From assembly GCA_964234715.1 (NCBI GenBank), contig OZ174278.1: a stretch of DNA of 64,000 nucleotides, one strand, 5' to 3'. This DNA comes from Podarcis melisellensis (taxonomy: Eukaryota). The position numbers and the translations under genes were made by a program. Shown piece by piece: positions 1-64,000 of this stretch. A model generated the notes under the pieces. The model was not told the DNA's origin. It ran no database searches and saw only the letters and a program-made list of their open reading frames with translations. How positions within the stretch are numbered: the stretch's first letter is position 1; each line of letters begins with the position of its first letter.

Positions 1-2284
1 ACAGACTAATCTCTCTCAAGTGTCTTTGCACTGACTTCCACCTCTAACACTGGATGACAGGTAGTCAGAGTCCATCAGTATATCCTGCATTCTTCCTTCC
101 AATGTGCAAGATTATACTAAATCCATTAGCAGATCTGCACTTTTAACCTCATTAGACTGGTAGCTGAGGATGCAGTTTAATCGTTGCAACTGTCTTCTAG
201 TCCTAGTCTTCTGAGAGCTGGGAAGCAAGTGTAAGAACCATCACATACTACAAAGAATAGATTTACCATAAATATGCCTGCTGCAATATTGCTTGGGCTG
301 TACCCTCAAAGCCAAAGTTCATTATGACAATCTTTGCACGAAGTGGATGTCAACTGATTACATTCATGATAACAGAAGGCAGTTGCCTCATCTGAAGAGA
401 AGCATGATGCTTATCCATTTTTACTAGACTTGTGAAAGGTGCTTTACACATGAGAAGCAAGTACGTGTACATTTTAATATCTTTGTTAAATTTATATCCC
501 ATGTTCCTCTGTGCAATACTCAAGGTGGCTAGCAATAAAATAAATCATCTTAAAATTACACTCACACCACAATCTAAGAAGAGAAGTTGAAAATCGTCTA
601 TCAGCATCCAGTTACAATAATATCAACATGGAAGATGTACAAGGCTCTAGAAGAATGTAATGAAAATGTTCCCAAAATTACAAAACCAAAATCAACAAAA
701 GTTTCATTGGAGGAGGGGTGCAATTATGCACATCTTGGGTTTATTTGACTGCAAAACTACGCCTTTGTCTACAGGGAACAGTAGGGAATGCAAATCAAAG
801 CATAAAGATTACAGAGGCATTAAGACATAGACTGGGAGCCAGAAGGAGGCTCCCAGTCTACATCTTGTAACTCATGAAAGTTACCCTGCCCACGTGAAAT
901 ACAAAATGCAGCCTAGAGAACTCTAGAAGTCTCTAGCTTGGTTTTTGCCGCATTAAGATATTTTTTGCTGTTATTAGGTACTGCCATTTGTCATAAGCTG
1001 TTTATTGATTGCCCTTGTGGAAATTATGTTATCCTGCCTTCTGTTGCAGATAAAAAGGTACCAGAAACAAGCATTATTCACAAGCTGTGCACCCTAATAG
1101 GATCATTTCTATTGGATAACCTGCATCATCTGTGCAGTCCATTCATCCGCTGTAGCTGAAGGGAAGCCAATTAAAAAAAACCTTGCATATTTGTAGTTTG
1201 TCATGTGGACAGCCTATCCGAGAAACTGCCCAAGACCCAACATTAAGATGTCCAACAGATGGGAATAATCTATCTTCATCCAGATGGGTTATCAGAATCT
1301 CTGACCAGAGGGATGCGAATGTCCCAGATACCTTACTTTCAATCCCTAAAGCCATTCATTACCCACATATCTATCCATCTCATTCCTGGACTTCACATTT
1401 CTGACTAACTTGATCCAATTACACTAGAACACGCCAAGAGACTTAACTCCTAGGAAGAGGAGCATGTCTTAAGCTACTACCTATCTTTTCCACAGTTTCA
1501 TTTTGCTTTCATCTCTCACAGTCCTGACATTAACCTTTGTAAATTTATAATACATGTGGACAATATTTCAGTAAATCTGGTGAATATTTTGTGAGTTTGG
1601 ACGATACTGGGGATTGCAGAAGCAGCAATAAAAGCAGAAACAGTGGCAGAAGCAGGAATAAAAACATCAGTCAGAATCAAGATGCAGTGGAATCTAACAG
1701 AAGTCCTGGTTGGATTTAATTTTTATACTAATGGACTTTAAAGAGAGATGGCTGTAGGCAGTTACTATTCTAAGATGTGAATAATATTTGTCACACTTTG
1801 GAGAAGCTCTTGTGGCATTTTGGGGGATAGAGAAAGATAGCAATTGGAACTGTGACAAATTAAGCCTTAAAACTGTGCACATGGGGCAAATTACAGTGCT
1901 AGGACACTTCCTTCCTGGAAGGAATTTTGAAGTGGATCAACATGTAAAGCACACAGTTATATGCACATTTTGATTTGGCATGCAAATCTAAACTCTCTGA
2001 TCTTTAGTCAATTCCCTTGGTCAACCAGCCTTCAAGATTCTGAGTCCCATTCCCAGCCTATCTGCTTGGCACTGTGTACATCGGCTTGACAGAATAGAGC
2101 TCCTTAAGCCTTGCCGAATCTCAGTGTTGAGACCATTTGTATTTAACAAAAGAAAGCAAGGACATAGAGACTTTTCCTTGATTTTGTAATTCCCACGGTA
2201 GTGTTTACAAGTTGTAGTTGCAGCATATTAAAGTCTTCTATTCAAATGCTTGTCCATAAAATATGAACTCTGCACACGGACCTA

Positions 2285-2435
2285 TGGAAAAGCTAACCTA
2301 AAAACCTGTGGCCCTCCAGCTGTTGTTGGACTACAACTTCCATCCCCCGCCCCCCGATCATGGGCTATGCCGGCTGAGGGTGAGGAGAGCTGGAGTCCAA
2401 CAACATCACAACAGCCACAGGTGACTCACTCCTGC
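2285..2435. mobile_element. Decayed hAT-type MITE related to 49409-49544
   Basis: aacctgtggccctccagctgttgttggactacaact...agtccaacaacatc...gccacagg. Confidence 0.7.
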
Positions 2436-3061
2436 TTTCAGGGCACATCTTCTCTACATCTAAAATGAAAATAGGAATGATTCTGTTTATCAGAAACCAA
2501 GTGCTAATGAAATATCTGTAGCGTTATTGCTCTAGTAATCCAACTCTTGCTGTGAAGTAACGGCAAGGAAGTATGTACTGCTGAATGGTGGAAAATACAG
2601 GTGACGCTCCATCCAGCACAACCAAACTACCCGTACCTGTCAGCTCCTTATAATCTGATGTAACTGAATGGGGTTGGTGATCACACAGACTAGTGACAGA
2701 ACCAATCCCGAGGGGGTGGGGGGGGATCAGACGTGAGAGACACAAACAGAAAAGGAAAGGAACCACTTTCCTTTGGCCTGGGCAGAAACAGCTCCAAACA
2801 TGGCAGCTGTACTCCTGGTTCCTTCTGGGATTCTTAAACCAGAAGGCTGAAGAAGACTTTCAACAGTAGACATATTTGTGGTATATTTCTATAACGCAGC
2901 ACTGTGCCAAGTGCATATTGCATGCAGAGTTTGGTAGGAATACTTGAAGAATTTGACGTTTGTGAATTCTGATACAAACTGACTGGCTCTGTAGTTTTCG
3001 GGTCATAAAAATTTCAAAGTATGTTTTGAGAGAAGGCATTTAGAAATATGTATACAAACAC

Positions 3062-3205
3062 AATTCTTCATTATTAACGAGGAAGAAGGATGTACTGGGC
3101 TTATGGGTGAACACATGCAAAAGTGATATGGACCAGAAATGGACTATTTCATGTGTTCACCCATAAGCCCAGTACATCCTTCTTCCTCGTTAATAATGAA
3201 GAATT
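3062..3205. repeat. Perfect 56-bp inverted repeat with 32-nt spacer
   Basis: 3062-3117 is the exact reverse complement of 3150-3205. Confidence 0.97.
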
Positions 3206-4616
3206 ATTCCTTATTGTGGGAGTGATTAGCAATAAGGGTATGAAGTTGCCTGTCAGATTGTAGGTTTTTGCCTTTTATTGTCTGGACCAGTAGTTAAATG
3301 GAGTACCTTTGGCAGTACCATTCACTGGACATTAAGTAACTTATGGTATTGTGTTAACAAATCAAAGGTCCAACACTTATAGTTACTGAACAAATTGATT
3401 TAAAAAAAAAAAGTTTTAAGGAAAGGAACAGGCTGACAGACAAAAGGGCATTTGGCTTCTTAGTTCAGCAAGGTTTTTGAAATGCTTCCTGTAAGCACTT
3501 TGAACACATCAACACAAATACTAAGGATTAAGGAAAAATGAATTGTTTGCCCTAGATGTGTCCTCAACATACTGCATAAAAAGTATAAACACCCATCAGA
3601 ATTACATTTGTATAGGTGAGCTGCAAAGCTTAACTGAAAATAGCTAAGCCCAGATTTGTGTGCCGAACACCCACAACGACCAGGCTGCTCAGGCAAATAA
3701 GCATATTCTGAAATGTGCTGGATGCAGTGTGTTTTCAAGAGGTATACAGTGATGATTAAACATGCAACTCTTCCACAGGAGAAAAAACAAAACAACAGCA
3801 GGATTTTGAGTACAAAAGTAAAATTTTATATTATCTCACGAAGGACTAGGATTCCTTACTATGTGGACACTTTCAGATGTACTGTTTTGCTGAGATTAGC
3901 TATTGAAGACCTGCAATTAATCTCAGGGATCCATTCTCAACTGAGACACAGTACTCAGGTAATGAAAGAAAGTCTTAGTTCACTGCTAAACTAGCCAATG
4001 TGGCAGCAACTATTAATTAATAAGCAACCGTGTTCAAAATTAGATGGGCAGCCACTACAAACTGGCCTGAAAGATAGCTCCAAAAATCATCTGTCCTCTG
4101 GGAACCATCTCCAGTTGTGCATGATAAAACTTCTGTCCACAGTTTTTATTCTGTCTTGACAGATGGGCAAACAGCTGGCATCTCATAGCGTACAGAAAGG
4201 GTGTGAGTTAACAGTGGATAATGAAGTGTAGGATTGTGGCAGGTGTGGATCTCTTTCCTCACTTCCACAAGATTCAGGGCTGCATCAACTCCATCTATGC
4301 TTTCAAGGAAAATTCAGACCCAGAGCTCCCTGGTATGACTAAGAAAGTGGGACTCACCCAAGCACAGCTGCAGCTTACAGAAGCACCTGATAATTATAAT
4401 CCAACTCAGATTATAAGAAGTTTGATAAAGGGTGAAGCTAGCAAGTTATGTAAGTTAAAAGGGGCAAGTCTTCAAGATCTTCCATGGTATTGTGGAAATG
4501 GATCATTTAATTCCAACTTCTACTTGCAAGCATAACACATCCTAAGTTGTGAGCATGTTCAAAAATAAACAGGGGGAAAGGAAAAGCCATTATCATTCAA
4601 GAGGTTCAAATCATAC

Positions 4617-4724
4617 CTGGACTGAGTACTGTCCCTGCAATGGAGATGATGCAATCTAATTTCACCAGCTCTCCTCGATAAACTGTTGTTTTATGCGATT
4701 CCACAGAGACATTGAAAACAGGAC
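4617..4724 (-). CDS. PTGFRN: PTGFRN coding exon (exon 7 equivalent): N-terminal part of Ig domain 6
   Basis: GPVFNVSVESHKTTVYRGELVKLDCIISIAGTVLSP aligns with human GPIFNASVHSDTPSVIRGDLIKLFCIITVEGAALDP. Acceptor ttcatag|, donor CAG|gtatga; 108 nt, in frame with the previous exon. Confidence 0.92.
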
Positions 4725-4959
4725 CTATGAAGAAAAACACATATTTCTCGTGTGTGATCTCATATATTACACACAAACAGAAAGCCTTACCTAGTATAAA
4801 CATATATTCATATATATATAAACATATATTCATAAGCTGCATCTGGTTAAAGATTCATGCCTCTAAAATGTACTTAGAAAAACTGAAGCAAAACAAAGTG
4901 TTCAGCCCCTGAGAACATTTATGTGCTCAACACCATCAGAATTAGCTTTTGCACCACTC

Positions 4960-5065
4960 AGGGCAGTGGTTCGAGCCCCACGTTGGGTGAAAGATTCCTG
5001 CATTGCAGGGCAGGGGGTTGGACTAGATGATCCTCATGTTCCCTTCCAATTCTATGATTCTATGA
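4960..5065 (+). mobile_element. 5'-truncated tRNA-derived SINE with CR1-type tail
   Basis: B box GGTTCGAGCCC followed by gggttggactagatgatcct...cccttccaattctatgattctatga. Confidence 0.7.
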
Positions 5066-5267
5066 AAATTCAACAGTACTTCACACATTCTGTTGTCAGT
5101 GCTGACATTTATGAGAGCACAAGGAGAGCTCTTAAGGCTACCTGTTAGCTGTACTTGCTTTTGAGCTTGGCACCACTAAAACTAGGATTTTAAAAAGCAC
5201 TATGAATCCAATGATATTCCGTGCATATTTTGATGGTACCAGGGACATAATTTTTGCTACATTATTA

Positions 5268-5620
5268 TGATTATTTGATGTATTTATATTCTGCCTTTCT
5301 CCCAAATTGGGATTCGGGGCAGCTTAAAATATTTAAAACATTATAAAATACAAAGTAACAAAAGCAAACTAGTTAAAAACAGTAATTAAAATGCAGCAGA
5401 ACATATTTTAAACCAGCCATTAAAATACAGTTCTTCCTGACAGCATTCCAGTGCAGCATCGCCTGCACTTTAATCTTCAAAGGCCTGTCTGAATATGAAG
5501 CTCTTAGCCTGCCGGTGGAAGGTTAACAAAGAGGAAGCCAATCTAACCTCTCTTCAGAGGGAATGCCAGAATATGGGAGCAAGTGAATGTGCTCGCGCTC
5601 ATCCAAAGACCTTAGCACCC
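5268..5620 (-). mobile_element. Old L2-like 3'-end fragment
   Basis: AT-rich tail then tattctgcctttctccc...gcagctta and aaggcctg...gccggtggaag...gggaatgccaga pattern, shared with the other minus-strand L2 ends in the window. Confidence 0.5.
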
Positions 5621-5856
5621 AGGCAGATTCATTATCTTTCAGGTTGCCAGTACTCAAGCCACAGAAAGTTTTACACGTGCTAAGTCCACCCTAATTTTGC
5701 TGCCTAAAACAATGGGGCAAGAACACCCTTCCTCTTTATACATACAGGACTGGCAATAGGATGGCATACTCCACTGCAGGGGCCAGGCTGTGAAAGACAC
5801 ACACACACAGTTCTACACTCGAAATACCTTGCTGCAGCTCACTCCCTGCTCTGCGG

Positions 5857-6275
5857 CACCTGCTCTCTCCCCACTGAAACTGGTGGTGCCAGTGTGCACC
5901 ATGTGAGTAGAACAATGCACACGTTGGGAATTCCATTCCACCCTTGCTGCAGATATGTGAGATTGTTACATGTCACATGTCTGTTTACATTCTGGCACAG
6001 ATTGCTGGAGTCCCGTGAGCGGAACATCCGTTCTGTACTGCTTTTGTTTTCTCTCTCTCCAAGACGACACCTGCTCTCTCCCCACTGAAACAGGTGGTGC
6101 CAGTGTGCACCATGTGAGTAGAACAATGCACACGTTGGGAATTCCATTCCACCCTTGCTGCAGATATGTGAGATTGTTACATGTCACATGTCTGTTTACA
6201 TTCTGGCACAGATTGCTGGAGTCCCGTGAGCGGAACATCCGTTCTGTACTGCTTTTGTTTTCTCTCTCTCCAAGA
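5857..6275. repeat. Tandem duplication, 211-bp period, 2 copies
   Basis: 5857-6064 vs 6068-6275; only one substitution noticed (aaacTgg/aaacAgg). Confidence 0.95.
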
Positions 6276-9072
6276 AGAACGACAAGGAGAGAGGCCGTGT
6301 TTTTCTTTGTACTAATTTATGTGTAATAAATACGTAGTTTAGTATAGTATCCACGCCTCAAGCCTGATCTGTTCTGTGTTTACTTTGCTGAGTAATGTGT
6401 GTTCTTGCATGCACAAAAGCTTGAGTCGCAAACGCACATCAGAGGAGGATGACTGATGGATCTCCGCAGTGGCAAGGCTGAGAAGGGAGACACTCCGGCT
6501 GGGGCCAAGCCAGCTGGCTTTCCATCCCACGGTTCCGACAGCACATACAAGTCTGATGCTTACTAAAATGCATGGCCTCGCCTGCCGGCCACTCTGCTTA
6601 CTTGCCCAACGGAACTGTCTGTAATGTGCTGTGGGAAGCTCACCTAATGAAACAGCATGCCAGCCAAGGGAGCAACAACCAAAGACCATTGCCCAGAATA
6701 TGAGACTAACTAGGGGAGCTCAGGAGGAATGACCATGAAGTCTTATTCTCCATCTTGGACCTTATACCTATTAAAGCCTACCCTTAACCTCCACGAGCAG
6801 AAAGCAGTTATGAGAGAGGGAGAAGAGAGATGCTGAGCAAAAAAAAGGGGGGGGGAGTAAAAAAGTTAATATCTCTGTTTATTTAAAGCATTTTTACTCC
6901 AGTCTTTGGCCAAAAAGGCTCCAACAGAATCTTATGAAGATCAACCAAAAGATTTAGAAATATCCCGCTCCCATGGTGTTGAAGATCACAGCCTCCAGGG
7001 TTGCTCCTGGCTGGCTAAAAAAGAAAGATGGAGAAAAGATATATGTTCCTGCAACATGGCCTTAGTCTTTGTTGAGATTTCTGCTCTTTCAAAGTGAACC
7101 AGTACTCCAATATTTGCTGTTTCTCTTACAGTCAGGCTAGGCCAGTATTCTCAAGGGACACATTCAACAGCAAAGCAAGTTTCTGTTAAGGATGTTAGCA
7201 GCTTGCAAACCATGTTATTTTTTTCTTGGTCTATGCTGAATCAGCCATAGAAGTCAAACCTCTGTATTGCAAAGAGAATTTATTTTTATTAAGATAACTT
7301 TTTTGAAAAGGAAAACCTGATATACAACCACTCTCACAGACACATTTTACTGTGACCAAATTCAACTGTTAGAAGCAGTTATTACCTCAATTATTATTTC
7401 AAAATTAACATGGTATCAAATTTCTCTTCTAAATTACATTTTTGTATCGTACAGCATGAGACTGAATTTATCTCTTGCCCTAATTACTTAGATAAGAAGG
7501 ATGCCCAACAATAGCAAAAATATTTTTTAAATAAATAAATATTTACATATGAGTACTGCAATAACACAGAGCATGTAGTGAACCCACATAATCAAGACCA
7601 TTCCAATGATTCGCAAATATAAATATAAGATGGGCACATTTTCTTCCTCGCTGCTGAATTTTTCTACAGATAAAGCAATTCCTACATAGGAAGAGTGCCA
7701 TAAAAAAAATCTGTTCTACATGCTTTCCACTTCAGACAAAAATAGTTGCATTAAATTAATCCTGTATCAAGTTAAGAGGGAATTACTGCATTTTCTAGTG
7801 CCTTATCAGCCAATAAGAGGAAAACGAAATTTATGTCCCTGATGACAGCTCTTCCCTAGAAATTACTGCCAATCGTTAAAAAATGATGGAAGGCATTCCA
7901 TATATTCAGTGTCACTTAGAATGGTCTATGCATAAGCAGGCACAATTTTGTGAAGACTGCAGAAAGCAGAAGGAACATGGCTAGAGCAATCCCACCTCAC
8001 TCAGTAGGGGAGATTCGTAGGAGAGCCACTGCCATATCCAGAACCCTGCTGGCTTGCTACAGAAAGGACAGAGTTGCCATTTTCAGAGGTGGCATATTTC
8101 TGTCTGGCAACCCTAGAATGCCAGTTCCTGGTCTCAGGTTGTTCCCAGTACCGACAGCACGTTAGTGATAGCAGCAGAGCTTTCCATGATAAGACTGGCA
8201 ACCATAACCCAAGAACTACCATACAACCCAATTGGTTTAACAGGTGTTAGTTACTGACCTCTTCTCCTCATCCAAGTTCCCAAAAGAGAACCCTAACAAT
8301 TGGGCATCATACGAATCAACAGGCCCATGAGCCACAATCCCTGTGAAAGACTTGGATAGTGTGCAGGTTTTACCTTAAGGAATACACCATCATGTAAAAC
8401 AGGAGAGAATACTGATAATTAGTAACCTTCAAAGAAGATCTTTTAGTATTCACTCATGTGATCATCACTGGGGAAGCCGCATTATTTTATTAGGATGAAA
8501 ACAAACTGCTGTGATGAAGTATTCTAGAGAACTATATTCTTATTAGAACTATATTCGTGTGTGTGTGTGTTCTGTTGTGAACCACTCTGGGATCTTCAGC
8601 TGAAGGATGGTATGCAAATTCAATAAATACTAATAAAAATATTTTGTGACTTGTTCTAGTGTAGGTATTAGCCAGGTGTAGCATTAAAAGGCTTCTCTGT
8701 GCTACTTATTATCAAAAAGTGTTCATAATCAGGATGTATGTATGTTTGCAGACACACATTTGATAAATGCACTTTAATTCTCTGTTGCTTGTCATTTTAT
8801 TAAATATTATGATTCAATGATGTTTGTTTTACTTTTAAATTTACAAAGGAGGGGTTGTTTTTTTTAAAAAATGAACAATGTAGTAATATGAAAATGGGAA
8901 CAATTTTTCAATCAGAAGTGTTGACAACTCTAAAAAGATTCCTATGGAGACGTTCTCAGCTCTTGCATTGGGTTTAGGAAATATGATTTGCCCCAAAGGT
9001 GGGGGGCGGAGTTCTGCTGAAACAAATGTTAGACTATCTAGTCTGTCATGCACCATTATTTGAGGTAGGATA

Positions 9073-9452
9073 AAAAGGTAAGAAAAGGTAAAGGACCCTT
9101 GGACGGTTAAGTTCAGTCAAAGACGACTATGGGGTTATGGCACTCATCTTGCTTTTCAGGCCAAGGGAGCTGGCGTTTGTCCACAGACAGTTTTCCAGGT
9201 CATGTGGATAGCATGAGTAAACTGCTTCTGGCACAACAGAACACCGTGATGAGTGCCAGAAATGCCGTTTACCTTCCTGCCACAGTGGTACCTATTTATC
9301 TACTTGCACGGATATGCTTTCAAACTGGTAGGTTGGCAGAAGCTGGGATGAGCATCAGGAGCTCACCACATCGCATGGATTCGAACTGCCAACCTTCCAA
9401 TTGGCAAGCCCAAGAGGCTCAGTGGTTTAGACCACAGTGCCACCCACACCCC
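9073..9452 (-). mobile_element. Sauria SINE (more diverged)
   Basis: Alignable with the other three copies; GTTCGAATCC B box; degenerate ACCTTT tail. Confidence 0.9.
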
Positions 9453-10231
9453 TACTGAGATGAAGTATGACATTTCAGTGAGAAACCTGATTTAAATCGG
9501 ATTCCCCCTCCCTTTTAAAATTGCCTAGATTTACATCAATCCACCCTGAAAAAGGGGATGGGGTGGGAAGAAGGAATATACACATAACTGCTGTGTTGAT
9601 CACATTCTAATACAACTAAATATGCATTAAGGATCTCAGTGAAACAACTGTGACCTTCACAGAAACAGTGCCAAAGAAGCAAATTATATTACAATATATC
9701 CTCCACTGGGACAGAAAGAGACACAGAAAACTTGATCCAACAGACAGTAGCAGCACGCAGTTGCTGTCTGGCCATCCTAGGTTCATAAGAATGCGACTTT
9801 CAATGCTACATTGAACACAGACCATATAACAGCATGCCCATAGTATGAGATATAGGAAAAACTGATGTCATCCACAAGCCCTTCCTATTCCAAAATATTA
9901 CTCACATCTACCCTGGCCTCAGACCTTGCATTATTATTGTGAAGTTGCTATCATCTTGTCATTTAATAGGCCCTTCTCTCACATAATTCTAGTCATAACT
10001 GTTTTTTCTGTGTACATTCTTCGACTAGCACTAACCACACAGCAGAAGATATTACAAAAACAAAACGTTGTGTGTTTTAGCTGCGGCTTGTATCTCCAGC
10101 CACCAATTGACAAGAAGCCGTACCAGAATTATTAAAGCGCTATCCTGGGCCTGTGCAGGGGAGGGAGGCCGACAGTCTCTCTTTTTGCTTCGCCTCAAAA
10201 AGAAGGAAAAGGCTAAGTAGGATTGTGTTGT

Positions 10232-10790
10232 GTGAACATAAAAATAGCCCTGCTGGATCAGACCAAAAAGGTCCATTAGTCCAGTGTCCTGACAGTGGCC
10301 AATCAGATGCCAGTGCAAAGTCAGCTAGCAGGAGATGAAGGCAAGAGCCTCCCCCCTTCTTCACAGGAACTGGGACTCAAGAAGTCCACTGCTTTGAGCA
10401 CAGAGTTACATAGCAGCCACTCACAGCATTCTCCTTCATGAGATTATCCAGTTCCCTTCTAAAGCCACCTAAGCTAGTGGCCATCACAACTTACAGCAGC
10501 AAACTCCTTGAGTTCACTAAGCACTGTGTGAAATTGTCCTTAATTTTAGCTGTCCTCAATTTCTAGCCAGTCCGCTTCTTTGGATGAACCCAAGTTCTAG
10601 AGAGTAGGAGAAGAATAACAATATTTCTCTCTAACTACTTTCCTCATGCCATTCATAATTTTGCAAACCTCCATCCCCTTTCTCCACAAACTAAATCTAC
10701 ATCAAGTTTCCCCTTAGCTGCCTTACTATGATTATTTAAGTGAAAAGTGCCAATTATTGTAGTCTTCTCTCACAGAAAAGGTGAAAGAGG
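10232..10790 (-). mobile_element. Old CR1 LINE 3' fragment
   Basis: gaacataaaaatagccctgctggatcagaccaaaaggtccattagtccag... is the reverse complement of a CR1 3' UTR type also seen at about 50230-50310. Right boundary approximate. Confidence 0.65.
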
Positions 10791-13700
10791 GGAGGGCGCT
10801 TTAACAAACACAGTTCCAAAAGGAATTGTTGTGAAAATAAGAATTAATAAATGGGGTGGGGTTTATTTGGTGTTTTGGGTTGTTGTTGTCGTTGTTTTTT
10901 GGATGCCAGCCCTCTTGTTCCTGATAAATTGAGAGGGATTTGGCTGAGAAGTACAGTATACTGTCTCTCTGGAAGAAACTGCTTTGGCCTACCATGATTC
11001 ATCCTACCTGGGAATTGTAAAGGTTAACAGTGCTTGTGGGGTCAGCATTACTGAATAGTGAGGGACACAGCTGCCCTTTCTTACAATACAGTGGGCTCAA
11101 GGAAGGGCATAAACAGCCTCTCCCCTTCCATTGCAAGCCCCACAGACTGCAGGGACTCATACCGGCTGTAAGGGAAAAGGCGGCCTCAAATTCATGGCTG
11201 GCTCATGGTGGCTTCATTTAGCCAGAGCTGCCCTGAGAATTCTGTAGTGGAACTGGAAGGTGGGATATACATGTTTAAATAAATACTTTGATGGTCTCAT
11301 TTTGCATGCTGTACAAGCAAGTCCCAGGTACATGCTCCAGAGAGTAAACACCGACAGTGTGCTCACACACAGTTGTAATTGGCCGCATGCTGAATATTAG
11401 TGCTGGGCTGTAGGCAGGCAAGTATAGGGACTGCTGAACACATGGGTCCTGGTTGGGATGAAGCACAAATTTGCAGAAGGGTCTAGGCACAATTTAGGAA
11501 GCTGTGCAGGGCTCCATAAGCAAAGCACAAGGAGGCTGGATTGCTCAATGCCCGGGATATTAAGCTAAAAATAGTTAACAGCTAGCGTATGGAACAGCAC
11601 CACCAAGCACGGAAACAGGGCATCCAGGTCCCGTACAACATTTCAGGATAGGACCTATGTGTGCAGTTCTCTCAACCCTAGTATTGAACATGTTGTTGTT
11701 CTCTTGCTAGGGGACATAATAAATGTGATATCACACTACCTAGAGCCCTGAAAGAGCACATACTACTTTGTTACTGAAAAGCCAACCTCTTTTATTAAAA
11801 CATATAAAGCAAGTTAGACAAGTTGTGTCTGAGGTTTTGCCCTCACGTATTTTCGTTATGCCTCTGGTGCTGAAGTGTTGCCTTGTGCTATCTCTTGCCT
11901 TCGGGGAACTCAAGAGTTCACTGGCCAGGTTATGCAACCATGCCTGCAAAAGGTTTCCTTTCGCAGTTTGCAACCATACAGCTCTCATACATCTAAAGCC
12001 CAGAAAAGTAGTGCTGAGCAGCTGAACGGCTTAGGACATGTGCTTCAGGAGATGGGAGCCTCTCAAAAGCAAAAAAACCCCAAACCAACCCTACCCCTTA
12101 CATAACTGGCAGCCTTGTTGACAAGAGCCCAAGGATGCCCTGGAATGTCCTAAGACCAACATGATGTTCCAGAAACAACAATGGATCCATTATAATAAAC
12201 GAGAGATCTTGCTACCAACCTGAAAGTAATTCCTCGTTCTGCTTAGCAGAAGGATATGCTGAAAGGGAAAAGAAAAGTACAAATGTGCCCAAAACCACCA
12301 CACTGGCTCACATCATTACAAGCTCCAGGAATTGCAGCACCATATGTTAAAGAAGGATCAGATATACTATTAACAGTTAAATTTGTACTCTGACCTTCCT
12401 CCAAGCTCAGACCCTTTTACCTGTGGTGTCCAAGATCTTGCAGACAAAATGGGGTGCCTGCATCATGCCTTGAACAGATTTTGGTGCCTCTTGCCTTTAA
12501 CACAATTTGAGGTGAGGTGTGTATATAATTAGCTGAATGGGAAGTAGAATAGGGTTATGACTGCAGCTCATGATTAGTGAGGAAAGAGCTGAACCATGAG
12601 CCCATGTGTTTGGAGAACACACTAATCCAAACCTTGGTTTAGAGTGGTGAGAGAATAAAAACAACTAGGGAAGAACAAAGCAGCCGCAACGCCACACAGT
12701 CCCGGTAAGTTACTGTTTGACTTACCAAGTTGCGTGAGTCAGGATTGTAAGTATGAGATAGAAAAGGAAACTCAAGAGTACCTAAAAGACTACGTCAATT
12801 GGGTGAATAGAAACTGGAAAATTTTCGGCTGGTGAAAATAAAGGATCATTTGCTAGCAATGAGAACTCTTAGACTGTGAAATAGCCTTGAGCAAATTAGT
12901 GATAGTTCCTGTTTTAAGAGTCTTAATACAGTAAATTGAACAGAGGTTTTTGTTGCACAGTTGGGAACAACCTTCTATTGATACCGAATGAAGGAGAATA
13001 TAGATTAGAGATCTTGTGTGTCCTGATTTATGAGCTCCAGGTTAGAAGATGTCCTTGCTTCAGACAAGTGTTTTAAAAAGACGTGCATTCATTGCACCAC
13101 AGCAAAACAATGATCAGTGAGTGAGAGTCGTAAGGAAACTTTTTGTCTCAAGCTGGCAATTCTACTACTCCCAGGATAAACAAGGAAGCTTTGTGGCAAC
13201 TAGAAGACTAACAAATGGACTAGGGCATAAACTTTCAGGGACTAAAATCCACTTCATCAGATGCAACCAATATCATAATAAATCTGTTTGGCTTTTAAGA
13301 TCCTCAAGACTCCCTTGGCTTTCTGCAACTAACATTGCTTCTCCACTGGAAAGAATCTGATACACATTCTTCTATGAGAGTTCATGGAAACCTTTCTAAA
13401 GCACATCTGCGTGTCAGGGCTCCTAGGGTAAAAATAAATAAATAACTTGGGCTGGAGCACAGACACCAATTTACACAGGGGAAAAGAGACAGAGAGACCT
13501 CCTACAGTTCAGCTAAATTGCACATTCACATCCTGAAGAGCTTTTCTTGAAACATGAAACCATTCAGACAAAAGTGATGCTCCAAACAGCTCTGGCAGTA
13601 AGCCAAACCAGTGGTTGAAAAGTCTTTCGATCCAAATAAGTCCTCCCAGCTTCACGCAAAAAATCAATAAGAACACAGACATCTATTGCAACAACCACTA

Positions 13701-15465
13701 AAAGCTTTTATGTGGAAATCTTTGAGATTTCCTTTAACCGTAGTCCCTACACCCTTTATTAGCTTCTAAGGTTACACAGGGTATTGCCTGACTTGGGCAT
13801 GGTTCAGATTGAAGGTCTTGTTTTAAAATAAAGCATGGGCAACATGTTAGAGCCACTTCACACGTTTTGTTTTCACCCACCAAACACTGTCATACTATTG
13901 GAGCTGTGTGTAGCGTGAAGAGAAATGACTGAGCATCTTCATACACTGAAGAGCTACCATTGGGTATGGCTCCTTTGGCTCATACTTCTTGCTCACACTT
14001 TTGGAGTCTACTGCAGCAAACCCTGGTGCACTGTTGAGTGCCACCCCACCGTATGGCCACCCATGTGCTTTCACACTTCAGAAAGGAGCTAGCAGACCGG
14101 CCACGGTAGCAAAGGAAGGAATAAGCTGTAACACAACATTCATTTATGCAATCCTGATTTAAGCCACAGCTACCGACAATTGTTGGTGGTTCCTGGGGTG
14201 GTGGCAGCAGTGGCACCTCTCCACTGGTGCTGGGAGAATGCACCACTACTGGTACCTAACAGTCCCAGATCTGCAGGCTGCTTTCTAGAAGTCTGCTGCA
14301 AGGACGTTATAGTTATGTTTGAAATTTTGCTATTGCTTGGGAAGCTGTAGCATTTCCTCCTTTCCCAGTACCTTATGAAACATAACCCACCCAGCAGAAA
14401 CAGTTCATTGAAGGTATGATGATCAAATCTCTTCACACACACACAGCTTGATCTCAACACTGCATAATGGTTGTTTTTCCCCTCAGAAAAAATTGCAATA
14501 TTATCCCCTTTTCACACAACACTGACTCTCTAGCTGGCAAGTGAGGCACTACAAAGAAGAGGCATGTGTCCTGACTAGCAATGCTCTGACTCTCTCAGCT
14601 GCACAGGGTGCACTATGTAGGTGTACATGTGCCAACCAGCAGGCAATGGGCCCAAAAGCAGATTTATTTTCTTCCCGTTTTTGTTATTTATTTAATCATT
14701 TGATGATTATCAGTAATCAACAAAACTCTGCTCCAAAAATATTACTTAATATCATAATACTTTGCAAGTAAACACAAATTAACGCAAAATTACAAGATTT
14801 CTTCTAAAAAAAAAAATCAAACCTGACTGAATTTGCTTTTGCGGGAGGTAATTATTTCCTTGTCAATGTTGTAATACTGTACTGGGCAATCAGTTTCCCC
14901 CAAATTTATTTCTATATTCACCTACAATTCTCGCTCTTAGGTGCTATTTTTTCCGTTACAGCCAAACTTTGTTAAGCCTTTCTTTCCAGGAAGGGAGTAC
15001 TGTAACTTTATGATTTGTTTATTGCTCCAGTAGTTATGGAAGCAGTCAGATGCCATAACTTTAGAACAACTTCCATTTACATTGGTGTCCAGAGGTGTTA
15101 AATGAATGATCAATTCCAGAGTTTGGGACAAACCAAGTTAAGAAGCAGGGATGCCAAGAGAAGTATAAGGCAAGTACTCAAATTCATATGGAGAGAAGTA
15201 AAAGATGTGCTCCTAAGCATGGCATTTCCATCCCAATTTCCTGGATTTCAACCAGCTATAAAGACTACATAAATATTATTTGACAATATCGCCACTGTAG
15301 GATTTCTTTGTGGAACAGAACTTCATGAATTTCTTAAATGCATTTAACACAGCAATATAAAGGGGAAATTCTGATCCACGGACCACAGCTTTTCTGAATG
15401 AATCTCTGCAACAGGCACTATTGTCATGTTCTCTCACCGATTACCATTTTGAGCTTTGCACTGAC

Positions 15466-15885
15466 CTGAGGTCTGGAAGTCTATCTGGATCGGGTTGGAT
15501 AAACCATTGACTGCCTCTCGCCACATGCCTCCACCCCCTGGTGACCATGCAGTCACCACACAGCGATACAGCCCAGCATCAGAAATCTGTGTCTGGTACA
15601 TCCTGTAGCGGAACTCGTTCTCCTGAACCTTTTCCAAGACCACACCATCCACCCGTTCCTGGTCTGTCCAATCTTCCCGTCTGACCACTGAATCTTGATT
15701 GAGAGAAATTATGCGAGTGGTCCCATTAGGAGTTGACCGATCATTCAGATGCTTCTCGGCTGTAATGAGGACTGAGTAACGAGGAGTCTTGATGTTCTGG
15801 GAAGACACCTTGCATGTCATTTCAAAGGTGTGCCCTGCCATGAAGAATGGCTTCAGTTTCACAGCCTCTACGGTCAGCATATAAT
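15466..15885 (-). CDS. PTGFRN: PTGFRN coding exon (exon 6 equivalent): Ig domain 5
   Basis: KPFFMAGHTFEMTCKVSSQNIKTPRYSVLI...RVDGVVLEKVQENEFRYRMYQTQISDAGLYRC...LSNPIQIDFQTSG, near-identical to recalled mammalian PTGFRN. Acceptor tctcag|, donor CAG|gtcagt; 420 nt. Confidence 0.96.
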
Positions 15886-16384
15886 CTGAGAAGAGCAAAG
15901 GAGGCACAGACATAAGCTACAAGCAAAGGATGGACAAACATATACGGCAAGCAAGGGATTAGTGCTGCAATCTAACATTCAGCAGTGCATTTCATGTTAA
16001 AAAAAACCTGAGGAGTGGGCATCATAGTCTGTTAGAGGCAAACACACAAAGAATCTGAGGACAATATGCAAACCTAATAGCATAATTCCCACTGTGTTCA
16101 ATGGGGCTACTCTCAGGCAAGTATGGTATGCACAAGACCACAGCCCAAGTGACACAGCCCTTAGTGGCTACTTAGCAGAATGTTGTGACAATACATGAGG
16201 AACAGAAGCAGCAAGGAAAGGTAGGCATGCAGAATAATTATATACTGAGAATTTAATCTTCATGCTTGGGTGAAGTCCTAATTGAGCCTTAATAAGAAGT
16301 TAGAGTTTCAATTTAACACTACGCAGTGGTTGCCTAAATGGGCATGGGTAAACTTAAGAGTCTGGAAAAATAGCTTTACCAAAT

Positions 16385-17740
16385 TTTGTTTATTTATTTA
16401 TTAATTATCTACACCGCCCTTCATCCAAAGATCAGAGTAGTTTACAATATTTTTTAAAAACCACAAAAATAAATAACATAGTAGCAAACAAAAACAATAT
16501 CCCCCACCACAGTTCAAAAACCATACATTGGCTAATTAAACAAAGGTCTGGGAGAAAAATAAAGTTTTTGCCTATTGCCTAAAGATATGTAATGAAGATG
16601 CCAGACGAGCCTCCCTGGGGAGAGCATTCCACAAATGGGGAGACGCCACAGAAAAGGCCTGTTCTCCTGGCAGCACACGAAGAAGGGCCTCAAATGATGG
16701 TCAGTTCATATGGGGAGAGGTGGTCCTTGACATATTGCATACCTCTGTCATTTAAGATTTTACAGGTCAAAGCCAGCACTTTGAATTGGGCCTGGAAACT
16801 AATTGGCAACTAGTGCAATCAGGCCAGGATCAATGTAATATGCTCAAACCGTCTTGCCCCAGTGACTAACCTGTCCACTGAATTCTGCACCCACTGTAAT
16901 TTCCAAACCATCTTCAGAAGCAGTCCCAGATATATTGTTTTGGAGGAATACAACCTAGAGGTTAACAGTGAATAGGCGACAGAAGTCAAGCTATCCTTGT
17001 CCAGATAGGGGCACAGCTGGGCCACCACCCAAAGCTGATGGAAGGCACTCCATGCCACTGAGGCCACCTGAGCCTCAAGCAACAGCAATGGATGCTGAAG
17101 TACCCCCAAGCTGCATACCTGCTCTCTCAGAGAGAATATACTCCCATCAAAAGAAAGCCATCTCCCATCCATCCGGTCTAAGGAACTGCCCACTAGCAGT
17201 GCCTCGGTCTTATTGGATTGAGTTTCGGTTTATTGGCTTTCATCCAGTCTATTACCGAGGCAAGACATCAGTCCAGCACATCCACTGCGACACCTGCAAG
17301 TGGAGCTGTGTGTCATCGGTACATTGCTGACAGCATAGTCCAAAGCTCCAGATGACTCCACCCAGCACGTTAAACAGCATGGGGGATAAAAATGGAAGCC
17401 TGAGGAACCCCACATTGAAGACTCCATAGGGTCGAAGAACACTCTCTAAGCATCCTCATCTGGAATCGACCATCCACGTAGGACCAGAACAACTGCAAAG
17501 CAGTGCTACCCACTCACTAACTCGGACAGCCAGTCCAGGAGGATACTATGGCTGATGGTATCTAAAACCACTGAGAGGTTAAGGAGAGTTAACAGGGATG
17601 CATTTCTCTCCTGACAGGTGTCATTATACAGGGTAACTGAAACAGTTTCTGTGCCAAAGCTGCGCCTAAACCCTGTCTGTAATGGATCTAGAAAATCAGC
17701 TTCCTCCAAGATCACCTGATGCACCCACAGTACCTCCTGT
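16385..17740 (-). mobile_element. Degraded, internally deleted L2-clade LINE
   Basis: Minus-strand remnants LDPLQTGFRRSFGTET, LEAQVASVAWSAFHQL, QNSVDRLVTGARRFEHIT; (TTTA)n tail at about 16388-16402 on +. Ends approximate. Confidence 0.85.
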
Positions 17741-18093
17741 TGCTGATGATTTAGGTGACATTTGAGTGAAACAAAGCTTAATTCAGGATACAGCATTCAT
17801 TTGGTTTTCGGATTAATCTCACAATAATTGACAATACTTCAAAAAATCTGCAAACTTTTAGCATTTCTGCTACTATTATTTTTAAAAAAACAAAACACCC
17901 AAGTCTTCTATTTGATCTTTGACTTGTTTGCAAGAATATCAGGTATGCATCCACGATTAGGCAGGTTATGTTCCATTATCTCAGAAGTACTTTATCTCAG
18001 AAGTTACCTACTTGCAACCATTTAGCATAGTGTCAAGTTCTGGAAAGACACCTATTCACTGTGCGTATTGCCTCACCTCCATTTTTAAGACTA

Positions 18094-18482
18094 AGGTCTA
18101 AAGGCAAAGGTAAAGGACCCCGGATGCTTAAGTCCAGTCAAAGGCAACTATGGGTGTGGCAGTCATCTCACTTTCAGGCTGAGGGAGCCGGCATTTGTCC
18201 ACAGACAGCTTTCTGGGTCATGTGGTCAGCATGACTAAACCGCTACTGGTGCATGGAGGATTGTGACAAGTTCCAGAGCACATGAAAACACCGTTTACCT
18301 TCCCGCCACAGCAGTACCTATTTATCTACTTGCACCGGTGTGCTATCGAACTGCTAGGTTGGCAGAAGCTGGGACAGAGCAACAGGAGCTCACCCCATCG
18401 TGGGGATTCGAACCGCCGACCTTCCGATTGGCAAGCCCAAGAGGCTCAGTGGTTTAGACTACAGCACCACCCACGTCCCTCC
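18094..18482 (-). mobile_element. Sauria SINE
   Basis: Same family; B box GGTTCGAATCC; TSD tttaagacta at 18084-18093 and 18483-18492. Confidence 0.92.
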
Positions 18483-21287
18483 TTTAAGACTACTGGACTT
18501 CTTAAGGCAGAATTGGGATATATCATGTGCGCAGTCTGAGATGGTGGTGGCAATGCAGTCTCATAGGCCATATGAATACAGGATTGTTGACATTTACATC
18601 ATATGTATAATGAACAGACAGAGAGAAATATTAAGGGACATATCTGTTTGGGAGGCTTGAGCATATATTTTTTTGAAGATATATATATTTGAAAAATAGG
18701 TTAATATCCTTGAGCACATAAGTAATGTGATGTCTCATTTTGTCCCAAAGATGTATATTTTTTTTCATACAGAGCTTGCTATTGCTGCATTAAAAATAGT
18801 TAAACACAAACACACATAGAGAATCAGTAAGAATTCCAACAGCAGTGAGGGGAAAAACACTATTACTGTAAATAGAAAAATATGTAAGATTTTTAGTGAA
18901 TGCAAAGTAAAAGTTCCATGAACTACCACAATAAATGATTAGCAAACCTGCAATTGAATATTTAAGAAGAAATTTGGGGAGGGCTAGGAGAAAAAAAATA
19001 GGTAAAACATTAATTACAGCCAACCTTAAGGGGGGGGGATATAAAACCATGCATCAATGGCATCTGACATCTTATAAACTGAACATGATTTATAAATCTC
19101 TCTGAGGATAACTGCTGGGAAAACCTCATGCAGATTATATGCCACATATTTTGGGGATGAAATAAAATTAAAAGTTTTTGACAGTTAGTGCTGTTTTATA
19201 ATCAATCACAATATACAATATTCCAAATAAGATGGTTTAGCCTCTAAACCATTTTGAAGGCTGCACTGAATGCCAAAAAAACCAATAAATCTGTCAACAG
19301 CAGCTAAAATATCAATAGCCATGCATTGAAAAAAGAAAGAAGTTCCAGCTCTACTTGATTGATACTGTAGGATTCAGGTTAGACCATTAATGCAGAAATT
19401 ATAAATATAATATAGCATAATATAAATTATTATATTTAGGCCCATGAAAATAATCAAAGATCAGCATTTATCAATGATAAAGTTGGTGATGATGTATGGC
19501 TGTTTACGTTGTTCTAATGAATTATCTGGCTTTTGCTTTATGCTACTTATTACCAAACTTGAAAGGACTTTATTTATATTTGTAGGTATTAATGCTTGTT
19601 TGTTTGTTTGTTTCTCATGGTAACCTGAGAGTTTAAATAAACAAAACGATTTGAATCAATAATACTGTTGCTATACTACTAAGACACATCCTGCAGCAAC
19701 ATGGAATACAGTGCCAAAATAAACATTTTTCACTAAACAGAAGTTAATATCATGCAGAACTGAGCCACATTCTGAAGGTGCACAAATGTAAATAAGATGA
19801 ACTGTAAAAACCGTATAGTTTACTGCTCATTACCTATCATACAACCTGAGAAGAAGTTTACCAGTACTGGTAGTTATCACGGAGAGCTGCGATAAAAAGG
19901 TATTAAATGCAAACATGTTCAAAAGTATTGTTACACACTTTTCATCTACCAATCTGGGCATGATAAAAAAGCTTAATATATTATGAAGAATGAAGTCAGT
20001 ATCCAGATTTATAAGATGGATTCATACCTACATTGGAGGGATTTATTTTTTTTTTGCCTGATCCTGCAAAAGTTTTGTTACAAAGTAGGGCAGCTTAGTT
20101 CAGATAATGGCACTTTGCCAAAACTGGTCATATGTAAAAGCAGCAGCAAACATTACATCTAGGCTTTGTGATCAGTTCACAACAAATCATCAGGACTACA
20201 GCTCGCAGGGCCCTTCATAAGAATATCAAATCTACTGCTTCTATCACCATCCTATTTTAGCAGGCAGAAGCTGACAATTCATGAAATATAGCATTTTAGT
20301 CATATTTTTGTGACTAGTCGATCAGTCTAAAAAAAAAAGTATAGCCTGTTGCTGCTATCTGAAAAGGGCTTGGAATTACACTAGGAAATGCAACTTGGTG
20401 GTGCCAAACACTGGTTTCCCCTCAACCTGCTCCCTCATTTGGCCTCTACATGTTTCTACAGGTACATCACATACATTTTAGCTTTTCTGTATGAAAGAGG
20501 CAGGTCACGTACCATGAAAGCAGGGCTTTTATTTATAGATTTGAACTAGCTTGGCATTTAGGCTGTTTGAACAACAATCCATTTTCTTCCAATAAAAAAG
20601 CTGGCTGAATATTAAACACAAGGTGAATCTTTTACAAGGCAACAGGGAAATAAGATATACCAAGCTCGCAACACACTTCACAAAATTAAAACTACATACA
20701 ATAATACTTTTGTCCTCCCCCAAGAGATCCGCAAGGTACTTGTTTGTGATTACATTTTGCAGTGCTTTTGCCTTCAAGCAGCAGTTTTCACAATGAGTAA
20801 ACACTGCCTAGAAGATGAGAAAACTGGGTATGACAATCAGCACTGTACAAAGGAGATCACAGTACAATGCTATCTAAAGGAAACAGCAAAAGGTGGGGGA
20901 AGCACAGTGCGCAAACTGCTAAGCACCAAACTGCTCAATTGCTCATGTTAAAAATAGTTTAATGCTGCAGACTCAATTCCTCAAAGGTGAAGATCATTTT
21001 CTTGAATGGAAAGCTCTCAACTTCCTACCCCCAAGAAAGCATGCAAGAGTCTTCCGTCCCATCAATAATTAGCACAGATACATAGTGTCGTGCCTGGAAA
21101 ATGGGTGGTTTACTTGGGCAAGGATTGTGGCAATGTAGAACACACTTTTAAAGTCTCTATGCTGCCCTGCTGAGTGGAATCGTTGTCCTCAAGCTATGAA
21201 ACCTGGAACAGCTGAACAGGGGCAGAAAACTAGAAAAGGGCACAAGGAAAGAACAGTGGTGTGTTTTGCATATGGAATGAATAAATA

Positions 21288-21935
21288 ATAGAATCCTGGA
21301 ATTGTAGACTTGGAAGGGACCGTGAGAGTCATGTAGACCAACCCATGCAACACAGGAATCACAAATAAAGCATCCCTGATATATAGCCATCCAATCTCTG
21401 CTTAAAAACCTCCAATGAAGGAGAGTCCACTAACTCCCAAGGAAGTCTGTTCCACTGTTGAACAGCTCTTACTGTCAGAAAGTTCTTCCTAATGTTTGGC
21501 ATGAATCCCCTTTCTCGTCGTTTGAATCCATTGGTTTGGGTCCTATTCTCCAGAGCAGGAGAAAGCTAGCTTGCTCCATGTGGAAGGAAGCCCTTTAGAT
21601 ATTTGAAGATGACTATCCCATCTGCTCTCAGTCTCCTCTTTTCCAGGATAAACTACCCAACTCCCTCAACCATTCCTCATAAGGCTTGGTTTCCAGACCC
21701 TTTATCATCTTGGTCACCCTCCTCTGCACACATCCTAATTTGTCAAAACTCCAAATGTGGCCTGACCAAGGTAGAATAGAGCAGTACTATTACTTCTAGA
21801 AGTATAGTCTCCAGATCAAGAGAATAGCATTAGCTTTTCTTTTTCCTTTTTTGCAGCTGTATCACTTTTTTTGCCTCTAGTTAAGCCTGTGGTCCACTAA
21901 GAACCCTAGATCTTTTTCACATGTATTGCTGGCAA
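21288..21935 (-). mobile_element. CR1 LINE 3' fragment
   Basis: Reverse-complement CR1 3' end (atagaatc...ttggaagggacc...ccatccaatctctgcttaaaaacctccaatgaaggagagtccac...ctgttccactgttgaacagctcttactgtcagaaagttcttcct). Confidence 0.85.
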
Positions 21936-23680
21936 ACCCATGTGGTATTGTAATTTAAAGTTGTCAACCTACTCTTTCACATTTTCTCCTCAACTTCCAT
22001 GTTTAATATATTAATAAGATGTCAATCACTTTTGTAGAAGACAATTAAGCTACTGTACTCGGGGATACAGAGAGATAAAAACCAGGTCCCTTACCCAGAA
22101 ACCTTTGCCAGTAGTGTCACAAGCGAGGGCAAGTTTGACCCCTGCATCACTGATATCATGGACTGTAGCCATTTGCAAGAAGGTAAAGACAGGCACAACA
22201 CTTCTACATCAGTGGTTCACAGCCTGACTAAAGAAGCTATTTGGGGGGCGTGGGGGATGGGACAGGATGACAGCTTTGCTGATCATTTATTAACAAAACA
22301 GAGAGAGCAGTCAAATGATTCCCCTCCTAAGGCCTTATGGGTAAGCATCTGCATGCTAATCTGAGCCAATGAACTGTCCTCACAGAACTTGGGAATGAAA
22401 GCAGGAAATCATATCCTACATTGGCCATTGGTATTCCCTTAAATGCTGCATCTAGCCAATAAATGTCTAATACTAATAAATGTCTGAGAATGATCAGCAT
22501 CACTGCCACAAACTCTTTCAACCTGTGAATTCCCAACTGAGCGGATTTGCACTTGATCCCTTGGAGAGTCATTTTTGAGGTTCAGTGGAGATCTATAAGG
22601 AAAGCTGCAAAGAAAGGGAAATAAATTTCCATTCCTCATTTTGTCCAGACCCTTCCCTTACTGGCGCTATTCCATGTCTCCATTTGTTGAATAAAGTAAA
22701 GAAAATACTGCCTTCAGGCAATACTTTCTAATGACACCTTGTTGCCGCAAATCACTGAGTAGTTTTATAAACTTCCTAAGAACAGTTCATTGGCCACATG
22801 AATGACAACAAATGCTGGTTACAAACAGGAAATTTTAAGCCAAACATTATAGTATGCATAGCATAGTATTATAAGCATGCATGCAGAATGTTCTTTTATT
22901 TAAAAGTATCATCTTCATTTACAAGAGGATTATCCAGTGGCTATTATATAGATTGTTTTAAATGCTTAGTAGTAGTAATGTTGGTCATCAGTTACAAGCT
23001 CAATTACTACTGCATTATTTGCATTAAATAGAACAGTTACATTTCTTATTACAAGAGAGGGTCTCATACACAGTTTTAACATAGGCATTTCAGAACAGTT
23101 ATATATGCAAGTCGGTCCAATGAACACCATGTAATATTTGCTGCACCAGAGGACTTGTGACTGTGCAGTACACTGCCCAAACAAATGCAGTTGCCTCAAA
23201 ATATCCACCCTAATTCCAGGCACAAAATGCATCACACATTGGATAAGCAACGTTCTGACCAGATGCCTGCCAGAGGCAGTAAATGGTTATGCCTTTATTC
23301 GTTTCAGCAAGAGTTTGCCACTGACTTCAGGAGGCAGCCTCAAAGGCAATGTGAGTACTGCATTAAATGCCTAAATATGCAAGATTCTTCTTAAGGGGTA
23401 ACATCCAATCTCTGCAATGGACAGCTCAAACAAACTTGTATCTTATCTCATTAATGGTCTTAGCTGTCCTTTGAAGACAGAGTCAATTCTCTCCAAAGAT
23501 GTCTCATATGACTCAAAAGAGATTGGGCCCAAACATGCTGTTCTTGGTGCCTTCAGAGGTCTCCTCTCTCTCTAGTTCCTCTCTCTGGTTCCTGTGTCTT
23601 CCCAAATTCTCTTCTACTAATTCTTAAGAATTACAAATCAACTGTAATGTGAATGCCTGCAACAAACTCTCCCACAAGTA

Positions 23681-23845
23681 CCGCATTTTTTGCACCATAA
23701 CACTCACTTTTTTCCTCCTAGAAAGTAAGGGGAAATGTGCGTGTTATGGAGGGAATGCCTACAGGTGGCATGCCTACGGATTTTCCTCCTCTAAAAACTA
23801 TGTGCGTGTTATGGTCGGGTGCGTGTTATAGAGCGAAAAATACGG
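23681..23845. mobile_element. Tc2-like (Tc1/mariner superfamily) MITE
   Basis: ta|ccgcattttttgcaccataacac ... gtgttatagagcgaaaaatacgg|ta; imperfect TIR with TA TSD. Confidence 0.8.
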
Positions 23846-24451
23846 TACATTTCTTTGTGACAATATTTTGACTAATCACTTAAGTAAGGATACATTCTCC
23901 TAATGTGCTTTCCCTATGAACTGCCCTTGACTATTTTCATTTTATAATAAAAACAGACTAAAAAAAAAAAAAACTGGAGGCAGTTCGAGCTATTAAACTC
24001 TCCAGAAGCTCCAAGCTGTTTACACAGCTTTTACTTGCTCAGTGTTGATTTTATATTTCCAATTACGCACAAGCAAGGCAAAAAGCTGAAACATTCCATA
24101 AACCAACGTTAAGATGTGCTAGTAGTTAAATGAAGAGTATTTGATTGTACTTAGCGCTAATAGTGTGGATTTACAATGATGTATAATAATGAGAAAACTA
24201 TTAAGAGTAGTTCCTGAAAATCATTACCATTATAATTAAATTCTGCAAGGAAGCAACAGTAGGCAAGTTGATTGTGAAGGTTGTAAATGAAGTTGCCTTG
24301 ATTTTACATCTCAAATCTATGCACAACAAAACAGATTAGGATAGAATATGACCACTCCAGAGCCTCCTTCCTCTAGGCTTCATTGAGATGAACAGCAGCA
24401 AACTCTCTGACACATCTTGCAATATTCTGCATGCTTTACTACCATCAAAAT

Positions 24452-24715
24452 CATTTTATTTTTTTTATCCACCCTTCACTCTAAGATCCCAGGGCAGGTT
24501 ACAATTTTAAATACAGCATGAAAAACCATTTAAAACAGCTTACGAACACAAAAACAGAGTGGGTCCTAAAAAATATGCCCCTAAAGTGTCAAAGGCCAGG
24601 GTGAACAGGTTTGTCTCCAGCATTTGCTGAAAGCTGTATAGTGAAGCTGTCAGGTCCACCTCTGTGGGTAGAGAGTCTCATTACTTAGAGGCTGCAGCAC
24701 AGGATGTCCCCAACC
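24452..24715 (-). mobile_element. Old L2-like 3'-end fragment
   Basis: ttttattttttttatccacccttcactctaagatcccagggcaggttacaat..., similar to the tail of the 16385 element. Confidence 0.55.
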
Positions 24716-24929
24716 TTAAAGCAAGGTTAAAGAAGATCCCTCTCCTCTACTTTGAACTTCATTTTGTGGCATTTCAGAATCCAACACGGCCTTTGGTTCC
24801 TAGAGCACCTGGGTGCCAGGAAGCAGCTTACCATCACACCTGAGAACGAAGACTACGCTAAGCATCAATACAATACAATACAATCTATATGGGTCTGTCC
24901 TTGTGCTTGGTCTGTAATCTGTAGTCAGT

Positions 24930-25480
24930 GCAGAATTATGCAGAGCAATTGTTGACAGGAGTGAGACCCTGTCACAATATTACAACTCTGTTCAGAGATC
25001 CATGCTGGCTGCCTATTTGTTACCAGGCCAAATGCAAGGTGCAGCAGTTGGTATTATGAATTTGCGCAAAGGGGAAGGGGGCAGGCTCCTCATCAGAGGC
25101 ACCAACGTCTCAAGATGAATGAGGGGGACCGACACAATGTCCTGATGTAACACACGCAACGTCACCAGGGGGCGGAACCAAATGCCCTTTGAACATTGAG
25201 GTATGGTGGCTGCAAAGGGGAGATCACCTTTTCAGCTGTGACATCTTCTCCTTGGAATTTCCCTCCCTTTATATATTAACCAAACACCCTCATGGATGGT
25301 GCTCAGAAAACAGACAAAATATGCTTTATTCTCTCACTGGCTTTTAATAGTATTTTATTTTAATGCAGTTGCTGATGAGCTGTTTTAACCCCCTTAAGGT
25401 TCTTTTACATTTCACCATGGTTTTTATTAGGTGATTGTTATTAGCCATCTTGGCAGAGGTGGGACATAAATATTTTAACA
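24930..25480 (+). mobile_element. Old L2-like 3' fragment
   Basis: Decayed HIT..L..LHWLP-like coding (atattacaactctgttcagagatccatgctggctgcct) and a 3' end resembling the other L2 tails; interrupted. Confidence 0.4.
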
Positions 25481-26700
25481 AGGAATAACTAGGCAAACAC
25501 TTCGTCAACTTACTATTATGCAGTTGCTATACAGAAAAGTAGAACAGTACTTCAAGACCAATTCTGACTTTATAAAAAGCATTTCAAGTGTGGTATTTCA
25601 CATTTCATGCCTATGTTATCAAGTTGAAGCTGGTGTTAAGTGCTGCAATTATGATCCTGAGACTAGGAAGTAAATGTCTAAGATTGACTTGGTGTTTTTT
25701 TCCCCTTAATGCCCACATTCCTGAATAATAATGTACACTGAAAATAAATTGTTTGTGTTTCCATGTTTTATCACCTCAACTAAGCTATTGTGTAGAATAA
25801 CTGCAGCACATTTTTGCTGGTGCACTTAGGCCACTGAATATTGACTCAGGAGGTGGAACTAATTGCAAGTATCAGATTGCAGTGCTCTGGGTTTTGGATA
25901 AAGCTTCAAGGCCCTCCCCCCACCCCAGAAATCCCTACTTATTTCACAAGAACTGCTGCATAGTACAAAGTTTAAGGGTAGCAGCCTCCGTAGCATAATT
26001 GCTTTCTTTTCATATAAATTGCTTCCATGATCTCCAAAACGAGTGCACTGTTAGCATCTTTTCATGGTCCTTTTTTTGTACTGCATTTCAGAAATACAAA
26101 GGCAAGGGATCATTTAATTTCAGACTGAAGACAAGGAGATAGAACAAGTTACATTATCACCACCTCTCTCTCATTTTCCTTGTCTTAATCTAGTGCTCAA
26201 AACCAATGACTGCAAGAACACTGAGGTTGTATACTTCTTTGCAAATAGTTTAACAGATGCCCCTAATATACCACTGCTTTCCTCTCCTGGAGAGGAAAAA
26301 AACATGGGCACGTTTTGCAGAATTCATGAGGCAGCAGCGTTCTCTGTATCCACCTCTCTAGAAGGAAGTAAATAATCGTGGGACAGAAAACAGGGTTCTC
26401 ATTACAAGGTTTCCACCCAAGTAGCTTTCAAAATGTACTTAAATACCCCAGGGATACTAAATGGCTCTTGGGAGAGCAAGTATACTGGCACCTGCAAGCT
26501 AAAACCGATTAAAAGGAAACCCCCATGTTCACACATTTGTCTTCCAGATACTTCTCTGCAGCATCTGGCTGACCACCAACGGCAGACTGGAGAGTAAGGC
26601 ACACGGTAAGTGGATTCAAGGCCAGAGATAGTGATTTACAAGAGGGCTACTGCTGTATATAGCATTTTGTCTTCAGCTTATCTGCAGTCACAGGGTGTAT

Positions 26701-26885
26701 GGGGTGTTAGGGGAGGGGTAGTACCTCTGGTGAGGGACACACTGTGCTCCTTCTGAGGTAGTCTGTCCATCTTTGCTCCCCACTCTGAACTCAACTCTCA
26801 CCTGTGGCTCATGGGAACTGTCAGCATGTGACAGTGGCCACACCTTGGGAAACGGCTTCGACTGGCTGATTAAACCAGGGGAGGG
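26701..26885 (+). ncRNA. HDV-like self-cleaving ribozyme fold (degenerate copy; catalytic C replaced by T)
   Basis: Manual folding: P1 26701-26707/26840-26846; P2 26795-26805/26874-26885; P3 26806-26808/26837-26839; L3 starts TC; GG at 26847-26848 (P1.1); P4 26853-26857/26864-26868; J4/2 (T)TAA 26870-26873. Segment order matches the HDV double pseudoknot. Confidence 0.6.
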
Positions 26886-26995
26886 TAGCCAAAGGGTCTC
26901 AAACCCTCAGCGAGTTAGGGATTCCCCTTCATGCAAAGGCAGCAGACTGAGTGGACAGGACCAATAGTGGGTCCAATGGTCAGGAAGGTGGTTTC
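26701..26995 (+). mobile_element. Probable 5' UTR fragment of an RTE-clade non-LTR retrotransposon (or derived non-autonomous element)
   Basis: GC-richer island that begins at G1 of the HDV-like fold. It resembles RTE 5' UTR sequences as I recall them (ctctcacctgtggctc...ggtctcaaaccctc...gggtccaatggtca). No TSD or ORF found; the 3' boundary is approximate. Confidence 0.55.
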
Positions 26996-29900
26996 CACCA
27001 CCCCCAGGCTCAGCCACACATACGAAAGATCTGCGTTGTGGGTGAACCCAAGATGCATTGTTACAAGTCTGTACCAAAGCCTCCAACTTGGAAAGCCCAA
27101 CAACCTAGTTTTAAACACATCCATTTGCTCACTTATCCCCTGGGTAAATTTGAATTTGACACCTTTCCAAATCCTGCCCTTCTGTTTTCCCGTGGGCTAA
27201 TGTTAAGTACTTTAATAATGAGAGAGGTAGCCTGGCCTTCTGCCCTCGACTGCCCAGACAAATGCCTGCCTTCCTGTAATCACAGGGCAACAATCCAACT
27301 CCCTATTCACATTTCCTCCCCTCTTCTAGGTAAATTGTTTTTGCTATAATAAGATGCAAGTTTGTTCAGTTAATTCCCTCTCTTCTCCCTCACCCCCCAT
27401 CCTGCCTTGAGTATACTCAAGACAGTCTATACGGAAACCAAGAAACACTCCTCCTACATCTCCTGGTATCTCCCTTGTTCCCTGAAAGACAAGACATGCC
27501 AGAAACAATTTCCCCTTTTAAAAAAGTCTAGGATTTTGGACAGAATTTTTAAACAACTAAGAACCAATGCCTTCTTTCCTGGTAACAGAAGGGAGCAATA
27601 AATACATTTATTTTGTTTGATTTTCTCTGTAATGATTTGTTTTATTTTTTATTTTATTTTTCGCCAGGAGCAGGTTTCAAGGAGGTTAATTTCACAATTC
27701 AGTGCCATGCCTGGCTCATATTAGAAACCCCCCTATTTACATGGTGTTCCCTTTAAAGTGTTTGTAATTACTCTACAAATATTAGGGTCAGTTGTATACG
27801 GTTTCCAACCAGCCTAAATTGGTAGGCAGTGGCACCAGCCTTGAGGTACCTTGAGGTACCAAGAGACTTTTGAGTACTAGGGATGAGACTGTCCCAAAGT
27901 AATTCAGCCCAGCTTTGTACAGTACTGAGTGTATGGCTCAGTTATGATACTTAGGACATCTTAAAAGATAGATCTTGAGAAAGCCAATTCTGCTGACCCT
28001 TTAGACCTTGCTCGGTCCCAAAAATATGTTCTTTTTGCGGGGGGGGGGGAGTTGCTGTCTAGGGAATTTAGATTTGATACACAAGATCTAAGATTGTGAA
28101 ACTGAATTAATTTTGAATTAGCATCTCTAGCATAGACCAGATTATCAGTGTTTAGCCGAACTGAACTGGTATTAGGTTTTCTTCAGCAAAGCTATACCCA
28201 AGGAATGATGAGTTCTTATGGCTACCTCTATACATCTAATTTTAAGCTGGGAATTGAATCTGGCTGATGAGCCACATACTTATTCCCCTGAACTCCTGTG
28301 GGTCAAGTTTAGACAGGTGGGTAGCATTGTCAGTCACCTGACATCACAATGATATCAGGTGAGCCACTTTACCAAAACTATCAGTTGACTATTCATACTT
28401 ACAAAGCACTGTGTACAGGGAATTGCACATGGCTTTGAAGATGCTGTCACTCAGCTGATCAGTGATCCTGGCAAAGCCCCTTTAGGCCAGATATATCTTT
28501 ATCTGACCCACACCTGGCATCATATATGAATAGTTTATTTTTAATGTGATATGTAAATTGGGCCAATGGCAGGAAGAAGTTTAAATTCGAGATCCACGGA
28601 GCTCCCTGAACATTCCATATGTCATATATGATGTCAGGCCTAGGGCAGATGGACATGGTTTGGTCAAATAACCTAGTGAGACAAACTGGGATGTCTTGAG
28701 GACCAAATTATGTCTGTGGTCTGCAGCTTCTTCACTGCTGTTTTAAATGAACTGAGGAGGAGACTTATAAAAACTGATTGACTTGGTAAATGTTTGTTTT
28801 CATAAAGCTTGAATCCTGTGTCTGTGTCGGTTTATACTGTCCATTTATGACTATGCGATTTTAAAATTGAAGTGGGCAGGGGATGTACAGTATGTTGATT
28901 TTGCTCACTGATGTTTAACCAATTTAATGCTTCTTTAATTTAATAGTTTATGGTATTGTAAATTTTAGTTTCAGGCACTCTATAATTTGCTATCTTCCTT
29001 TATCTGTTCTAAGCTGAAAATCAAACCAGTTTCCCTACTCCTTTACAGGATAAAATTTCAGCTTCAAAAAGAAAATCAGATTAGCAACAAGGGAAGTAGT
29101 TTATAGTAGCTTGACTGGTATATTGAACTCCTTCCGAACCCAGCCGTAATTTCTATTCCTCCTCCTCTGCCTCTAAAAACTTGCCTTTGATGATCAAGAG
29201 ATATTAAATATGAATAAGAGATAGGAGAAGCTTGTCAGTAAAAAGCTACTGATTCTTGTCTCTGAAAGGCAGGCCTGTTCTTAAGAAGTACTCCTTGATT
29301 TGCCACTTAGCTCTCAGTTTCCGTTTGTGATCGATCTTACAAGGACTAAGTATCTATCTTAGACTTGTCAGTGGAGTACAGTATTTTGCATTTAATGCAA
29401 TCCACAGTGCTCTAGATACAGTAGAGTTAACCTTCAAAAACACCAAGTGCCTACACTCTTATCAAGTGTATAGTGGCAAAATGAAAAGAGGAAAAAATTT
29501 AAAGGCTGAGAGAGCCTTTCTAGTTTTGTGGCATGGCCAGACACATACTTACACTGTGTGTGTGGCATTGTTGTTTTTAAGTACCATAGGTCAGTCCCAA
29601 ATATGATGCTCACTTAGGGTAGCTATTATGTCCCACTTTGCTTTACTTTGAAGTCATCCTCTGGTTGAAGGGCTGATCAGTCCAAGTCCACTTTCAAATG
29701 AAAGAACTATAAGGAGGAAGAGCAGAGGCTGCCCATCAGCAGTTAGCTCCTGGACAGCAAACTGAATAGGCACACAGGTCAACTGGGCCAGCCTTGCCAT
29801 TGACAGTGAGAGATGTATTGCACTTCTATTTCTATTACAGGCATTGGGTCAGATTCACCTTACAAACGCTGTCAGCAGAAGGCTTCACAATAGGACTCTG

Positions 29901-30757
29901 CTCCCCTCCCCTGTGCCTCCCTAAATTGCTTTGGGGTGGGTGGTTGGGAGAACAGTAGCGAGAGGAGAGGGGAGCTGATATGCTTGTGCTGATGAAACAT
30001 TTGTAACAGTGTGACGTCAAATTCCACCCACTATTTCTAAGTTTGCATATTATATAAACACATGCAAATTTATGCAAATCTGTGCCCTCTTTTTGGCAAT
30101 ATGTAAGCTTACCCAGCACGCTATTTATTTATTGGAAAACATGTAAGGGACCCTCACGGGCAGGCAATTATTCTCAAGCAATGTTTCAACATCCTACAAC
30201 TACTGAAAGCATGTTTGAAAGGGGATGGATTTGTTATAATTCTGCTCTGGCAGCATACAATCAGATAAATGCCAGATTTAGTTTTCTATTCTAGATGCAA
30301 ATCTTCAGATTAAAAGGAAAATGTCTGGTCAAGATTTGCATTTTAACTAGCTGGCTGTTAAGTCTTTTCTAACACTAGGTACATTGTCTCAGTATCTTCA
30401 ATATCCCCCACAAACATCCCTTGAAAGCGCAGGGAATATTACAGACTCAGATTAAGTTACCTATAATTATTGTTGTATCAGCATGACATATTGAGAGAAT
30501 GCCATTAAAACAGTCAAGTTTAGAAAATAGTATGTTAAAGGATCCAGGAGTACAACAGACGTCAGGTACAATGTAAGGTGGGGGGAGAGAGAGAAGGTCG
30601 GTGGATATTGTTAAAAATAAGAGTCTAGTGGAATAGCTATAGATTATTTCAGATTGAATATTCCCTTTCCCCTTAGCTTCCTACCTATTTATTCTGTCCA
30701 TCTTTTGCATTTTAGGGCTGGCCAGTGTAGCACACTGACCTTTTCTTAAGGTCACTA

Positions 30758-30999
30758 CAGTGGTACCCCGGGTTACAGACATTTCAGGTTACAGACGCTT
30801 CAGGTTACAGACTCTGATAACCCAGAAATAGTACCTCAGGTTAAGAACTTTGCTTCAGGATAAGAACAGAAATCGTGCAGCGGAGGTGCGGCAGCAGCGT
30901 GAGACCCCATTAGTTAAAGTGGTGCTTCAGGTTAAGAACAGTTTCAGGTTAAGAACAGACCTCCAGAACGAATTAAGTTCTTAACCTGAGGTACCACTG
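30758..30999. mobile_element. Tc1/mariner (Tigger/pogo-like) MITE
   Basis: TIRs cagtggtacc.../...ggtaccactg flanked by TA on both sides; internal caggttacag/caggttaaga repeats. Confidence 0.9.
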
Positions 31000-32343
31000 T
31001 ATTGCCACTGCCCAATCTTCCTCCTCAGATATTCAGGTTTGCAGATATAGTGAAGGGAGTCCTACAGCGTCCTTAATATTTCCAAAAACTGGAATGTTCA
31101 GAGTGAACGCTACAGATCTCTAGTTCAAGTATTTCTACTTCTTCAAGCCACTGGGCCAATTCACGGTGCCTGGAAAAGTTTTGCCTATAGTCACAAATCA
31201 TTGTTAAAAGCTATAGGCAAAACGTTCCTAGGTCTCAATGCTTCTCATAAAACAAAATTTAATAAAAATAGATATCCTACAAACAAGAGCTGTACGTAAT
31301 CCACAGAGACTTAAGTCCAACACAGAGAACCTCCAGCGTATGAACAGCAGTGGGCCTGAGGTACTTCCATCATTTCCTGGCATGTAATCTTAACAAAATT
31401 CAGATTGCCACAAACTCTAGAATGCAATGCTGAAGGCTAAATCAAGAGATAGCATTACAGAGATGGTGGCAGACAACGGTGAGGAAGCTGTGAACACAGG
31501 ACCTCAAATACTACATGACCCACCAGGGTCAACAGGAGGTCAGGACTATTGCAAATCTGGAGCTAAGCCACATATTCTGACTGGTTTTATGTCCAGATCA
31601 TCTGCCTGAGGCTAGGACCACCAATGTTCAGTCCCTGCAGAGAGCCATTCCACTGCAGATCATAATCAACAACCCTCAGGTCAAGTGCTTTAAGGAGCTG
31701 CAAAGTCTAGTAAAAACATATGCACAGACCTATGTAATTCAGTTAACATAGTTTAGTTTTAATGTTATTTGGTTTACACAGAGCAACTCAAAATTAAGTT
31801 AAGCACATGAGACCCCAACTCATCACTTGGTAAGAAGAAATGGGGTTTGAAAAGCAAGGGGGCGGGGGGGGGAGAGAAACCAGCATCAGAAACAAAGATG
31901 AACTGTCAAAATACTGTTTTGCACATCTGGCAAGAAATGGAACTTGCTAAAATATCAAGGAAAACTGTGTTTACTTTAAAATAAATAAAAAGCAGGGGGA
32001 GAGAATGCCACACATGCAGCCACCACATTTCAGATCACTCAAAGCACATTCCAAAGAGTAGAAACAGATTTCCACAGTCTAACAAAAATGGGATAAACCT
32101 GTCTTTCACAAACAAGGCTACATTTTAAAGTCTGAGCAGCTATTATACTGTTTATGCTACATTTCTCTCAAGAGACACAACAGCTAAAAAGCCTCGTATG
32201 AGTGACAAGCAATTTGGATACTGTAGTTTACAAAGAAAAGCTTCCATTTCAGTCCAGGAGGAGGAAAACATTCTTAGCCCAAGTATGTCACACAAATTTT
32301 AAAACGTCACATTTTTATCAGCCACCAGAGGAATCCATATATT

Positions 32344-33507
32344 TGACCATAGCATCCTTCTGGACCGTCTAGAGGTGCTGGGAGCTGGGGGCACTGTCAT
32401 ACAGTGGTTCCGCTCCTTCCTCCTGGGCCGTGTCCAGAAAGTGGTGGTGGGGGGTGAGTGTTCAGACCCCTGGGCTCTCACTTGTGGGGTGCCTCAGGGT
32501 TCTGTCCTCTCCCCCATGCTTTTTAATATCTATATGAAGCCGCTGGGAGAGATCATCAGGGGGTTTGGACTGGGTGTTCATCAGTATGCAGATGACACCC
32601 AGCTCTACCTCTCCTTTAAATCAGAACCAGTGAAGGCGGTGAAGGTCCTGTGTGAGTGCCTGGAGGCGGTTGGAGGTTGGATGGCGGCTAACGGATTGAG
32701 GTTGAATCCTGACAAGACAGAAGTACTGTTTTTGGGGGACAGGAGGCGGGCAGGTGTGGAGGATTCCCTGGTCCTGAATGGGGTAACTGTGCCCCTGAAG
32801 GACCAGGTGCGCAGCCTGGGAGTCATTTTGGACTCACAGCTGTCCATGGAGGCGCAGGTTAACTCTGTGTCCAGGGCAGCTGTCTACCAGCTCCACCTGG
32901 TACGCAGGCTAAGACCCTAACCTCCCCGCGGACTGTCTCGCCAGAGTGGTGCATGCTCTAGTTATCTTACACTTGGACTACTGCAACGCGCTCTACGTGG
33001 GGCTACCTTTGAAGGTGACCCGGAAACTGCAATTAATCCAGAATGCGGCAGCTAGACTGGTGACTGGGAGTGGCCGCCGGGACCACATAACACCGGTTCT
33101 AAGAGATCTGCATTGGCTCCCAGTACGTTTCCGAGCACGATTCAAAGTGTTGGTGCTGACCTTTAAAGCCCTAAACGGCCTCGGTCCTGTATACCTGAAG
33201 GAGCGTCTCCACCCCCATCGTTCAGCCCGGACGCTGAGATCCAGCGCCGAGGGCCTTCTGGCGGTTCCCTCATTGCGAGAAGTGAGGCTACAGGGAACCA
33301 GACAGAGGGCCTTCTCGGTAGTGGCGCCCGCCCTGTGGAACGCCCTCCCATCAGATGTCAAAGAGATAAAGAATTACCTGACGTTCAGAAGACATCTTAA
33401 GGCAGCCCTGTTCAGGGAAGTTTTTAATATGTAATGCTGTACTGTTTTTAACACTGATTGGGAGTGGCTGGGGAAACTCAGCCAGATGGGCAGGGTATAA
33501 ATAATAA

Positions 33508-33538
<31 letters not shown>
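32344..33538 (+). mobile_element. 5'-truncated L2-clade LINE: RT C-terminal half, 3' UTR and (TAT)n tail
   Basis: RT motifs GVPQGSVLSP, YADD, LNPDKTE, LGVILD; L2-type C-terminus LDYCNALYVGLP/QNAAARLV/HITPVLRDLHWLPV. One +1 frameshift near 32918; microsatellite tail at about 33500-33538. Confidence 0.92.
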
Positions 33539-33539
<1 letters not shown>

Positions 33540-36500
33540 GGTGCATGAATATAAACCAATCTGCAGACTTGTTTCACACAAACTAACTTCAGGTCGCATC
33601 TGAAAACCATGTGCAGTAGCGCACGGTAGGTCCACATGCCCCCCTCCCCCAATCCCACACTGTCTGTTCTATGTTTTGCTTTAGATGTTAGTCAGATCAG
33701 GGCTTTAGTTAACTCTTAGTTAAAATTTTTAAATTTTACTTTACAAAACATAGAAATTGCAGAGTTCTGTTTTTAAAATCAGATTTGGGTATTTCGTATG
33801 GATGTGGTATACACTTAGCCCCCCTCAATGAACTGAAGACACAGAGAGGCTTTTGCCTTTGCTGAAGCCATCTCTTATTTTCCCGTAGGATTTTGGGTCC
33901 CAAATATGCTAAGAATAAATTGTACTAAGGAAGGAAAACTATTATCTGAGCCACTGCAGGTATATTCGGTCAGTTGCCTCCCAAATGCACCCTTGATAAG
34001 CCAGGGGCCCTGCTCCATGCTCTTCTGCCAACAGGAACATAGCAGGGCCTATAAAAGACAGGGCCTTCTCTGCTGTGGTGCCTAACTTTAATATTAATTT
34101 AATTTGTTACTTTAATATTAATTTATTGATGGGTATGGGTTGTTGTGTATTTCTATTGACCAATGTAAGCTATCTTGATTATTATAGGAAGGCAGGGTAC
34201 AAATGCTGCAAATAGATAATGCCACTGAGCAAATGGGAACAGGTCACTCATTATAATAAAAGAGGAAGGAGGAATAGATTACAAGCAGAAGGACTAGATC
34301 ACACATATTGTTGGCAATTTGCCATCCGAGTCATAATCTAGGAAAGGTCAGCATTTTAAAAAAGGTCAAGCTCTCTTGGAACAGCAATATATATGATAAA
34401 GACTGTACTGCATCAAATGTATGAGAAAAGGCATTTTGTTTTTCAAAGGTCTTATTTTTCATGCAACACTTTTGAATTTGGACACACATTCAAGGCACTG
34501 ATCTCTCAGCCTCGCTCTGCTTGCCTGCACTGTTGCTGCTGCCTCCCTTCTGTTCCCCTTCCTTCTGTACTGCAGCAGCCACACAACCATCCCAGCCTTG
34601 AAAACCATTTGGAGACAATTATAGCTTTGCAGTATATAAATTGCTTAAATAATAAAAACAAATCAACAAACAAACATGATTTTAAGATTGGAGAACACAC
34701 CACAAATGCATCTGCAAGACTACAATCCATTAGATAAATTCTGGACTCTAGACCTAATGGTATGAAAAGTGGAGGTGGGGCTCTTTAGATGGTAATGGAC
34801 ATTATTCCAGACAATCTTACAGGGGCCCTTCTTTAATTCTTGCACTGAAATGTGGCAAGCCAGTCCTGCTGCATCTAGGGGAAACCCCTGTCCAGAGGGG
34901 CCCAGGACTTCTGCCCCAATTCTATCCCTGACAGCAGCAACAGTGAAGGCCCAGTGCTAAACATGACAGCTGTAGGCATGACTCTCCTCTCCTTTTTAGC
35001 CACAAAGGGCTACTAGCTCCTTAAGAGAGTCCCATGTATGCAACTGATGCTCACCTAGCTCTCTGGTGAGCAGCAGCAAGTACGTGGAGAGCACAGGGTG
35101 AATGTGTTGTTTGCCACTCAAGTGCTTGCCCATGGGCAATACCTGCTTGGCCCAATGGAGCAAAAAATTGCAGAGCAGCTTGGCATTCATCAGGCAGCCA
35201 ATAAGCTGCTTTTAAAACACAACAAAACTTAATTTTATGACACAGAAAGATATCCCAAGAGAATGAGTTTTAGTGTTTGTGATGGAAGTCTGGGCTGCTA
35301 ATTTAAGCATTCCTGCCTGACGATAGTGAGTTGTGCAATGCATACGTGTAGTTAGTTCTTCATCCTTTGAACGATATTACTGTATTAGATAGAAGCCCAT
35401 GGCCAAGGAACATGCTCCTAGTCCCATCCCACAGCTGAATTGCACACTTGCTCTCAAAAAGTTTGCCAGTGTGGTGTTAGCGCCAGAAACTCTAAGCCTG
35501 GATGTTTCAATAAGCATCTAGTTACTAAAATAATCACTGCATGCCGATAAATTAAGTGAGCCACAGATCTTTCCTCCTGATCCACTAATTTATTCCTTTT
35601 GCACTGAACCTTTTGCACTGAGCTGCAAGTTGTCCATTCACTATGTGACACTCTTAGACACAAGGCCAGGGTTTCCCTGCTGACTTTGTCCCTTCTTTAT
35701 CAGTTAACTTTTCGTTACCAAGCAAGAGGAAGAAGAAAGATACCTATCTTGAAAAGCATGCCTCAACCAATGAACGGCACAGCAGAAACTAGTTCAGATT
35801 TTCTGGTGCCAGATTAAGTTTTCCCCCAGGCCTTTTAAGGTTGCTGCAGCCTTTTAAATCTGTTTTAGATTTTCGGTTTCATTCTTTGTTCTTTTAGCTT
35901 TGGTTTTAAGGTCTTGATTTTTACCTCCTCCCATACTTTTATAGTACTGCATTGTATGACTAATTTAAGCACAAAGCTTAAGTTTTCATTTATTTTATTT
36001 TAATTCTGTAAATGCCAAGAATGTTTATTATAGGGTGGCTTGTAAATGCCATTTAAAAAAAAACTCCTGGTTGGCAGTGGGGCTTCAGTGCTCTGCATAC
36101 CTCTTTGCACCACATCATTAAAAGAAACCAAAATAAAATTATGTAAACTAATGAAATTTGCAGAATAAGGGAAATTGTACAATAAATGGGCTTTTTTTTG
36201 CACTGTTAATAGAAAACACTGGTTTTTTTGTTTTTGCCTTTCATGTAATGCAGGGCTTTGACAATGAGCCTGTCTGCCATGACACTGGGATCATGACATC
36301 CTTCTCCAGGGGATGAGACCAGGAACTCAGGGTGGAAGCCTCAAATTTACACTTGGAAAAAGAGGAGCCCATTGTGTCAGTACCTCTCCAGCTGCTGGGT
36401 GCTGCATTGCCTTCCTCTGAGAACTCCAGCTCAGAAGCCTTAGAAGAACCACAGCCTTGCCTGCTCTGCCAGAGTCAGTGAAAGATAAAGCACGCAGAGT

Positions 36501-37866
36501 CCATTTAAATGAAGGGGCTGCTCCCACGAAAGACAGAGCTAGCAACTCTGATAAACTGCAGCTCTAAGCCCAAGTCTGGGGATGACTGCTGTTGAATACA
36601 GCCTCCAGCCTGGGCCACACACAGAACTGTCCAAAGTACCACCGAAGCCTTGCCTTTGTATTGCTGAGACCATCGCTCAAAAAGGAATAATAGCATGAAT
36701 TGTTTCAATCTAACACTTGAAGCCCAGATTCAGTGCTTTAATTGGATACCTGGTGCAGCATACTGTACACTATCTAGCCTCATGGCAAAACTGCTTCTCG
36801 ACGGGTTCAGTAAACACATACTCAAAGCAAGTTGACAGAAAAAGAACACAGCAACTCTGATTCACCGTGGTGTTTTCATTCTTACAAACACCTTGTGACA
36901 GATCCCCGCATGTAAAAATGGAGACAGAAAAACTCAGGTTCAGAAGTAGCTACTTGTCCCGGGCATTCAACAAGAACTGAAGCCATTGATCACATGAACT
37001 TTCAAGTCAGCCCTTAGTGCAGAGTATGACACAGTATTGTTGCTGCTACCAACAAATAATTACATTCTGAAAAATCTTCATGAAGGTGACTGCTGACAGC
37101 TCTGAAGCATGTGGATTTGGAAATGCTGTTTCTGTTTCTTCCACCCTTTACAGCCCAGACTTCGAGGCTACTTTGGTCTGTTCTTGAATATCACAGGGCC
37201 AGATCACAGGGCTTTCGGGAACAATGCAAGTTTCTGCTTGTGCTTTCTACAGGCAATGAACACAAGGTGTTCCAAGGAAAAGGGCAGTTTGCCTTTTTAA
37301 AGCATGTTTCCCACACTCAAGTTAAGTTATGTGCAGGAGTGCCCAATCAGGACTGTTGGCTGCTGTCTAGACACAACTTTCCATCAGATAAAAGCTCTAA
37401 CCAAAAACAGCTGTTAGTTTACTCTATTAAAAGAACAGGAATCTGATAATGATCCAAGTCAATTACTTGATTTCCTTCACTCTAATCATGAGGCCGAGGG
37501 GGCTGGATATCCCAGGCCACCATGACAACCAGCATTGTGGCCCATCTTCCATGTCCCCACCTCCCACATCCACTTAAGAGTAGAGAGTTGTGATTAAATG
37601 GTCTGTAAATCGTTCTAAACAAAACAAACGTAATAGCATTTTTTAAAATTTTCTCTTGTCGCCTGGGTGTGAAAAAATATCCTGACTGTGTAGTCTGCAT
37701 ATGATGAACTCTAAGAATTCCAGATAAACCTTCAATCTCTTGCACAACTCCTTGCACCAATTCCCTGCGGCTGCTATTTCCTCAGGACTCCACCTTCACA
37801 TACATTTCAAGCTGCTTCTTGGTACATTGCCAGAAGGAGTTTGGACAAGAGTTTGTGATGGTGTGG

Positions 37867-37981
37867 GTGATATTCAACTAAGCTTTACTAAAAGCAGACT
37901 TGCTGAAATTAATTGACCTAACCTAGCCATGTTCATTCATTTCAGTGGGACCACTCTGAGGAAATTTTAGTTGAATAACAC
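37867..37981. mobile_element. Small MITE-like inverted-repeat element
   Basis: Terminal inverted repeats gtgatattcaactaa / ttagttgaataacac (14/15 match). Confidence 0.55.
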
Positions 37982-38443
37982 TCTGTGGAAGGAATTCAAC
38001 ATTGCCAGAGTGCTTGCTGGATGGAATCATTTCCCCTCTTCTCCCTCCACACATTGTTTTGGGTGTTCTCCTGATGCCTCCAAGTCAATTGGGGGGGGGG
38101 AGTGGAGGGAGCTGGAGCTGGGGGACAGGAAAGCGGGGAAGCCCTGATGCACTAGTAGCCCTGTGTATGCTGCCCTAAAATATTTCTAGCACAGGACTCT
38201 TAGCAACCTTAGCTTGGAATTATTGTTGATTGTGCTGAACATTCCTAAATGGTACTGTGCTCTTTGATCTCATCATTAGCCACTTTCTTCCACTTTCCCA
38301 TCCAAAGATGGCAATGGCAGATGTATATACATCTATCAAAACCCTTTAGAAATTTTCCATCTCGGAGTCTCTAAAGGCAAGCCACTGAGTCACCAACAAT
38401 TTGCATCACAAGTTTTTAAAGTCAGGCTGTACAAGATTCCTAC

Positions 38444-38869
38444 CTTGTGTAGACCATAAAATGCTTACAGGCACAGAAGCCACATCCTTGATCTTTATCC
38501 AGCTGTTATTTCGTTGCCTGCTCCATGAAGAAATTACACAATAATAATCTCCTCTGTCTGCTTCAGAGGTCCACTGGATTCGTAAGCGGAAGGTGTCCAC
38601 AGTTGGTTTAGAGAAAATAATTTCCCCATTCTGGGCCCGGTGTTTGCTTCTGTCCCCAACCACCAGCGTCCAGTCTGCATCCATGGTGGCAAGAAGTTCA
38701 TCTTTCACTACTTCATCACTGCGCATAGGTAATCGGTAGTACCATGAGACAGTGAAACGCACATTTGTTTCAGTGTTCTGTGCCTCTGTGATCCTACATT
38801 CCAATTCTGTGGGATCTTCTGCATACTTAGGTGTTTTAGTCGCATTCAAAAACACATGGTAAGTTGGCT
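38444..38869 (-). CDS. PTGFRN: PTGFRN coding exon (exon 5 equivalent): Ig domain 4
   Basis: EPTYHVFLNATKTPKYAEDPTELECRI...NVRFTVSWYYR...ELLATMDADWTL...DRGDYYCVISSWSRQRNNSW. Acceptor ccgcag|, donor AAG|gtagga; 426 nt. Confidence 0.95.
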
Positions 38870-41800
38870 CTGCGGAGCATTTTGAAAAGCAGGGAGACAG
38901 ACAAGGAAACAAAAGTATGAAATAAAGACCAATTCAGAATACAGGCTACATTTTCACATTTATCATTTCAGAACGGCAACATTCTTTTGGCATCTTGCAA
39001 GTCATGGCATAGGATGGGGCATTTACTACTTAGCTGGTGACAGTGGACCATGTAATTCCCAGAAATGGAGTATCTTCATAGCATGCAATCCCAAGTCAAA
39101 CAAAAGGCAGATTCTAAAGCCAACATTTAGTAAGTCACACTATACTGTAGGAATTTCATAATACAACATTCTGGTTACAGAACACTGCATTGCAATTGCA
39201 AAGTCTGCCTCTCAGGGAAATGTTTCATTTTAATGAACATGCTCCCCATTTTGGAAGGGCATGCCAAGAGCGTGTCAGGTTTCTGTACACTGCTTTACCA
39301 TTCATTTTATTGCCCACTTCAGCGACCTTGGCAGAGGAAAGCTGGCACTAGAGCAAGCCAATATTGGAGAGAATCCCACATTTACTTGTTCCTGGTGTTG
39401 AATGCCAGTGCTAGAAACTGAATACCCTTCAAGTTAACGTTACTGGGGTTTTTTTAAAATACAATTTCTGACAGTTTCATAATCACAAGTCTGAAAGAAC
39501 TATGAAGGGCCTACTTTCTGCTCTTAGCAACCATATTTAGGATCCCAGAAAAGAAGAAATACAATGCAATAACAATATTTATAAAGGTAGTGGAGGGAAA
39601 GGTAGTTAATGAGCCACAAAAAGGGTTGGGTTGGCCAATCATACCTCATCTTAATAAGTCAAGATCTGAATGAGGCTTATGGATGCACACACAGTGCCCT
39701 TGCTCCCTGCTTTGCTACAGTTTACTATTTTGTCCAAACAAGGAAACTATGGTTAACAGTTTCTGAACAAGCCAGGATATGAAAACTTAGTTTGAAGTTG
39801 GATTGATACCCTTACTTGTTCCACAACAATTAATTTCCTGGTTTGGCTGATACAGGAAGCAATAGTTAATCAACATCTCCTTGGTTTGTTAGCGGGAAGG
39901 GAGGAGCAAAAGAGCTGCTCATGTGCGGCCAAAAGGCTTGTTCTCGGCTCAGCATAATGGTATATGATAATCTGAACCAGCCCACATAATTCACTGGAGC
40001 AGCTTGCTTCCAAACAGAAGCACCAACAACATTTTCATGTCCTCATTAGGAAATAGAAGAAAGTTGAAGGCAAATGGGATGTCAGCTAATCATATCCAGC
40101 ATTTGGAAGACCTATAGGGAATAGGATGGCTGGGGCAAGTTTTGGCTTTGACAGGAGTGCTCCAGCTAGTCTCTTCACACTGACTCTCAGACAGAGGATT
40201 TAGCAGGAAGGAATAAAAGGCTTGCTGGATAAGCCTCATTCCTGCACTCTTGTCAGCTGTCAAAGAACAGCCTTGCTGACAGTTCAACGACTTAATACCC
40301 TGCCAAGCTCTCAAACTTCAATCAAGTAGGAGGGGGCTGCTGTTGAATCTTGGATGCAGTTTATGTACTACAGATGAGAATTCCTCTCCTGCTTTTCCCA
40401 CCCGCAGGCAATGTAAGATCATTTGAAAAACATTTTGCTCCTCCCCCTTAACCTGCATCAAAATAATTACTAATTTGGGATGCAAAGGTGAAGAAATTCC
40501 CACTGACCAACAGAATACTTTCAGTGCAGAAAAGAGGCACCCTATTCAAGGCAGTTTTTAAAGCTATGGATGCTTTCCAGATAATATTGGTAACAGAAGT
40601 ACACTGAGTGTACAGAATCAGTGGCACCTGATATCTGTTGGATGAGAAGAATAAGAGACAAGCTCTCTCTCATAATTAGGCCTACAGCAAGCAGGATGGA
40701 AATCATTAGGCCATATTGAGATTTCCTTTCCTTTCCTTTAAAAACTTGCACAGCTTATTCTCATTCCTCTAAGGCTATAATTCTAAACTAACCTATTAGC
40801 CTATTGAACTCAATGGCTGCATTTACACATAGTGCTAAATACTAACTGAAGTTTCATAAACCATGCTAGGTAGTGCACAAGGGCTGTTTCACTATTCTAG
40901 TCCTTGAGAGCAGAGAAACAAATAATAAAAAGGCAGCTGGCTTAGTTTCATCCAAATCCAAGGTTGTGGTTTGCATTGCCTAAACAAACCAACATCACTA
41001 GCCAGGCTTACACTATTATTTGTTATCAGCTTATACTCTTGGGCTTGCTATTAAACGGTAACACAGCCAAAGAGATTTACTTGCAGATAAACATGTTTAA
41101 AATTGGATTGTACAAATGCTGCAGAAGTGGATTTTCAGCTCTCTTGGCTCTCTGAAGAACAAGAGATGCTGTGGCTGTCAGGACTGGGTTATCATCAACC
41201 AGATCTTGATTTGTGCTACGATAGCATTCAGAAGTGTATATGCACAATGCTTGAATTTCAGCAGAGTATAAGTAGAAATGCTTGCTCCCACTGCTTGAAA
41301 GGCTGTCAAGAATCATCTGGCTCCTAATTGCAAAGTCAAAAGCCAGAAACTTGATTTTTTTAATTATCCTCTAAGAGATGCTGACACGTCAAGGCAAACT
41401 CTACAGAACAACATGGTTCTTTAGAAATTTGTGCTAGGGTTTCAGTTTTCCATATCTCTCCTGCCTGGATGCTCATTTCCTAGAACATCTGCATAAAAAG
41501 CAGATCTCAGTAGCTTAAGAGTTCAGCCAGAAAAACAGAGTTAGTGAAAACACAGTTCTCCATAAAGTCAAAGCTGAATATTGGGGTAAGGAAAAGTGAA
41601 AAACAATGTTTTTGTCTAGACAAACTTCTGGTTCAACTCCTAATCTTTCTATATGATATAACATCCATTAAATAATAGAAAGTGATCTATATTATTTTTA
41701 GGATTTCCCCAAGGAAATATGGCAGATCTGACAATGGGTCTGAAAGAACCATTATAGTAGTGACTGTGGGATTAGTCCAGTCGTCCAAGCCACACTCAAG

Positions 41801-42655
41801 AACAACAAATCAGAGCACAAGAAGGTGTCTAGATGAGTCGCTGGACTACCTGAGACCAGATTCTATTATGCAGCTTTGCCAAACGATACTATCTTCCTGA
41901 TAGAAACTATAGATGTGGCCTTCAGAACAAGTGTGCATTTGACTATATTTTTATTTATCAGTTGTTTCCCTTCCTATCTCTTGTCTTTGGAGCAAACACA
42001 TTTTATTTTGGGGTTTTTTTTTAAAGAAGAACTTAAAACAGTACGGAACATTCCCAGCTAAAAAAACTGAACGATTTTGAATTTTCTCTTTGGATGACTA
42101 ATGGGAAAAATTACATTGCTACAGAGGATGGCAGCCCATGTATTTTCAGGCAGGCTGTTAAAGAAGACCGAGACTTAACAACAACCAGCACTGCATAAGT
42201 CTGTTTTATGTCATGGCAGGTCCTGTGGGGATTTCCAGCTTATCTATCCTACCAACACTACCTTTGGGCTTGTTGAAAGCTTTTGAATGTCCCCTCTCTC
42301 TTCCAAGACAGGGATCACTTTAAATATTAAAACTATTCCATCTTTGTGTTCTTTTAAGTCAAGTTAAAGAGCCACGTTTGATCAGAACAAATGTTTCATT
42401 TTAAAATGTTTTCTCAGGACTGATACAATAGACACAAAAAGGCATCCATGACTAGTCATGAAAAAAGCCCAGGATGGCTGGTATAATTAAGAGACCATGT
42501 TGGACACACCACCAATGAGCATGAACTGGTAAGTCTTAAAGGGTTTAGCATTTTTAAGAACTACATAATTTTCTTCCAACACAGAGTCCAGGGCAGGAGG
42601 GATCACTCCTATTGAATGCCACTTTCTGTTCACTTCCATATTGTGGTATAAACCC

Positions 42656-42792
42656 AGGATAGAAAACTTGTGAACCTCCAGAGGCTGTTGGGACTACAAC
42701 TGCCATTATCACTTTGCCACTGGGTCATACTGGCAGGGACTGATGCAAGTTCAAAGCACACCACCTCTGGAGGGCCACAGGTTCCCTATCAT
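42656..42792. mobile_element. Decayed hAT-type MITE related to 49409-49544
   Basis: cctccagaggctgttgggactacaact...ctggagggccacaggttccc; ends about 55 nt into the intron after exon 4. Confidence 0.7.
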
Positions 42793-42845
42793 TACACAAG
42801 AAAAATTATCCATCAACTTTATAGCATCACCACCCAGCTACTCAC

Positions 42846-43229
42846 CTAATGCCAACACCTCCACAGTGACAGGGACAGATGTCCTCTCTGCTACCTTGTG
42901 CCAGCTACCATTGTGCTGTGGCACCCAGAGAGTTGCTTGGCAGTAGTAGTAACCGGAATCTTCAGTGCTCACATCACGTACCAATAGGTGGTAAGAACTC
43001 CGATCCACATGGCTGAGGCTGATGAGGGTAGAATCACTAACAACAGAATCACGGTCTGCACTTAGCAAAACCTGAGCTTCTGCCATGGTGCTATCAGGTG
43101 ATTCACTGAAGTACCACCTGACCTCTGCTTGGAAAATGCCACTTCTGTCTGTTGTGAAGTTGCAGGTAAGGTCAAGGGAGTCCCCCTCTGTCACAGATAC
43201 ATTGCTTCTGGTGATAAACACACCTAAAG
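42846..43229 (-). CDS. PTGFRN: PTGFRN coding exon (exon 4 equivalent): Ig domain 3
   Basis: NVSVTEGDSLDLTCNFTTDR...SHVDRSSYHLLVRDVSTEDSGYYYC...SWHKVAE. Donor TAG|gtgagt. Acceptor taken as the first AG after the pyrimidine tract (384 nt); an in-frame alternative would start at 43223. Confidence 0.92.
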
Positions 43230-44539
43230 CTTTTGGCAGGAGGGAAGCAAGACAAAAAAGTGTTATTTTCAACTCTTTAATACAGCAGGTAGCCTAACTG
43301 TTGGCTTCTGCTGCCTGCTTTTTTAATTAGTCGCCTACATATTTACAGGCAAAGTTCACATATATTATTGCTGAACTATAGAAAAACAGGCAGTGAACTT
43401 TTTTCCCCAAGTTTCACTACTTATTTAATTCTATGTTCTGAAGCAAATCATTGTGCAATTTCAGTTTTCTTAGAATAAAAAAACAGCTACCTTTGCCTTG
43501 TGCAGGGAAATGCAAGGACACAACAATTTTTTTCTAATCAAATTCACTGTCAATCCAGCTTCACACAATTTACGTCTAGCTATGACATCGTTCCAACAGA
43601 AGGTGTTCCAAATGGCTCTACATTTTGCTACGTACAATTAATCCGCCCAGGGGAGAAAAACACCTCACATGCCTACCTACTCCAACATAACAAGCATTAT
43701 AACTTCAAGCACAGGGAAGATCAAGGGGGTCTCTCACCATCACAGAGATGTTGTTTCTCATAATGAATACACCTAAAGCCAAGACACACTCCCAAAGGAA
43801 TACAAATCAGATTTTACAAGCTAACTACTATGAAGAACTGAACCACATCTGAATGATTGCTGTGGCATTTTCAAATTCTCTGTGTGGTGATTAAAGGATT
43901 AAAGGTCCAGTATGAGTATACTTGCAAAAACATATAATTTCATTTTGCTGCCAAGAAGCCAACTTGCTTATTCTTCCTTCTCCAAAATTACCAACGTACA
44001 CATTTTGCAGCCTGGCATGATCCTTTAAAGCACATGCATTGCACACAGGTATATTTAAACAAAGGGAGGGGAACAGTCATTTAAAGACTACTGTCTAGTA
44101 GCTAAGCTATTGGGGGGAAGTTGCGAACTTAAAACAACTGTAGATTTAAATTCTCCTTTAGCCCTAGGCAATCCCCAAAGCCAGGTAACAAGACCTTTTA
44201 CACAAATATCCTATACAAACTACTGAAAAAGAAAAGAGTCCTCTGTTATGAAGCCTGGGTTTTAAATAGATTCCAAACACAACTATGCAGTAGGTATTCA
44301 AAGAAAATACAAATATCTAAGTTCTTATTTGCAGTGCCTTCACAACATATCTAACACATGTACTGAGGAAAGTACACACTGTTACTATATTATATACTGT
44401 GCTGAGATACTTAAGGGAGCAGCCACTATGGCTTTACACCAAATGTTGGTGGCCTGCACATTCTGTCCCACAGCCACAATGGTGTCACAGCATAGATGCT
44501 GATACAGGCAACATCATTTCATGAATACCGCATGCTCAC

Positions 44540-44959
44540 CTGTTGGCTGCACCACAACATTTGCTATATCCACAGCCTTCTCTTGTATCTTCTGCCATGA
44601 AGCATCTGCACCTTTAACCCATTCACTCACTCGACACCTATAGGCACCTTCATCTGTTGGAAGAGCTTGGGACACAGACAAGCGGTAAATGTCATTGGCC
44701 ATGGCATCTAAACGCACATCTCCACTGATATAGCGCTCGTTATACTCTGAACCAGGCTGGAACTTGCCCTCATGCGTCAAGGAGAGAATTTCTTGCCAGG
44801 CAAACCCGTTTCTGAATTCCCAAGACACATGCAGATGTGTGTGTTCTGAAGAATTGGTGGACGCTGAGCAGCGCAACTGAAATGCATCTCCTTCCGATAA
44901 GTTCCAAGTAGATGTGGAGCGGGCTGTTGACCTACCAACGGTTAAGCCATCCGCAATCA
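44540..44959 (-). CDS. PTGFRN: PTGFRN coding exon (exon 3 equivalent): Ig domain 2 with the EWI-motif position
   Basis: EGDAFQLRCSAS...HTHL...LTHEGKFQPG...SGDVRLD...YRLSVSQAL...YRCRVSEWV...WQKIQEKAV. Acceptor gaatag|, donor CAG|gtgagc; 420 nt. Confidence 0.95.
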
Positions 44960-45571
44960 CTATTCGGAGAAAAGAAAGTTATCAAGCGTGTGGGTTATAA
45001 TAAATGGCTTTACATAAAGCAACGATGAAACAGAGTCAAGCTGTGGTAGATTGTCATGAAAGAGATGACTAATTATGCAGCATAATGAGTACGCTGAGCC
45101 AAAACAAATCACTCACATTGGAAAGCATGAGCAAAAAAGTGTTTTCACACACCACACTTTCTCCCTTAACTCAATCAATTATTCAGCTTCAGAAAGACCT
45201 CCACCCACAATTACCTCTTCAAGTAAATCTATTAGCAGAGAAACTTCCCCTTCCAGTATACTTTGTTTAAAAACAAATGTCAGCGAAGAAGGGTGGAAGA
45301 GACTGGAATATAACAGGAGCTATTCTGAGCATTTTGCTTTGTTTTATAAATTCAAATGATCCTGTTGAGATAGTCACCAACCCACTGCTTCAATTAAGCA
45401 AGCACAGGACAATGCTGTGGCACCAATGGGACATGGGGCACTGTCCACCTTCAGGTTATACAAAAGTGTATTTGGCTAGATTGCATCTACTCCAGCCATT
45501 TCACGTATCGCTTGCAAAATTACACTAAGACCCAATACCAATTGTAAATACCCCTCACCCTTTAGAAGTAC

Positions 45572-45949
45572 CTTTGACTTCGACTACAGCGTTGTAATTT
45601 CCCTGAACAACAGAATCTGTGCTGGGCGTTGTGCATCGGTACATCCCTTGGTCAGTGGGACGGATGTTTCCAATCACGAGTTCCACAGAGTTGTTGCTGT
45701 TTCGCCTCAATGTGATCTCTTTACCGTCAACCCGATCTTTATATTCCTGAGACGTGAACCAAGGGTCCCAAGTACTCACTACTTGTACAAATTTAGAGTC
45801 CAGAGCAGAGATTCTAGAGAACTCCCAGTCAAAGTTCTGCTCGCTGGGTCCTTCATATTGACTAACATTGCATGGAATCACCACCTCTGTGCTCTCAACT
45901 CGCACTAGAGGACCTGCAGGCACCTTCACAATACGCCCATGGCAGGAAG
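45572..45949 (-). CDS. PTGFRN: PTGFRN coding exon (exon 2 equivalent): end of signal peptide + Ig V-type domain 1
   Basis: Translation SCHGRIVKVPAGPLVRVESTEVVIPCNVSQYEGPSEQNFDW...YRCTTPSTDSVVQGNY matches recalled human PTGFRN (LCRGRVVRVPTATLVRV...VIPCNVSDYDGPSEQNFDW...CSTPSTDATVQGNY). Acceptor ccccctag|, donor AAG|gtactt; 378 nt, phase 1-1. Confidence 0.95.
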
Positions 45950-46008
45950 CTAGGGGGGGAAACAAAGGATTGTAAGTTAAAATTGCAAGAGAGAGTGAGT
46001 GTGTGTAA

Positions 46009-46009
46009 T

Positions 46010-46033
<24 letters not shown>
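46009..46033. repeat. (CA)n microsatellite
   Basis: Direct reading; about 60 nt upstream of the exon 2 acceptor. Confidence 0.9.
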
Positions 46034-46040
<7 letters not shown>

Positions 46041-47265
46041 TATACATAAAGGGAGCCATGGGGAGGAAAGTAAAAAGGACACTATTGTTTGCCGTTTAAT
46101 TGATGGTATATTGCAATGTTTAAGGTGAAAATGTTTGTCAGTGAATTAGGAGAGTGCGCAGTGGGTTGAAATGGCGGAAGGCAAGATCAAATCCTTGCTT
46201 AGTTGTGAAATGCAATGGGTGGCCTTTGGGACATTGCTCCTCTTCACTACATCCATATTCGACTTGTCATTGGATGCCATCTGGGATTGTGAATACTGTC
46301 AGCCACAATTTAAGAATTCTTGTTCTTTCCACAAACATGATTTCCTTGATCCTCCCTTTCATCTGCACTATGTACAGCTCCACTTTAGAAGAGTTAACAA
46401 AACTGAGTCAAGAATTTAAAAGAGTCCAATTACCACCTCATCTAGTTTGCAGATGAAATGGTGTGTCTTGTTTCAGAAACAGAAGTCATTTGAAATGAGC
46501 TGCCTGGCCATGACTGAAAAGAGAGCCACCAATTCTGGTGATATTCTGGTGCCTAGATATTCTGAAGGTTTTAACCATTTTGGTTAAAGAGGCATGCCAC
46601 CAAGGGTTTGTTTGCTTTGCAGCATTTTAATGTTTTAGACATCTCTCATCAGTTAATGCTATTAACATTTTCATTGCTGTGTTAAGTTGGGGACGTAAGT
46701 GATTATTTAATGTTAACAGAAGAGGAAGTTCAAAACTGCAACTTTGAATCAAATTACAAAGTACCGTATGCCTTGTGCTTTTCTTCTATAAATAGCAATC
46801 AAAGAATTTCTCCTGCTTCTCTTTTATTCATTCATAGTAAACAAAACATCAGTGTTGCAATTTGAATGATTTCACAATGCTTGTGTTTTTGATGCATGAT
46901 CATCTAAATATATATGAAAGTCAACAGCATGGAGTGGAAGAGATATCTGCCCCCTACAGCCCTTGAGCTTTCATTGTAAGAATGACACCCACATTTTGGG
47001 GGTTCAAATATTTCAAATGGAAAACACAAAAGAAATGCAACCCTTATTTCCCATCTCAGTGTTCACTGGTGTCAAGCATCTAGAGCTGCTGCTGGAGAGA
47101 CAGGGAGCAAGACGACATACAGGGCACTAAGCATATCCTACATAATCCATTGTCTGTAGCCATGCCCCATGGCAGAACTGCATCTGTTTCGGACTGAGAA
47201 AGACTCACAAGTTAGGGATTTACATCAGGACAAGAAGACTTGACTGATAACTCAGGAACAACCTA

Positions 47266-47506
47266 CAGTGGTACCTCGAGTCACAAACACCTCAGGTTAC
47301 AAACGCTTCAGGTTACAAACTCTGCTAACCTGGAAGAGTTACCTCGAGTTGAGAACTTTGCCCCAGGATGAGAATGGAAATCGTACGCCGGCGGCACAGT
47401 GGCAGCAAGAGGCCCCATTAGTGAAAGCACGCCTCTAGTTAAGAACAGTTTCAGGTTAAGAACAGACCCCCAGAACAAATTAAGTTCGTAACTAGAGGCA
47501 CCACTG
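47266..47506. mobile_element. Tc1/mariner MITE, same family as 30758-30999
   Basis: TIRs cagtggtacctc/gaggcaccactg, TA TSD; alignable with the 30758 copy. Confidence 0.9.
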
Positions 47507-49408
47507 TATTACAGGACAGCCCTAGAAGGGAAAGTGACAGAGCCATTTGTTGTCCATCTAAATCACCCCAATGTATCAATGATCAACAGCTTATCCTGGG
47601 TATTTATATCTTCTTCACCCAGGCCTTTGGTGGTAGGGAAGCATTTTCTTAGAGACAGCCCCCACCCCACCCTAAAACAGCTGCTTACCAGCTACAATAG
47701 ACACAAATATAGGGATCAGACCCTGGAGCAAGCACAGATATGTCCACATATCTACTCAGGCAACACTATTACTGGACCTAATAATGTCAGCCATGACATG
47801 ATCTTTCACATACAAGATGTATACAGTGTGAAAAATGCTAAGCTGCTGTTCTAAGAATGAAACAGTGTAAATAATTCTCTAGTTGTAAATTAACACTGTA
47901 TAGTGGCCAGTTCTGAGGCCCAGTTTAGGAAGTATATGAAGTAGCATCAACAGGAAACTCAATTTAAAATCAATGATAATTAGCCTTACATCTTGCTGAT
48001 TTAAATCACTTTGGTCTGAATCAATTCACCCTGCATAGAAGAACACTGCTCCTCACAAGTCCTAAGTGTTTCAGTCAGCCCATGTGGAAAGCCAAAACCT
48101 CTTCTGCCTTGCAGTGGGCTTGTTTTGAAGCCCAAAAATCTCCAAGAGCTACAAATGGGCTTTGGTAGGATCTCTCATTTCCTAAGAATGCTAAGCAAGC
48201 ACTGCTTTTATTTGCAGCTCAAGACTTTCCATAAAAGGAATAACCATTTCAGCTGCAGAGATGCTTCAATTTCAGCCTCCAAACAAAATCACTTTAAGGA
48301 TGTCTAATCCCACACTGTCATATGCGTGCTGGGTTTCTTGCAGGACTGTCACAGTAGCACCCCAAAATGCTGCAGCAGCTCAACAGCAATTCTCAATACC
48401 ACAACAGCCTTAAACATAGACACAGTTTCCCTAGACAATTAGGGCTGGGGAAAGCCGTGGGATAAAGGTGTGGAAGCCAGTATTACATCAGCTTTCTTCT
48501 CCCAGGAAAACAAGCAGGCAGCTGAAGAGGAAGCGTTTCAGCAGCCTTCAAGGAAGGCAGGGTGGGTCTGGGAAGGCCCATGGCAGCACATGAATGGACA
48601 AGATAGCAATACTGTCACCACCTGGAGTGGACCGAATTAACTTTATTCTCCCTGATTACTTCACAGTATTGTGGTGAGCACATGAGTCCTTTATTCCCTG
48701 TCTCCTGTTTCCTTTTCTTTCCCTTCTCCTTGAGTGTGTGGTTTCCGTGTCTGTGCTTTCTTTGAGCGTGTGGCTCCTTTGGCTGTTTTATTGGTGGCAG
48801 TTAGCTGCGAGGCAGCAGCATAAACCGGCTCCTGACTCCTCAGCACTTCCATTGAGCAGCCGTGGTTCTGGCCCACTCCCTGGTACTTCCAACAGTAGAT
48901 CTGACTATGCAGTTACCTATCCCCGCCCTGCCAGCTCAGTCTCACAGCAAGCTCAGCAGCGGACAGTGATCTTTCGTTTGCCCCCAACATGCTGCCATGC
49001 CAAGCGGCAGCTGTCAACAACTCTAGCCATCTTGTAGCCTTGTCACCAACCAGCAGGCCTTTCCAGCACCCTCTCTTTCTCTTGCCTTGTCCTACCCACC
49101 CCTCCCTCTCAGACAACTGCAGCAGGCCATTTTGGGCCAGACCTTAGGAGCTGCCACCACTGCTACTGCCCCGCTTCCCTCCCCCCCCCACTCCTTTCCC
49201 CTTATCCCCAAGATGGGCCAGGTTGGACAGGGAGAGATGAAAGAATGGAGGAGAGAGAAGTCCCCACGGGAAGTCACCCCCACACTGTTCAGTCCCACTT
49301 CCTGTATTCTTAAAAAACCCCTACAATTCCCAGGAGTCTGGGGGGGGGGTGCCATTTCCTTATTTGCCTCAGGTGGGAAAATGTATTTGGCTGGCCCTGA
49401 GTCTAAGA

Positions 49409-49544
49409 CAGACATCCCCAACCTGCGGCCCTCCAGATGTTTTGGCCTACAACTCCCATGATCCCTAGCTAACAAGACCAGTGGTCAGGGATGATGGGAA
49501 TCGTAGTCCAAAACATCTGGAGGGCCGAAGGTTGGGGATGCCTG
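49409..49544. mobile_element. hAT-type MITE (136 bp, largely palindromic)
   Basis: TIRs cagacatccccaacct/aggttggggatgcctg; 8-bp TSD gtctaaga/atctaaga (7/8 match). Confidence 0.9.
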
Positions 49545-49873
49545 ATCTAAGAGAACTTCCTGGGCCAGAGATGGGATGGCCCTCCAGATGTCTATTATGG
49601 ACCACATCCCTGGCCATTGGTCATGGAGTTTAAGAACAACTGAGAACAGCAGGTTCCCTATCCATGAGTTAAGCCCTGCTCAGTCACCAAGGTCTTCCTA
49701 AGCTCTGGCATGTTTCTATATATTTTCATTGTTCCCTTTGGCACTGATTTGCTCTTCAGCCCAGACTCCTGTTTCCATCCAATGACTGCTGGTTCCCAGT
49801 GCCCAGCTCACATCAGACTGCTGAACCCTGGCCCTGAACCAAGGTTCTTTCTTTTACCCGGTATCCTTATAGA

Positions 49874-50354
49874 TTGAAATGCAAGAGACTGAACTTGGGA
49901 GCTTCTACATAGAAAGCGTCTCTATATAAAATTACGAATGGTATGGTGCCATCCAGTGAAACTGAATGGTGGGAGATTCAGGACAGACCAAACAAATACT
50001 TCACAAAGTACACAGTTAGAATTATGGGATTTGCTTCCACAAGATGTAGCAATGGTGATCAACATGGATGGCTTTAAAAGGGGAGGAGACAGATTCATGG
50101 GCAACAAGACTATCAATGGACTGTAGTTATGATGGCTGTATATCATCTCCAGTATCAGAGGCAAAGCCAGCTGCTATGAGAAATGAGTGGTAGGGATCTA
50201 TTGTATTCATGTGCTGCTTATGGGTTTCCCTTAAGCATCTGGTTGGCCAATGTGGGAACATACTGCTGAACTAGATAGGACTTTTGTCTGGTCCAGCAGA
50301 GTTCATCTCGTGTTATTAGTAAAGCATATGTTTTTACCAGTGAGCTATGGCCCC
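49874..50354 (-). mobile_element. tRNA-derived SINE head split by the CR1 fragment (pieces 50321-50354 and 49874-49917)
   Basis: Minus strand reads GGGGCCATAGCTCACTGGTAAAAACATATGCTTT (A box) ... GCTTTCTATGTAGAAGCTCCCAAGTTCAGTCTC (B-box-like). Confidence 0.55.
49935..50315 (+). mobile_element. CR1 LINE 3' fragment
   Basis: Remnant HPVKLNGGRFRTD...LWDLLPQDVAM...DGFKRG.DRFM (CR1 ORF2 C-terminus), followed by a 3' UTR (catctggttggcca...gctgaactagataggac). Confidence 0.8.
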
Positions 50355-52822
50355 TTGCTGCCAATAATTATTTGACAGTGACAATAATTATTTCTCTCCA
50401 TTCTATGAAGCATATGCTGCACAATCCATTCCTGTCGATAATGGCCTCTGTTTCACTGAACTGATTATTCCAGTGTTACCTCTGACAACTATGATTCAAG
50501 TCACATATGATCAGGATCCCATTCTGCAGGCCATCAGGAACATTAGCCAATATTAAAAGCAGGCACGCAACCCATGAGAGTTTTCTGTAACAGCCCAGCC
50601 AACCAATAAAACAGATTATTACATCATCTTCACCACAGCATTTCTTGTAATGCACTTTCCTCAGGGCATATCTAGCCAGACACAGAAATACATTTTGCAA
50701 GGACATTTATTTCTACTGTACATCTGCATAATGCAGCAGGGTTAATGCTGTGGGAACCAGAGATAACTTCACAGTTCATATGCCATAACATTTTTAACCT
50801 TGGTGATGTAATAATCCCAAGTACTTTGCATGTGATTAAATAGAAATCTAATGATACAAACTGCTAAAAGGGGGACATTTTAACTTTGAAAAAAGTAGAA
50901 GGAGTACAAATAAGGTAGGAGATACAGGGTTTTGGAGGATTTGCTGAGTACCACACATCAATAATTTTATTCTCCAGTTTGAGCCACACAAGCATCTCAA
51001 ACAACTATAGCATTAAACTATAGCATTAAAACAACTATAGGGAAGCTGACAGGAAAGTCCAGATTTTACCTATCAGCCATCCTTTAGCTGACACTGTCCT
51101 CATAAAACCCGTTCAGTCAAGTGTGTTCTCATTAGTAAAGAATCGAGCTGCTTGCCGACAGCTTCCACCAAATCAAAATTTAGTGCAGAGATGTTCAATG
51201 TTGAGGCTAAGGAGAAAGATTCACACACACAAATACACACACACCCTACCACCACCAGATAATCAGGCACAATCCAAATATTCTGGGGTTGACAATAGTT
51301 TTTTTTAAAAAAAACAATCAAGTTATTACAGAAAAACATAGTGTTCCGTGGTTCTCACAGAAGATGCTCACATTTCTAACAAACAGGAAGTTGCATTTTT
51401 CGTTGGGCTGTAGATTGTAGTTGCTCATCCCCAAAACAGCAACATTCCAAAATGGAGACATCAAAGGAATTATTTCTAACAAGGCCTGCATATTTATACA
51501 AGGATTAGCAGCTTCTGTTCAACTCTACCATCCTTGCAAAGGTCAGTAAGGCTCTCTTCTATGTCAACTAAAGCACTGAATCTTGAAGCACTTGGTGAGG
51601 AGGGGGAAGCAAAAGGTTATTCTGCCTTCAAAAGGAACAGAGGAGGAAAAGAACGCTGCTTATAAGAATTTTCTGAAGGGTTTTAAGAAAATTGAATCTG
51701 GCATAAGAAAAGGAATTAGCTGCTGTCTATAAATGATTCAAACCTTCAGGGTTCTGTCTGATTTAACTCAGATTTATCCACAGTACTAACAAAACAACTT
51801 CAGGTATATTACACAGCCAATATACTATGTTGCAGAGTCTGACTAAGTCAAAGACAACATCCCCACCCCACTTCCTTTTCCCTCCTGTCACCTATGCCAC
51901 CCCGGAACAAAATGTGAACCATTATTGCAAAATTTGTTGAACCTGAATACCAATGCCCCAATACGTAAAGCACACACATTAATTATAAAAGCTACTTCTT
52001 CAGAATAAGGGTTCAGTTAAAGTGATAGTGGTACATACACTGGCACAAACACAATTTTATAAATAAGCATCCAGTATGTTTTAAAAGCATATTATACTAT
52101 AACATGAAAAATAAAATACGAAGTGATTCCCCCCCCCCCGCTATGACCCACTTAATAAGCCTGAGGGCCACACATATTGCCTTCCCTTGAATTAGTGATT
52201 TTTATCCTTCCCAACTCTGGATATTTTAAAGCAGCAGCACATTCTAAGGTTTGTATAAAAATCTCCATACAGGTTATGAGGTGTTCATTTTTCTGTTGCT
52301 GAGTGAGCTCTGTTCCCCTAAAAAGCACACCTTCAAAAGCACACATATACTGCCTTCAAATTAAAAACTATCCTATCTACCTCCCCCGTCACCGAGCCAA
52401 ATGGACTATCCACTTTTGTGGTTTCCCCCCAAATGCATTGTAGGTTCATCTGCTCAAGCGTTCGTTCAGCAGGGCTTTGGGGGTTTTTTAAAGCCCCCTT
52501 TTAACCTTTTTTTAAACCCAGGGCCTGTAAAGGGGAGAGATGTTTTCTGCCGCTTGTGTGACATGGGAGGCAAATTCTGTATGGAGGGGGGGGGCGAGGT
52601 TGACTATAATAATACAAGGTGATGGAGGAGCTCCTCAAGTTCACCCTCCTTTTATGAAAAGCAGAGGCAGGGCAGAAATGCAATCAACAGCTGCATTCTA
52701 CCCTCAAGAATGTCTGATTAGGAACAATGCTATATCAAAGGGGCATTGTTGGGGGGAAATGATGGTTGCCCCCATGGGCTAACTACCTCCCAATAATACC
52801 AGTATTCAGCAGTGGCATTCAG

Positions 52823-52844
52823 ACACACACACACACACACACAC
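52823..52844. repeat. (CA)n microsatellite
   Basis: Direct reading. Confidence 0.9.
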
Positions 52845-53334
52845 TTTCTGAAAGAGTCTAGGCCAAATACTCAGCCCAACTCTTATTAAAAACTGCTTTG
52901 AGGCATCTCCATGACTGATGCCAAGGGTTGGCTAATCAGTGCTTTGCAAATCCTGCTCCTGCTGAAAACAAGAACAGTCTGCAATGTGGGGGTTGGGAGG
53001 AAGATGCATCAAGTATCGTTCCAAAGCAGGCTCACTGCTAACGGTATATACATCTGTATACACCTTAAAATGCATGCACTCACCTGGCCACCCACTGCTT
53101 CCAAGATACAACGATGGCTACTAACCAAGAATCTGAACACAATGCATTTTGTATTTAAATAACAACCCTCCATTTCATTTTGTTATAGCATGTTTTCGTA
53201 ATAGCCTCCTCTGTACCAATTATCTAGAGTACATTGCCTTCTTGTGCTCATAATTTTTTAGCCATCCTATCTATCCTTTAGGTCATTTGCAAATATGATA
53301 AAAGCCAATCTCTTATGCTCTTCCATCATGGTGA

Positions 53335-53545
53335 AAATTAATTCGGAAAAAACTTTCTGACAGTAAGAGCTGTTCAGCAGTGGAACAGACTTCCACGAGA
53401 GGTGGTAGACTCTCCTTCCTTGGAGGTTTTTAAACAGAGGTTGGATGGCCATCTGTCGTGGGTGCTTTAGCTGAGACTCCTACATTGAAGTTTGGACTAG
53501 ATAACCCTTGGATCCTTTCCAACTCTGAGATTCTATGATTCTATA
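53335..53545 (+). mobile_element. CR1 LINE 3' end
   Basis: Reverse complement of the 21288-21500 sequence; ends in the CR1 octamer tail gattctatgattctat. Confidence 0.85.
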
Positions 53546-55247
53546 TGAAAGGCACTAAGGCTACAACTGGCTTCTTTGGGGTCAAATGAAAAATACCTTC
53601 AGTAGGATCCTATATATGTTTATTCAAGTGCAAGTTTCATTTGACCCTACTCCCACATAGGATAGCAGTCTTAAATTACTTTTCTCAGTAATTTTCAACT
53701 TCACCCCACTAACCGTTTCCAGCAATTCATTTAGATACTCCCCAAAATTTGTTTTCCATATCCTTCTGATATGTCACAATGCACAGTTTTCTCTATACTT
53801 CTGTGCATGGTACCATATTCATAGATGATTATTTAGACTACTTGTTTTGTTATCTGTCACAATGCATTTCTTAACAACACCAGAGCAGATGGCTCCTTCT
53901 TCAGTAAGTTGTGATCAAAAATTGCACTGCCACGAATATCCGAAAACACACAATTTAGATGTGCACTTGTACGCATAGTGCTAACATGTGCACATGGAGG
54001 AAACAGTGTCAAAAGCACATGCAAAGTGATGTGATAAACTCAAATGTAATTCATCAGCTCTTCTGTGCCATTGCCATCCTGTTTCTAAACTTGTTAAGAA
54101 CTGACCTCGACAATTATTTCCCACCAACCTTCCCCACAAACGAAAGAAGAAGAAAAAGCTTATGAACACTACTATTTAGAGTTATAAAACTGCTGAATAT
54201 AGTGGGGTTATCCCTACGGTACCATTTAGGAAGAGAATCTATCCAATAACAACCTTTACTATATACTGTGCTTGCAGTCGGACAAAAGCATGTAGAATGG
54301 TTGGAAGTCAGAACAGAATTTCAGAGAGTCAAAATTCTACTAGCCATTTGAAATACAATTGCATAAACCTGCTTTAAGGAAGTATGCCTTGCCCTAACCC
54401 CATAGATTCCTTCCACTTTGACCTTTAGATTTTTAATCCCTTCTTTTTTGGCAGACCATTACAGCATGTGGCACAGTGTCTATCCTTAAAAAGGGTCATA
54501 CTCTTTCCTTGCAATGGTGTTCAGATTGCCTTGTCCAGCACAGAAATCTGCCATCTTACTAGGCGCTGTGCAGCAAAAGCAGTACAAGCTCCGTTAGAAG
54601 AGCCCAAACGGGAATCTTTATGGCTAAGCTATAATCAGCCTAGAAGTGGTTAAATGCCATGCTCCAAATGTCACTTGCATACAATACAGTTTTGCTGCAG
54701 TCTTCAAGCAGGAGTTTATGTCCCAGCAGATCTAAAGAATTACTATCCCATGGTATTTGGGAAAGGTGAACAAGAGAAGCCATCTGAGATATGCATGCAT
54801 TGCTCGTCCCTTGTCGACTGACTTTTCTTTTAATGGATAATGCAAAGTGCTTATCAAAGGAATTAGCCTGGGTATAATTGCTTAAAACCTATTATCTCCA
54901 TCAGGCTGAAATAAAGCATATTGCATCTTAAGCAAAGCCTCAGAAATGTGATCAGATGCTAATAGTGCTAGATTCTGCTAATCCAAGTACAACTTCAATT
55001 AAGAAAAAACAGATTCCCCACTCTACCCATCCCTAATCATGTTCCACCACCAGGATAAGTTTTGGCTATTCAAACATGTTCAAAGCCCTTGTGAAGAGTG
55101 TGCTTTTCTCAGCATCCATCCTTGCAATATGGAGATAATTACCAGGGGACTTTACAAGACTGTTGCATGGCTTGCCTACATAATGGGTGATGTTTGCTTG
55201 TGGCATCCCACTGGCACAAATGCGACTTTCCCCTCATATCCGCCTAG

Positions 55248-55602
55248 TAAAGGTAAAGGGACCCTTGACCATTAGGTCCAGTCATGGACGACTCTGGGGT
55301 TGCGGCGCTCATCTCACTTTACTGGCCGAGGGAGCCAGCGTACAGCTTCAGGGTCATGTGGCCAGCATGACTAAGCCGCTTTTGGCAAACCAGAGCAGCA
55401 CACGGAAACACCGTTTACCTTCCTGCTGGAGTGGTACCTATTTATCTACTTGCACTTTGACGTGCTTTCGAACTGCTAGGTTGGCAGGAGCAGGAACCGA
55501 GCAACAGGAGCTCACCCCGTAGTGGGGATTCGAACCGCCAACGTTCTGATCGGCAAGCCCTAGGCTCTGTGGTTTAGACCACAGCACCACCCCCCATGCC
55601 CC
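55248..55602 (-). mobile_element. Sauria SINE
   Basis: Alignable over its length with 62391-62757; B box GGTTCGAATCC; ACCTTT tail. Confidence 0.92.
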
Positions 55603-55701
55603 TCTACATACCCCTAAAATATACTATGGTGAGTTGATGGGACTGCAGATGCTATATCACTGGTTAATATGCATGCACATTTACCAGAATATCTAGAATT
55701 A

Positions 55702-56342
55702 GTGTGCTCTTCCAATAACCTGAAACTATGTTTAGCTCCTTCTTTGGTTTCCAAAACTGATCATGCAAAACTAGTAAGAAAAAGAAGAGCTCTTCTCTAA
55801 TCATGCCACGTGTATGATTCTTCCTTGCCAAGGGTAACAAGCTTGCTCTCAACAGCTAGAGATAAATGTGCTTTAAAAGTGCCACTTGGTGATGAAGGAC
55901 CTGAAACAGACTCCCTGTGACCTAATAGCAAATTGGCTCATTGCAGGGCTAGCAAAAAGTTACTTGGGTGGGGGGGAATCCACTGTGTAGAATCAGTAGT
56001 TGTTTGCCTCCCTAGTTCCCTTCCAGAAACGTGTGCTTTCCCAATAACTATTGTTAACTATGTTTAGCTCCTTCTTTGGTTTGCAAAACTGAACATGCAA
56101 AATAGTAAGAGATGAGCCCTTCTCTAATCATGCCACGTGTATGATTCTTCCTTGCCAAGGACAGCAAGCTTGCTCTCAACGTCTAGAGATAAATGTGCTT
56201 TAAAAGTGCCACTTGGTGCTGAAGGACCTGAAACAGACTCCCCGAATTGGCTCATTGCAAGGCACTTCATAAAAAGCCAGCAAAAAGTTACTCTGGGGAA
56301 AACAATCCACTGAGTAGAAGAAGAAGCAGTTTGCCCCCCTAG
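55702..56342. repeat. Older tandem duplication, about 329-bp period, 2 copies
   Basis: 55702-56030 aligns with 56031-56342, with scattered substitutions and several indels. Confidence 0.9.
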
Positions 56343-57947
56343 CTTGCTTAGATGTCATGGAAAGAGAGTGTTCAATAAGAGCTGTCATAAAAGCAAAAGA
56401 AATACCATGAAGTCAGAATTCAGTGCTTCTTCCAACTACTGTGCCCAGGTGACCAGCACAAAGTATACGCCTTATGAAGTTTATGCCTTGTGTTCTTCAA
56501 TCACATCCGTAAGCCAGCAACAGGTCTCTTCACCCAACCATCTCTTCCATCTTTTTGCTTGCTGGATATTTGCTGCTAATTCTGCAAGCATTTATTCTGC
56601 ATTTGATATATCTCCTTGTTAAAGGTAGCAATATTCTAGTTCAGGGGCAGTCATCACAGGACTCTCTTAACGTTACTGGATTCCAGCTCCCACCAGCCCC
56701 AGCCTGCATGGTCAATGGTCAGGGATGATGTCAGTCAAAGCTGTCCATGGGTTTTCTAATCTCCAAGGCTGATTTATGGCAAGAACCTTCCTTCACTCGC
56801 TTATGCAGAGTCTTGAACTTGTGCTTGCACAAATTTAAAGACCTTGTTTCAGGGTCTAAGGGCCTATATTTTAAGCTCTGAAGCTACATCTATTGATAGC
56901 ATTATTCATTTTTAAAATTTATGTCCTATAAATTTTTCGTCAACGGGAACTCAAGGCAGATAACAAATAAACCTTAAAACATGGTCACATCAACGATAAT
57001 TAACTCCAACTTTTGGAGTGGGAGGGGCAGAATCAGCACTCAATCAGGCCTGAATGCATTCCAGAACAAAAACTGGATAAATATGTTTAAGAAAGATGGA
57101 ATGCACATAAGCACAGAGTTCGGGTGGTAGTGATCTTCCCAGTAAGATACTGATCTTGTGGAACTTCCCAATATTACAAAACTAATCAGGTTTAGCTTTG
57201 CATTATGCTCAAGTTGTGAAAGCACCAGAAAGGATTTTTAATTCTTATGAATAAAGAATTTAAAAGGTCATCCTTGCCACAAGACCTATCAAATATTTAA
57301 GCTAGAATTTATAAGCTACTCACAACAGGCTATAGTCAGAATTTCTGGGATAGTTATCTAGACATAATGTCACATGCAGACTACAACAAATCTGTTTGCA
57401 GTGATGAGTGGGATGACATCGTCTGACAAGGTACCAGCTTCCCTTCATCAGGACAAGCAATTATTAGTATCTCCTTTCTATCTCTTTCTCATTGCCCTAA
57501 TCTTGCTGTCTCTGAAACCTCACACAAGCCCAAACTGCAGTCATTTGTATTCAAGATTTTGAATAACCTGGCACACTCAGGCACCTTATGCTGCAATTTG
57601 CTTGGCTCTCTAGTGCTTACCTCATTCCATATAAGGCAATATCCCTACCTCTCTCAGTCTCTGTGATAGAAACAATTCAAGCTTATGGGCGCAAGGCTAA
57701 ATGGGTTTGGGTTGCCTGTGCAATTTGTAGCAATGGACCATCTTGCTATCCCCCCCCCCCTCTAAACTGGCACTTCAAGCCACAAAGCCATTTTATTAAC
57801 CATCCACCATTTGGGGTAAATATTTATCCTATATATGTTTGTATTGGCATTTGTTAATTCCCACCAAGCCAACAAAACGTTAGTATTTTAAAAGTAATTG
57901 TGTCCTTTTCTATTACTGTATGTGGTACATAATCACCTCCAAGTAAC

Positions 57948-58172
57948 ATCCAGGCAGAGGGCCTTCTCTCTAGTTGCACCACTCTGTGGAACACCCTCCC
58001 ATCAGACGTCAAGGAAATAAACAACTATCTGACTTTTAGAAGACATCTGAAGGCAACCCTGTATAGGGAAGTTTTTAATGTTTGATGTTTTATCGTGTTT
58101 TTAATATTCTGCTGGGAGCTGCCCAGAGTGGCTGGGAAACCCAGCCAGATGGGCAGGGTATAAATACATTAT
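57948..58172 (+). mobile_element. L2 LINE 3'-end fragment, same family as 32344-33538
   Basis: Directly alignable to about 33295-33505 (gcagagggccttctc...ccctcccatcaga...agacatct...gggaagtttttaat...gccagatgggcagggtataaata). Confidence 0.85.
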
Positions 58173-61100
58173 TATCCCCCAAAGTAATACAGTGCTTCCG
58201 TGAACACGCACGTAAAAGATGGGTTCAGGCATACATGTGTAAACATGCAAGGAGATCCATTCATTATATTCACCCATGAATAAGCCCCATTCAACTCAGC
58301 AAGGCCTACCTCTGAGCAGACATTTGTAAGATTGTGTTACAATCCATTTAAATAAAGCAGTCTATTCAAATAAGTCTTCGACAAAATGGAATAGAGGGAT
58401 GGGATCAAATTAAACTTCTTTTACTTAGGAGACTCTACTAAGCAAACTATAGTAACACATGCCAACCCTAAATTACAGTTCTCAGAAAATCGCTACTCTT
58501 CCATTTATGCTAATAAATGTCCCCAAAACTAATAAATAAGACCATTATCACAATACAAGCAAAGCAATATTTCAAACACTTTGTGAACAGGGACTACTTT
58601 CTTCTGACTCAGTCCTCAAGTGCCTGATCTCTGAAACTTTACGCAAGTTTTATTTCACAGAGAACAGATGGCCTGCACTTCTCAACAGCCGGGTCCATTT
58701 ACAGCTCATCTCTCAAGTTGAGCCCACCATGCTACTTTCCACTAAGAAAATCTTAGTGCATTTACATGTCTAGGTGGAACAACAGAACTCAAATCAAGAG
58801 ATTAGCACTAAACTGCAGGCTTAATTCATTTTCCCATCTCTTCCAGGAGGTGCTACAGTGCTCGTTAAACTGCATCAAAAGTGAACAAAATGAACAAAGA
58901 ATAAAGCAGAAGAGCAAAACAAGAACATTAAAATGCTAATAGAAATCAGCAGATTTATTTACACAGGGGGTGCATAATTCCTCCCCCCCCCCTCCATTTG
59001 GCAGTTATACAGTATGAACACACCTAGTCATCTTGAGCTAAACAGCAGTGCTTCTAAGCTAAGAGCAAGAAAGCAGCTATAGGCCTGACCCTGCAAACAA
59101 AAGCCTCTGTACTACACCCCATATAGCCTGTGCTTCCATATAGAGTTGCCAGGTGTGTATCATTCTCATTATGCAGCTGCAGGGAGATCTGCTGTGTTGT
59201 CGTAAGGAAGGGCCATCCTTTGTTGGAATAAGCTGCAACATTTTGAATGCAAACTTCATCCGTGTGAGAAATAAAGACACTGAATTTATACAGGATCATG
59301 CCAACAGAAGCTACCTTAGTACCAATGATTAATTACCAACCCCCACTCCAACAGTAACACAATTTCCAATCAAAAATGCAAAATCACTGTTTTCCAAATG
59401 ATTTGGGGAAACATGTTATGAGCAAATATGCACAGCAAAGCCCTGGTACTTGCTTTTCTTTCTGTGCTTTTCTTAAAGAAAAGTAAATTGGGGAAGGGGT
59501 GAATTGAGCATCCTGTTTTCTCTGGGACCAATGGGCTAAAGTAAACATTAAGGGCAAACATTATAAAAAAGAAAGGCAACCTTGAAGATTGGGATTTTGA
59601 GTGGCAATGGAGATCCTTAACCCTTTCCCTTTATCTGCTCCAAGTCCACCCCCATAATGCCACACATAATTTTAACCCCACGTTTCAAAGGTGATTTTGA
59701 ATTCCATGGAGTTAAAGCTGTATGGAAGAGATCGATTTGGAGCAGACCAACAATGGATAGGGTGTTCACCACCTCTTCTCTATTCAAGATCCCCACACTC
59801 AACACTGCTTACACTTCAACTGAAGGAAGAAAATATGACACAGACCAGGAGTCATCTAAGTGTCCCTAATCACTCGAACCCAATTACATTAGAAAATGTG
59901 TGTTGTGGGAAGCCAGCACACAATTTAAAATTAGCATCACACCTTTGCTGCTTCTGTCAGTTGCGATTCCCTGGAACCCACTCCCCCTTTTAAAACTCAG
60001 AACGAACTGATAAAAGCCACTTGTTTCACAGTTCTGCCAAGACTATCTAGGGAAGCGCTCCAGTTAATAATGGCAGACAGAGTTCAAACTGCAAGTCAAA
60101 CTACAAGTCAAATCATAGTCAGGAAATGCAATTGTTTATCATGAGCTCCAACTGAAAGCCATGACAGACTTCTTTCTTTCTGAAGCTTAAAAACCGAGAG
60201 TCCTTTCTAAGAGTACTATATATAGACACAGAGGAGCTGTATGCCTGCAGTAAGCCACCCTTTATTTACTCAACCGTATATTTAATTCACATAACCGTTT
60301 TCTGAAGCAAAACTGCACCATCAGCCAAATGAAACAAAAGATCCCATATAACGCAACACCAGAGTTAGCGTTCTGTAATTCCCTCCGATCACCCGCATGG
60401 TTCTTTGGAGTCGTGGCCTAACCACAACCTCTGCAACCACCTGATGATGCATGGCAAATTGCTTTTAAAACTGAGAGGAGGTTCAAAAGCAGCTTGCAGT
60501 TAGAATTGAGGTCAGCTGTTTCAAGCCAAAAATCCCATTAAACTAGCCCAAGCTCCTTGCCAGAGCTGAAGTAGCTGTTTTGACTCAAGCCATAGTTGTT
60601 ACTGCTGGTATGCCGAGCAAAGTTAATCATGGCAATGCAGGATTTAGAGATGGGGAATCTGCCATTATGTGTCCTTCCCAGAAGCCCTTGGTGAAACCTG
60701 CACAGCACCTAAAGAGCCTCATTTGAATGTCTGCTACCTCCTCCCACACTCCGCTTTAAGACGTTTACAAGCCTCAGATAACTTGGACACCAGCCAATTT
60801 TTCTCTTCCCCTTGGTCCATTAACCATCTGGCCTTATGAAGATCTAGAGAACGCAAAAGCTTGTACCCCATTTTGTGATGTTGGTTAGCTGAATAAATGT
60901 ATTGGCAAAATACACAGAGAGAGGAAGATTGCCTTTCCAGGACCTGGGGTAGCAAGACGTTACACATACCCATCTGTGCATTTGGTTATTACCAAGAAGC
61001 AGAATTTCCTGCCTTTCCTGATATATTCCACTTCCTAAAAAGGAAAAAAAAATTAGCTGAGAGCTACCCATTTTCTTCCTTTCCCCTTCCTATTCCCTCC

Positions 61101-61308
61101 CACTCAAATAGTGTTATTTACTTAGTAAGCAACTGACGTTATCTGGGAAATAGTACTACATCTGCCACCTGGGCCTGAGATTAAAAGGTGTGTAGTAATC
61201 CTGCCCCTCTTAGCTCTTTGAATATTCTAATGGTGTTGGAGGAAATATGGGGGAGACAATGGATAAGGTAAAGAAGAGATCTTTGTAAACACCCCTTCTT
61301 CCATAATA

Positions 61309-61550
61309 CAGTGGTACCTTGGTTCTTGAGCTTAATCCCTTCCGGGTGTCCGTTCAACTCCTAAAACCATTCGAGAACCAAGGCACAGCTTCCAATTGGT
61401 TGCAAGAACTTCCTGCACTCAAGTGGAAGCCGTGTCGGAAGTTCAGCTTCTGAAAAATGTTCACAAACCGGAACACTTACTTCCAGGTCTGCGGCGTCCG
61501 GAAGCAGATTTGATCGGCAACTAAGCCGTTCGATAACCAAAGTACGACTG
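61309..61550. mobile_element. Tc1/mariner MITE with related TIR and a different internal sequence
   Basis: ta|cagtggtaccttggtt ... aaccaaagtacgactg|ta. Confidence 0.8.
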
Positions 61551-62390
61551 TACAAGGGGAGAAAAACACATCCATTTTGTTTCTTGGCTGAAATGCTTTA
61601 GAACCATGTACCAAAAGTGCAATGTCCTTGACACATGCACAACATCCCACTGATGCTCTCTCCCCATTTTGCCCTTAGAGTGCTATCAGAAGCCGCTCTG
61701 CCAGCTCACACCTCACTGAGCTTAATGGGCCTTATGCCAGCCAAATGCTTAAGCATCCACTGTGCATAATACTTTGCTGTATCCAAGTGAGATATGCCCA
61801 CACTTGCCCCGTCCCGTCCCTGCCATTACAGAAGTTTACAAAGCAAGCTATCATGAGCAAAACTGAAGTGAGAGCACACAACATTTGTCAACACTTGCTG
61901 CAATCTACCATTAAGTCAGATTACTGGAATACCAGCTTTCCTCTAACTGTTACATGGATACAAACCGTAATATTGCCTTTCAAGTTGCATTTGAGGGGGA
62001 AATGGTTTTAGGTACTATATACAGATTCAAGACTTGAAATGTGAATGCAATTCAGATTCTGAAACAGAGGAGGTAAATTCAAAATAAGACTCCAGAAACT
62101 CAGCACTATACCTGTTGACACTCTTCATAGTTTAAATGTTTAAAAAACAGTTCTTTTCTTCCTTCATTAGCTTTCCCTACCCCCTTTTTCATGTTTCCAT
62201 TTAGACTGTAAGCTTGCAGGTATAGTTTTGTGGTTAATTCTGTGTTTTGCACCATTTTGGGGTTCTTGTTTTCCTCTTCACCACATAGACCCCCTTCTGC
62301 TTTGCATTCTCCACCCAGAACATTAGTTACAGCAAGCAGGGCCACCTCTCTCACTCTCCCAGGACTCTAGCAAGAGCAGATATAAGAGTA

Positions 62391-62757
62391 AGGTAAAGGT
62401 AAAGGCACCCCTGACCATTAGGTCCAGTCGTGACCGACTATGGGGTTGCGGTGCTCATCTCGCTCTATAGGCCGAGGGAGCCAGCATTTGTCTGCAGACA
62501 GCTTCCGGGTCATGTGGCCAGCATGACTAAGCCGCTTCTGGCGAACCAGAGCAGCGCACAGAAACGTCGTTTACCTTCCCGCCAGAGCAGTACCTATTTA
62601 TCTACTTGCACTTTTTGGCGTGCTTTGGAACTGCTGGGTTGGCAGGAGCAGGGACTGAGCAACGGGAGCTCACCCCATCGCGGGGATTCAAACCACCGAC
62701 CTTCTGATCAGCAAGTCCTAGGCTCTGTGGCTTAACCCACAGCGCCACCCTCGTCCC
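62391..62757 (-). mobile_element. Sauria SINE, full length
   Basis: Minus strand: tRNA-like head GGGACGAGGGTGGCGCTGTGGG (A box), GGTTTGAATCC (B box), (ACCTTT)n tail; 14-bp TSD cagatataagagta at 62377-62390 and 62758-62771. Confidence 0.93.
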
Positions 62758-64000
62758 CAGATATAAGAGTAGGAATGATACAATCCAGAAAGGGGGCAGA
62801 TAAAAGAGAAGAGAAGAGATTGGCTTGACCACTACTGGCTTTTGCCACACCCATGTCTGGCATGCACACCCTGACAGATTGCAGCCCTTGACATTGACAA
62901 CAAAAGGTTTTGCACTTCTGTTATAGAGTACCAAGACCAATTTTAAATATGCAAGTTAGTGCCTCATATGATGGCAATTCAGACAGAATGTTCACTCCTT
63001 TGGGACCAGTTCATATGACAGTTTTGTTCTACGCAAGCAGTCTCAACCATCCGCAGCAAGTATTCATGTGAAGAGTGTTCATCTGGGTCCTTATGGATAC
63101 GCAGTTAACAGCAATTCCACCTACCGAGATAACAGGAATTGTTCCACCTGGATCTGTCAACTCTCACGCTACGTTTATGCTTACATAAAGGGTCAGAAGT
63201 TGGGACTGCTGACATATATAAAAAGGGCGTTTAATTGAGATGGTCCTTTGAAGCACGGCTCTCAAAGAACATACACTACTGGACTGCACTGCAGCAGCAA
63301 AAGTTTCTAAAGGTGGCCTAAGCAGAGAATAACAGAAGAGATGCAGGTGAAGGAGGATGGAAAGAATGTCACATAGCAATAAATCCTTCCTTGGCACAGA
63401 ATTGTCATTCCCAGTTATGAGCATGCTTCAGTATTAAGATCTAGTCAAATACTCAAGTTTGACAGGCGGGCAAATAATACTTCACTACCATTTCTCTACT
63501 ACTTCTTCCTTCACACTGTTCATCTCCCATTGTCTCAAAGAGAAAAGAAGTGAGGAGGCTAGCCTATTTCCCCAAACCTGACCATGCTACTTGCTCCCCC
63601 AAAATCCTTCAAGAAGTAAAAGGGGTTAAGGGGCATTTTAGACATTTGTATATCCATCAGTTACTCCTCCTCTTGAACCTGTCTCCTAAAGGAGGCTTAG
63701 AAGACAGAGGAAGCAGCAGAATCCTATTGCAGACACACATATTACCCTAGAACTGCTTGAGGAAAGATAGCGGGCATTGTTCCTCCTGGTCAGGAAGGCT
63801 AAGTCACTAATGCCAAAGACTCTGGTGGCATCTTCCCTGCTCCCCAAGCACCTTGCAAGGGCACTCCTCTACCCAGTAATAACAATCCCAGTTACACATT
63901 TAACTCCTTTGTTTTGGTTAGTGTGCTATCATAACCAGTATCTGGCAAATTGCCATCTGGTAGAGCAGGACCAAGATGGCAATAGGATGAGTTTCTCCTA

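Follow-up and report, generated by a model that had tools for sequence, protein, structure and literature searches.

The locus and its candidate fold

The window (the whole 64,000-nt stretch of Podarcis melisellensis DNA analysed here, contig OZ174278.1) contains five Ig V-set exons on its minus strand, from 46082 down to 15434, that belong to an EWI/IgSF3-type gene; homologues of these exons carry the precomputed domain Ig_IgSF3, and a PDB sequence search with one of the exons gave no match, leaving the proposed gene name PTGFRN tentative. An ENA metagenome contig (L002), clearly non-human, is 72-79% identical to the window exons at the nucleotide level, its genes having been called with TGA = W. 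On the opposite strand, and thus antisense to this host gene as the initial annotation had described, lies a stretch of about 300 nt (26692/26697-27000, +) with no ORF and no EN or RT coding sequence, the first part of which can be drawn as an HDV-like nested double pseudoknot.

A check of the sequence found every segment of that drawing where the annotation had placed it on the + strand, between 26701 and 26885 and in the HDV-like order claimed. As first drawn, P1 joins GGGGTGT (26701-07) to ACACCTT (26840-46) over 7 bp; P2 joins CTCTCACCTGT (26795-805) to ACCAGGGGAGGG (26874-85) over 10 bp with a bulged C26875 and an A26800 x G26880 mismatch; L3 measures 28 nt and J1/2 87 nt. P1 drawn in this way includes two G-U pairs among the seven. 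The homologous copies described below favour 26692-98 as its 5' strand.

Downstream of P1 the revised structure opens with a J1/2 peripheral domain at 26701-26792 (+, as are all segments that follow), a long P1.2-like hairpin taken from an RNAalifold consensus and closed by a basal helix of 26702-06 with 26788-92. The P2 5' strand CTCTCACCTG (26795-26804) pairs with 26876-85, and the P3 5' strand GGC (26806-26808) pairs with GCC at 26837-26839, a GGC/GCC helix in five of six aligned copies. Between the two P3 strands, L3 begins with TCATGGGA (26809-26816), in which the U20 and C21 equivalents are present, A26811 is the equivalent of C22, and G26814 is that of G25; it then forms an extra hairpin at 26817-26835 (ACTGTCA-GCATG-TGACAGT). 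The P1 3' strand ACACCTT (26840-26846), which is ACACCCC or ACACCCT in the family, is followed by the GG (26847-26848) that would form P1.1 with L3 positions 2-3, a single pair being possible in the window copy. J1/4 (26849-26852), the P4 hairpin (26853-26868, CGGCT-TCGACT-GGCTG, strands 26853-57 with 26864-68), J4/2 (26869-26875) and the P2 3' strand CAGGGGAGGG (26876-26885) complete the fold. The A26800 x G26880 mismatch in P2 arises because G26880 stands where the family has T. The remaining 5' UTR homology occupies 26886-27000, with a possible further hairpin at about 26889-26912.

The window copy considered alone

Taken by itself, a single decayed copy of this kind is indistinguishable from chance by structure. 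A descriptor fitted to the candidate has one site in the real 64-kb window, the candidate itself, and 0.54 sites per Markov-shuffled 64-kb window, with at least one site in 44% of the shuffles; a strict canonical HDV descriptor has 0 matches in the window. Rfam reported no HDV-like family over the whole window at the gathering threshold, nor across 26400-27200 at E <= 10. The MFE of 26701-26885 is unremarkable against shuffled sequence (z = -1.15), and P1 as first drawn has a probability of zero in the pseudoknot-free ensemble of the window copy, being out-competed there to the extent that forcing it costs 11.3 kcal/mol. Self-comparison, nhmmer and CM R1 found no second copy in the window, and the latter two found no family copy in contig L002. 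Judged from this copy before any homologue had been found, chance was a very probable reading of the fold, and it was the homologues alone that settled the question.

Homologous copies in other assemblies

A phmmer search with the stop-free translation of 26734-26964 against 1.84 billion representative proteins yielded six short, spurious ORFs containing '..LTCGS..SGHTPGNGFDWPAKPGEGS..', for which the window counterpart is '..LTCGSWELSACDSGHTLGNGFDWLIKPGEGS..'. Three further entries in the same phmmer list (P0013, P0016 and P0020) were rejected as family members, being unrelated repetitive proteins. For the 64-aa and 132-aa ORFs, neither word-indexed protein searches nor an exact look-up returned anything. 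At the DNA level, a 20-mer of the decayed copy gave one chance match of 24 nt in metagenome DNA (L001), and a 23-mer of the family core gave chance matches only, mostly to Novosphingobium plus one viral contig (L009-L032).

Homologous copies were found in L003 (Logan SRR14646457), L004 (JGI 3300001372, Youngs Bay sediment from the Columbia River estuary, PMC4589670), L005 (Logan SRR31759337), L006 (a contig of the cestode Schistocephalus solidus, genome PMC7305300, carrying copy L006a), and L007 and L008 (two ENA metagenome assemblies). The last two copies are near-identical and have their upstream flank in common, and were therefore counted as one, which leaves five other independent lineages (L003, L004, L005, L006a and L007/L008). 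Positions 68-291 of L004 align with 26697-26925 of the window at 75% identity over about 230 nt (E 4e-32), and under more sensitive blastn settings the alignment extends to L004 68-373 and window 26697-27000 (72% identity, E 2e-40). The L005 alignment begins at 26701, and L003, L006, L007 and L008 align with the window across the core. The family has so far been met in a lizard, a cestode and an estuarine eukaryote, as well as in the sources of three further assemblies.

Core identity between the window and the other copies is 72-81%. Between L004 and the S. solidus copy it is 75-85%, while the proteins encoded downstream in these two are only about 50% identical; that the core is better kept than the protein suggests, as far as such sequence comparison goes, a strong constraint on the core and perhaps horizontal spread of the family.

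Conservation and covariation of the fold

The nested double pseudoknot, including P1.1, holds at the level of the family. On alignment A3 (six rows, five of them independent), the pseudoknot as first drawn is paired in 91.6% of cells against 36-47% when the partners are slid, five pairs are changed on both sides, and its covariation score was reached in 0/500 shuffles. For the long J1/2 hairpin the corresponding values are 90.5% against 41-59%, eight double-change pairs and again 0/500 shuffles, figures that are to be read with the fact that the J1/2 structure was derived from the alignment on which it was tested. When the S. solidus copy is included by alignment to CM R1, the core is paired in 96.3% of cells (27-53% slid) and shows six double-change pairs where 1.7 +/- 1.1 are expected (0/500 shuffles). 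The full revised structure of 60 pairs is paired in 90.5% of cells (36-49% slid), with 16 double-change pairs against 9.0 +/- 1.9 in shuffles (1/500) and a covariation score that 0 of 500 shuffles exceeded. All of these values come from a small sample, five independent copies plus one partial copy; a CM alignment leans towards the structure of its model, and the pair counts depend in part on structures taken from the very alignment in which they were counted.

The individual helices contribute unequally. The family P2 is a perfect 10-bp helix with compensatory changes at two positions, namely C-G to A-U in L007/L008, C-G to U-A in L005 and U-A to A-U in L004. One of the two P1.1 pairs is C-G in 6/6 copies; the other is C-G in three, U-A in one (L003) and U-G in one (L005). 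The L3 hairpin is present in all lineages at 17-19 nt, shorter in L007 and of different sequence in L006, and is paired in 100% of cells in the CM alignment, with three double-change pairs and compensatory exchanges in several lineages. P4 is likewise paired in 100% of cells in A3, its only variation being G-C versus G-U. P1 shows no clean double-change, and varies by G-C/G-U exchange or by mismatches. Because five independent copies in other assemblies keep the fold with compensatory changes, we judge it to lie far above chance.

The initial annotation had predicted that a family consensus would restore the residues on which HDV-type cleavage depends, and this is largely what the homologues show. 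A C occupies the critical J4/2 position in L003, L004, L005, L007/L008 and L006a, and the window alone has T there (T26870), with J4/2 reading G-C-(A/U)-(A/G)-A-A in the family, GC(A/T)(A/G)AAC in most members when carried through to P2, and ATTAAAC in the window. Restoration of TCC at the start of L3 was likewise borne out: L004, L007/L008 and L006a have it, and L005 and L003 have TCT. The L3 start is accordingly UCC or UCU in the family and UCA in the window, followed at position 6 by an invariant G (26814), and the S. solidus loop reads UCCUCG. The total length of L3 is 22-28 nt across lineages, in each case with the extra hairpin. HDV-like ribozymes usually have an L3 of some 7-8 nt that opens with U-C-C or U-Y-C and includes a conserved G for the U-G reverse wobble. 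After P1, GG-GCAA is found in four of the five other lineages (L004, L005, L007/L008 and L006a), AG-ACAA in L003, and GG-GAAA-C in the window. The window copy therefore departs from its family at T26870, A26811, G26880, TT 26845-46 and A26850. This copy is dead, as had been proposed, given T26870, A26811, the P2 mismatch and the GAAA that stands where the family has GCAA.

P1, the predicted cut site and the element boundary

The repeat begins at about 26701, as first proposed: mean pairwise identity, 29% in the flanks, rises to 47% over the 9 nt that precede 26701 and to 70% between 26701 and the end of P2. The flanks are unrelated among copies, and the insertion sites are varied. The associated claim of a cut at 26700/26701 fared less well, for the homologues favour a P1 that starts, and a predicted cut that falls, at 26691/26692. 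A second G-rich heptamer lies 9 nt upstream of the first, AGGGTGT at 26692-98 (+) in the window, which pairs 7/7 with 26840-46 and coincides with the point where homology among the copies stops on the 5' side. L007/L008 have GGGGTGT at this place, L003 a degenerate GGGGGTT, L004 the last 4 nt only and L005 nothing.

In L007 this distal heptamer makes 7/7 Watson-Crick pairs with the P1 3' strand, and the proximal strand has two mismatches. Forcing the distal P1 in L007 costs 1.1 kcal/mol, a low price because the proximal strand is already engaged in the MFE structure as the base of the J1/2 hairpin. That basal helix (window 26702-06 with 26788-92) is paired in 96.7% of cells, and at one of its positions three copies have A-U and the other three G-C; were the A-containing copies paired with the P1 3' strand instead, this same position would be an A x C mismatch. 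L004 has such an A x C mismatch in its proximal P1 strand, and the proximal strand of L005 forms a perfect P1 initiated by G-U. On the strength of the 7/7 distal pairing in L007, its low forcing cost and the basal-helix covariation, we place the P1 5' strand more likely at 26692-98, with a predicted cut at 26691/26692, and model 26701-07 more probably as the closing helix of the J1/2 domain. If the distal P1 holds, L004 and L005 would be copies shortened at insertion by 5 and 9 nt, respectively. The proximal and distal pairings could also alternate.

The RTE-type element

The initial annotation assigned the fold to the 5' end of an RTE-type element, and the layout of L004 bears this out. In that contig the homologous stretch opens a 5' UTR of about 830 nt, followed by an intact ORF (896-4099, 1067 aa) with Exo_endo_phos (AP-type endonuclease) at residues 6-230 and RVT_1 at 553-822. 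The ORF starts about 520 nt past the end of the aligned stretch (373) and about 645 nt past the 3' end of the ribozyme fold (251); upstream ORFs are all <=85 aa, and there is no sizeable ORF1. RTE elements typically have a very short 3' UTR that closes with a short simple repeat; in L004, an (AAC)4 run about 45 nt past the stop codon may mark such an element end. In the Atlas, the clusters nearest to the L004 ORF hold EN+RT proteins of 1070-1110 aa, which come mostly from Chordata. Contig L006 of S. solidus is laid out likewise, with one partial ribozyme copy and its 3' half repeated three times in tandem (5411-5704), these pieces lying some hundreds of nt ahead of an ORF of the L004 family; the ORF matches L004 residues 3-1062 at about 50% amino acid identity, with frameshifts. 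A single EN+RT ORF without ORF1 supports, by layout, the classification of the family as RTE-type, and the window stretch is almost certainly a copy of the 5' end of such an element.

The rest of the element is absent from the window as far as these comparisons reach: a tblastn search with the L004 ORF gave no match in the window, and homology to L004 ends at 27000. Pfam, run on the stop-free pieces of the + strand between 26000 and 33600, gave a single match, an RT truncated at its 5' end (32303-32917). This RT piece (+) was considered as part of the ribozyme element and rejected, as it belongs to a different LINE that does not reach 26701. That LINE ends in (ATT)n at 33508-39.

History of the window copy

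How a copy came to consist of a 5' end alone is a separate matter. A direct repeat of 12/14 identical positions, possibly a target-site duplication, brackets the stretch, with CTGCAGTCACAGGG at 26682-26695 on the left and CTGTAATCACAGGG at 27274-27287 on the right. If the duplication is real, it is possible that the inserted unit was about 580 nt long (26692/96-27273) and non-coding, and that the last 4 nt of the left repeat, which overlap the element start, represent junction microhomology. The window copy may then be part of a non-autonomous, SINE-like derivative of that size that keeps the ribozyme head, as opposed to the remnant of a deleted full-length copy, and we hold this history to be tenable though somewhat on the doubtful side. 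The repeat that flanks 26696-27273 speaks for it, as does the preservation of a 5' end alone when LINE copies are normally 5'-truncated, and L007 and L008 also stop soon after the ribozyme. The same repeat, however, could be a chance occurrence (about 0.05, by a rough estimate), no recognisable 3' end or RTE-like simple-repeat tail is seen before 27274, and the SINE-like history rests on one copy. Moreover, no part of L004, its 3' end included, matches 27001-27273, which makes a deleted full-length copy equally possible. The SINE-like reading concerns the history of this copy only, and is compatible with the ribozyme explanation that follows.

A candidate 5'-processing ribozyme

The reading that we favour, with a probability of roughly three in four, makes the family fold a self-cleaving ribozyme of HDV type located at the 5' end of an RTE element, catalysis being deduced from sequence and structure. 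The window stretch (26692-27000, +) would be a mutated, non-coding 5'-terminal fragment of the RTE-type non-LTR retrotransposon, and the first ~195 nt of the family would fold as a large HDV-like ribozyme, in the order P1, a J1/2 hairpin of ~90 nt, P2, P3, L3 (UCC...G plus hairpin), P1.1, GCAA(C), P4, the J4/2 C and the P2 3' strand, with the J1/2 domain presumably bringing P1 and P2 together. By analogy with the ribozymes of R2, L1Tc and RTE, the element may lack a promoter of its own and be transcribed within a longer host or read-through RNA, from which the ribozyme would cut directly 5' of its own first G, so that the 5' end of the element RNA coincides with the element boundary. Such processing may, again by analogy, also help translation of the downstream EN-RT ORF. 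The window copy itself, in which U replaces the catalytic C, P1.1 is broken, P2 is mismatched and an ORF is lacking, would be incapable of this.

The same conserved structure might instead serve the element as a structured module of the RTE 5' UTR, in which the match to the HDV core is coincidental or vestigial. Such a module might bind an element protein, act like an IRES or contain an internal promoter. There is precedent in the R2 ribozyme RNA, which doubles as a protein-binding, IRES-like element (PMC6765202). A hairpin in L3 is alien to the HDV-like ribozymes known so far and might not fit the HDV active site, and the Rfam models miss the family: none of the HDV-like models matched L003-L008 at E <= 10, the best copies included, as would be anticipated were the long J1/2 and the L3 insertion to incur penalties. 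P1 shows no compensatory changes in its favour, two candidates compete for its 5' strand, and in L004, the only copy with an intact ORF, the distal P1 strand is missing and the proximal one contains a mismatch. Against this, the conserved unpaired residues are precisely the catalytic and core residues of HDV (J4/2 C-NAA, L3 UCC...G and GG-GCAAC), P1.1 covaries, and the fold starts at the element boundary, as expected of a 5'-processing ribozyme. We consider a non-catalytic module unlikely on this balance. That short complementary segments came together by chance in unique intronic DNA, the reading to which the shuffled-window rate of the tuned descriptor, the Rfam result, the MFE and the lack of a second copy in the window had pointed, is ruled out by homologues in five other assemblies, whose E-values reach 2e-40 and whose structure is conserved and covaries.

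Returning to the ribozyme reading, a stronger version of it would hold that the family is an active HDV-type ribozyme which tolerates or needs the L3 helix, forming a subclass missed by descriptors and Rfam in an RTE lineage of squamates, a cestode and other aquatic animals, with a core (72-85% nucleotide identity) kept better than the protein (~50% amino acid identity) in a manner that suggests strong selection and possibly horizontal spread. We give this fuller proposal close to, but slightly short of, even odds.

Relation to known ribozymes

RTE 5'-end HDV-like ribozymes are known chiefly from insects and other invertebrates. A literature search returned nothing relevant on HDV-like ribozymes in squamates or in BovB-type elements, and no relevant account of an insertion in L3 of HDV-like ribozymes. 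In promoter-less R2, L1Tc, baggins and RTE elements, HDV-like ribozymes are found at the 5' ends (PMC6765202, PMC3774820); the elements are transcribed from introns or upstream elements, and an IRES-like role has been proposed (PMC6765202, PMC3774820, PMC7761336). In large HDV-like ribozymes, a 'P1.2' helix in J1/2, next to P1 and P2, activates or accelerates the reaction (PMC4908430).

The closest parallel is with the RTE ribozymes of the drz-Agam-2 type (Ruminski et al. 2011, as cited in PMC6765202 and PMC3774820), which are large, lie at the very 5' end of an EN+RT element that lacks a promoter, have a structured J1/2 helix and share the same core of P1, P1.1, P2, P3, P4 and the J4/2 C. The present family, a predicted ribozyme with no Rfam match, differs from them in its conserved L3 hairpin and in its hosts (lizard, cestode and estuarine eukaryote); the job and the core are shared, and what is new relative to RTE HDV-like ribozymes is the hairpin and the host range. 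The R2 ribozyme is similar in size (~180-190 nt) and in its long J1/2, and it processes the 5' end of a co-transcript, with a requirement for a conserved L3 G (PMC3774820), the same job that we propose here; unlike the present family, with its varied sites and unrelated flanks, R2 is specific to 28S rDNA and can recruit upstream 28S sequence into its P1.

Likeness to the genomic HDV ribozyme is greatest in the core: in the sequence printed in bioRxiv 10.1101/025023, it has GG-GCAAC after P1, an L3 of UCCUCG (identical to the S. solidus copy), a J4/2 of G-C-RAA and a 3-bp P3. It is far smaller, however: the whole ribozyme takes up 68-85 nt, J1/2 has 3 nt and L3 has 7 nt. Its carrier is a circular RNA agent, not a retrotransposon. 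The mammalian CPEB3 ribozyme likewise places an HDV-type fold within a vertebrate intron, but is single-copy, at one conserved locus and on the sense strand, whereas the window holds a decayed repeat copy in antisense. Finally, twister-variant ribozymes in Schistosoma have been proposed to process the 5' end of an RTE-superfamily element in a flatworm (PMC8501958, PMC7761336); these belong to another ribozyme class.

For the lizard itself the finding carries no consequence at the host gene, as the window copy lies antisense in an intron of the Ig gene and should therefore be inert. For the RTE HDV-like ribozymes, the family adds a lineage borne by a vertebrate and also present in a tapeworm, an extensive J1/2 domain of the type shown to activate HDV-like ribozymes, and, within the L3 loop from which the active site is built, a hairpin that is conserved. 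Should the family prove active, the descriptors used in searches will need to be widened, as will the Rfam models, and the L3 hairpin would offer a handle on what the HDV core can tolerate.

Host gene and orthologous contig

An EWI/IgSF3-type gene on the minus strand of the window is represented by five Ig V-set exons, at 15434-15913, 38406-38912, 42838-43272, 44514-44960 and 45555-46082. Four of the five are colinear with L002, a 60.8 kb contig of an ENA metagenome assembly (ERZ27241762 k141_159336), and two intronic blocks (window 41407-41527 and 40138-40360) are also conserved between them. L002 is a vertebrate host contig within a metagenome assembly. The gene calls on it read TGA as a sense codon, and the called 'proteins' therefore span TGA stops.

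Other repeats in the window

A 5'-truncated LINE occupies 32303-33539 on the plus strand, comprising part of an RVT_1 domain (positions 83-204 of the profile), a second, C-terminal ORF in a different frame, and a terminal (ATT)10.7 tail. By tblastn it has no similarity to the RTE ORF of L004, the estuary sediment copy in which that ORF is intact, and so it belongs to another family; it may be L2-like, as its YADDTQLY and LDYCNALY motifs would suggest. Its final ~220 nt are repeated at 57950-58175 with 79% identity. Degenerate ORFs on the minus strand at 16819-17796 resemble the C-terminal part of the LINE ORF at 32913-33431; they are without a Pfam match and are probably an old LINE remnant.

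A SINE-like repeat of ~370-380 nt is present in four plus-strand copies (9069-9456, 18101-18483, 55246-55592 and 62379-62757) with mutual identity of 75-85%. There are also two local tandem duplications, one of 214 nt x2 at 5854-6278 (98.6% identity) and one of ~315 nt x2 at 55702-56342 (82% identity), as well as two dispersed repeat pairs, inverted (21288-21487 and 53348-53544) and direct (30755-31003 and 47263-47510), both in the range of 78-80% identity.

Copies of the probable ribozyme and their adjoining sequence

Positions 5411-5704 of the Schistocephalus solidus contig L006 hold a single partial ribozyme copy that begins just before P2 and, after it, three more tandem units that each repeat only the 3' half of that copy (P3'-P1'-P4-J4/2-P2'); a frameshifted RTE ORF lies downstream of all of these pieces. 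The near-identical copies L007 and L008, from different metagenome assemblies, have in common ~40 nt upstream of the ribozyme (43-81 and 203-241, respectively) and part ways ~35 nt after it; either this is a single locus whose downstream part was assembled differently in the two contigs, or the unit belongs to a larger repeat of that host.

Directly 3' of the P2 3' strand is a possible small additional hairpin, at ~26889-26912 in the window and ~255-280 in L004. Its core is GGG...CCC, with AGG/CCT in the Logan copy L005 (SRR31759337). In both L004 and L005 a GGTGAG(T/C) motif, which in sequence is like a 5' splice site, comes after the hairpin.

What the first reader, a model, noticed from the sequence alone, without database searches (positions are those of the whole stretch)
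26809..26836. Non-canonical stem-loop inserted into L3 of the HDV-like fold
Seen: between the G25-equivalent and the 3' strand of P3 lies a perfect 7-bp hairpin, ACTGTCA-gcatg-TGACAGT (26817-26835), making L3 28 nt. Established: canonical HDV L3 is 7-8 nt, insertions are normally in J1/2 or P4, and position 27 is extruded and dispensable. Inference: this is a structural subclass with an extra helix in L3 that descriptor searches with a short L3 would miss. It could therefore be an undescribed ribozyme variant; I cannot confirm novelty without a literature and Rfam check.
Basis: partly seen in the sequence, partly recalled or inferred. Interest (0 to 1): 0.75.

Follow-up and report, generated by a model that had tools for sequence, protein, structure and literature searches.

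The report
Extra hairpin in delta-type ribozyme loop
A short jumping-gene family in this lizard genome starts with what looks like a hepatitis-delta-type self-cutting RNA that carries an unusual extra hairpin in its catalytic loop; the copy in this window is a decayed one, and cutting is untested.

Summary
The hairpin ACTGTCA-gcatg-TGACAGT is at 26817-26835 as described. Alone it is not beyond chance: the window holds 51 perfect 7-bp hairpins against about 36 expected.

It gains meaning from its setting. Window 26693 to about 27010 is one copy of a very abundant retroposon, laid by thousands of contigs in two DNA runs. The family's majority letters keep the hairpin, closed by G-C instead of A-U. 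They also repair every defect of this copy's delta-like fold:
- second P1.1 pair (26811 C)
- P2 mismatch (26880 U)
- catalytic C in a CUAA junction (26870 C)
- L3 beginning UCCUAG

A strict descriptor of my own matches the majority version once. It does not match the window copy, and chance gives 0.02 matches per 64 kb. The family's 5' edge coincides with the first G of a possible P1.

One distant relative, a metagenome contig about 66% identical elsewhere, has the same hairpin. It was fetched by that hairpin, so this is weak support.

Rfam gives no HDV-clan match, and no paper I could search describes a helix in L3.

Verdict: a probable new structural variant of HDV-like retrotransposon ribozymes. 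This copy is dead, activity is untested, and there is no real covariation in the stem.

The scan had already noted the same family and hairpin elsewhere in this genome.

The parts
26693..27010 (+). One copy of an abundant non-coding retroposon (RTE-like by earlier scan notes; no long ORF). Its 5' end is at 26693 and it has lost the family's first G. A possible 3' end at 27010 is followed by a weak 8-nt target duplication: CAGTCACA 26685-92 and CAGCCACA 27011-18.
   Evidence: word depth rises from 35 to 10,000-45,000 between 26693 and about 27013, with single-copy flanks. Loose ends at 26693-26696 have unconserved T/A-rich flanks; no second copy in the window; no long ORF.
26693..26698 (+). P1 5' strand in the family-edge register. 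Paralogues have one more G in front, giving GGGGUGU, so cleavage would fall at the element's first nucleotide.
   Evidence: table 7: in all four runs the consensus of the flank ends in G just before 26693. One search gives the pairing table.
26701..26707 (+). It is an alternative partner for the P1 3' strand.
26708..26796 (+). Long J1/2 domain of 89 nt that folds into an irregular hairpin (-30 kcal/mol here, -36 kcal/mol for the family majority).
26797..26804 (+). P2 5' strand, CUCACCUG.
   Evidence: 8 bp perfect in the family majority and in L001 (one U-G); A-G mismatch in this copy.
26806..26808 (+). P3 5' strand, GGC.
   Evidence: invariant in window, majority and L001.
26809..26816 (+). 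5' part of L3. It reads UCAUGGGA here and UCCUAGAA in the family majority, giving the U20, C21, C22, U23 and G25 equivalents. This copy has lost the C22 equivalent (A26811).
   Evidence: 26811 A>C 93%, 26813 G>A 95%, 26815 G>A 96%.
26817..26835 (+). The extra hairpin: a 7-bp stem with loop GCAUG. The closing pair is A-U here and G-C in the family master and in L001.
26837..26839 (+). P3 3' strand, GCC (G26836 is unpaired).
26840..26846 (+). P1 3' strand, ACACCUU here and ACACCCU in the majority. U26846 would give the G-U pair at the cleavage site.
   Evidence: 26845 T>C 85%.
26847..26848 (+). P1.1 3' strand, GG, followed by GAAA.
26853..26868 (+). P4, CGGCU / GGCUG, with loop UCGACU. The master is probably GGCCG, with CpG sites that decayed in many copies.
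   Evidence: fold; table 7 (TG/CA variants at CpG sites); (L001 has G-C at 26854/26867; window CpG o/e 0.23).
26870..26875 (+). J4/2. It reads CUAAAC in the family majority and UUAAAC here, so the catalytic-C equivalent is lost in this copy.
   Evidence: 26869 A>G 87%, 26870 T>C 89%.
26876..26883 (+). P2 3' strand, CAGGGGAG here and CAGGUGAG in the majority.
   Evidence: 26880 G>T 86%.

Best explanation
The stretch is the head of a decayed copy of a non-coding, RTE-like retroposon. Its master copies begin with an HDV-like (delta-type) self-cleaving ribozyme.

In the family's majority sequence the nested double pseudoknot is complete:
- P1 is GGGGUGU/ACACCCU, starting at the element's first nucleotide.
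- J1/2 is a long structured domain.
- P2 has 8 bp and P3 is GGC/GCC.
- L3 begins UCCUAG, and P1.1 is CC/GG.
- P4 is short.
- J4/2 is CUAAAC and holds the catalytic C.

Inferred mechanism: when the element is transcribed inside a longer transcript, the ribozyme cuts just 5' of its first G. [quoted passage not shown]

The extra hairpin replaces the one or two nucleotides that follow the G25-equivalent. In HDV ribozymes those nucleotides are bulged out and unconstrained. A helix can therefore project from that point without disturbing the stack of P3, the U-G pair and P1.1 (inferred). It may stabilise the P3/L3 fold or bind a partner; that is speculation.

The window copy is no longer a working ribozyme. 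It has U for the catalytic C, A for C22, a mismatch in P2, and has lost the first G.
For: - The family is real and abundant, with a sharp 5' edge at 26693 preceded by a conserved G and unrelated T/A-rich flanks.
- The majority letters restore P1.1, P2, the catalytic C and UCCUAG, and none of the 23 majority differences breaks a proposed helix.
- L001 agrees with the majority at 13 of those 23 sites and with the window at 4, so the majority letters are ancestral.
- My own strict descriptor matches the majority version once, at exactly these coordinates. It does not match the window as it stands, and the null expectation is 0.02 per 64 kb.
- The hairpin is kept in the majority, with a G-C closing pair, and in L001.
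- RTE-clade LINEs are reported to carry 5' self-cleaving ribozymes, and bipartite non-autonomous RTEs keep the LINE 5' end (PMC5786205).
- The resemblance of J4/2 GGCUAA to the antigenomic HDV ribozyme, and of UCCUAG to HDV's UCCUCG, rests on my own knowledge.
Against: - No Rfam HDV-clan match, even at E up to 10, in the window copy or L001. Both are defective copies, and the majority sequence could not be submitted.
- No cleavage data: all runs laid were contigs, which cannot show RNA 5' ends.
- P4 is weak, and J4/2 is two letters longer than in HDV.
- If C is ancestral at 26846, as one loose-end consensus suggests, the first P1 pair is G-C rather than G-U.
- The 5' part of L3 is the most diverged stretch in both decayed copies.
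- The hairpin stem is invariant, so nothing shows that its pairing is selected.
- A competing plain stem-loop, a 7-bp outer stem 26803-09/26836-42 stacked on the hairpin, is the minimum-energy fold. Its z-score is only -1.8.
Confidence: 0.6

Rival explanations
1. Relic ribozyme. The family descends from an HDV-like ribozyme, but the hairpin insertion in L3 abolished or weakened catalysis. The elements get their 5' ends some other way, and the hairpin now serves another role, such as protein binding or RNA stability.
For: The L3 length is far outside the 7-8 nt of all described members (own knowledge). Rfam models fail. The 5' part of L3 diverges quickly in the window copy and in L001 while the hairpin stays identical.
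Against: The dominant, most amplified subfamily keeps every catalytic and pairing position. The family's 5' edge coincides with the first G of P1. The insertion point is the one place in L3 reported as bulged and unconstrained (PMC3386971).
Confidence: 0.17
2. Not a ribozyme at all. The 5' region of the retroposon is simply a structured leader (long J1/2 hairpin plus a bulged stem-loop at 26803-26842), and the delta-like pairing scheme is a coincidence found by eye.
For: The minimum-energy fold is a plain bulged stem-loop that uses parts of the proposed P1 and P2 strands. There is no Rfam match. HDV-like descriptors have low sequence content and give chance hits at genome scale; my null of 0.02 per 64 kb implies hundreds per vertebrate genome (PMC4870747).
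Against: The independent family majority moves toward the canonical pattern at four key positions and away from it at none. The match lies at the exact 5' end of a retroposon, where such ribozymes are known (PMC5786205). P2 stays paired in L001 through a C-G to U-G change.
Confidence: 0.18
3. A chance hairpin peculiar to this locus.
For: Perfect 7-bp hairpins are common: 51 in the window against about 36 expected.
Against: The same hairpin is in the family majority across thousands of contigs in two or more species, and in a metagenome relative.
Confidence: 0.02

Closest known systems
HDV-like self-cleaving ribozymes at the 5' ends of non-LTR retrotransposons (R2, RTE, L1Tc/ingi, Baggins; Ruminski et al. 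2011 as cited in PMC5786205; R2 in PMC3774820)
   Same: Position at the first nucleotide of the element. Nested double-pseudoknot layout. A G at +1 with a G-U pair. A 3-bp P3. L3 starting UCCUNG. A 2-bp P1.1. A C at the start of J4/2. A long structured J1/2, as in the large mosquito RTE ribozymes (PMC4908430).
   Different: L3 is 28 nt, with a 7-bp hairpin between the G25-equivalent and the P3 3' strand. J4/2 is 6 nt. There is no Rfam hit and no cleavage data. In the R2 survey the only L3 peculiarity reported is altered spacing in the jewel wasp.
Hepatitis delta virus genomic and antigenomic ribozymes
   Same: Core letters: UCCUAG against UCCUCG; GGGAAAC against GGGCAAC after P1; GGCUAA at the end of P4 and J4/2, as in the antigenomic form (own knowledge). 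The nucleotide after the conserved loop-III G is bulged and unconstrained (PMC3386971), and that is where the hairpin sits.
   Different: The viral ribozymes have a 7-8-nt L3, a short J1/2 and a long P4. They process rolling-circle transcripts, not retroposon RNA.
Bipartite non-autonomous RTE elements and R2 SIDE elements (PMC5786205, PMC3414825)
   Same: A short non-coding element that keeps the 5' head of a LINE (with its ribozyme) and is mobilised in trans.
   Different: The 3' tail and the autonomous partner of this family were not identified here. This copy departs from the dominant subfamily after 26995.

Membership tests
HDV-like ribozymes | Nested double pseudoknot: P1 (about 7 bp), P2, P3 (3 bp), P1.1 (1-2 bp) and P4 in the canonical order | tested here: met
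   Met by the family majority sequence. In the window copy P1.1 has one pair and P2 has a mismatch, so that copy fails my descriptor.
HDV-like ribozymes | Catalytic cytosine at the start of J4/2 | tested here: met
   C at 26870 in 89% of family depth. The window copy and L001 have U there; L001 has a C one position later.
HDV-like ribozymes | Conserved U and G of L3 (U20/G25 equivalents) and the two C that form P1.1 | tested here: met
   The majority L3 begins UCCUAG. The window copy keeps U, C and G but has A for the second C. L001 has U for that C and A for the G.
HDV-like ribozymes | G at +1 forming a G-U wobble at the cleavage site | tested here: inconclusive
   G-U with U26846 in the window copy; no rival letter at 26846 appears among the rows shown, so I carried U into the majority sequence. 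One loose-end consensus has C at that CpG site (table 7), which would give G-C in the master.
HDV-like ribozymes | L3 is a closed loop of 7-8 nt | tested here: not met
   L3 is 28 nt with an internal 7-bp hairpin, in the window, in the family majority and in L001. This is the point of the finding.
HDV-like ribozymes | Match to Rfam HDV-clan covariance models | tested here: not met
   No match at gathering score in the window. None at E up to 10 in 26400-27300 or in L001. Only decayed copies could be submitted.
HDV-like ribozymes | Site-specific self-cleavage giving 5'-OH and 2',3'-cyclic phosphate | not testable with these tools
   All runs laid were contigs, so there is no information on RNA ends.
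Retrotransposon 5' ribozymes | The cleavage site coincides with the 5' end of the element | tested here: met
   The family's edge is at 26693, with a conserved G before it and unrelated flanks in four runs. That G starts a GGGGUGU able to form P1.
RTE-clade non-autonomous retroposon | 3' tail shared with an RTE LINE, and the RTE insertion signature | not tested
   The 3' tail was not identified. Flanks upstream of the copies are T-rich, which fits the T-stretch signature of PMC6007223 only loosely. The RTE label comes from scan notes.

The most novel reading that the evidence does not exclude
Active HDV-like ribozymes exist in nature with an additional helix (a 'P3.1') growing out of the 3' side of L3. 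This subclass would head an abundant vertebrate retroposon family and be shared with a distant relative in another organism, perhaps spread by horizontally moving RTE-type elements. It would be invisible to current descriptors and Rfam models.
Probability: 0.4. Interest if true: 0.7.

Novelty: new variant of a known kind. Interest (0 to 1): 0.5.

Why it matters
If the majority sequence cleaves, the rule that L3 of delta-type ribozymes is a tight 7-8-nt loop would be wrong. Search descriptors and covariance models would need an optional helix there, and more hidden members could be found in vertebrate genomes, where few are known. It would also give a natural test of how much the catalytic loop tolerates, and a handle for engineering: an aptamer or protein-binding site placed next to the active site. 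For genome annotation, it explains the sharp 5' end of an abundant lizard retroposon family.

Tried and rejected
- Rfam at gathering score on the whole window, and at E up to 10 on 26400-27300 and on L001: only noise (snoRNA and miRNA models at E of 1.6 to 8).
- Search for a second copy in the window by blastn and by pattern: none.
- Fetching family copies through spurious ORFs across the element. Word searches with window 26815-26964 and L001 479-640 found no candidates. Exact look-ups of four L001 ORFs found nothing.
- Pattern scans. The L3/P3/P1.1 pattern with a free hairpin gave 0 in metagenome and viral contigs. The hairpin pattern gave 1 metagenome contig, L001, and 0 in genome and viral contigs. 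A hairpin-independent pattern (P2 3' strand plus a downstream block) gave 0 in genome and viral contigs.
- Covariation in the hairpin: rejected as evidence. The stem does not vary, and the G-C to A-U change at the closing pair is expected in about 8% of copies from the single-site frequencies.
- An alternative P4 register (26854-57/26868-71), suggested by subfamily consensus letters: rejected. Those letters are TG/CA decay products of CpG sites (window CpG o/e 0.23), and that register would bury the catalytic C.
- Shared 'AT' at 26869-70 in the window and L001 as an ancestral state: rejected. Four agreements among 23 sites is what transition bias predicts.
- The coral relative mentioned in an earlier scan note could not be reached or tested.
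- I did not submit the majority consensus to any sequence tool, because it has no reference and would have had to be typed.

Full report
**Observation.** The window reads ACTGTCA GCATG TGACAGT at 26817-26835. A perfect 7-bp hairpin is not remarkable in itself. The window contains 51 with loops of 3-8 nt, against 36 +/- 7.5 in simulated sequence. The minimum-energy fold of 26790-26930 is a plain bulged stem-loop: an outer stem 26803-09/26836-42 stacked on the hairpin, with a z-score of only -1.8.

**What the stretch belongs to.** Contigs of four public runs were laid on 26300-27800 at 80% likeness. They show that 26693 to about 27013 is a very abundant repeat:
- 2,622 contigs were laid in one DNA-like run and 3,241 in the other, nearly all on the repeat.
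- Summed word depth is 10,000-45,000, against 35-42 in the single-copy flanks.

In all four runs the matches start at 26693-26696. The consensus of what lies before is unconserved and T/A-rich, but it ends in G (table 7). The family therefore begins one G before 26693, where the window has A. There is no other copy in the window and no long ORF in the element.

Earlier notes of this scan call the genome a lizard's and the element RTE-like, and they record the same hairpin in other copies. I used these as leads only.

The window has a CpG observed/expected ratio of 0.23. It carries Ig V-set-like exons on the minus strand on both sides of the element. The copy therefore lies antisense between exons of an Ig-domain gene or gene cluster.

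**Family majority against this copy.** One search lists 23 positions in 26693-26995 where a letter other than the window's is frequent; for 21 it holds most of the depth, and I also took C at 26835, which leads only in the two RNA-like runs, while keeping A at 26891. Putting these 23 letters into the sequence gives a complete delta-type core:
- P1 is GGGGUGU (26701-07, and the same 7-mer at the family's 5' edge), paired with ACACCCU at 26840-46. A G-U pair comes first.
- J1/2 is an 89-nt structured domain (-36 kcal/mol).
- P2 is CUCACCUG (26797-804) with CAGGUGAG (26876-83), 8 perfect pairs.
- P3 is GGC/GCC.
- L3 begins UCCUAG.
- P1.1 is C26810-C26811 with G26847-G26848, followed by GAAA.
- P4 is CGGCU/GGCUG. 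The TG and CA variants in the loose-end consensus sequences show that the master was probably GGCCG.
- J4/2 is CUAAAC.

The window copy differs at four key places:
- A26811 breaks P1.1 and the UCC motif.
- G26880 gives an A-G mismatch in P2.
- U26870 removes the catalytic C.
- U26845 turns a G-C pair into G-U.

None of the 23 differences damages a proposed helix in the majority.

A strict descriptor that I wrote requires all of the following:
- a 7-bp P1 starting with G
- a 7-bp P2
- a Watson-Crick 3-bp P3
- L3 starting TCCTNG
- 1-30 further letters in L3
- GG for P1.1
- a C in J4/2

It matches the window with the majority letters once, at these coordinates. It does not match the window as it stands. 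It matches 0.02 times per 64 kb of simulated sequence.

**The hairpin in the family.** The majority keeps the stem and loop. The closing pair is G-C in the master:
- G at 26817 has 88% of depth.
- C at 26835 lies in a CpG. It has 28-31% of depth in the DNA-like runs and 68-83% in the two RNA-like runs, with T the decay product.

This copy's A-U is a double change. From the single-site frequencies, about 8% of copies would show it by chance, so it is not covariation evidence. No other stem position appears among the listed variants, though 56 rows were not shown. An invariant stem says nothing for or against pairing.

**A relative.** Scans for the L3/P3/P1.1 pattern with a free hairpin found nothing. 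The hairpin pattern found one metagenome contig, L001.
- L001 aligns with the element from about 26760 to 27013 and beyond.
- It is 66% identical to the majority outside the searched letters, and 74% within the core.
- It is 5'-truncated, with no P1 5' strand and a T8 run directly upstream.
- P2 stays fully paired through a C-G to U-G change. P3 is intact. P1.1 is C-G plus U-G. The P4 pair 26854/26867 is G-C.
- Its L3 5' part is UCUUCAUA, two transitions from UCCUCGUA. One of those transitions is at a CpG.
- It agrees with the lizard majority at 13 of the 23 sites and with the window at 4, the number that transition bias would give. This supports the view that the majority letters are ancestral.

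Because L001 was fetched by the hairpin, its identical hairpin is only weak evidence of special conservation. At 66-74% identity, 21 fixed letters would survive in roughly 1 copy in 1,000. How many relatives without the hairpin the collection holds is unknown.

Interestingly, the window copy goes on matching L001 after 26995, where the dominant lizard subfamily departs (loose end). This copy therefore looks like an older, longer form.

**How it would work (inferred).** Read-through transcription yields an RNA in which the double pseudoknot forms. The C at 26870 and a bound metal ion promote attack of the 2'-OH of the nucleotide before the first G. That releases the element's RNA with a defined 5' end, ready for target-primed reverse transcription by a LINE enzyme supplied in trans.
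- This is the role reported for R2, RTE and L1Tc ribozymes (PMC3774820; PMC5786205, citing Ruminski 2011).
- It fits bipartite non-autonomous RTEs, which keep the LINE's 5' end.
- The insertion site is the gap between the conserved loop-III G and the P3 3' strand. In the antigenomic HDV ribozyme the nucleotide there is bulged out, always accessible and the least conserved of the loop (PMC3386971). A helix could therefore leave the core at that point.
- A stabilising role, like that shown for the J1/2 helix of large HDV-like ribozymes (PMC4908430), is possible but speculative.

**Comparison with what is known.** Rfam 15 gives no HDV-clan match for the window or L001, at gathering score or at E up to 10. 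Only defective copies could be tested. Six full-text searches and five papers read found no HDV-like ribozyme with a helix in L3. The nearest remark is the unusual spacing of conserved L3 nucleotides in the jewel-wasp R2 ribozyme. Key papers (Webb 2009; Ruminski 2011; Webb and Luptak 2011) are not in the library, so the negative is limited.

**Verdict.**
This is most likely (0.6) a decayed copy of a retroposon whose master carries an HDV-like ribozyme with an extra L3 helix, a new variant of a known kind.
- Activity is untested.
- The rivals are a relic that no longer cleaves (0.17) and a structured leader with a coincidental resemblance (0.18).
- The scan had already noted this family and hairpin at other places in the same genome (s1-505028, s1-514986, s1-515013, s1-509526). 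The earlier claim of a related ribozyme heading an intact coral element could not be tested here.

Noticed in passing
window 26700-26810 (run X18): In one RNA-like run, a single contig of word depth about 2,660 covers only the J1/2 domain, while the rest of the element has depth 60-500. Several contigs of the two RNA-like runs stop matching at 26809/26810, exactly where L3 begins. This may be a second, highly expressed family sharing only this 110-nt module, or a different sequence after P3 in that species.
   Followed up: no
window 26692-26707: Two GGGGUGU 7-mers lie 9 nt apart, one at the family's 5' edge and one at 26701-07. Both can pair with the P1 3' strand, which gives two possible cleavage registers.
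   Followed up: partly
window 26995-27013 and L001 about 385-420 (minus strand): The dominant lizard subfamily departs from this copy at 26995, but the copy continues to match the metagenome relative. It seems to be an older or longer form of the element. A weak 8-nt target duplication (CAGTCACA 26685-92, CAGCCACA 27011-18) would put its end at 27010.
   Followed up: partly
window 15434-15913, 38406-38912, 42838-43272, 44514-44960, 45555-46082 (minus strand): Open exons with immunoglobulin V-set/Ig domain matches (E down to 4e-11). This is a multi-Ig gene or cluster, and the retroposon copy lies antisense between these exons.
   Followed up: partly
window 32375-33434 (+): A reverse-transcriptase fragment (Pfam RVT_1, E 5e-19) followed by a second ORF. 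It is a LINE remnant whose clade was not determined. It is separated from the element by single-copy DNA.
   Followed up: no
window 30750-31005: A cluster of 16-17-nt tandem units and 20-25-nt inverted repeats around GTACCTCAGGTTAAGAAC. It is probably another small repeat element.
   Followed up: no
window 26824-26828: The hairpin loop GCAUG contains the self-complementary CAUG, which could in principle mediate loop-loop contacts between two RNAs.
   Followed up: no
L001 618-625 and flanks of lizard copies (table 7): T-rich sequence lies directly upstream of the copies: T8 in L001, and T/A-rich consensus flanks in the lizards. This loosely fits the T-stretch insertion signature reported for RTE-mobilised retroposons (PMC6007223).
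   Followed up: no
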